Program-made: the position numbers and the translations under genes | Assembly (NCBI RefSeq): GCF_001194135.2 | Contig: NC_068988.1 | Location: 42,655,467-42,719,466 of the forward strand | DNA: 64,000 nt | Origin: Octopus bimaculoides | Taxonomy: Eukaryota | Direction of reading: 5' to 3' | The notes under the pieces: generated by a model | Seen by the model: only the letters and a program-made list of their open reading frames with translations | Database searches by the model: none | What the model was told of the DNA's origin: nothing | Shown: in pieces, positions 1-64,000 of the stretch | Numbering within the stretch: position 1 is the stretch's first letter | Layout of the letters: each line of letters opens with the position of its first letter

Positions 1-1235
1 AGCTACTCTCCTCAATGGGGGAAGTATTGCTCATTTCATGTTCAAGCTCCCTCTAAACCTTGCAATAAAAGAATCTCAAATGTGCAACATTTCCCAAAAC
101 TCTGCAATGGCAACAGTTCTCCAATAAGCTTGCCTCATTGTTTGAGATGAGTGCACTGTCACATCGTGGAGCCTCAGAGGTATTTGACCTACCCTCCAAG
201 ACATAAAAAACAATAGCACGTACATGGAAGGAGTAACAGTCTTCTTGCAGGAGATTTTCTTCAAACGTTGCCAGTTGTTCCCATAGGATCAAAAGCTGAT
301 GATGTCAATGCATGCTTAAAAAAATCGAACCTTTGGAGACGTGTGAAAAAACTTCATCCCACGAGCAACACGACAGTACTTCTACAAGGTGATCATACAA
401 GCTTCTTAAGACTTCAGCTACATGAAAATTCATGCGGTCAAATGATACTTTCTCTTAGGGATCTTATAGATAACGTATTTCCTAATTGATCTGTGAATTA
501 CATTGATGTAAGCTAGCTACGTGAAAGAGCTATGCTACCTCCAACTATAAAATGGTTGATAAACTTAATCATAAACTTCTTCAAAAGTTATCAGTACATC
601 AGAAATGACTTTTCGATCAATTGACAACAGTCGATCAAGATCACGTTGAATCTCTGAGCACACTTAAACCCAATGAGATGCTGCCGCATAACTTGACACT
701 AAAATTGCTTAGGAATCTTGACCCATCTCACCTGTGTAATGGAACTCGCTTAATTGTTACTTCCATGAAGCCCCATGACCTACTGGCAAAATCATAACAG
801 GTATTCATAAAAGAGAAAATCCCTCTCTTTATTCCAAAAATCTCTCTCATACCTACAGATGTTCCATTTGAATTTAAGACGTTTCAGTTTCCAGTCAAAC
901 TAAGGTTTGGTATTTCAATTAATAAATCTCGGGACCAATGCTTCAAGGCAGTTGAACTTGATCTCTCTACTACATGCTTCTCCTACGGCCAACTCTATGC
1001 TGCTTTCTCGCGAGTTGGAAGCAGCAACAATATATTCATTTCGACACCAACAAAGATTTACACAATGAATATTGTTTACCCTGAGGTGCTTCAACATTGA
1101 CAGATTTTTAGTTCGAAATTCTATTATCATTACAATTTGGATATTTTAAAATGATTATGAGAATATATCTTTATATTTATAATTTACTAATCTGAATAAG
1201 AATAGCAGTAACCCGGGCAACGCCGGGTCATTCAG
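1..1235 (+). mobile_element. Helitron 3' remnant: decayed PIF1-type helicase plus 3' hairpin
   Basis: Broken frames read PVVPIGSKADDVNACLKKSNLW and FQFPVKLRFGISINKSRDQ...CFSYGQLYAAFSRVG...NIVYPEVL, the Helitron helicase C-terminal motifs, with stops and frameshifts. Hairpin ACCCGG-gcaacg-CCGGGT at 1211-1228. Confidence 0.9.
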
Positions 1236-1236
1236 G

Positions 1237-1293
<57 letters not shown>

Positions 1294-1329
1294 CATACAT
1301 AGATACATACACACACTCACATAAATGGT

Positions 1330-1989
1330 AATTTCTGTCTGTTACCATCTTGTGCCTACATCAGTGAACCAATCTGGACGAAACTTTGCATACATGTTAA
1401 ACTAACATCCAGTTGATTTATAGGCTAGTTGGATTTCAAATCTATTTGTAAATCTGTCTATTGATCTAATTTATTTTACTTGGATGCATATTCGTTTGTT
1501 AAAATAATATAGGGATATCCCTTATTCACCCACTAATCGAATTAATAGTTTGTAATGCCTATTTTTAGCAATAAACTATTACCATAACGACGGGTTGGGC
1601 ATAAAGACGGGAACTGAACAGGAAACGGGATAGGACATAGAACAGTGTATTGGTAAATGGAAACTGAGAATAACCCCCGCTTTCCCGGTATTACCGGTCA
1701 ACTCATTTATTTTATTCAGATGTGTATTCGTTTGTTAAAATAATATAGGGACATTCCTTATTCACCCACTAATCCTATTAATAGTTTGTGATAGACTATT
1801 ACCATATAGGTTAATAAAATATTAAATGGCTTAATTACACCTAACTGACATAGGATTGGGAATAAGAATGGAAGCGGAACTAAAATGGGAAATGAACAGG
1901 GAACATGATAGGTCATGAAACAGTGTAATGGGGACGGGAACTGGAAATAACCCCCGCTTTTCCGGATATTACCGGGTAATTCAGCTAGT
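1330..1989 (+). mobile_element. Non-autonomous Helitron/Helentron-like element with internal ~236-bp tandem duplication
   Basis: Units start tattcgtttgttaaaataatatagg at 1489 and 1725. The element ends in a ccgg..ccgg hairpin followed by ttcagCTAG|T (1985-1989). Confidence 0.6.
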
Positions 1990-2015
1990 ATATATATATA
2001 TATATAACATATATA

Positions 2016-2180
2016 TTTGACTGCGGCCATCCTGGAGTACCGCCTTTAGTCGAACAAATCGATCCATTCAGAAAGTTTTGGTCGACCCGAGGTTATAGTA
2101 GAAGACACTTGCCAAGGTGTCAGTGGGACTGAACCCGGGACCATGTGGTCGGGAAACAAGCTTCTTACCATACAGACACA
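2016..2180 (-). mobile_element. tRNA-derived SINE family A, partial
   Basis: Reverse complement of the head/tail blocks seen full length at 15645-16035. Confidence 0.75.
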
Positions 2181-2664
2181 TAATTAATGGATCAACAACA
2201 GTTAATAAATTAATATTCCTTTANNNNNNNNNNNNNNNNNNNNNNNNNNNNNNNNNNNNNNNNNNNNNNNNNNNNNNNNNNNNNNNNNNNNNNNNNNNNN
2301 NNNNNNNNNNNNNNNNNNNNNNNNNNNNNNNNNNNNNNNNNNNNNNNNNNNNNNNNNNNNNNNNNNNNNNNNNNNNNNNNNNNNNNNNNNNNNNNNNNNN
2401 NNNNNNNNNNNNNNNNNNNNNNNNNNNNNNNNNNNNNNNNNNNNNNNNNNNNNNNNNNNNNNNNNNNNNNNNNNNNNNNNNNNNNNNNNNNNNNNNNNNN
2501 NNNNNNNNNNNNNNNNNNNNNNNNNNNNNNNNNNNNNNNNNNNNNNNNNNNNNNNNNNNNNNNNNNNNNNNNNNNNNNNNNNNNNNNNNNNNNNNNNNNN
2601 NNNNNNNNNNNNNNNNNNNNNNNNNNNNNNNNNNNNNNNNNNNNNNNNNNNNNNNNNNNNNNNN

Positions 2665-2697
<33 letters not shown>

Positions 2698-3162
2698 ATT
2701 AGTTTGCATAAATATCTCCATGTACTCCGACTTTAAATGTAATCTTTTAAAAGATTTCGAAGAGCGAAAACTAAACTTAAAGATTAAATAGAAATTGGTA
2801 ATCTAGCTACATAACCCATTATTTTACAGTTGCATTATAAAGTTTTATCTGGAAAACTTGCGACTTGTCACGACCAGCAATTAAGGCCGATTGTAGAAAG
2901 CCTCAATTTAAAAAGGTGTAAGACTAAAAGCTAAATGAAGGACAAAGTATGAAATCTAGTAATCACCTGAATCTCACGTCTACTATCTCAATTAACAGGA
3001 ACCAGAGAGAACAGGTGGTTAAGAAGATAGGAGAGAATATTTTAGGAGACCATCTGTTGAAACGATTAGTCAACAGCATATTACAAGGAAACAGTTAATG
3101 TTGAAGTAATTCGTCAAAAGCGGATGTTGCAGAAAAATCCGGTTACATACGAATGAGACCGA

Positions 3163-3245
3163 ACCGGAAGTGACGATTGAAGCAACTTGTGTTGGACAGG
3201 CACGGCTCTTATAAAGACCTTTATTTACATGCATGAATCACTTAC
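3163..3245 (+). promoter_or_regulatory. Candidate core promoter: ETS site, TATA box, Inr-like element
   Basis: ACCGGAAGTG at 3163-3172 overlapping TGACG, TATAAAG at 3210-3216, and TCACTT with its A at 3240 (30 nt after the TATA start), in locally CpG-retaining unique sequence. Motif-based only. Confidence 0.4.
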
Positions 3246-3388
3246 TCATTCTCTTTTACCGTTTTCGCTTGTTTTTCATCCTATGTTGTTTTGTGTGTCA
3301 CATGCTTGCTTGACATATTCGAGGAATCAGTCAACAGTAACTTCAGACAGCATTTTTACTCAATGGACGAGCCACTGTTTATCTCCAG
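3240..3388 (+). other. Candidate first exon of the small-ORF/C9orf72 unit
   Basis: Unique sequence after the candidate promoter, ending at donor CAG|GTACGG (3388/3389). ATGs at 3283, 3302 and 3363. Confidence 0.35.
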
Positions 3389-5019
3389 GTACGGTTGAAT
3401 TCACATTTTTCTGTCTAATAAACTCAGACCATATTATTTCTTTCTATATAATTCATTAGCATGTCTCTCTCATTCTTTCTGTTTACGTTTCACCCGCTCA
3501 CTCAGTTACAACCGTGACTTCATTCGCTCTTATGTTTTTTTGTTTTGTGTTTATTTATCTATATCTCTCATCTCATCTTTTCCGCTCTTTCTCATTACAT
3601 TTTGCTCCTCTCTGTCCCTCGACTTTTCCACTATCATTTTGTCGTTCTATCTCTCATCATTCAACGTCATTCTTTTTTCCTATACATCTCTCTCCTTCCT
3701 ATACATCTCTCTCTATTTTTTCAAAATTTCTCTCCCTGTGATTAACAGTTTTTCATCCCCTTTCTGTCTCTTATCTCTCTCTCAATCTCTATTCTTTTTT
3801 TCTTCTTGTATCTTCTCCACATCTACACTTGAGCTGGTAGAATAACCATGTATGAGTTTCATACATGGTTACTTGACCTGCAAGAAACAGCCACCTAATC
3901 TCCCTCCAGTCACACTATCGTCACTCCAACACACCAAGCAAATAAACTAAGGACACTTTGTATAGTGTTGTGCTTACACGCATTATTTGAACAAAAGTCT
4001 AGACGATCACAGCTGAAATACCTTTGACCATCGCTCTTCCGTACCAAGGTTGACCACGGACTAAACAGCAACTTCCATCCTGTTTATACATCTCCGACTC
4101 TTAATCTCGTTCATGCATGCACACACTTGTTGCATTCTTGAAAAGGATTGTAGTGTCACAATTTTTACGCTAGAGTTTATCTTTATAGTTAGACTTTAGT
4201 ACTATAGCAAAATATATATTATCATACTACACTGTACTACTACATGATTAGTATTTAAGTTAACAACAGCTTTTCAAACTCTGTTTTAAAAGTAATAAGG
4301 CCAATCTCAAACCTCCAAGCGTTGCATGTTTGTGTTTATGTGGCAGTACCTGAAACATTTATGGACACAGTTTCCTTAAATTGAATGATTGTAATTCAGG
4401 TACCAACACTTTTGAGAAGAGGGCAGTTAGTCGATTACTGGAACATTATTTTATCGATCCCGGAGGGATGCAAGGCAAAGTTGACTTGGTCAGGATTTGA
4501 ACTCAGAGTATAAAGGTCTGTAATTAAATACTACAAACTAGTTTGCCCATCACTCTAACATTTCACCAAACCATCACTAAATAATAACATTTGTGTATGT
4601 ATGGTTAAACATTTACATGTGTGTTTGTGTGTATGATTTAAGTATATTCAAGTGTCGAGGTGTTGTTGATATATTTAAAGCAGGGAGTATAAAATACTAG
4701 AAATGGTTAAAGATTAATATTATTATTAGCCATAAACTAATTTCAGCAAGCCTGATTAAGACAACTCCAAGCATGTTTTGATCTTATGAAACCTCCGCAG
4801 TGAATCATAGATTTTCTGGTATTTGCTAAAAGCAGTGATGATAGAATCACCATGTACATGTACAATAATTTAAATTTGAAGTTATACTTGTCTAACCAGT
4901 GACTTGATATGAGACTATGTTAAAATTGAAGCAATTTCATTGGAGAAGTACCATTTTAACAATTTTAAAACATATCAAAATCACTTTTCTTGGTATCTTT
5001 TATCTTGTTATAGTTATTG

Positions 5020-5370
5020 GACTGTGGCCATGCTGGGGCACTGTCTTGAAGAATTTTTATTGAATTGACTGCAGTATTTATTTTTCAAAGTTCAGTATTT
5101 ATGTTATCAGTTTTTTTTGCCAAACTGCTAAGTTACGAGAATGTAACCATACCAACACCAGTTGCCAAGCGGTGGTGGGAGACAAACACAGATGCAATGA
5201 CATACACACATGTATAATAGGCTTCTTTCAGTTTCTTTCTACTAAGTCCACTCACAAGGCTTTGGTAAGCCTAAGACTATAGTAGAAGTCCAAGTCCAAG
5301 GTGTCTTGCAGTGGGACTGAATCTGGAACCATGTGGATAGGAAACAAACTTCTTACCACACAGCCATGCC
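5020..5370 (-). mobile_element. SINE family A, diverged
   Basis: Reverse complement of the family A tail and head, including ccaaggtgtcttgcagtgggactgaatctggaaccatgtgg. Confidence 0.75.
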
Positions 5371-5919
5371 CGTCAATATTTTCTACACATACCTGCTCAA
5401 CTTGATGTCTATAAGAAACTGCCATCCTTTTGTTATTGTATTTGTAGTGTATTTCTGTTGAATCACAGGCTTTTGTTTCAATCAATTTTGAAAATACTGA
5501 AGAATTTTTTAAGATAAAAAAGTCTTGATTGACCATCTGTAACTTTTCTTTTTTTACCTTTTCAAAGCAGTAAAATGTGATTTGAGGTACATTTAGCTGC
5601 TATTTCTAGCAAGTCAAGCAACAGCATAAAAACTCCAGAGTTGGCTTGTAGTAATAAATATTTTGGCCATGATCATCAAGTATAGTATATCTTAATGATT
5701 ATATGTAATTATATATATATTAACATTGTTTTAAGGTCTACTTTTCCATGCTTGCATGATCAGATGGAATTCAATGAGGCAAATTTTCTACAGTTGGATG
5801 TTCTTCCTGTTTGTGAGCAAGCTAATATTTCCCTATAGCTAAACATATCTTTAACAGAAGATAAATGACTCTTGTTTACAACCATCATGTGATATCAAGA
5901 CAAAGACATCCACCCACTT

Positions 5920-6530
5920 GGGTGTCACTCTGAGGACATGTACTAAGAGTGATAAAAATCACATTCACTCAACATCATTATGTTTGGAGTGATCACTCAT
6001 GATGGCAATATTATGCCTCCATTCATCTTCTCATATGGCTTTAAACTCAACACAGAGGCCTACATCAAATGCCTGGAGGTGGTAGTACTGCCCTGGGTCA
6101 AGAATGTGGCTGCTGGGACTCTGCACCATGCCACACAAGCAGGAGGACCCAGTCATGGCTGTCAGACAATTTCTGCGACCACATCACCTCTAACATCTGG
6201 TCACCTAACTCCTCAGACTGCAACTCCCTTAATTATTATGTGTGGGGCGCAGTTGAGCAAGAGACCAACAAAACTCATCGTTGAACTGAAGGCAAGGATT
6301 ATGGCAGCATTCACCAACTTAAACAAGGAGACTATTGAGAAGAGTTGCAGGAGATTCCGAAGTCATCTGGAGGCCGTGGTCGAAGCCAATGGCAATTTTA
6401 TTGAATAAATTTACTCTTTAGTATTTCAAGATATTTTTATGTAATTTGGGTAAATATTTCTGCTAAAATGAGGTCTCAGTGTTATTTTCATTGTTGTGTA
6501 ATTTAGATGACAGTTTATACACCGCACCTT
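5920..6530 (+). mobile_element. Tc1/mariner-superfamily transposase remnant (maT/rosa-like), frameshifted
   Basis: MFGVITHDGNIMPPFIF...DSAPCHTSRRTQSWL...WSPNSSDCNSLNYYVWGAVE...LKARIMAAF...CRRFRSHLEAVVEANG, split across two frames. Confidence 0.85.
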
Positions 6531-6534
6531 GCAT

Positions 6535-6700
6535 ATGGTGTGGCTGTGTGGTAAGTTTGTTCTCCAACCATATAGCTCTGAGTTCAGTCCCACTGTGTGG
6601 TACCTTTCACAAGTGTCTTCTACTATAGCCTTGGGCTGACCAAAGCTTTGTGTGTGGATTTGGTAGATGGAAACTGAAAGGAGCCTGTTGTGTGTGCATA
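6535..6700 (+). mobile_element. SINE family A head
   Basis: ggtgtggctgtgtggtaag...gagttcagtcccactgtgtggtacc...gatttggtagatggaaactgaaag. Confidence 0.75.
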
Positions 6701-6727
6701 CATACATATATACATTTAAAAATTGTT

Positions 6728-7130
6728 GCTTCAAATCGGAGAATAAATGTCATTATGATATATATTATATGCAATTATTATACTATGAGCCTTCCATAGT
6801 AGCTTTCTCTCTGTAACTCGCAAAGTCTTTCGGGTTTGTTTATAAAAATATTATTTATGTAGTATCAAGACAGTTTATATATATATTAACTAAATTTGAC
6901 TGAAATTGATGGGTAAGCGTTTGGCCAATCAGATATACAAGGAGCCATGAAAGCATTGATCTGTGAGTTCGATTTAGCCTGATGTTAGCTCATCATTTTT
7001 CAGTCATTTGTTTATATTTAAAAATTCTCGCTTCAAATCAGAGAATAACTATCACTATGATATACAGTTATTATACTATGAGCCTTCCATAGTAGCTTTC
7101 TCTCTGTAACTTGCAAAGCCTTTCAGGTTT

Positions 7131-7137
<7 letters not shown>
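6728..7137. repeat. Direct repeat of ~110-117 bp, about 300 bp apart
   Basis: gcttcaaatc...tatgagccttccatagtagctttctctctgtaac...gtttgtttata at 6728-6844 and 7030-7137. Confidence 0.85.
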
Positions 7138-7179
<42 letters not shown>

Positions 7180-7180
<1 letters not shown>

Positions 7181-7410
7181 GTGTGTGTGTGTCTGTGTTT
7201 GTACCCCCACTGCTTGACAACCAGTGTTGATGTGTTTCTGTCTCTGTAACTTAGCAGTTCAGCAAAATAGCTTGATAGAATAAGTACCAGACTTTTAAAG
7301 AAAACAAAAAACATAAGGACTGGAGTTGATTAATTTGATTAAAATTCTTCAAGGTGGTGCCCCAGCATGGCTGCTGACTCACAGCTGAAACAAAGAAAAG
7401 ATAAAAGATA
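7180..7410 (+). mobile_element. SINE family A tail
   Basis: gtgtttgtaccccc...gtaacttagcagttcagcaaaa...gaataagtacc...ccagcatggc...gaaacaaag. Confidence 0.75.
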
Positions 7411-7838
7411 GACATAATATATCCAGGCTTTGATGAAACTTGTTCCGGCTATGACCATCCTGTACTGTTTTCAGACATCCTGTATCGAGGACTAGAGATT
7501 TTACTAGTATTGCTAGTGGCTCAAATGACCACTTTAGAAACACTTTGTTGATGTCTACTTCCAATATCAATTAATATAATAAGCAGTGTCTGTATCAGCC
7601 TGCTCTAGTACTTTCACTGTCTGAATTTCAAGAATAAAACTAGCATGACATTTACATAGCTGAGCTATAATACTTCCACTCTGTCTGCATATCTGTGGAA
7701 ACACTAACAAGTTGCTTAGTTCACTGAATACAGAGTAGGAATCTACATAGTTTAAATATCCATTTATAAATTGTATATTTTATTTATTTATTTATTTGTG
7801 TGTATATTTTATTTATTAAATGTTAAAGAGGAACAGGT

Positions 7839-8210
7839 GGAGGTGCAATGGCCCAGTGGTTAGGGCAGCAGAATCGCAGTCATAAGATCACGGTTTCAAT
7901 TCCCAGACTGGGCATTGTGAGTGTTTATTGAGCGAAAACACCTAAAGCTCCACGAGGCTCCGGCAGCAGATGGTAGCGAACCCTGCTGTACTCTTCTACC
8001 ACGACTTTCTCTCACTTTTACTTCCTGTTTCTGTTGTGCCTGTAATTCAAAGGGTCAGCCTTGTCATACTGAATATCCCTGAGAACTACATTAAGGGTAC
8101 ACGTGTCTGTGGAATGCTCAGCCACTTGTACGTTAATTTCACGAGCAGGCTGTTCCGTTGATCGGATCAACTAGAACCCTCGATGTTGTAAGCGACGGAG
8201 TGCCAACAAC
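7839..8210 (+). mobile_element. tRNA-derived SINE family C, full length, 14-bp TSD
   Basis: A box TGGCCCAGTGG, B box GTTTCAATTCCC, AAC tail. TSD aaagaggaacaggt at 7825-7838 and 8214-8227. Confidence 0.9.
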
Positions 8211-8659
8211 ACAAAAGAGGAACAGGTATTTTATTGAATTAATCCCTTTCAGTAGCTTGCCACAAGTAATGAAGTATAAAACTGAACATCACCCATGAGT
8301 TTTCTAGTTTCTGTTTATATCTTTAAGACCATCCTCCTTCTCTTTCAACTGGGGTGGTCATGTATCTTCTCAGAGCAAGATACTTATTCTTGTCCCTGCT
8401 ATCATTCTTAACCTCTTCCCACCTGGCATAAAACCACCTCCTTCAATACTACTCGTCGACCTTGGTTGAGTGATCTTGTCTTGCAAATTACTTGGTAACT
8501 GTGCTAGTGCTGGTATCACGTATAAAACACTCAATACTCTGTAAAGTGGTTAGCGTTAGGAAAGGCACTCAGCCATAGAAACCATGCAAAAGCTGACATT
8601 AGACCTTGGTGTAGTTTTCTGATTTGTTAGCTCCTGTGAAACCATCCAACGCACACTAG

Positions 8660-9000
8660 GTATTGTTTTCAGTTGTGTTTGTTTGTCTATGGACAAGATA
8701 TCACAAAAACCTCTGGATTGATTCGGATGAAACTTTCAGGGATGTTTGGCCTCATGACTGGCAGGAACTGATTAGATTTTAGGATCAATCCAGTACCGGA
8801 AAAGGATTCTGGATTATTTTTCCTGTTTTTTTTTTACTTAATTTTTGAGAGTGGTTGGGTTCATTTTTAGTATCCTTGTTTGTGAGAGTAATCGAGTTTA
8901 TTTTAGATATTCTCATTTTAAAAAATCATTTCCGGCTAATTGTTGAGAGGACATTGGTGTTGCCTTGGCTGTGGTCTGTGCTCTCTGAGTGCTCTTGTTA
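8660..9000 (+). mobile_element. Helentron-associated (HINE/DINE-like) non-autonomous element
   Basis: Starts tgtttgtttgtct...gattcggatgaaactttcaggg and ends ggctgtggtctgtgctctctgagtgctcttgtt. The layout resembles HINE-type elements (recalled consensus). Confidence 0.5.
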
Positions 9001-10149
9001 TTATTATTATCATTATTATTGAGTGAGAGAACAGTGCATGCTATCAAAATGACACTGGAGTACAGATATACAAAGCCCAATATACCCATCATGACAGCCT
9101 GTGTGATAAGGGTGCATCACAACTATATGTGCATGATATGGTGATGTCATATCAAGATAAACAGCGCATGACCTTGCAGGTGGGGCCCAGTTAGAATCTT
9201 CTTCCAGTCAAGTAGCCCATCCCAATATTATTATTTTAATATTATTACCACTTTCATGAAGTTAATTAAATGCTTTCAATTATTCTAGTCATATAGTGAG
9301 GTAAATTTTGCTTTACACTTCATCACTATTCATAAAGGTAATAGCAGTTCACTTGTATAACATTTACTTATATAATTAATTCACTTGGCTTCCATAATGC
9401 ATCATTACCAGGTTACCTTGTAGTATATTTTTTTCCTTTAAGTAATATAGTTTGTGCTATCTGCTGAACTATATGCATGTCTGTAATAAATGTGACGTAA
9501 CATACTGAGGAAATTATATGAAACACTCTTATTAACTGTAACACTTGAGTTATGAGAGCACCAAGTCTAAATTTGGAATGGTTATTATTCTCATTATGTT
9601 CGTCATTTGCCTGTTCTCTTGTTTCATCTTAGCATATCCTGTTTTTCTGTTTTAGTTCCTGCTTATGACAATAACACAGGCATAATAAAGATTTGGTTAC
9701 TATTTTCAGCCAGTTGTATAAACATGTATAGACTCTCTTGTTCATTTCTTGATATATAGATGCTGTCAATACTTTCTTTTGCATTGTCCCACTCGGTGCC
9801 AATGGGTACAAGTAGAAAACATTTCTTGAGGTCTGTCATCAGATAGGAGAGAGGCCCTAATCATGTAGGTAATGGTTTGGGAGGATGTTTTATCTTAGAT
9901 GTACAATAACATATCTTATCCATCTCTGGCTTGATACTTGTGCTTAAGGAGTCCAGAATTTTGTGAGATGTGGCTGCTTGGTAAGAAGTTTGCTTCCTAA
10001 CTACATAATTTTGGCTTCAGTCCCACTCCTTGGCATTAGGGAAAGTGTCTTCTATTATAGCCCCAGGCCAACCAAAGCCTTGTGGTTTTTATTTTGTTGA
10101 TGGAATCTGAAAGAAACCTGTCATATATATATGTGTGTGTGTGTCTTTG

Positions 10150-10690
10150 TGTTACTGTTTCCTTGCCTTGACGTCACTGTCATGTAAAGTGTCTTTTGTT
10201 GTCAATCCTCTGTGAAAACATTTCTGCTCTTGAGGAAATATTACATTACTTGGAAACTTGAAAGTGTAGCTGACAAGAAAGGCATCCAATTGTAGAAAAT
10301 TTGCCTCAACAAATTCTGTCTGAGCCATGTGAGCATTGAAAAAGTCATCATTATTATCATCATCATCATCGTTTAGCGTCTGCTTTCCATGCTGGCATGG
10401 GTTAGACAGTTTGACTGGAACTGGTAAGCCAGAAAACTGCACCAAGTTCCAGTCTGATTTGGCCTGCTTTCTACAGCTGGATGCCCTTTCTAACCCTAAC
10501 CACTCCAAGAGTGTAATGGATGCTTTTTACGTACTACTGGCACAGGTGCTTTTATGTGTCATTGGCATGGATGCTGGTTACATGATACCAGCATTGGCCA
10601 CGACTATGATTTCATTTTGCTTGATGAACCTTCTCAAGCACGGCATATCGCCAAAGGTCTCAGTTGCTTGTCATTGCCTCTGTGCGGCCC
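10150..10690. mobile_element. Two RTE-tail repeat (family D) fragments, tail to tail across an (ATC)n tract
   Basis: + copy ends aaggcatccaattgtagaaa...gagcattgaaaaagtc. - copy begins catcatcgtttagcgtctgctttccatgctggcatggg. Confidence 0.7.
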
Positions 10691-11435
10691 AACTTTTGAA
10701 GATCATGCTTCACCATGTTGTCCCATGTCTTCCTGGGTCTACCTCTTCCACGATGATGATGATGCCTTTGACTACTGACTTCCAGCTGAGCTTCTTACAA
10801 GAGTCAAAATGATTGTTACTGGCAACTGATCTGTTCCAGTCTCTTCTTTCCCTCCCCACACCAACACTAACTCACTTTAACCCCTGTAGTCATAGATAAA
10901 AAAGTAAAACTATTTTTTAATTTTTATTTTTTATTTATACCAAAATACAAGTAAATAACACACATTGAGTAAATTTTTCAAGAATTCAATATTCAATATG
11001 CTTAATTTTTGGCATGGATAATTAAAAATTTGCTAACACTAGATAAAAAAATATCAATTTACTTAGCTCTGTGAAATTTACAAGAAGCCGCAGCCATTCT
11101 GTATGACTTGTGAGCAAACACTGAGTCAGAATCATGTGGTCTCCGTTATTTATGTGTTTTAGAGGTGTCCAATGAATTGGTAACTGTGATTCAAATTAAT
11201 TACAATTTATATTTGTTTTGTAATTTATGCTGAAAATTGTCCAATACATTGAACAAAGTAAAGAACAAGAAAAGGAAGGATTCTATAAAAAAAATAAAAG
11301 ATAATGAGAGCCAAATTGATTTATCTTTGTGGACTTTAGTCTAAATTTGATACTACCCTCTACTTTTAAATCAAAAACACACATCTTGTTCCTTCATTGT
11401 GATACTGGTATACTTGATATACATACATATATATA

Positions 11436-11471
<36 letters not shown>

Positions 11472-12343
11472 TGTATGTATGTATGTATGTATGTATATAT
11501 AAATATANNNNNNNNNNNNNNNNNNNNNNNNNNNNNNNNNNNNNNNNNNNNNNNNNNNNNNNNNNTATATATACACTCAAATGGTGCTATTTACGGGCCA
11601 CTAGCAGGAAGCCAGACAGCTGCTTTGGCAATGAACATGCTCGGACAGTGCTGCTAGTGCTCCACTGGTGCAGGTGCCAGTCATCGAGTATGGTTCAATT
11701 ACGATTTCGATTTCACTTGCCCCAACAGGTCTTCGCAAGTAGAGTTTAGTGTCCAATGAAGGAGAGGTTGGCATGGGTGCCAGTCGTTGGATTCGGTTCG
11801 ATTTCAGATTCCAGATTTCAAATTGCAAATTCACTTACCTCAACAGGTCTTCACAAGCAGAGTTTTTAGTGTCCAATGAAGTAAAGATACGAATAAGTGA
11901 GCTGGCTACACTTCTGGCAGAGCTCACAGATTATGCTCTCACTTGCCTTACCAGGTCTTCTCACGTACTGCATATTTCCAAAGGTCCCGGTCACTGGTCA
12001 NNNNNNNNNNNNNNNNNNNNNNNNNNNNNNNNNNNNNNNNNNNNNNNNNNNNNNNNNNNNNNNNNNNNNNNNNNNNNNNNNNNNNNNNNNNNNNNNNNNN
12101 ATGGAAAGCGGATGTTAAACGATGATGATGATGATGATGTGTGTGTGTGTATGTATATATGTGATGGGGCAGTCTATATAGATGTAATCCCCGTAATTTG
12201 AAACCAGTTGCTAAGTGCCAATGCATGAAACTGAGCCCTTCAGTCACTCTGTCACTTGTGCTGATTATATAATATGTATTTATGTATTATACATATTAAA
12301 TTTCTCATAAATCTCTTTTCTTTCTTCCAGTTCTATCACGTGA

Positions 12344-12706
12344 TGTTATGAAAGACTTGTGACGGAGAATCTTGAAATTGTTGAAAAGTCTGGAGACGTT
12401 GAATATATTTTGTCAACCCCCTGTCAGGAGCAGGTTCCAATGAAGGTTGACTGGATTACAGAGGTTGTCAGTCGTGACAAAGTCATCATCTTGCTTGTTA
12501 ATTATGCCTTCTTGCTTGTAGTAGTTGCCAGTTTCATGATTTTTCTCCTCTACCTAACGCAAGACCTCTCCCCAAATATCAACTGGTCGGCATCACTGAT
12601 GCTCTTAGCTGCAGCTTTTGTTATAGCTAATATGTTTCTGGCCAGCTACATTGTCCAAGTGCTACATGTACGTAATGAACTGCCCATGATATACTTTCAG
12701 TCTTGA
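12344..12706 (+). CDS. Unknown small membrane protein with two predicted TM helices (88 aa from ATG 12440; frame open from 12344)
   Basis: 363-nt open frame in unique sequence. Hydrophobic segments VIILLVNYAFLLVVVASFMIFLLYL and WSASLMLLAAAFVIANMFLASYIVQVL. Strong acceptor tctcttttctttcttccAG at 12330. No family recognised. Confidence 0.55.
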   Translation, partial: CYERLVTENLEIVEKSGDVEYILSTPCQEQVPMKVDWITEVVSRDKVIILLVNYAFLLVVVASFMIFLLYLTQDLSPNINWSASLMLLAAAFVIANMFLASYIVQVLHVRNELPMIYFQS

Positions 12707-12773
12707 AAGTTTGTCATCTGTTCTGTCAACCTAATCCTCTTCCATCCATATCATTTTATTTTTGTCTTCACAA

Positions 12774-12880
12774 GTGAGAAATTACAATCAAGTTAATTGG
12801 ACCAGTTTGTTTTAGTATTTACTAACGCATACATATTGATGCTTGGTACACTCATACATTTGTTCTTTCTCTCGCTTTAG
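12774..12880 (+). other. Candidate 107-nt intron between the small ORF and C9orf72
   Basis: Donor AA|GTGAGA (12774), branch point TACTAAC (12820-12826), polypyrimidine tract, and the first AG after the branch point is at 12879-12880. Confidence 0.55.
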
Positions 12881-13070
12881 ATACTAATATATATATGTTT
12901 TTGTATGTGAATATTAATCTTATTCTATCTGGATTACACTTATATTTATGTGTATATATGTGAATATATAATGGAAGATAATTCCAAATTAATTCAAATA
13001 AAGATAAAATTAGGTGATACATTATAAACGTTTTAATAAGAAAGTTAAAATTTTAGCTTCATCCATTACC

Positions 13071-13646
13071 ATGGAGACACAAGCTAACAAAAATGACACT
13101 TACATTTCAAGTTTGAAAATCAAACCTGACTATTCACATTCTTCTCACTTATCCCCACCACAAAATCTTCTTTACCCCACGGACCAAAGCAAACAACTGG
13201 ACCCAACTGCTTCCTCATTACTGAGTCCTTGTTCAAAATATACAGTGTCACAGCTTGTGGACAGCGCACAGATCCTTGTCTCAACATTTGTGTTCAGTCA
13301 CTGGGACAACATCCTTGGACCTCGAGTTGAGCAAGTGTGGTTCAATGGTGAGGCTCTTCTGCTCGATCAAAGCACCCTTCTGCAGATCTGTAAGCAAGGT
13401 TTAGCTGGAGAACTATGTCGGGACTTAAGCAGCAGTATTACTGATTGGCGCATCCATACCATTCCGGACAAAAATGTTGCTGCGGTTGTATTTGTGTTCA
13501 GTGCTAATGGAACCAATGGCCTTTCTTTACATAGCTTCACTTTGATTATACAGTTGGACCAACTTGAATATTTTCTCCACCTCTCCGATCTTATCTACAG
13601 CTGGATTAGCCGGATGGTTGGTAAACTACGTGTACTTCTTGAGAAG
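13071..13646 (+). CDS. C9orf72: C9orf72 orthologue, coding exon 1 (192 codons)
   Basis: ATG in accATGg context after acceptor ttttAG (13056). STFVFSHWDNILGPRVEQVW matches the C9orf72 hallmark FAYWDNILGPRV. Donor AAG|GTAAGC, phase 0. Confidence 0.95.
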
Positions 13647-14099
13647 GTAAGCAATCTATATCATTTCTTTTCTCTTTCTATTTATCTATATTGCTGGTGA
13701 CCTAATAAACAATGCAAGTGAGTGTCAGGAAAGCAAAGTAGTCAGTTTAAAAGGTTCAGGGATCTCTTAACTCTATTGGCATTGAAAAGTTTCTTTCTTT
13801 GAGTGTAAGGCAGATATAGGTTGGTTGGTCAGCCTGAGACTAGAGAAGAAGGTACTTACCCAGGGTGCCATGTAGTAGGACTGAACCCAAAACCATGTGC
13901 TGGGAAGTGAACTTCTTTAACCACAAGCCATGCCTGTAGCTCAGTTATTTAATAATAAAGATTTTTTTTTATATGGGCACAAATTCAGAAATTCTGTGGC
14001 GTGAGAACAATCAATTATATTGATTCCAGTACTTCACTGTTACTTGTTTTATCAACAAATGAGATCAGCATTGGTGAGATTTGAATTCAGAACTTATAA

Positions 14100-14335
14100 A
14101 AGGCGGTGAGCTGGCAGAAATGTTAGCGCACTGGGCGAAATGCTTAGCGGTATCTCGTCTGTCTTTACGTTCTGAGTTCAAATTCCGCCAAGGTTGACTT
14201 TGCCTTTCATCCTTTCGGGGTCGATAAATTAAGTACCAGTTACGCACTGGGGGTCGATGTAATCAACTTAATCCCTTTGTCTGTCCTTGTTTGTCCCCTC
14301 AATGTTTAGCCCCTTGTGGGCAATAAAGAAATAAG
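14100..14335 (+). mobile_element. SINE family B (Deu/Nin-like core), young copy nested in an older antisense copy
   Basis: aggcggtgagctggcagaaatgttagc...gttgactttgcctttcatcctttcggggtcgataaattaagtacc. Flanks are pieces of a - strand family B copy. Domain name from recalled consensus. Confidence 0.8.
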
Positions 14336-14699
14336 AACTTAAAGAGGTATAATTCAATACTGGGTGGCATTTTTTATTTGATGTCCTAACATTTCTGTCA
14401 ATCCATTACGAGTTGTAAGGATTTTTAACATAGGCACAGAGTCACATGTGACGGATGCTGTTGTTTTGACATCAATACTTGATTAGTACTTTATTTTATT
14501 CACCTTAGAAGAATGATGGTGAAGAGGACACAGAGGTTTCAAATGGGGGCATGACTAAATACTGCAATGTATGGGTTTATTCCATTGCTATACTAATTCT
14601 TGGGTTGCCCTTAATATCTAGTGTAAACATGAGATCACATAGCTTTGAGCATGGAGCAGTTGAACTGATTGATCTTAAATATGTAACTATTACCTATTG

Positions 14700-14925
14700 A
14701 TATCAAATTTTGGCACAAGGCCAGTAATTTCGGAGGAGAGGGTAAGTTGATTACATCAATCCCATTTTATTGATTCTGAAGAGATGAAAGGTAAAGTCAA
14801 CCTTGGTGGAATTAAAACTCAGAACAGAAATACAAATGAAATGCTGGTAAGCATTTTGTTCTGCATGCTAATGATTCTGCCATCTTGCTCTCTTGATGAT
14901 GATGATGATGATAATAATAATAATG

Positions 14926-14960
<35 letters not shown>

Positions 14961-15405
14961 CTGTTCTACTTTAGGCATAAAGCCTGAAATTTTGGTGGAA
15001 GAGGGATAGTCGATTACATCAACCCCAGTGTTCAACTGCTACTTATGTAATTGGCTCTGAAAGGATGAGAGGCAAAGTTAGCCTCGACGTAAATTGAACT
15101 CAAAATATAAAGAGGGATGAATACTACTAAGTATTTTGTCTGGTGTGCTAACGATTCTGCCAGCTCACCACCTTTAATAGTAATAATAATAATAATCCCT
15201 TCTACTATAGACACAAGGCCTGAAATTTGCGGGGAGGGGATAGTCAGTTACATTGACCCCAGTGTGTAACTGGTATTTATTTCATCGAACACTGAAAAGA
15301 TGAGAGACAAAATCGACCTTGGCGGAATTTGAACTCTGAACATAAGGACAGACAAAATGCTGCTCTGCATTTTGCCCAGCGTGCTAACAATTCTGCTACC
15401 TTGCC

Positions 15406-15452
<47 letters not shown>

Positions 15453-15605
15453 TGTTTCTAATTTAAGCCCAAAGGTCAGCAGTTTTGATTGGAGGGCATT
15501 AGTCAATACTATTGACCCCCACCCCCCAATACCTGACTGGTGCTTTATTTTATCAACCCTGAAAAGATGAAAGGCAAAGTTGACTTTAGTGGGATTTGAA
15601 CTCAG
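14700..15605 (-). mobile_element. Train of four family B SINE copies separated by (AAT)n/(GAT)n
   Basis: Copies at about 14700-14890, 14960-15175, 15195-15405 and 15450-15605, all in the same orientation. Confidence 0.8.
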
Positions 15606-15644
15606 AACATAAAGAACCATAAAAAAAAAATGAACAAAATAAAT

Positions 15645-16035
15645 AGGTGCAGGAGTGGCTGTGTGGTAAGCAGCTTGCTTACCAACCACATGGTTCTGGA
15701 TTTAGTCCTACTGCGTGGCACCTTGGGCAAGTGTATTCTACTTATAGCCTCAGGCCGGCCAAAGCCTTGAGTGAATTTGGTAGATGGAAACTAAAAGAAG
15801 CCTGTCGTATATATGTGTATGTTTGTGTGTCTGTGTTTGTTCCCCCATCGTCACATGACAACCAATGTTGGTGTGTTTACGTCCCTGTAACTTAGCGGTT
15901 CGGCAAAAGAGACCTATAGAATAAGTACTAGGCTTACAAAGAATAAGTCCCGAGGTTGATTTGTTTGACTAAAAGGCAGTGCTCCAGCATGACCACAGTC
16001 AAATGACTGAAACAAATAAAAGAATAAAAGAATAA
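15645..16035 (+). mobile_element. SINE family A, full length
   Basis: tRNA-like head ggagtggctgtgtggtaag..., central ccttgggcaagtg block, (TG)n, and tail ending gaaacaaataaaagaataaaagaataa. Confidence 0.9.
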
Positions 16036-17972
16036 ATGAATTAAAATATATTGTTTGCATGAAAAAAGTAATTGAAATTTTCTTCTCCTACATACATAAA
16101 TGGTACAAAGGAAAGATAATTATTCACTAACAAAAGCCACCCAATAGATGAAAAGAGTTCATTCAAGCTGATAGATGTCTGATTCTAAATTCTATAGAAT
16201 GATAGAATAATTGTAAGGTAATTCTTTTCACTCTGTAATCCTTATATTTACACGTAAAAACAAATGAAACAATAGACCATGTTCATTATTAAATTAAATT
16301 CATTTCAATATTTAGGTATTTAATGAGTGTTAGCATGGCAATGTGACTAACAAATTCACTTTGCAACAGTGGGCCTCTTAAGTTCAATCCCATAGCACAG
16401 CACCTTGGACAAGTGTCTTCCATCAAAGCTTTTGGGTTGGCTAATGCCTTGTGACAGTATCAGTTAAGTACTGGGGTCAATATAATTGACTGGTCTCTCT
16501 CTACAAAATTCCTGACTTTGTGCCTATTTAAGAAAACCTTTATCAATAAATGATAGCAGTGCAGGCATGGTTGTATGGATTATGAAGTTCACTTTCCAAC
16601 CGCATGGTTTTGGTTTCAGTTCCCATTGCATAACACCTTGGGCAAGCAAATGTCTTCAACTGTGTGTGTCCTGACAATAACTGTAAATGAGTGGAAGATG
16701 ATAAAAGGTGTGGATGTCCCTCCCCACTCTCTGTATGTATGTATGTATGTGTGTGTGTATGTATGCATATATATATATATGGGAGAATATACAAATAATA
16801 ACAACAGACGAGGACAGGTGGTGTAAATAACAAAAGTATATATTAGTAAAGGAATTTATATGTAATGACCATTATTTTTAACTTGTCTCTTATATATCAT
16901 TCTGTAAAAAACAGTTTATCTGAAGCCCATCCATGGATTTACAATATAGAATTGTGATGAACCATAACTTGGGACCCTACCAAAAGATTACTGGGAGTTT
17001 TTTTGTTATCTTGGTCTGCCTACAGAGAGCTCATGAAGTATTTTGCTTGGATTGATAATTCTTCACTATTTGTTCTGTGTGTGTGTGTGTGTGTATCTGT
17101 ATATGGCTATATGGTTAAGGCAAGTGTCTTCTGCTGCAACCTTAGGCTGTCCAAAGCATCCAGCCATAAAAAAGAAATCTGTCACACAAAAAGTACTAAA
17201 CACACACACACACACACACACACATCTACACAACTATGTGTAGGTAGTGTTGTTAATAAGTTTGCTTCTCAACCATGTGGTTTCAGGTTCAATTCCACTG
17301 CATGATACTCTGGGCAAGTGTCTCGTGTCTTCACCTGTGATATTGTGAGTGAACAAACAAAAGGAAGTTGAGAGAAATTTGGCAGAAGTTAACCAATAAT
17401 ATCAACAACAGCAACAACTTATTGATGTTATTGATTAACCTCAATAAGTGATTGGACATACTCAATGGTGCATAATGGCACAAGAGTGTCTGATTGAAGA
17501 GTATTTGATCATTTCTACCAGTCTCCATCTACCGTCACATTTCCAATGTGGAGCATGTTAACCTTAGATGTCACACTTAAGACCTGTTTATGATTCCTCT
17601 ACCTCAGCTTATAAAGAGAGATCTTACATCTATATTGATTAGGTGTAGACGCTACATGTAAGTTCTCAAGCTGATTTTATATCTGATACTTCGTCAATAA
17701 ACAAACCCATCTGCTGTTTGGGAGTGACCCACAAATTTTGTACATGTAATTTTAGTTAAATTTCAGTGTATAATTAAACATTGACAGGCATACTATTGTA
17801 AGTGTTAAGACTATACAAACTTGGACACTATTTTAAAGAGAGTAAGGAAATTGTTCAAAAAAGATTTGTCTTGAAGAGGACTATGGGACTTGTTCTGTGC
17901 AGTTCCTATTTCATATAAATGAAGTGTTTGTTGTTGGATATTTGGCTGCTGTGTTGAACAAGTTGAACCTTT

Positions 17973-18179
17973 ATTATTCAGATTACTCTTTCAAATGTAA
18001 TACTTATTTATATTGTTTTGAGTTGATCATACATTATCTCATAACTTTGACATTTTATACGATTATTTATTTTGAGAATGATATAGGGTAGGTGTGTGAG
18101 GCCAGATCTGGCAGATTTGTGCATAAACCAAGTAGAATATTTGGGTTGGATACAGCCAGTTTAAATGCTAAAGGGTTAA
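17973..18179. mobile_element. TTAA-terminated (piggyBac-like) MITE family copy
   Basis: Ends aatgctaaagggTTAA. Same body as 36481-36701 and 42286-42482. Confidence 0.65.
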
Positions 18180-18426
18180 GGAACTACGTAGATGCTCTGT
18201 TGATGATTCATAGTGTCCGTATTATGAAGATAATGTGGATCTTGTGAAAAAATTTAGCTATTATGTGGGATAGGTTGAGGAACTACATGTAAGATGTTTT
18301 GGTGGTTTGTGTGCCCCCTCCCTGCCATAAACATTTGAGGATTTAGCTGCTGCTTTGAGCAGGTTCATTGACCATGTAGAAGCTTTCTGACTGCAATTTT
18401 TTTCTACATTCTTCTGTCTGTTACAG

Positions 18427-18528
18427 GATTCTAGAAATGAAGCTCTGTCTGTATTTACATCTTACCTGTGTAATTTTACAGAGATGCTGCTATCTTTGAG
18501 TGAAGCTAAGCTACCAACTGAAGTTGAA
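18427..18528 (+). CDS. C9orf72: C9orf72 coding exon 2 (34 codons)
   Basis: ttacAG|DSRNEALSVFTSYLCNFTEMLLSLSEAKLPTEVE|GTAAGT, aligning to vertebrate MELLSSMKSHSVPEEID. Phase 0/0. Confidence 0.9.
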
Positions 18529-18689
18529 GTAAGTAAAACAAAGTTTTATGTTTCTAGTCTGTGTGTGCATGCAAGATATGTGTTTATCTCCACATAGGTA
18601 CAGGTGTGGCTCTGTGGTTGAGAGGTCTGTTTCCCAACCATATGGTTTTTGTTTCAGTCCCATTGCTTGGCACATTAGTGTCTTCTGTT

Positions 18690-18960
18690 ATGGCCCTCTG
18701 AATGGATTTAGTGGTAATGATGATAGGTCATGTGATGCAGATGGATGCCAACAGCTCCATCTGTTGGCATCTCTCTCAAAGTGGATGGAAGTGCCATTCT
18801 CTCAAAGTGGATGGAACACATGGAAGTGAGAGACTCAGGAAGACATGGGACGAAGTACTGAAGAACAACCTCAGGACACTGAATCTTTCAGGTGAGATAA
18901 TGAAGAACCAAGATGCCTGGTGCCTTGCTGTATTCAAGAAAATCCGTACTCTGCAGCAGA
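18690..18960 (+). mobile_element. RTE LINE 3' coding remnant
   Basis: GHVMQMD...CHSLKVDGTHGSERLRKTWDEVLKNNLRTLNL, homologous to the 3' end of the RTE at 30230-31790. Confidence 0.8.
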
Positions 18961-21900
18961 ATTGTTAAGACTGATCGTTCTATTGGTGTAAAGCACTCAT
19001 GGTGACATGTAAAAGCCCCATGGAGTTCCACATAAAAACACTTGTGCGGTGCCACATAAAAGCATCCAGCATACTCTGTAAAGTGGTTAGTATTAGGAAG
19101 GACATCCAGCTGTAGAAACTGTCAGCACCAGTATTGCAGTCAAAACATCTTGTAATCACATGAGAGCATTTGTGTGTGTGTCTTTGTGTCTGTGTTTGTA
19201 CTCCACCATCGCGCGACAACGGATATTGGTGTATTTATGTCCATATAACTCAGTTGTTTTGGTAAAAAAGACCAATAGAATAAATACCAGGTTTAAAAAA
19301 AGAACTAGTGTTGATTCATTGGGTTAAACATTCCTCAAGGCAAGTGCTTCAGCATTGTTGCAGTCTAATGACTAAGACAGTGACACAACATAAACACAAA
19401 ACCATGTATGTATTTATTTCAGGCATCCACTCAGTTTCAGTCTAACAAATTCCACTTAAACAGTTATTGATCAACCTGGAAGTATGGCACAAGACTGTTG
19501 CCTGTGGTGCCATACTTAGAATTGAACTCAGAAATGTGTATTTGTGAAGCAGACATCTTAACTACATACTTATGTGTATACTTATGTACACACATACACA
19601 TATCATTATCATATATCACCATCATTGTCATTGTTTTAATGTTCATTTTTCCATGCTTGCGTGGGTTGGATAGTGCATGTTGCTGCAGATTTTCTATGGC
19701 TGGATGGCCCTCCTGTTGCCAACCCTCACTTGTTTCTGAGCAAGGTAATATTTCCCCATGAGCAGACATGTTTTCATGGAAGATTGGAAATGAAGGGCAC
19801 CACTTGCATGACAGTGGCATTCATTCACAACTAACATATAATGTCAAGTCAAAGCAACACAAGCTCTTTCTCTTTCTCACTCTCACACACACATATTAGC
19901 AATCTGTGTATCATACTTGAAGCGTATGTACTGATGAAAGCCTTCTAAATTGCAGTATTTGCCTTAAAAAAAGCATCCCTTATAGATGTATAATATTAAA
20001 AACATAAATTTATCAGCAGCAGGCAAAATTCATCAACCAACAGTGATGTCATTACTAAATCCAGATTTCTGCTTTTTTGAGGTTTCATCAGTAGCAAGTA
20101 TCCACTATCACTGCTTGACAAACATAAATTGGCTGCTAACTGATATAGCTAAATAGAGATTGAAAGGTCTTAGATGTCACACTTAACCAGCAGACTGGAT
20201 AAAAACCTAAATCCAGAACCATGTAGTTGGGAAAAACCTAAATCCAGAACTATGTAGGTGGTGTTTGCTTATTNNNNNNNNNNNNNNNNNNNNNNNNNNN
20301 NNNNNNNNNNNNNNNNNNNNNNNNNNNNNNNNNNNNNNNNNNNNNNNNNNNNNNNNNNNNNNNNNNNNNNNNNNNNNNNNNNNNNNNNNNNNNNNNNNNN
20401 NNNNNNNNNNNNNNNNNNNNNNNNNNNNNNNNNNNNNNNNNNNNNNNNNNNNNNNNNNNNNNNNNNNNNNNNNNNNNNNNNNNNNNNNNNNNNNNNNNNN
20501 NNNNNNNNNNNNNNNNNNNNNNNNNNNNNNNNNNNNNNNNNNNNNNNNNNNNNNNNNNNNNNNNNNNNNNNNNNNNNNNNNNNNNNNNNNNNNNNNNNNN
20601 NNNNNNNNNNNNNNNNNNNNNNNNNNNNNNNNNNNNNNNNNNNNNNNNNNNNNNNNNNNNNNNNNNNNNNNNNNNNNNNNNNNNNNNNNNNNNNNNNNNN
20701 NNNNNNNNNNNNNNNNNNNNNNNNNNNNNNNNNNNNNNNNNNNNNNNNNNNNNNNNNNNNNNNNNNNNNNNNNNNNNNNNNNNNNNNNNNNNNNNNNNNN
20801 NNNNNNNNNNNNNNNNNNNNNNNNNNNNNNNNNNNNNNNNNNNNNNNNNNNNNNNNNNNNNNNNNNNNNNNNNNNNNNNNNNNNNNNNNNNNNNNNNNNN
20901 NNNNNNNNNNNNNNNNNNNNNNNNNCATACATTCATACATACATACATACATACATACATACATACATACATACATACATACCCCTGCCCCTCTCATAAT
21001 TCCTTGTCTTGCGAGTTACTTGGTGACCCTGCCAGTGCTGGTGCTACATAAGAAGCATCCAGTTCACACTGTAAAGTGGTTGGCATTTAGAAGATCATCC
21101 AGCTGTAAAAATCATGCCAAAACTAACCTTACATGTGCTAGTGCCACGTAAAAAGCATTGACCCCACTCTGCAGAGTGGTTGGTGTTAAGAAGGGTATAC
21201 AACCATAAAGACCCTGCCAAAACAGATACAGTAGCATATTTTTTCCACCTTATTTTGCATTTATGTGCTCACCTGTGTATTTATATATATTATCATTATT
21301 ATTTAAAACAGTTTGATTTGGCCATGTGCAACTTCAAGTTTCATAGGCTTCATACAGAAACCTGTTTTAAATAATATATGTAACCCCTAAATGTGTTGAG
21401 TGCCTTTTTCTTTAATTTGTCCACTCACCTGTATATATACATATGTACACACATACACACACACACACACACACATATAGCTGATATATCAGATAATCGT
21501 CATCACAAATTGATGTTACCCGTCACTCTATTGATTAATTGATTAAGTGTATATAGAAGCTGATGACTTTCATGTATTGATTGTTAGAGACACACTGTGA
21601 TGAATTGATTTTCATCATTGAAGAGACTGGTGTTTTATGGTTGCAGGTAAGACTTGATTTGTGTGATGTGACATCACCTGTTTGCTTTATTTCTGTATCT
21701 CTCTTTCTCTCTCTCTCTCTATATGTGTGTGTGTGTGTGTGTTTTTGTGTGAGTGTGAGGAGGGTGTGTAGCCATGGTTACATTGACATCAGAGCAGGCT
21801 GGAACAGAATGGAACACTAGTTTGCCAAACTGTTGTTATGGTTGAAATAATGATTTTTCTTTTTTCTTGGTGGNNNNNNNNNNNNNNNNNNNNNNNNNNN

Positions 21901-22439
21901 NNNNNNNNNNNNNNNNNNNNNNNNNNNNNNNNNNNNNNNNNNNNNNNNNNNNNNNNNNNNNNNNNNNNNNNNNNNNNNNNNNNNNNNNNNNNNNNNNNNN
22001 NNNNNNNNNNNNNNNNNNNGGTTTGGGGGGGGGGGTTGTTTAGTACCTAATAAGTGAAAATGGGGTGGGTAGGTGGGGGATATTTGTATGCTGTGTCTGT
22101 TGAGTTAAATATTGTGGAGGTTTCCTGAGTCACGGAAAAATAATACAAGATTGAAGTTTAATTGATTTCCTTTTACTATTCCGCCCCACTTACTGCCACC
22201 TATTCCACTATCATCGGAGACATGTGTGCTGTCAATTGCTATTGGCCCCCTCCTACTCCCCACTGTGCTTTCTCCATAGTGGTGGCTTACAGCATAACAA
22301 AGAGAGTGTCTATTCAGAGGTAACAATAATAATGTTGATAAATCCTCCTCCTTCCACCAGTGCTACCTCTGTTACTACTACTACTACTACTACTACTACT
22401 ATACTATTGCTACTAATGGTTTCGAATTTCATCATGAAG

Positions 22440-23021
22440 CCAACAATTTTGATGTGAGGGGGGAAAGTTGATTGTATCAACCTCAGTACTTGACTGATCC
22501 TTTATTCTATTGACCCTTAAAAATGATGAAAGGCAATTGACTTCTGTAGCATTTGAACTCAAACTATATTTTATAGGCAGTGAGCTGGCAGTAATGTTAG
22601 CACACCGGGCGAAATGCTTAGCAGTATTTCGTCTGTCTTTACGTTCTGAGTTCAAATTCTGCTGAGGTCGACTTTGCTTTTCAACCTTTTGGGGTCGATA
22701 AATTAATACTGGGGTTGTTCTAATCGACTGCCCACCCCACTCACAAAATTTTGGGCCTTGTACCTAGAGTAGAAAAAAAACAACATTATTATTTTATTAT
22801 TATTAAGGTGGTGAGCTACTAGCAGAAACGTTACCACCCTGGACGAAATGCTTAGCGGTATTTTGCCTGTCACTCCATTCTGAGTTCTAATTCTGGCGAG
22901 ATTGACTTTGCCTATCATCATTCCAGGGTCGGTAGAATTAGTACCAGTTATGCACTGGGTTTGATGAAATTGTGTCACCTCTTCCCCCCAAAATTTCTGC
23001 CCTTGTGGAAAATTTTGAAAC

Positions 23022-23052
<31 letters not shown>

Positions 23053-23645
23053 TTCTTATTATTAAGGCATTGAGCTGGCAGAATTGTTAACATGCCAGGC
23101 AAAATGTTTAGCGGTATTTCATCCGTCTTTGCGTTCTGAGTTCAAATTCTGCCAAGGTCAACTTTGCCTTTCATCCTTTCGGGGTTGATGAAATAAGTAC
23201 CAATGAAACACTGGGGTTGATGTAATTGAGAAGCCCCACAACACTCCCTCGAAAGTTTCAAGCCTTGTGCCTATAGTACAAAAGGTTATTATTATAATCT
23301 ACCAGGGGGTTGGTATTAAGAAGGGCTCTTGTCAAACCATCCCATCTGTGCCAGCATGGAAGGCAGATGTTAAATAATGATGATTATCATTTTTATTATG
23401 ATTATCATCATCATTAATAACAATAATAATCCTTTCTACTGGAAGCACAAGGCCTCAAATTTGGGAGAAGGGATTAAGTCAATTACATCGACTCCAGTGC
23501 ATAACTGGTACTTATTTTATTGACCCTGAAATGATGAAAGGCAAAGTTGACCCCGGCGGAATTTGAACTGAGAATGTAGCAGCAGATGAAATGCTGCTAA
23601 GCATGTTGCCTGGCATGCTAGCAATTCTGCCAGCTCACCACTTAA
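22440..23645. mobile_element. Cluster of five family B SINEs in both orientations inside (TAC)n/(ATT)n tracts
   Basis: - copy ~22440-22560; + copies ~22575-22760, 22805-23010 and 23065-23290; - copy ~23430-23645. Confidence 0.8.
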
Positions 23646-24824
23646 TAATAATAATAATACTAATATTCCTTTCTACTATACGACTGAAAGAAGCTCGTCG
23701 TATATATGTATCATCATCATCATCATCATCATCGTTTAACGTCCGCTTTCCATGCTAGCATGGGTTGGACGATTTGACTGAGGACTGGTGAAACCGGATG
23801 GCAACAGCAGGCTCCAGTCTGATTTGGCAGAGTTTCTACAGCTGGATGCCCTTCCTAACGCCAACCACTCAGAGAGTGTTTACAGTCTTTATTGCACCTG
23901 AACATCTGCCACAAACAAAAACTAACTTGCTAGTTAACCTGCCTTTGATGTTGCTGCACCTCTTATGGGTCCATAGCTTGCNNNNNNNNNNNNNNNNNNN
24001 NNNNNNNNNNNNNNNNNNNNNNNNNNNNNNNNNNNNNNNNNNNNNNNNNNNNNNNNNNNNNNNNNNNNNNNNNNNNNNNNNNNNNNNNNNNNNNNNNNNN
24101 NNNNNNNNNNNNNNNNNNNNNNNNNNNNNNNNNNNNNNNNNNNNNNNNNNNNNNNNNNNNNNNNNNNNNNNNNNNNNNNNNNNNNNNNNNNNNNNNNNNN
24201 NNNNNNNNNNNNNNNNNNNNNNNNNNNNNNNNNNNNNNNNNNNNNNNNNNNNNNNNNNNNNNNNNNNNNNNNNNNNNNNNNNNNNNNNNNNNNNNNNNNN
24301 NNNNNNNNNNNNNNNNNNNNNNNNNNNNNNNNNNNNNNNNNNNNNNNNNNNNNNNNNNNNNNNNNNNNNNNNNNNNNNNNNNNNNNNNNNNNNNNNNNNN
24401 NNNNNNNNNNNNNNNNNNNNNNNNNNNNNNNNNNNNNNNNNNNNNNNNNNNNNNNNNNNNNNNNNNNNNNNNNNNNNNNNNNNNNNNNNNNNNNNNNNNN
24501 NNNNNNNNNNNNNNNNNNNNNNNNNNNNNNNNNNNNNNNNNNNNNNNNNNNNNNNNNNNNNNNNNNNNNNNNNNNNNNNNNNNNNNNNNNNNNNNNNNNN
24601 NNNNNNNNNNNNNNNNNNNNNNNNNNNNNNNNNNNNNNNNNNNNNNNNNNNNNNNNNNNNNNNNNNNNNNNNNNNNNNNNNNNNNNNNNNNNNNNNNNNN
24701 NNNNNNNNNNNNNNNNNNNNNNNNNNNNNNNNNNNNNNNNNNNCTGGGGTCGATATGCTCGACCAAAAGGTGGTGCTCCGGCATGGCTACAGTCAAATGA
24801 CTGAAACAAGTAAAAGAGAGTATA

Positions 24825-25545
24825 GGCACAAGGCCTGAAATTTAGGAGAGGGGGATAGCTGATTAACTTGACCCCTAGTACGTAACTGGTACTTATTTCA
24901 TTGATGATGAAAGGCAGTCGACTTGGACAGAGTTTGAACTCAGACTGTTAAGACAGATGAAACACTGTTAAGCATTTCACCCAGTGTGCTAATGATCCTG
25001 CCAGCTCATCACCTTAATAATGATGATAATAATAATCCTTTCTACTAAAGGCACAAGGCCAGAAATTTTGGGGTGGGGGCTAGTCGATTATATTGACCCT
25101 AGTATGTAACTGGTACTTATTTCATCGAACCTGAAAGGATGAAAGGCAAAGTCAACCCTGGTGGAATGTGAACTCAGAATGTACTGATGGACAAAATACT
25201 GCCAAATATTTTGTCTGACATGCATTAAGCTCACCACCTTAATGATGACAATTTCAAATTTTGGCACAAGAAATTCTGCAAACCGTTTTTTCCCAATGAT
25301 TCTGCCAGCTCTCTGCCTTAATGATGATGATGATATTTTCAAATTTTGGCACAAGGCCAGCAAGTTAATGGGACGGGTAAATCGGTTACATTGATCCCAC
25401 TACTAAATCGGTGCTTATTTTATCAACCCTGAAAAGATGAAAAGCAAAATTGACTTTGGCAGAATTTGAACTCAGAGCATAAAGATGGATGAACCATCAC
25501 TTAGAATTTTATTTGGTGTGTTAACAATTTTGCCAGCCTGTCACC
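24825..25545 (-). mobile_element. Train of family B SINE copies
   Basis: Repeated aggcacaaggcc...gaaaggcaaagtc...gaactcaga...ccagctc..ccttaat units separated by (AAT)n/(GAT)n. Confidence 0.8.
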
Positions 25546-25559
25546 TTAATGATAAAAAT

Positions 25560-26235
25560 AACAATAATGAGATATGGGCCCTGAATGCAAGGTTAGAAAA
25601 GAATGAGGCTGGTACACGTCCAACAGAGTGCTAGTGTTTTGAGAGGCATAAGAAGAATTAGTTGTTATGTGCAAGATAGAAGGCTGCGCTTGTTTGGTCA
25701 TGTGATGCGGATGGATGCTGACATCTCCATAAAGAAGTGCCAATCTCTCAAAGTAGATGGAACAGGTGGAAGTTGGAGACCTAGGAAGACATAGGATGAA
25801 GTACTGAAGAACGACCTCAGGATGCTGGACCTTTCAGGTGAGATGATAAGGGACCGAGATGCCTGGCACCTTGCTGTACTCAAGACCTATACTCTGCAGC
25901 AGAAGTGTTAAGAGTGGTCCCTCTGGTGATGAAAAGCACTTGTGGTGCCGCATTAAAGTGCTTGTGCAGTGCCATGTTATAGTGCCTGTGTGGTGTCACA
26001 TAAAAGAGTCGATGTGGCACTTCGTAAAAGTACCATGTGGCGCTACGTAAAAATGCTTGTGTGGTGCCATGTAAAAGCACCCGACACACTCCGTAAAGTG
26101 GCTGGCGTTAGGAAGGGCATCCAACCATAGAAACCATGTCAAATCAGACTGGAGTCTGATACAGCTCTCCAGTTTGCCAGCTCTGGTCAAACCATCCAAC
26201 CCATGCCAGCATGGAAAACGGATGTTAAATGATGA
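25560..26235 (+). mobile_element. RTE LINE 3' end with family D tail
   Basis: VQDRRLRLFGHVMRMDAD...KCQSLKVDGTGGSWRPRKT, then aggaagggcatccaacc...gatgttaaatgatgatg. Confidence 0.8.
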
Positions 26236-26775
26236 TGAATGAAGTTTCTACCAACACCTTTTCTACAGATCAAACAGGGCCACCTACCTGAAGGGGTTTG
26301 TGATTTGTCAGCCTTCCTACTTACTAAGACTTTGGTTTTTGCTGGGTTAACTGCAAGGCACTTTATCTCATTTAATATACACATGCACCCATGCTGGTAC
26401 CACATAAAAAACGTTCAGTACATTCTGTAGAGTGGTTGGCATTAGAAAGAATATCCAGCTGTAGAAACCATGCCCGAGCAGATAATGGAGCCTTTTGCAG
26501 CCCCAGGCCTTACCAGCTGAGGTCAAACTGTCTAACCCATGCCAGCATGTAAAACAGACGTTAATCGATGATGATGATTTAAATGTGCACTGCTATTAGT
26601 TTCATGTCTCTGCAAATAGAATGATCAGACAAGCCTGTAGAGCATTCCTTGTATTTTCAGACAATCATTCAGATTCCATCGGGATGGTGGTAATGATCTG
26701 AGTAAGGAATTGGTAAATTTGGTGGTGGTTATTGTGATCATGATTTATTGTGTTCATTCTGTCCTCTTCCACCAG

Positions 26776-26904
26776 GTTGATGACAGTATCCTCTGCCCAT
26801 CTCACAGCATCGAAGAGGACTTCCTCCGGACAATGATATCATCGCACCTCATGACCTTCGGCCGCAGCGTCGTCATTGGTAAACATATCAAGCAAGTTAA
26901 TCTC
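26776..26904 (+). CDS. C9orf72: C9orf72 coding exon 3 (43 codons)
   Basis: ccaccAG|VDDSILCPSHSIEEDFLRTMISSHLMTFGRSVVIGKHIKQVNL|GTAAGT, matching AISSHLQTCGCSVVVG. Confidence 0.95.
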
Positions 26905-27699
26905 GTAAGTAATTAGCACTAATTGTTTTAATGTCTTTATTTGGTATTTAACACAAGTTATTTTATTTGTTGTTGTTGTTTTTCGGGGCTAGAGTAGGGG
27001 GTGAAAGGATAACTCCCCCCCCCCCTTACAATTTGTAGTTTCTTATTTTGACATCACCGCGTCATCTCAGTCTCTTCTTTATGGTTGCCATAATTACAAC
27101 TGGTTATTCTTAGTGTAATACAGAAGGTGTGTTGCCATGGTGAAGTTATTGCTATGGTAACTTTGTCTTTTTTAGATTATTATAACTTAGTGTGGGGTTG
27201 GTGGGTAGTGTCTATGATCTTTGTAAGCCCTCTGAGATTGCTATGTGGTTGCTACAACAGCCTTGTCTCTCTGGCAACATTGTTGCTACAACAGTGCTGT
27301 CCATCTAGTAATGTGTTTTTTGCTACAAATGCTCTCTAGTAATGTGTTTTGCTATGGCAGCTCTGTATATTTCACCAAAATACTAGGGTTAATTTCAACA
27401 ATTATACCACTGATTGCCACATTCTTAGACAAGTTAATAAGGTCCCTTGTTAACTTGTGTGAAAGTTTCTGTTTTCTCCAGTTGTTCGAATTAACAACCA
27501 AATTTCCCTCAAGTCACATTCTGTCATCTTAGAAAATGACATGTTGGATATTTTATCCCAGGGTTCCTGCTCATAGGAAAAAACCTAGAATGGTTATGGC
27601 TGGAACGCCTTTGGTCACAGGTCTGTCCAATCAAGGTCTCTTCTATCTATTTTTCAAAAAGATCATGAATGCAATAATTAATATAATAATCCTTCCTTA

Positions 27700-28315
27700 C
27701 TATATGCACAAAGTCTGAAATATTGGGAGAGAGGGCTACTCAATTATGTTGCCCCCTCCCCAGTACTTCACTGGTACTTAATTTATTGACCCCGAAAGGA
27801 TGGAAAGCAAAGTCAATCTAATAATAAAATAAAATTGTTTCTAATTTAGACACAAGGCCAGCTAGCTTGAAGGGAGCAGGTAGTTGATATTAACTTCAGT
27901 ACTTGGCTGGTGCTTTATTTTATTGATCCCCCACAAAGATGAAAGACAAAGTTGAACTCAGAATGTAAATAGCCAAAGCAAATATAACAAGTCATTTTGT
28001 CTGATGCTCTAGTGATTCTGGCAATTCACTGCTCCCATGTTAATTGCCTTGGAAGCTGTTATTATTATCTTTGTTGTTATTATTATTATAGCAGTGAGCT
28101 TAATTTGTAGTTATTATTAAGGCATGCTGGGCAAAATGCTTAGTGGCATTTCGTCTATCTCTATGATCTGAGTTCAAATTCTGCGGAGGTTGACTTTCCC
28201 TTTCATCCTTTCGGGGTCGATGAAATAAGTACCAGTTAAACACTGGGTCTCTGTAATTGACTAACACCCCCTCCTCCCAAATTTTAGGTCTTGTGCCTCT
28301 AGTAGAAAGGTTTAT
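27700..28315. mobile_element. Three family B SINE copies (two -, one +)
   Basis: Family B core visible at ~27700-27820 and 27840-28030 (-) and 28120-28315 (+). Confidence 0.7.
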
Positions 28316-28639
28316 TATTATTTTTGTTGTTGTTGTTACAAGAGTACTTAAGTTCTTAGTAATGAAAAAGTTACCTATTGAAAGTTGATAGAGGATGAAG
28401 TAAATAAAAATGCCAAAATAACAAGAAAATGAGAAAGTTATATTCACCACTCCCAAAATACTATACAGGTATGATGCACTGCAGAAGTTCATGACGAACA
28501 GCATTTCTTGTGGAGACATAATGAGGCACAAATACATCTTGGCCTTCTGAATTGTCAATCTGTGTAATTTCAAAGTGTTTGTAACCCTAACCTTAATCCT
28601 GACCCAAGAGTACAACAGGGGTACCCCACCCCCGCCCCA

Positions 28640-28764
28640 CCAGAGCCTTGTGGAGCTTTAGGTGTTTTCGCTCAATAAACACACACAACGCCTGGTCTGG
28701 GAGTTGAAACCGCGATCCTCCGACTGCGAGTCTGCTACTCTAACCACTGGGCCATTGCACCTCC
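28640..28764 (-). mobile_element. SINE family C, 5' fragment
   Basis: Reverse complement of ggaggtgcaatggcccagtggtta...aaaacacctaaagctccac. Confidence 0.85.
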
Positions 28765-28879
28765 ACATCATCTCATATAAAATAACCAAATGAAAAAATG
28801 TTTGATAATTTTTGGAGCAACATATTTATTCAATATACAAGGACGTATACTACCTTGCTCATGTTTTTTCATTTTAACC

Positions 28880-29160
28880 TGAATCCAGTCCACATTGTAA
28901 AATAGTTGGCATTTAGAAGGGCATCTAGCTGTAAAAACCTTGCCAAAACTGACCTTGCCTGTGCTTGTGCCATGTAAAAAGCACTCGGTCCACTCTGCTG
29001 GGTGGTTGGTGCTAGGAAGGGCATCTAGCTGTAAAAACACTGTCAAAACTGACACAGAAATCTGGTGCAGGTTTCTGCCTGGCTGACTCCCGCCTGGCTG
29101 GCTCCTGTCAAACCATCCAATCCATGCCAGCATGGAAGGCAGATGCTGAATGATGATGTG
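28880..29160 (+). mobile_element. Family D (RTE-tail) repeat
   Basis: aggaagggcatctagctgtaaaaac...ccatccaatccatgccagcatggaaggcagatgctgaatgatgat. Confidence 0.75.
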
Positions 29161-29450
29161 CCTGTCCTGTATATTACATGTGATACACAGAATATATTTC
29201 CCCAGCATACATTCATCATATATAAATATGCATTTCCAATTTTTTGCAACTGCCAGAATACCTTGGGGACTTGAGAAAGGAAAGCTACTCAGAACTTATG
29301 AAACAAGGGTTAACTAAAAGTCTGAACACAAGCATGGATGTTTGAGACAAACTTATGAAAATGCTTTGGACAGGCAAAGAGTTAAAATAAACTAAAACAA
29401 ATGTGAAAATAACAATCCTGATTTTGATTCTCATTTTCCCTCTGTGAAAG

Positions 29451-29573
29451 GTTATTAACACACTGGCGTTATTTAACACACCAGAAGAGAGATTATGTTC
29501 ACGACGTGTCTTGGACCAGACAGGCAAGATGTGGCCATATCATCATGATCTTTACCTTCAAGGTATTGTTGCT
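29451..29573 (+). CDS. C9orf72: C9orf72 coding exon 4 (41 codons)
   Basis: tgaaAG|VINTLALFNTPEERLCSRRVLDQTGKMWPYHHDLYLQGIVA|GTAAGT, matching IVRTLCLFLTPAERKCSR...LFVQG. Confidence 0.95.
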
Positions 29574-29734
29574 GTAAGTTATTTGTTTATTGTTTTGTTT
29601 ATGAATTTTTTCTCTCACGATTTTCTTTGTTTAATAAATAACTCTAAGATCAGATTAGATTTTAAATTCTTACTTTAATATCTATCCACCATCTTGTCTA
29701 CAACAACCTTGGGTACCTTTTTGAATTCCATACA

Positions 29735-29885
29735 TCTAACACTCATGGACATGCTTACAAAATCAAAAAAACAACACAACACTCATGACTTTCAGAAACA
29801 TTTTTTTCACATTCAGAATTGCTGAAGCATGGAATAAAATATCCACATCAGTTGTTAGCAGTTGAGATACTACATTCTTCAAAAC
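29735..29885 (+). mobile_element. CR1/L2-type LINE extreme 3' coding remnant
   Basis: Decayed HGHAYKIKK...DFQKHFF..RIAEAWNK motif typical of CR1 ORF2 C-termini. Confidence 0.55.
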
Positions 29886-30229
29886 TTCTGTGCTTCCTGA
29901 AATTTGCTGATGGTACACCTGATATCCCCACACTGTTTTTTTAAAAATTATTCACAGTTCACTACCTGTGCATATTCTATGTACTGTTCACACACTTTTA
30001 GTTACTTTTTCTGATGAGTTTTAGTGCATCTGAGCACTGTTTACAATAAATTCATTATATACTAAATTTATTTTCATAATAAATATAGTTATTTCCATAT
30101 GTTTAATAAAGGTTTAGTTTTCTAATGTAATGCAGTAAATTCAGCAATGACTTCAAATAAGCATTCCCCGTTCCTGCTGTATGTCTTCCATTAACTATTT
30201 GGCTGCATTGGCATAGGCCACGGGTTATG

Positions 30230-31790
30230 GTCTCACTTGGCTTGCCGGGTCTTCTCAAGCACAACATATCTCCAAAGGTCTCGGTCACTTGTCGTTGCCT
30301 CTGTGAGGCCCAATGCTGGAAGGTTATGCTTCACCACCTCATCCCATGCCTTCCTGAGTCTACCTCTTCCACAGGTTCCCTCCACTGTTAGGGTGTGACA
30401 CTTTTCCACACAGCTGTCCTCATCCATTTGCAACCCATGACCATACCAGCTCAGTCGTCTCTCTTGCACACCACATCTGATGCTTCTTAAATCCAACTTT
30501 TCTCTCAGGGTGCTTACACTCTGTCATGTATGCACACTGACATTACACATCCAGCGGGACATACTAGCTTCATTCCTTGCAAGCTTACGCATGTCCTCAG
30601 TAGTCACAGTCCATGTTTCACAGCCATGTAGCATGGTTGTTTGCACACATGCGTCATACAGTCTACCTTTTACTCTGAGCAAGAGGCCTTTGTCACCAGC
30701 AGAGGTAGGAGCTCTCTGAATTTTGCCCAGGCTATTCTTATTCTAGCAGCTACACTTTCAGAGCATCCACCCTCGCTACTAACTTGGTCACCTAGGTAAC
30801 AGAAGCTATCAACTACTTGTAGTTTTTCCCCCTTGAATGTGATGGAAGCAGTTTTCTGCACATTTCCAGTGTTTATTGCACCTGAGCATTTGCTACACAC
30901 AAAAGCTATCTTCCCAGTTAGCCTTCCTGTGATATTGCTGCACCTCTTATATGTCCATAGCTTACACTGGGTACATCTTATGGAGTTTCTACCTACACCT
31001 TTTCTATAGATCGAGCAGGGCCATCTACCTGAATGTATTAAGATTTTGGTTTTTGCTAGGTTGACTCTTTGATTCTAGACCTTGCTTCCACACCTGAAAC
31101 TTCTTCTCTAGTTCTGATAGTGTCTCAGCTATTAGAGCAAGGTCATCAGCATAGAGAAGCTCCCAGGGGCATCCTGTCTTGAATTCCTCTGTTATTGCCT
31201 GGAGGAATATGATGAATAAGAGGGGGCTGAGGACTGATCCTTGGTGGACCCCTACTCCTACCCAGAATTCATCACTGTACTTGTTGACAACCCTCACCTT
31301 ACTGACAGCATCCCTGTACATGGCCTGTACAGCTCTCACTAACCATTCATCTATCCCTAGTTTCCTCATTGACCACCAGATAAGGGATTGGGGGACCCTG
31401 TCAAAGGCTTTCTCCATGTCAACGAAAGCTAGGTACAGAGGTTTATCTTTGGCTAGGGATTACTCCTGCAACTGTCTTACCAGAAATATAGCATCAGTGG
31501 TGATTTTTCCCTGGCACAAACCCAAACTGCATCTCGTCTAGACTGACTCTCTCCCTAATTAGTTGGGCTATGACTCTCTCCGTGACTTTCATTACCTGAT
31601 CCAACAACTCAATACCTCTGTAATTATTTGTATCTAATGCATCACCTTTACCATTGTAGCAGTTGACTATGGTGCTGCTACACCAGTCATTGGGTATGAC
31701 TCCTTCATGTATTTATAATAATCGTAGCAGCTAGAAGGACAGACATACTGCAGCAAAGTTTGTACCTAAATAGGTCAGTTCCTGTCCATT
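30230..31790 (-). mobile_element. RTE-clade LINE reverse transcriptase, truncated and frameshifted
   Basis: EKAFDRVP...GVHQGSVLSPLLF...LLYADDLAL...FCYLGDQVS...RRLSWYGHGLQM...RGRLRKAWDEVV. Confidence 0.95.
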
Positions 31791-31989
31791 TGAACTTCAC
31801 CTGACATAGCTGAGGTCGTAGGTCAAAGGAGATGATCAATCACCTTTTGACAGGACAAAGAAAACTTTTTTCATGCCTGTTGATCATGGTGGTTTGGACG
31901 ACCAAGAATTCTTACATTCGGTTTCGAATCTAGGCTTGGAGAAGGAAATGTTAATTTTTACACTTGTAACCTTAGATATCCATATGATT

Positions 31990-32220
31990 TCAATAAGCCC
32001 TCAAATTGCTCTGAACCTTTCTGTTAATCTTTCCTGTTCCTAAGAGCCTCAACAGGACATTCTGTTTCAATCTCCTTTATCCATTTGTCTACTTCATCAC
32101 TCACAATTCCTAATGCACCATTTGTCACAGGTACGACCATTACAATTTCAAATCCTCATAGTCTCAAATTTGGAAGGATTGTAGTTTTTCAACTTTTCAT
32201 TTGTTTTCTTCACAATTTTT
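31990..32220 (-). mobile_element. RLE-type (R4/Dong-like) non-LTR C-terminal remnant, highly decayed
   Basis: Minus strand reads VVPVTNGALGIVSDEVDKWIKEI, similar to IPIIVGALG at 59864-60088. Confidence 0.5.
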
Positions 32221-32536
32221 ATATGAAATGGACATGGTAGATCAATCATTGTGCAAATCTGATTTTATTTGTTTATTACTGTAATTACTCTCCTCCTCCT
32301 CCTACTGCCACCACGACCACCACCACCACCACCACCACCAATCGACTAGTAATCGACTAGTCCCCTCCCCCCAAAATTTTAGGCCTTGTGCCTTTAATAG
32401 AAAGGATTATTATTATTATTATTATTATTATTAAAGTCAAGTTTGACCTATAAAACACTAAAAGGAAGTCACCATGTTTAAAAGATGAAGAATTTGAATG
32501 TCACTCATCTTATTTGTTGATATTTTTTTATTTCAG

Positions 32537-32733
32537 GAACCAGGTAGCAAGATCTCTCACCTGATGAAAGATATGTTGACCAGTAAATACCCAAGTTCTG
32601 TCATAGACCTGAATCTACAGAGAGTCTTGCAGACCCCTGATCATTCCAGTCACGAGACCTATCGGCAAGAGATGCTGAAGAACGAACTTATTTGTCTGCA
32701 TTATGATGATAACTATGAATCCTACATGAAACG
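32537..32733 (+). CDS. C9orf72: C9orf72 coding exon 5 (197 nt, ends in phase 2)
   Basis: tttcAG|EPGSKISHLMKDMLTSKYPSSVIDLNLQRVLQTPDH...YMK-CG|GTGAGT. YPSSVID matches YPTTHID. Confidence 0.9.
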
Positions 32734-32825
32734 GTGAGTAAGTCTTTCTGTTTCAGTTACTATCATCATCATCATCATTGCTGTTGTTGTCATCAGTGTT
32801 TAGTTATGTCTTATGATGTTCTGAG

Positions 32826-33210
32826 CGGAGGCGCAATGGCCCAGTGGTTAGGGCAGTGAACTCACGGTCATAGGATCGCGGTTTCGATTCCCAAACCGGG
32901 TGTTGTGAGTGTTTATTGAGCAAAAACACCTAAAGCTCCATGAGGCTCTGGCAGGGGATGGTGGCGAACCCTGCTGTACTCTTTAACCACGACTTTCTCT
33001 CACTCTTTCTTCCAGTTTCTGTTGTGCCTGTAATTCAAAGGGTCAGCCTTGTCACACTGTGTCACGCTGAATATCCCCGAGAACTACGTTAAGGGTACAC
33101 GTGTCTGTGGAGTGCTCAGCCACTTGCATGCTAATTTCACGAGCAGGCTGTTTTGTTGATCCGATCAACTGGAACCCTCTATGTCGTAAGCGACGGAGTG
33201 CCAACTACAA
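32826..33210 (+). mobile_element. SINE family C, full length, 13-bp TSD
   Basis: TSD atgatgttctgag at 32813-32825 and 33213-33225. Confidence 0.92.
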
Positions 33211-33419
33211 CAATGATGTTCTGAGTTTCAACTAGCACCTATGTCAACTTTGTTGTCCATATTTTGGGGCCAATAGAATATAGTGCGAGTCAACTTTTGG
33301 GGTCCATTTAATTGACAGTTTCGCCACCTCATGCAAATTCGAGGCTTTTATTATTTTACAAATCATTATTTGTTGCCACTGTCTCACTACCATTTAGTAT
33401 GATATTCCTTGCGCACAAT

Positions 33420-33845
33420 CCATGTCTCACCACCATGTATCATCACTCACCTTATTCATACACCATGTCACACCACCATATATCTTTACTCATGTTCCAT
33501 GTCTTACTACTATGTACTATCACTCACGTTACACACATTCCATGTCTCATCACCATTTACCATTACTCCCCTTTCTCATTCCTTATCTCACCACCTTGTG
33601 CCATCACTCACCTTTACTCATATTCCATCTCTCAGCACCGTATACCATCAGTCACCTTACATTCCATGGCACACTAATATGTACCATCACTTACATTACT
33701 CATATTCCATGTTTTACAACTACGTACCATTACTTACCTTGTATTCTATATCACACTGCCATATACTGTCAGTCACCTTACTCATACTCCATGGTCTCGG
33801 CAATATGTATCATCACTCACCTTACTTCTACTCCATGTCTCACAA
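33420..33845. repeat. Degenerate ~42-bp minisatellite, about 10 units
   Basis: Recurring ttccatgtctcaccaccatgtaccatcactcaccttactcata-like units; strongly G-poor on the + strand. Confidence 0.75.
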
Positions 33846-34215
33846 CAAAAGTTGGAAGTTGTCATCACTACTATTATCATTGACATCTTTATAACCAACT
33901 TGTTTCTTAGCTACTAATTATTGTATCAAGTCGATTACCCCCCAATAGGACAGTTCCCCCGATGACAACCCCCTAGGAAATTATCCCCCTTGGTTAATTA
34001 CCCCGTCTCCAATGTATTAAGTTTTAAATCATCTGTTGTCCTCAGGGGTAATTGTCTTCGGGAGATTATTGTACATGAGGGGTAAATTTCATAGACTCAC
34101 TAATTATACCACTGGTTAAGCTTCCACCACTATCATTTCCCAGTCCAGTCCACATCATCATCATCATCATCACCACCACTGCCATTATAACATTGATAAT
34201 TGTTTTGTGTTGCAG

Positions 34216-34276
34216 TAAAAATTTTGTTAATGTCACAGACTGTGTCGAATCATTTGTGAAAACGCTCCGGAAAGAG
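34216..34276 (+). CDS. C9orf72: C9orf72 coding exon 6 (61 nt)
   Basis: ttgcAG|(R)KNFVNVTDCVESFVKTLRKE|GTGAGT. Phase 2 in, 0 out; fits the short DTLVKAFLDQ exon. Confidence 0.85.
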
Positions 34277-34463
34277 GTGAGTAACTTTAATGGTAACGTT
34301 CAATCCTAGCTTTATGTAGTGAGGTGGGGCTTGTTTAGTCATGAGATTAAACCATGAGTAGATTGGTGAATTTGATTGAAGATTGATAGATTTAATAAAT
34401 TTCTTTGAATGGAAGCGGTGGGTTGATTAATGGAAAGGTTTAACTCATGAGTGATAGAGCAGG

Positions 34464-34831
34464 GGAGGCGTAATGGCCCAGTGGTTAGGGCAGCGGACTC
34501 GCGGTTTCGATTCCCAGATCGGGTGTTGTGGGTGTTTATTGAGCGAAAACACCTAAAGCTCCACGAGGCTCCGGCAGGGGATGATGGCGAACCCTGCTGT
34601 ACTCTTTCACCACAACTTTCTCTCACTCTTACTTCCTGTTTCTGTTGTGCCTGTAATTCAAAGGGTCAGCCTTGTCACACTGTGTCACGCTGAATATCCC
34701 TGAGAACTACGTTAAGGGTACACGTGTCTGTGGAGTGCTCAGCCACTTGCACGTTAATTTCACGAGCAGGCTGTTCTGTTGATCGGATCAACTGGAACCC
34801 TTGACGTCGTAAGCAACGGAGTGCCAACAAC
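34464..34831 (+). mobile_element. SINE family C, full length, 11-bp TSD
   Basis: TSD gatagagcagg at 34453-34463 and 34832-34842. Small deletion in the tRNA-like head. Confidence 0.92.
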
Positions 34832-35739
34832 GATAGAGCAGGAATGAGCTGTTTCATTTTAGCTTACTGGTTGACTGAGCTGACCTGGGTGTTTAATGCT
34901 AACATTTAGCCTATGGTTGATTGAGTTATGGTAGGGAGTTTTATGATAAGATTTAGGTCATAGTTTATGGAACTATGGTGGGTAGTTTGAAGATGAGATT
35001 TAATCTATGGTTTACAGAGTTGAGGTGGATAGATTAATGACACGATATAATACATGATTAGTTAAATATCAATTAAGCAATGCTTCATTAATATTTGGTG
35101 GTTAGAGAAAGATATATCCCAGAGTTGGTGACATGGGATGTTTACTCGTTTGGTAAGATTTAACTTAGCATTTCCAGCCCTATGAGTCTATATGACTTGG
35201 GAAAGACCTTTTGGTGAAGGTTCATGACTTAGTGTTTAGGGAATTCAGCTTGTGATCATAAGGTTGTGAGTTCGATATCCAGCAGTGCCCTTGAGTAAGA
35301 CCCTTTATTTCACGTTGCTCCAGTCCACTCAGCTGGCAAGAATGAGTAGTACTTGTCATTCAAAGGGCCAGTTTTGTCACATTCTGTGTCACTGAATTGC
35401 CCTGAGAACTACATTAAGGGTATGCATGTTTGTGGAGTTCTCAGCCACTTACACGTTACTTTTACGAGCAGGCTGTTAACATTGATTGGATCAGCTGGCA
35501 TTTAAATCAGTTCAAATATGTTTGGAACTAATTTGACCTGTATTTTATAGACTGTTTTCAATGCAGTTTCCTGTTGAGAAAAATTCTCCTTTTAGGTAAT
35601 TTGTGTTTTTAATGCCTATTGCATAAAGAGAAAATTTTTCAATGATAAACCACAGTGAAAACAGACTTTTTACAGGTCAAATATGTCCCAAACATATTTG
35701 AATTGATCTGAATCTTTGTTTGCTTACATTCCTGCTTTC

Positions 35740-36070
35740 ATGTGCTTACTATGATACATTCGGCCAGTAAGACATTTGAGCGAGATCGTTGCCAGTGCCG
35801 ATGGACTGGCTCCTGTGCAGGTGGCATGTAAAATACACTATTTCGAGCGTGGCCGTCGCCAGTACCGCCTGACTGGCCCTCGTGCCGGTGGCACGTAAAA
35901 GCACCCACTACACTCTCGGAGTGGTTGGCGTTAGGAAGGGCATCCAGCTGTAGAAACTCTGCCAAATCAGATTAGAGCCTGGTGTCGCCTCCTGGTCCAC
36001 CAGTCCTCAGTCAAATCGTCCAACCCATGCTAGCATGGAAAGCGGACGCTAAACGACAACGATGATGATT
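35740..36070 (+). mobile_element. Family D (RTE-tail) SINE-like repeat, young copy
   Basis: gtggcacgtaaaagcacccactacactctcggagtggttggcgttaggaagggcatccagc...gaaagcggacgctaaacgacaacgatgatg. Confidence 0.85.
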
Positions 36071-36480
36071 GAATTGATTTAGTTGGGCTATTTGATAGTC
36101 AGATTTAACTAATTTTATAGTGCACTTATCCCCTACAGAGATAAATTGTAACTTCCTTAGAGAAACTGATCTGATAGGTCAGAAAAGTTGACATATTCTC
36201 AGATCAGGATATGTACTATGATCAAGCAATGACTGATAATCTAGACACAAAATACTTGTTATCAAGTATGACAAGCAAGGCTCTGTGTATGGTATGTACA
36301 GCTTTATCTGGTGTACCTTCTTTAATCTCTCAGAAAATGAATCTAGTGTTAACATTGCTTTCAGAGTTTTCCAAATAAGTAAACATCTTTACCTTTAATC
36401 CTGTTATTGTTGTCACTGTTTTTATTATTTTTATTTGTTTTATGTACACAAATGGTTACAGAAATTGTGGCACACTGGCA

Positions 36481-36701
36481 TTAACCCTTTAACATTCATG
36501 TTATTCTGTCAAAAGTAATTTATTCACATTGTTTTCAATTAACCACGTGTTATCTTGTAGCTTTGAGATTTTAAAGAGGTAACTGTTAATTTTAGAATTA
36601 TGTTGTAATGTAGGTGTGATAGGCCACATCTAACCAGTTTTAACATGAAGCAAGTAGAATATTTAAGTCAGATATGGTCAATTTAAATGCTAAAACATTA
36701 A
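36481..36701. mobile_element. TTAA-terminated MITE family copy
   Basis: Starts TTAAccctttaacattc and ends aatgctaaaacaTTAA. Confidence 0.65.
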
Positions 36702-36869
36702 ATAAATATTATGTAGTATTGACTTGTGTTTCTCTATAATTTGAGATCATATTTTTAGAATTTACTTTATTTTTCCTTCTCTTCATGCTCCATAAAATAA
36801 AGACTAGAGATTCAATGGTCATCAAAACACTCTATCATATATGCTTGTAATCTTGTACTAACCATTAAG

Positions 36870-37080
36870 GTTGCAAGTTGGCAGAATCATTAGCACACCA
36901 GGTAAAATGCTTAGCAGTATTTCATTCATCACGACGTTCTGAGTTCAATTCCGCCGAGGTCAACTTTGCCTTTCATCCTTTTAGGGTCAATAAAATAAGT
37001 ATCAATAGAGCATTGGGGTCGGTGTAATCGACTTACTTCCTCCCCCGAAAATGCTGGCCTTGTGCCAAATTTTGAAACCG
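36870..37080 (+). mobile_element. SINE family B ending ~50 nt before the exon 7 acceptor
   Basis: gttggcagaatcattagcac...gtcaactttgcctttcatccttttagggtc...ggccttgtgccaaattttgaaacc. Confidence 0.85.
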
Positions 37081-37130
37081 ATATACGAAATTACTATTGT
37101 TGTTTACAAGATCTTTGTTGCCTGTTTCAG

Positions 37131-37255
37131 CTTCTACAGCTGCCCAGAATCTCTTCAGGAAACCTGTGTGGTGTGTGGGAATCACATATTAACAACTTTC
37201 TCTGGTTATTACAGAGAAAAGCTCTATGTCTTATCAAATATGTTGAACAGGAAAC
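37131..37255 (+). CDS. C9orf72: C9orf72 coding exon 7 (125 nt, ends in phase 2)
   Basis: tttcAG|LLQLPRISSGNLCGVWESHINNFLWLLQRKALCLIKYVEQE-AC|GTAAGT, matching FLLVLHRKALTLIKYIEDDT. Confidence 0.95.
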
Positions 37256-37550
37256 GTAAGTCTTGCTTGTACTTCACTTTAATTTCTACAGATAACTTCG
37301 TTTTCCTATTGTCCTTCGTTGTATTTACCTCCCTTTCCTTGCACATCTCGTTTCTCTTTCTCTTAAAAAAAAAATAAATAAAATTATGGAGAATGGTAGA
37401 AATTACGATTGCTCACTTTTCATCATCAAGTTATCTACTTTGCCAAGCTTTCATAAGTTAGACCGATCAGATTTTTATTTTTTATTGCTGTCCTCTTAGA
37501 TGGGTCAGGAACTATATGTGGTCTTGCGCGTACATTACATTTTGATGGCT

Positions 37551-37589
<39 letters not shown>

Positions 37590-38049
37590 GAGTGAGAGTG
37601 TGTATGTGTGTGTGTGTGTAAACGCTTTGAAGCATTTACTCCTAATCACTCAAACCTGGTTTGTCAGCAAATTATCTGCCCTTAGGATGTTAGTACTCGA
37701 AGATTTACCTCCCTTACAATATCGGTGTCTTGTCTCCCCCTGCACTTCCCTTCTCATGCTTCCTCTTCCTGTCAGTCCCTTGACCATTGACGTCAAGGCC
37801 CTCTTCTTCTGACTCATCCCCACAGTAATCTAGCGGTTCAGCAAATGAGACTGATAGAATAAGTACTAGGCTTACAAAGAATAAGTCCTGGGGTCGATTT
37901 GTTCGACTAAAGGTGGTGCTCCAGCATGGCCGCAAAAAGAAAAATTCAGCAGTATATTAATCAAAATTTTCTAGAAAGATTAAAATTATATATTACAGAG
38001 ATGTACTTGCATAGCAAGCGACCTGATCTGAGATCATGTGCTGGAACAA

Positions 38050-38275
38050 AAACAATTGCAGTGGGGAAGGTGTTTATAACCCATTTAAGAAACACACAAA
38101 AACCGTTAGATTCACTTCAACATTTAATGCAGCACGGAATTTTGTTAGTGAACAGGTCGCGGTCTCAAAGCGACGAAAATATTTTGGCAAATTAAATTTA
38201 AATGTTGAAGTAAATCTAACGGTTACTGTGTGTTTATTAAATGGCTTATAAACACCTTCCATGCTGCAGTTGTTT
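38050..38275. repeat. Inverted repeat (78-bp arms, 70-nt spacer), MITE-like, in the last C9orf72 intron
   Basis: Arms 38050-38127 and 38198-38275 are largely reverse complementary. Confidence 0.85.
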
Positions 38276-38366
38276 AAAATTATATAATTGTAATTATACT
38301 TGGAAATAATAATCATACTAGACATCATTAACAGTTATTAATATTAATCTTTGTCTTTTTTGACAG

Positions 38367-38550
38367 GAATCGTGGAAGTCACCCATTAAATGATGGTATT
38401 CATAAACTACGTCAGGATCTTGGTTTGACTTTAGAAGCTGATTTGAGAATCGTCCTGGCAGCTGCTGATAAACTAAAGCCAGGAATTTACTCTCTTGTCA
38501 TATCAGATGGGCGTCGTCAACCTGATCATTTTGGACCATACTTTGATTAA
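38367..38550 (+). CDS. C9orf72: C9orf72 terminal coding exon 8
   Basis: tgacAG|(T)NRGSHPLNDGIHKLRQDLGLTLEADLRIVLAAADKLKPGIYSL...YFD*, matching LKIDLDLTAEGDLNIIMALAEKIKPGLHS. AATAAA at 38600-38605. Confidence 0.95.
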
Positions 38551-38643
38551 AATTTGCATGTTATTTATTTATTTTATCACACACATACACACACAAAGCA
38601 ATAAATATGTATATGCAAATGTATATAATACACTCTCCAAGCA

Positions 38644-38684
<41 letters not shown>

Positions 38685-38692
38685 AGCAACAG

Positions 38693-38731
<39 letters not shown>

Positions 38732-38909
38732 ATATATTCACAGGGTTAACTGGGGTTACTCATGCAGAAACCTATATATGGCTTTGCCATGCTGTATACA
38801 TGTTCATTTGAAGTCTTCCGATTTTTTGGCTCCATCTCATCTCTGAAGATGCACAAATCAATATATATGCGCATGTATACATGCATACAAAGTAGTATAA
38901 ATATATTGC

Positions 38910-38952
<43 letters not shown>

Positions 38953-38999
38953 GGGAGAGAGAGAGTTAGTGTATATATGTTTACTTACCAAGCTATATA

Positions 39000-39243
39000 T
39001 ATATCCATGCTGTATACATGTTTACATATGATTTGAAGGCTTTCCTATTGAAGGTGGCATCTTGTCTCTGAATGTTTTTATTTGGTCCTTTATTTACCTG
39101 TGAGCATAAATCCAGAACATGGAGCATAAACAAAATGATTACATGAACGTCCAACTCTTGTATACACAACATAAAGATGTCCATGAGGGAAGCAATGATA
39201 TCTCAATTGTCCCTGTAAATTATTTATGGACATAGCAAAGCTG

Positions 39244-39274
<31 letters not shown>

Positions 39275-41250
39275 TGTATGTGTGTACATGTATGTGTGTA
39301 CATGTATGTATGTAGGATGTGTGTAGGATGTATGTATGTATGTATGCATGCATGTATATACATACATACGTACGTACATATGTATATACATGCATACATA
39401 CATACATACATACATACATCTTACACACATCCTACATACATACATACATACATACATGTATTAAACTGGAAACTGCAAACTTTTGTATATGCAAAGTATT
39501 TTTGAGTCAAATGATATCCATCCTGTGTATACTGGATATAAAAGAGTCTTTTCAATGGAACAACCAGTCAGAATATTATCCTGAATAATAGAAGACATCT
39601 TTAGCTGCTAGTCAAGTGTCATTATACAGCTAAGGCTGATTAAGGTTTTAACTATTATGATGTTAACTTCTCCATATAACAGAAGTTGGTGTGGTGGAAG
39701 CCCAAGAAGTTCCAAAGAAATTTAAGAATTCAACAGAACAGTTGATAACCTTTGTTGGATAGAGACCTGAATCTATAGATTTATAAGTTTGTGTATTTCT
39801 TGAAATGTGATCTAATAGTTCGTTATCTTTCCTGTTGTTTATGATATTTTGGGGGTTAAGGCATTATACAGTTAAGGCAGATTAAGGTTTTGACTAGCAT
39901 GATCATAACTCCTACATTTAACATAAGTACTTGTAGTTTTTTTGGTGATCCTGAAAATTTTGGAATACTCTTGGTTTAAACTTACTAACTGATGAAAGTG
40001 TTTTTGAGCAAATTCTTCAGACAAATCATCAATGAAAAGGGTGATCAATTATGATACTCTTTGTTGTCACTTGTCTCCAAAAATAGACGAATTCAAGCTT
40101 GTCTGCTTTAGTACCTCTTGGAATGATGAGTAAATTCTGGTGAAGGTATCCTGGTGGCATAGTAGAACTCCACCCATTAATGCAAGCATTGATTTAGAGC
40201 TTCCAAAGCTTTTTTGTTGCTTATCTTACACTTATCCTAAACAACAGAATGACAACACTTTAGTATTTGCCCTGTTCCAGATATTTTTTTTACTAATATT
40301 ACAAACTGTTGTATCATTGTTGACTTAATTCATGGGCAGTTTGAAAGAAGAAAGGGCTGTTTTACTCTTCACAAGTAGTATAGCAGTAATATCTGAAGAA
40401 GCAACAATCAAAGCTATTTGTTGTTTCTGTCATACTTGGGGCTGTCTTAACTTCATTATAGCCCCACTGGGGGCAGGGTAAGTTAGTGCATTGGGTCCTG
40501 TAGTATTTATTTACTGACAGCAAGCCATAAATTACATAGATCAGAATTGGAGCTCTTAGACCTGTGGGGCAATTGGGTAAACTGCCCAGTGGTTGTAATT
40601 TGGAAAGCAACAGCTTAGTGAGAAATGTTTTGTCAGTTCCTGCAGGAGCATCAAGAGAAAAATCCTGTTTGGAAAACAAAGGAAATCCTCTCTTGAATGT
40701 AAGGATTGTAGAATGATTTTTAAACTGGCATCAATTTTGGTCCATTCTCACTGACATATCCTGACAGGTCTTTAGTGGTGTAAGAAGTTTCTTTAAATAG
40801 TTCTAAGGTTAGAATATTGACTTCAGAATGACTGGTGTGAGAGATTCCATACCCTTCATAGAAAAATTATAGCTATTAATGCTGCATTGTAGATTTCATC
40901 ACTCTATTCTATTTTCCTGTAAGGACATTGCAACTGTATCTGATATTTGTGAAAATTTGATTCTGCAATATTGATTCTGTACTTTAGCCATATTGATTTA
41001 CTCTGGATCTTTTAGAGTAGAGTAGCAAACAGTGTTCACATACTTCCTTGTGCAAAACCCAGAAACCATTAACATATCAACCAAAGATTGACCATCAGCC
41101 TGTAGCAATTCTAAATGTTAAATATGCTTTTTTTTCATAAGAAGTGTCAATATTACCATCAATGGTTTGAAGATAGAGAAGCAATATGGAACTTCAAATT
41201 TCATACAGAAGCAGTCTTAAGTAAAAGCTTTTACATGCGCTGTTTATACT
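39000..41250 (-). mobile_element. Second Helitron helicase remnant, heavily decayed
   Basis: Minus strand: FSLDAPAGTDKTFLTKLLL (degenerate Walker A), IALIVASSDITAILL, INNLQGQ...CFPHGHLYVVYTRVG. Confidence 0.85.
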
Positions 41251-41265
41251 CTTCCTATTGTCTGA

Positions 41266-41312
<47 letters not shown>

Positions 41313-41621
41313 NNNNNNNNNNNNNNNNNNNNNNNNNNNNNNNNNNNNNNNNNNNNNNNNNNNNNNNNNNNNNNNNNNNNNNNNNNNNNNNNNNNNNNNN
41401 NNNNNNNNNNNNNNNNNNNNNNNNNNNNNNNNNNNNNNNNNNNNNNNNNNNNNNNNNNNNNNNNNNNNNNNNNNNNNNNNNNNNNNNNNNNNNNNNNNNN
41501 NNNNNNNNNNNNNNNNNNNNNNNNNNNNNNNNNNNNNNNNNNNNNNNNNNNNNNNNNNNNNNNNNNNNNNNNNNNNNNNNNNNNNNNNNNNNNNNNNNNN
41601 NNNNNNNNNNNNNNNNNNNNT

Positions 41622-41664
<43 letters not shown>

Positions 41665-42285
41665 ATATGTATCAAAATAACTTTCATTCTCAACAACTTT
41701 ATTTTGTGATTCCATTGTTTATTCTTTGTATAACAGGATAGTAATTGATAGTACAACAGGATTTGGGTAAAAGAGTGTTTTTAACAAATGTGAGAAACAG
41801 CTTTTATAGTAGTTTGCCTCAAGGCTAAGGATTGGTCAACAGTAGTTTCTATACAGCCACTAATTGAACTGGATGGTATCAATCATGAATAGGGAATCTA
41901 AATATTTTCCAAAATGCCTTACTGCTGTTCATACTCCACTACATCTGGAGTTTTGTAACTTAAACTTGAAATGTTTTGTTTCAAAGTAGTGAACATTGCA
42001 GCTCATGATTATAAGGTAATGAGTTTGATTCCTGGCGGCATGTTGTTTCCTTAGCAAACACTTTATTTCATGTTGCTCCAGTCTGCTCAGATGGCAAAAA
42101 TGAGTTGTACCTGACAGACTTTTTGGTAGTACAATATTCAACATAGCATGTAGGCATTAAATTGTTTTGATTTAAAAAATGGCAATGAGGCACTATCTAT
42201 TGATTGCCAATTTTTGTTTCATAACCTCAACCTTGTGATGCCCATCTTTTGTATGATGGATATTTATCTTCACCTGTTTGTTTCT

Positions 42286-42482
42286 TTAATCCTTTAGCGT
42301 TTAAACCAATCTCATATCTAGCTAAAATATTCTACATGCTTTATGCTCAAACTGACCAGATCTGGCCTCTCACACCAACCCCACATTATCATTCTAAACA
42401 ACAGTTTACTCATCAAAATCTCAAAACAATGTGAATAAATAAGCATTACATTTGACAGAATAATTTGAATGCTAAAGGATTT
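42286..42482. mobile_element. TTAA-terminated MITE family copy, opposite orientation to 17973 and 36481
   Basis: TTAAtcctttagcgtttaaacc...ccagatctggcctctcacacc...tttgaatgctaaagga. Confidence 0.65.
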
Positions 42483-44171
42483 TGTAAGCTTATTGTCTTT
42501 CATGCATGGAGAGGTGAGGTTGTTCTTTTTGATGCATTTTCATGTGACACAATCTCTTTGATTCTATTAAACTGTCAGTCTTTTGTTATACATATCAGTC
42601 ATATGATCAATGTTTGATTTGACAATTTCTTAATGTCCTTTCGTGGCATTTGTAGATTCTGCTGCTATCATAGAACCAATCTGATTATAGTGAATTCTGG
42701 GCAAAAACCAAATTAAAATATATGCCCCTTATTTTGTTTGTTTATTTTTCCATTCAGTTGGACATATATGACCACATACTGGTTGAAATAGGTGTGAAGT
42801 GTAACGTCTATTAATTTGGAAATTTTCAGATGAAAAAGTTTTTCAGTTAACTAATTAACTCCTGTCTGTCAGTGTATAATTTATCCTGGAAAGAGTTCTA
42901 GATTTCATTCCATTTAGTATTGTAAGTAAAAGCGTGGAAAAATTCCTCGGCCATAATTATGAACATAAGTCATGACATCCTGTGTTCTCTCGTACATATA
43001 TCGTGGATTTCCTATAAAAGCGGGTGGGAGAATACAAAACTGTTCTAGCTCTGTTCTGGTGGTATCATTGTTAATGCCATCTTGTCAATGTATATGGGAT
43101 TCTGAATGTGTTTTTTGTTTCCATGCTTGTAGCCCAATTTCTTTGATTCCATTGAATTCATAGATGGTATTTTGCATACATATTAGCGACATACTGGGAT
43201 ATTGTAAAGCATATGAATGATGAGTTTCGTTTATGAATTTGATGTTACATGTCACAATCCCTCAAAACAATGTTTCATTTTCTATGAGGTTCTCTGACCA
43301 TAATAATTGCCACTTTACTAAACTCAGGAACATCAAATCAACAAACCTGAAAATCCAAAGTTGAAGTACATTCTAAAGAATACTGCAAATTTCATGAAAT
43401 AAGAATTGTTTTTATGGAGTGTTTCTTATTTCTTTTTGGGTTCTAATTCTAGTGCTTGAAAAGTTTTTGTTGCAACATTGTGTTTCTTTTTGAATATCAT
43501 CTAAAAATATAATGTGTAAAAACTGTGGGTCTTTATTCTGTAAAGGCTGAAGCAAAACCATTCTGTGATAAATTTGTCCTTGTATTTTAAAAATCAGTAT
43601 AAACCCACATTCCATGATAAATTTTGGTCCAAATGACTTTTTCTGAAAAGCACAATTGAATACTCAAATGCAATTAAGAAAATGTTTTTGACTCTGAAGT
43701 GGGGCTTAAAGAAGTCTAGCTGAATTACAGAACATGGACTTTGCCATTAGGAAAATACATGCCTGATAATTTCTTACTCATTTTCTAACCACACATTTGC
43801 CAGCATGCTTTGCATGTAAAGTTCACAGATACAGTTATTCAGATGTATAATCATGATTAAGAATCATAATTCAATGCATTACTTGCCATTGCATTTGTTC
43901 ATATTTCTGAAAATTTTTGTTTTTGAATTTTACTTTTCTGTCTTTTTTAACTTTTTCATGATTTTTTTTTTTTCTATCTTTCTCCATTTTTACAATCTAA
44001 TTTCTTTGACCTTTTCATTTTCTTGAGCTTCTTTGTAATTCTATATTCCTCCAGTCCTTTCCTCTGCAGTTTTTTTTCTCTATTTCAGACTTATACTTCT
44101 GTGGTAAATGATTTGAACTGTGACTGTTTGTTGAAACCAAAGCAATTACACACAAAAACTATTAACTTTAC

Positions 44172-44457
44172 TTAACCCATTACCTCCCATAATTCTATTA
44201 ACTGGAATTTTTTTTATGAAACTTTGATTTCTAGCATAAAACAGCTTTAGAAACATGCTGGAATGATCAAAATAACATTTTAAATAGAAATAAGCGAGAT
44301 ATTGGGTGAAAAATTAGCAAACCTCATTTGAATATCAAAGAAATATACCTAGTAGATATAGCAAAAACGTTAGATATGTGTAAATATTGACAGATAATTA
44401 TGAAATTTGTAATTTTTAAGTGATCTCATATGAGATCACTGGTAGGTAATGGGTTAA
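44172..44457. mobile_element. piggyBac-type MITE with TTAA TSD and perfect 10-bp TIRs
   Basis: TTAA (44172-75) + CCCATTACCT ... AGGTAATGGG + TTAA (44454-57). Confidence 0.85.
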
Positions 44458-44459
44458 AC

Positions 44460-44795
44460 ATAGGCACAGATGTGGTTGTGTGGTAAGAAGCTTGTTTCCT
44501 TGACATATGGTTCCAGATTCAATCCCACTGCATGGCACCTTGGGCAAGTATCTTCCATTATAACCTTGGGCTGACCAAAGCCTTGTGGGTGGATTTGGTA
44601 GACAGAAACTGCAAGCAGCCTGTGTTTGTCTGTATCTTTGTATCTTTGTCCCCCATCACTGCTTTACAACCAGTGTTGGTGTGTTTACATCCCTGTAACT
44701 TAACAGTTCGGCAAAAAGAGACCAATAGAATAAGTACCAGGCTTAACAAAAAGTAAAATTTCTTCAAGGCAGTGCCCCAGCATGGCCGCAGTCTA
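44460..44795 (+). mobile_element. SINE family A
   Basis: Head gatgtggttgtgtggtaagaagc..., tail ...ccagcatggccgcagtc. Confidence 0.85.
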
Positions 44796-45084
44796 AGCCT
44801 GGTACTTACCAGTAGTATGTTGTGGTTATTACTGGGTGTGCTGTCACACTGGCCATACTATGACTAACATTAGTATTACTCAAATTAGGCATACAAACTG
44901 TATTTCTATTCAAAATGCATATCCGAAATGTAAATAATATAAACTTAATTCAATTGGGATACAAATATATGGCACTAAAATAAACTGAATTAATAATACC
45001 TTATAAATTGTAAGCATTCTAAATTAAGCCATAATTTTTTTATGCGCACACACTGAAAAATAAGAAATCATGTAGTTTTACTTA

Positions 45085-45380
45085 CTTAAATTATTTATAT
45101 GTATGTTCTGTTCTTCTTTGAGACATAAAATGTTTGATAACCTCATTGTACAATGAACCACTTTGCTTGAGCTGCATTAGTACACTTTTCTCAATCGAAA
45201 GTAAACCAAGGCCTCTTAGTCTTTCTTGACTTTGTGATTCGCAAAAGCAAATAAGCAAGTATTTATTTGTTTGAGAGTGCAAAATATGTGTTCTGCTGGA
45301 GCAGTGTTGCTTGTACTGCCCAAACTTGTAGTGTTTGGTGCACTAACAGTGCCAGAATTCGACCTCTGACTTCTAAAAGT
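45085..45380 (-). mobile_element. hAT transposase dimerisation-domain remnant
   Basis: TAPAEHIFCTLKQINTCL, then QSQERLRGLGLLSIEKSVL...YNEVIKHF...RRTEHTYK, resembling the hAT C-terminal consensus. Confidence 0.7.
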
Positions 45381-45784
45381 GTATTATTAATTTTGTAAAC
45401 AAATTAAGATCAAAGTGATATGATGATACTGTTAGAAAAAAAAATTGTAAAAAAAATTACTTTTAGTTTAGGAATTTTAAATTAATTTAAACATACTTCT
45501 TGCCACAAATACAAACATTTGACTGTGCTGTCAAAGCTGTCGCACACCCTTTGCTATTAATTTTTTGCCAGTCTCTCATCATCCTATGATACACCTAGTA
45601 CTATTATGATACAATGTGCTGTGAGGTGTGCAGTGTTATTTCAGGACATCTGCCACCAAATTTCAAGCATGGGTATAACAAAAGTTTTCCATTATGATTT
45701 CTGATTAAATTAATGAGTAAGGTTAATTTTTCATTTTCAATGGATGTGCAGCGCACACCTAATACACCCAGAACATACACCCTT

Positions 45785-46030
45785 AGTACTTATTCTATTG
45801 GTCTCTTTTTGCCAAACCACTAAATTATGGGGGCATAAACACACCAACACTTGTTATCAAGTGCTGGTAGGGGACAAACACACACACTACAGGCTTCTTT
45901 CAGTTTCCGCTTACCAAATCTACTCACAAAGCTTTGGTCGTCCTGAGGCTATAGTAGAAGACATTTGCCTAAAGTGCCATGCAATAGGACTGAACCTAGA
46001 TAAGAACATCTTACAAATGATTAGGAAAAC
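45785..46030 (-). mobile_element. SINE family A
   Basis: Reverse complement of the head and tail blocks. Confidence 0.75.
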
Positions 46031-46499
46031 TATGGTTGGATACATCTAATACAGTTCAATGAAATTATATGTATTGTAGTTTTTAGATTGGGGCATGATA
46101 GGCAACAGACTCATTGAAAGAGTTTTAACATGAAGAAAAGTAAGAATATGATTGGTGCATTTCAAAGTCAAAGAAAGGACCGAAATATAAGAACTTAAGA
46201 TCTAGGTGACAGTTTGTGATGAGAAAAACTGAAGGATGTGAGTGACCCAACAGCTGAGCATGAAAGAAGTTAGTTGAGTTTATTAATAAAAAGAGAAAAA
46301 AATGGAACTTTTAAAAATAGCATGTGATCTTCACCTTCAGTTTAATAATAGCTGAATCAAGCCACGTCATTTAGTTACTGACCAGCTCATGAAAGTGAAC
46401 ATACATTTGGTGAACTTTGTCATTTGTTGCATTAAACAATGAAAGATCTGGGAGAGCATCGTGTGTTTGAGAAATTTTGATTCTAATTGAAAAAAAAGA

Positions 46500-47300
46500 A
46501 AAAAATCTTTTACTGAGACATTTCTTGTTACAACAGGCCTAAGAAGAGGATAGTGTTTTGGTTATGTCCATTATCATGAATGGTACTAGCATTTCGAATT
46601 GGGAAGAACTTTCACTAAAGATAATCCCTTTGTCAAAGTCAATGATGATATTGGGAAAGTCTATGCTGTGATCTGTGAAAATCATCGCCTGACTGCATAT
46701 AAATTTTCTGAAGAAGGAGGCATCTGTGAAAGTTTGTGGTGCTTGATTTCAAATGAGAAATGGAAGATGCATCATATTGTTAAGGAAATTTGTGTGTAAA
46801 GAGAATTGAGTTACAATCAGTTCAGAGGTGTTTGGCTTTGATGTCAAACTAAAAAAGCAGTTGCCTCTGTGAGTAGTAGCTTTGCCGTTGGGAACAGAAA
46901 ACAGGTGCTGGAAGCGAGTACATTAGAGTTATCCAAATGTGAAGGGGATGTTGGTTATTTCTTTTTTATGTGAAGGACATTGTTCATCCTGAATCAAACA
47001 ATCAAGAATTATACTACGATATCCTGAGATGTTTAAGAGAAGCAGTGTAAAAGAAGGATCCTAGGCATGAACAAACAGAATGGATACTGCGGCATGAGAA
47101 CAAACCTGCTCATGTATTGTTCCTTATCTGGGGATTTGACAAATCATGAGGTGACAGTTATCCCCCAAGCAACCATACTCTCCAGATTTAGCCTTGCTAA
47201 TTTGTTTTTGTTCAAAAAGTTGATCACATATTATAGAGGATAGAAAAGGTCAGAGAAAATTCACTAGGGGAACTGCACTAGTCCTGATAAAGCAATTTTC
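46500..47300 (+). mobile_element. mariner transposase remnant
   Basis: ENHRLT..., WILRHENKPAH (cf. WxLHHDNAPAH), PYSPDLA..LFLF. Confidence 0.75.
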
Positions 47301-47469
47301 TAAAGTGTTCCAAAACTTGAATTTAGACCTTAAACGTTTTCTTCCCTTTTTTAAAAACAGTAGGGTTCAATTTGAGGAGAAATGGTTGCTATTTTTTGCA
47401 GGCTGAGCTGGTCAAGTCACTGGTTGAGAGGATTGGTTCCTCTTTTAATATATTGTATACATTAAAGAC

Positions 47470-47670
47470 TGTGAGCTGGATGAACTGCTAGCAAACCAAA
47501 CAAACTGCTTAGTAACATTTCTTCTGGTTTTGTGTTCTGAGTTCAAATTCCACTGAGGCTGACTTTGCCTTTCATCATTTTGGGGTCGATAAAATAAGTG
47601 CCAGTCGACTTGTCCAGCACCCCAGCTGTGCAAAATTTTCAGGCCTTGTGCCTATAGTAGAAAGATATTT
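47470..47670 (+). mobile_element. SINE family B, diverged
   Basis: gttctgagttcaaattccactgaggctgactttgcctttcatc...caggccttgtgcctatagtagaaag. Confidence 0.75.
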
Positions 47671-49505
47671 AATACAATATCTTTTCTGTTTACTACCATC
47701 CTCACAGTTGAAGCTAATTTGTATGGGGAAATTGGTTGTCATTGTGGTTTGCCCTTCCTACTGGCTTCATGGAGTATCTTGACTGAATGTGGGTTTCCTT
47801 TGTTTCCACAACGAGGTAAACCTAATCATAAAATATTCTCTCTAGCCAATGGGATTGGAGATGATGGGAAGAGGCCTGGTAGATGGATTCACAACTTGTT
47901 CGTGGGCTAGCAATGGCAACCCATGCCTTTATGACATGATTTTAATGCTGCGTTAAAAGTGGGATTTAATGTACCTGTAGCTGAATGAAATAAGAAACTG
48001 AAATGGTGTAATATGTTGGTAAATTACATCTTTTAGCCCTCGACTTTTCAGACGTTCTGGAATATTGGGCTGTTGATAAATAGTTTTGACTTCATTGGTG
48101 TCCTGTCCTACTGAAATATCTGATTAGTCTCGAGAAGACGCCTGGCTGTTTCTGCCTCGCACTCACCTACAATTCTGTTGTATTTTGGAGTGTCACAAAA
48201 ATTTAAAAAATAAAATAAAAAACAACACTAGTTTTCCCTAACAAGATTTGTAATTAAGATATTGTGTAATTAAGAGATTATTTTGAGTGCATATTAATTT
48301 TTTCTTTCAATTCTTACTGTTTATTTTTGTAAAGAGATCATTTTCATGGAAATATTGCAAAAGTTATGTCCCTTCCTTTTCCTTGTTCAAATAGCGTTGG
48401 ATTAGATTTTTGTAAATACTAGTAAATTCTAGTCAAGTATCTGGACATTTAAAGAGAATGTACCTTTCTTTCTTAATCTATGACTTTATGCAAAAGTTAG
48501 AAATAATAGAATGACATTGTTTCAGATACTCACTAGACTTTTACCGTTAAAGGAAGTTGTAGAGTATATGTACAGACGTTCTTCATCAAATTTTTTGGGC
48601 TATATCAAATTTGTTAAATTTTAGTTCTATATATCTTAAAATTAACTTGTAAAAAGGATAAGGGAAAAATGTATTTATTACATTTATTAAAAACATTTAT
48701 TCTTGAGAATGTTAATTTTTCAACATGTTCACCGTCATTACGTATACAAAACTTGACGCGATTATGAAGTCCTGATATTCAGCTGTAATCTAAATCACAC
48801 TAGTTATTCTATTTCGCAAGTCATCTAGGTTTCGTGGAATTATATGTCTCCATAAAAAAAAAAAGTCGACATATAAAAAGTTTCTACAAATAAACAATTA
48901 TGAATTACTAATAGATATACATCAAGTTTCTAAATGTTGTTTTCAAATTAATGTAATAAAGATAGAATTAAGGTTATAAAATTTAGAATTACACAAAACC
49001 TCCATGTTTGACATTGTATTGAAATACAATTTTGCGATCTTTGACAAGTATATATAAAATTATTTAACCATCGAAAGGAAAAAAAAATTAAGAGTTACCT
49101 CCCTTGATTGCATAGCCGGGGTTATTTCTCTTGTCAGAAGTAAAGCGTGATCGTCAGACCGTCTGAATCACTCGTACACTTGTTTTGATAGATACTTGTT
49201 TTACATGCATATACGTGATGTGATCAATAAGTATCCGAACTGTTGCTATAGCAATGAAGCTAAAGCATGCAGAATGAAGCCGCTTGGCACAGATTGACCT
49301 AGAACTCTGTTATTGCAATTAACTTTTCGATTAACGGTGCCTACCTCTGGTTCCAGGTTAAATGCCACTGCGTGGCACCTTGGGCAAGTGTCTTCTACTA
49401 TAGCCTCGGGCTAACCAAAGCCTTATGAATAGATTTTGTAGACAAGCAAAAAAACTAGTTTGAAATACTAAAAGATCAACGTAGTAGTTATACTGACACG
49501 TAATA

Positions 49506-64000: not shown

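What the first reader, a model, noticed from the sequence alone, without database searches (positions are those of the whole stretch)
12331..13646. Unrecognised two-TM ORF on a spliced exon just upstream of C9orf72: possible bicistronic or alternatively terminated transcript
Seen: unique sequence with a strong acceptor (12330), a 363-nt open frame encoding two hydrophobic helices, and a stop at 12706. It is followed by a textbook mini-intron (GTGAGA 12774, TACTAAC 12820, first AG at 12880), a second acceptor at 13056, and the C9orf72 ATG at 13071. AATAAA at 12997-13002 offers an alternative 3' end. Inference: either one mRNA carries the membrane protein and then C9orf72 (as in the established bicistronic cases SNURF-SNRPN and PYURF-PIGY), or one promoter makes two unrelated proteins by terminal-exon choice. 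The junction is 67 nt past the stop, beyond the ~50-55 nt NMD rule. I do not recognise the protein or know of this arrangement for C9orf72.
Basis: partly seen in the sequence, partly recalled or inferred. Interest (0 to 1): 0.85.

Follow-up and report, generated by a model that had tools for sequence, protein, structure and literature searches.

The report
Membrane microprotein gene fused upstream of C9orf72
Just upstream of the C9orf72 start codon lies a real, strongly conserved gene for an 88-residue two-helix membrane protein; in related molluscs it is on the same spliced mRNA as C9orf72, and the pairing is also kept in an annelid genome, pointing to an unrecognised small partner of a gene linked to human disease.

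Summary
The 363-nt open frame alone is not beyond chance. Only ATG 12440 to TGA 12706 (88 codons) is conserved. A close relative (L001) keeps 87 of 88 residues, with 6 synonymous and 1 non-synonymous change (dN/dS 0.045). Conservation drops, with indels, immediately outside the ORF.

The protein founds an uncharacterised family of 80-95 aa, two-helix hairpin proteins with no Pfam, PDB or literature match. I found it in cephalopods, caenogastropods (Littorina, Nucella), a heterobranch slug (Plakobranchus) and an annelid (Lamellibrachia). In all 11 loci recovered it sits on the same strand directly 5' of the first coding exon of C9orf72, 62-560 nt away.

RNA-derived contigs from three lineages (L015-L020, L021, L022) carry the small ORF plus an uninterrupted, spliced 459-538 aa C9orf72 CDS. 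The bicistronic reading is therefore supported by orthology. No transcript data for the window's own species were available.

The mini-intron, the 13056 acceptor and the route by which C9orf72 is translated remain untested. The AATAAA at 12997 is not conserved, so terminal-exon choice has little support. This is a new member of a known kind: a conserved animal bicistronic gene made of a small ORF and a main ORF.

The parts
12331..12439 (+). Non-coding leader of the small-ORF exon. It begins at a strong candidate 3' splice site (AG 12329-12330 after a pyrimidine tract) and holds two mini-uORFs (ATG 12343, ATG 12348).
   Evidence: Sequence. The acceptor and the stops in all three frames are kept in L001, but indels break the frame between 12386 and 12425. 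A comparable acceptor (ttttctttttatag) lies about 90 nt upstream of the small-ORF ATG in L025. Use of the splice site was not tested.
12440..12706 (+). 88-codon cistron for a two-transmembrane-helix hairpin microprotein: MKVDWITEVVSRDK, TM1, TQDLSPNINWS, TM2, HVRNELPMIYFQS.
   Evidence: 87 of 88 residues are identical in L001, with 6 synonymous and 1 non-synonymous change (dN/dS 0.045). DNA identity is 97.4% against 78-89% in the flanks. The family comprises 18 protein clusters once one truncated 49-aa hit is set aside. Other pairs: L021 vs L013 has 48 synonymous and 1 non-synonymous change; L005 vs L014 has omega 0.036. The AlphaFold2 model is a hairpin.
12707..13070 (+). Intercistronic spacer: 364 nt, 74% A+T, 6 ATGs. 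It holds a candidate intron 12774-12880 (GTGAGA, TACTAAC, AG), a candidate acceptor at 13055-13056 and AATAAA at 12997-13002.
   Evidence: Identity to L001 is 83-89%, about the neutral level. No stable fold (z = -0.86) and no Rfam match. AATAAA is not kept in L001. Joining 12773 to 13057 would leave an 81-nt spacer with no AUG. Splicing was not tested.
13071..13646 (+). First coding exon of C9orf72 (192 codons), with the start codon in a strong accATGG context and donor GTAAGC at 13647.
   Evidence: PDB 6LT0_C and 7O2W_A (human C9orf72) match at E about 1e-12 to 1e-13. Pfam PF15019 scores 21.9 bits, below the 27-bit cut-off, for this partial sequence. dN/dS against L001 is 0.05.
18424..38517 (+). 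Remaining C9orf72 coding exons. Approximate tblastn blocks: 18424-18531, 26773-26913, 29451-29570, 32519-32707, 37143-37256, 38335-38517. One exon (residues about 366-397) was not located.
   Evidence: tblastn of the 494-aa C9orf72 protein from mRNA contig L015 against the window. blastn of L015 shows the same exon blocks.

Best explanation
Positions 12440-12706 are a genuine protein-coding cistron. It encodes an 88-aa membrane microprotein made of two transmembrane helices joined by a short loop.

The cistron lies in the 5' leader of the C9orf72 transcription unit, and a single mRNA carries it followed by the C9orf72 coding sequence. That makes this a bicistronic gene. The arrangement predates the split of molluscs and annelids.

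Shown:
- The ORF is coding and under strong constraint.
- Linkage, orientation and adjacency to C9orf72 are conserved in every locus recovered.
- Both ORFs lie on spliced mRNA contigs in three related lineages.

Inferred:
- The window species makes the same bicistronic RNA, probably from a non-coding upstream exon spliced onto 12331.
- Ribosomes loading at the cap translate the microprotein first. Its AUG is in a weak context (ccaATGa).
- C9orf72, whose AUG is in a strong context (accATGg), is reached by one of two routes. One is re-initiation across a short spacer; in the octopod, splicing 12774 to 13056 would give 81 nt with no AUG. The other is an isoform that skips the small-ORF exon.
- Such tight genetic coupling over a very long time suggests the microprotein works with C9orf72, for example at lysosomal or autophagic membranes.
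For: Coding status:
- Window vs L001: conservation is bounded exactly by the ATG and the TGA, with 6 synonymous and 1 non-synonymous change.
- L021 vs L013: 48 synonymous and 1 non-synonymous change. L005 vs L014: omega 0.036.

Family:
- An exhaustive phmmer search of 1.84 billion proteins found only 5 credible members.
- A profile search found 19 clusters.
- Named members are Lamellibrachia satsuma LSAT2_000519 and Plakobranchus ocellatus PoB_002104700, plus Littorina saxatilis KAK7100967.1 and Nucella lapillus KAL8582203.1.

Synteny: a C9orf72-like gene lies directly downstream on the same strand in the window, L001, L005, L012, L013, L014, L015-L020, L021, L022/L023, L024 and L025.

One mRNA:
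- L015-L020 come from six sequencing runs. They carry the small ORF at 181-447 and a 494-aa uninterrupted C9orf72 CDS at 1008-2492, which maps to separate exons in the window.
- L021 carries a 538-aa CDS that maps to 8 C9orf72 exon blocks in the Plakobranchus genome, plus a separate block for the small ORF.
- L022 carries a 459-aa CDS.
- The L015 protein matches human C9orf72 at E = 4.6e-53.

Short spacers: 62 nt in Plakobranchus and 83 nt with no AUG in L025.

Kozak contexts and spacer statistics.
Against: - There is no transcript, Ribo-seq or peptide evidence for the window's own species. Its exact 88-aa protein is not in the collection.
- De novo RNA assemblies can fuse neighbouring same-strand genes whose UTRs overlap.
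- Annotators of four genomes called the small ORF as a separate gene.
- The cephalopod spacers are long (364 and 560 nt) and carry about as many AUGs as chance predicts (6 each). There are also 7 AUGs inside the small ORF. Simple leaky scanning or re-initiation on the unspliced RNA therefore looks inefficient.
- The L015 spacer appears colinear with related genomic DNA (L002), so it is not spliced there.
- Nothing here bears on the protein's location or on whether it binds C9orf72.
Confidence: 0.78

Rival explanations
1. These are two independent, tightly packed genes. The microprotein gene has its own poly(A) site in the spacer and C9orf72 has its own promoter. The contigs that span both are read-through products or assembly fusions.
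For: AATAAA at 12997. AATAAA or ATTAAA motifs occur in the spacers of L015, L021, L022 and L014. Separate gene models exist in Plakobranchus, Lamellibrachia, Littorina and Nucella.
Against: Spacers of 62 nt (L013) and 83 nt (L025) cannot hold both a terminator and a promoter. L005 and L013 spacers have no canonical poly(A) hexamer. The window hexamer is lost in L001. Such hexamers are expected by chance in sequence that is 70-80% A+T. Spanning contigs recur in many runs and in three lineages.
Confidence: 0.1
2. One promoter produces mutually exclusive mRNAs. One isoform ends at a poly(A) site in the spacer and carries only the microprotein. The other skips the 12331-12773 exon, joins at 13057 and carries only C9orf72. 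Bicistronic RNA is a minor by-product.
For: A candidate acceptor lies 14 nt upstream of the C9orf72 ATG and is kept in L001. A T-rich tract followed by AG lies 16 nt upstream of the ATG in genomic contigs L002 and L004 of other cephalopods, and similarity between L015 and L002 starts at that point. Human C9orf72 also has non-coding first exons spliced to an exon carrying the ATG; this rests on my own knowledge of the gene and was not tested here.
Against: The poly(A) signal is not conserved. The contigs recovered are bicistronic. They were, however, retrieved through the small ORF, so isoforms without it could not have been seen. Plakobranchus has no AG in the 30 nt before its ATG, and its spacer is only 62 nt.
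Confidence: 0.09
3. The ORF is only a cis-acting regulatory uORF for C9orf72, or a chance open frame, and its peptide has no function of its own.
For: It sits in the leader of C9orf72. Open frames of this length occur by chance about twice per window.
Against: The amino-acid sequence is conserved between phyla: N21, Y22, F24, F60 and A68 are invariant and the two-helix architecture is kept. dN/dS is 0.04-0.05, with saturated synonymous change in some pairs. At 88 codons with two hydrophobic helices it is unlike known stalling peptides.
Confidence: 0.03

Closest known systems
PYURF/PIGY (PreY-PIGY) bicistronic mRNA in mammals
   Same: One mature mRNA carries two unrelated, separately conserved ORFs, and one product is a tiny two-transmembrane-helix protein (PIGY, 71 aa).
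   Different: In PYURF/PIGY the small membrane protein is the downstream cistron. There is no sequence relationship: the profile has no Pfam or PDB match. The partner gene differs.
Microproteins encoded by upstream ORFs of vertebrate mRNAs (MIEF1-MP, SLC35A4-MP, ASNSD1-uORF) and SNURF-SNRPN
   Same: A conserved small ORF in the 5' leader is translated into a stable protein ahead of the main CDS. The polycistronic nature of animal genes is discussed in PMC5932603 (found).
   Different: None of these involves C9orf72. This family is so far seen only in lophotrochozoans. The 62-560 nt non-overlapping spacer is longer than in most such uORF cases.
Drosophila Sloth1/Sloth2 bicistronic small-ORF transcript (PMC9681215, found)
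   Same: An ancient, conserved bicistronic transcript in an invertebrate. The upstream AUG has a weak context and the downstream AUG a stronger one. The two products act in the same pathway, which is the precedent for expecting a functional link.
   Different: In Sloth1/Sloth2 both cistrons are small paralogous peptides a few nucleotides apart, read by leaky scanning. Here the second cistron is a 460-540 aa DENN-family protein, and many intervening AUGs lie in between.
SL-trans-spliced operons of nematodes and tunicates
   Same: Two genes are transcribed from one promoter with a short intergenic distance.
   Different: Operon pre-mRNAs are cut into monocistronic mRNAs. Here the mature, intron-free contigs still hold both ORFs. 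To my knowledge, SL trans-splicing is not known in molluscs or annelids.

Membership tests
C9orf72 orthologue (downstream gene) | Sequence similarity over the full length to human C9orf72, and the Pfam C9orf72-like domain PF15019 | tested here: met
   The window exon matches 6LT0_C and 7O2W_A at E about 1e-12 to 1e-13. The orthologous 494-aa protein of L015 matches at E = 4.6e-53 over residues 64-484 against 22-468. PF15019 is recorded on the L012-L016, L018, L021, L022 and L025 products. The window exon alone scores 21.9 bits, below the 27-bit cut-off.
Animal bicistronic gene (small ORF plus main ORF on one mRNA) | Both ORFs evolve as protein-coding sequence | tested here: met
   Against L001, dN/dS is 0.045 for the small ORF and 0.05 for the C9orf72 exon. 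L021 vs L013 has 48 synonymous and 1 non-synonymous change.
Animal bicistronic gene (small ORF plus main ORF on one mRNA) | Both complete ORFs are present on one mature, spliced mRNA | tested here: inconclusive
   Met in related species through assembled RNA contigs L015-L020, L021 and L022. These are short-read assemblies, not single molecules. No RNA data for the window species were reachable.
Animal bicistronic gene (small ORF plus main ORF on one mRNA) | Both ORFs are translated from that same mRNA | not testable with these tools
   This needs Ribo-seq, proteomics or reporter assays.
Any described membrane-protein or microprotein family (Pfam-A, PDB) | A significant profile or fold match | tested here: not met
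   Pfam: only sub-threshold hits to unrelated hydrophobic families, best E 0.0037 for a single member. PDB profile search: best E 2.6, to a designed protein. Foldseek against PDB: best E 2.7.
Alternative terminal exon or alternative polyadenylation gene pair | A conserved poly(A) signal downstream of the first ORF and upstream of the second | tested here: not met
   AATAAA at 12997 reads AATAGA in L001. There is no AATAAA or ATTAAA in the L005 or L013 spacers.

The most novel reading that the evidence does not exclude
The microprotein is an ancient, dedicated membrane partner of the C9orf72 complex, for example a lysosomal or autophagosomal anchor or regulator. Selection for co-expression at fixed proportions would then have kept it on the C9orf72 mRNA since before molluscs and annelids diverged. 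Vertebrates would have lost it, moved it elsewhere, or changed it beyond recognition. If so, it would point to a missing membrane-side component of C9orf72 biology.
Probability: 0.2. Interest if true: 0.85.

Novelty: new member of a known kind. Interest (0 to 1): 0.66.

Why it matters
C9orf72 is intensively studied because of ALS and FTD, yet how its complex is directed to membranes is only partly understood. A membrane microprotein kept on the same mRNA as C9orf72 in molluscs, and kept immediately upstream of it in an annelid, is a concrete and testable candidate partner. It is also a rare example of a deeply conserved animal bicistronic gene.

It exposes an annotation gap as well. No annotated cephalopod protein turned up in these searches, and elsewhere the protein is only labelled 'hypothetical protein'.

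The small ORF occupies the C9orf72 5' leader. In humans the corresponding region, the non-coding first exons and first intron, carries the pathogenic repeat (my own knowledge, not tested here). This may interest those studying translation of that region. No mechanistic link is shown.

Tried and rejected
- The 120-aa version of the ORF (12344-12706) was rejected. Indels in L001 break the frame upstream of ATG 12440.
- The idea that this is the last coding exon of an upstream gene was rejected. Stops occur in all three frames within 10 codons of 12331, in the window and in L001.
- Pfam, a PDB sequence profile and Foldseek gave no family.
- Rfam on the whole window and RNA folding of the spacer gave nothing (z = -0.86). 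There is therefore no evidence for a structured IRES.
- ARAGORN found no tRNA.
- The first word-indexed search found only the 99% relative. The exhaustive phmmer search and then a profile search were needed to reach the rest of the family.
- The window's exact 88-aa protein is absent from the collection.
- Sequencing-run accessions were not found in any paper, so the species of the Logan runs remain unnamed.
- Four literature searches found no report of a natural bicistronic C9orf72 or of this protein.
- AUG depletion in the spacers is not significant. The window has 6 ATGs, about what I calculated by hand from its base composition (roughly 6.5). L022 has 1 and L025 has 0, but both spacers are short.
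- No upstream neighbouring gene or first exon could be identified in 1-12000, which holds only repeats, N gaps and microsatellites.

Full report
**Observation**

- AG at 12329-12330 behind a long pyrimidine tract.
- An open frame from 12344 to 12706, ending in TGA at 12704-12706.
- GTGAGA at 12774 and TACTAAC at 12820. The first AG after the TACTAAC is at 12879-12880.
- A second AG at 13055-13056.
- ATG at 13071 in an accATGG context.
- AATAAA at 12997-13002.
- A donor after 13646.

The open frame by itself is not remarkable. The window contains 27 open frames of at least 121 codons, mostly in microsatellites and transposon remnants. Composition-matched shuffles give about two. All three frames are closed within ten codons of the 12331 acceptor. 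The ORF therefore cannot be the C-terminal exon of an upstream protein, and the first in-frame ATG is at 12440.

**Is it coding?**

A word-indexed protein search returned one hit, an 88-aa protein 99% identical to the window's. It lies on a 1.8-kb contig, L001 (Logan SRR11869390), which is colinear with window 12170-13691, intron included.

L001 comes from a related species:
- Flanking DNA is 70-89% identical and full of indels.
- ATG 12440 to TGA 12706 is 97.4% identical and has no indel.
- Six of its seven differences are synonymous (dN/dS 0.045).
- The neighbouring C9orf72 exon gives 94.8% identity and dN/dS 0.05.

Conservation starts just before the ATG and collapses right after the stop. 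The part of the open frame upstream of the ATG is disrupted by indels. The real product is therefore 88 aa. It has two hydrophobic segments, at about residues 15-38 and 51-75. AlphaFold2 predicts a helical hairpin with pLDDT 72.

**Family and distribution**

An exhaustive phmmer search of 1.84 billion representative proteins found five credible relatives, all 80-120 aa. A profile built from them recovered 19 clusters.

The shared pattern runs NRE-a-L-v-x-L-x-v-NYaFFSVvv in helix 1 and AnFlV in helix 2. N21, Y22, F24, F60 and A68 are invariant.

Named members:
- Lamellibrachia satsuma LSAT2_000519 (an annelid).
- Plakobranchus ocellatus PoB_002104700 (a heterobranch slug).
- Littorina saxatilis KAK7100967.1 and Nucella lapillus KAL8582203.1 (caenogastropods).

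All four are labelled 'hypothetical protein'. There is no Pfam family, no PDB relative and no significant fold match. Four literature searches found nothing on this protein or on a natural bicistronic C9orf72.

**Synteny**

Every locus I could fetch has a C9orf72-like gene immediately downstream on the same strand.

| Locus | Source | Spacer to C9orf72 start |
|---|---|---|
| window | genome under study | 364 nt |
| L001 | close relative, genomic | about 400 nt |
| L005 | caenogastropod group, genomic | 348 nt |
| L024 | caenogastropod group | not measured |
| L014 | ENA contig of 457 kb | 376 nt |
| L013 | Plakobranchus genome | 62 nt |
| L012 | Lamellibrachia genome | about 430 nt |
| L025 | genomic, unnamed lineage | 83 nt |
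| L015-L020 | RNA contigs, second cephalopod | 560 nt |
| L021 | RNA contig, heterobranch slug | 408 nt |
| L022/L023 | RNA contigs, unnamed lineage | 220 nt |

The downstream gene is C9orf72. The window exon and the L015 protein match human C9orf72 (6LT0_C) at E about 1e-12 and 4.6e-53. The remaining exons lie at about 18.4-38.5 kb in the window.

**One mRNA**

- L015-L020 are 2.4-2.6-kb contigs from six different runs. Some end in Illumina adapter remnants. They carry the 88-aa ORF, 73% identical to the window's, at 181-447. They also carry an uninterrupted 494-aa C9orf72 CDS at 1008-2492. That CDS maps onto separate exons spread over 25 kb of the window, so these are spliced transcripts.
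- L021 carries the small ORF plus a 538-aa CDS. The CDS maps as 8 exon blocks onto the Plakobranchus genome, with a separate block for the small ORF.
- L022 carries the small ORF plus a 459-aa CDS.

These are short-read assemblies, and such assemblies can fuse overlapping neighbouring transcripts. Three things argue strongly for a single transcription unit all the same:
- The 62-nt and 83-nt spacers in two lineages.
- The lack of a canonical poly(A) hexamer in the L005 and L013 spacers.
- Adjacency retained across two phyla.

The window's own AATAAA reads AATAGA in L001.

**What remains open**

No transcript data for the window's species were reachable. The 12330 acceptor, the 107-nt mini-intron and the 13056 acceptor are therefore untested.
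- Their GT and AG dinucleotides are kept in L001. The TACTAAC box there has lost one base.
- A similar acceptor precedes the small ORF in L025.
- A pyrimidine tract followed by AG lies 16 nt before the C9orf72 ATG in other cephalopod genomic contigs.
- The L015 spacer seems colinear with related genomic DNA, so it is unspliced there.

How C9orf72 is translated is also not resolved.
- In cephalopods and in L022 the first AUG has a weak context and the second a strong one.
- There are 7 AUGs inside the small ORF and 6 in the window's spacer.
- The spacer has no stable fold and no Rfam match.
- Splicing 12774 to 13056 would leave an 81-nt spacer with no AUG. That is close to the 62-83 nt seen in other lineages, and it makes re-initiation after splicing an attractive hypothesis, though an unproven one.
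- An isoform that skips the small-ORF exon is the main alternative.

**Verdict**

Terminal-exon choice is not supported as a conserved feature.

The kind of arrangement is known: a conserved microprotein ORF ahead of a main CDS, as in PYURF/PIGY, SNURF-SNRPN, MIEF1-MP and Sloth1/2. The protein family and its pairing with C9orf72 appear to be undescribed. A functional partnership with C9orf72 is inference only.

Noticed in passing
window 14080-14260 (+), with about 19 further copies, e.g. 22552-22706, 23064-23223, 28127-28247, 60193-60351, 61346-61498: A SINE-like repeat of about 150-180 bp occurs at least 20 times in the window at 74-89% identity, on both strands. Many copies lie inside C9orf72 introns. 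ARAGORN calls no tRNA in it and Rfam has no match.
   Followed up: partly
window 12001-12100; also about 2220-2700, 20270-20930, 23980-24790, 41310-41640, 52220-52540, 54030-54800: Runs of N (assembly gaps) are flanked by microsatellites such as (TGA)n and (TG)n at 12120-12160. The gap at 12001-12100 lies only 230 nt upstream of the candidate acceptor, so part of the upstream intron or first exon may be missing from the assembly.
   Followed up: no
window 31025-31414 (-): A reverse-transcriptase fragment (Pfam RVT_1, E = 3e-13) lies inside a C9orf72 intron and is probably a LINE remnant. ORFs at 5980-6405 (+) and 58281-58658 (-) look like transposase or integrase by eye but gave no Pfam hit.
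   Followed up: partly
L024 962-1414 (Logan SRR17988786): In this caenogastropod-group contig the small ORF was called as 150 aa, extended at both ends past the usual start and stop. The tool also flagged that the locus does not translate exactly to the query. This may be stop loss, a sequence variant or an assembly error.
   Followed up: no
L021 554-961 compared with L013 10289-10350: The intercistronic spacer differs by about 340 nt between two related heterobranch slugs: 408 nt in the mRNA contig and 62 nt in the Plakobranchus genome. The longer one starts with catGTAAGT 11 nt after the stop and ends with aaacAG 12 nt before the C9orf72 ATG, so it looks like a retained intron.
   Followed up: partly
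window 12343-12362: Two overlapping mini-uORFs (ATG TTA TGA and ATG AAA GAC TTG TGA) sit in the leader ahead of the small ORF. Both are kept in L001.
   Followed up: no
L012 15044-20306 (-): In Lamellibrachia, a gene for a MADF-domain protein lies on the opposite strand downstream of C9orf72. The annotated C9orf72 model there is only 300 aa and is probably incomplete.
   Followed up: no
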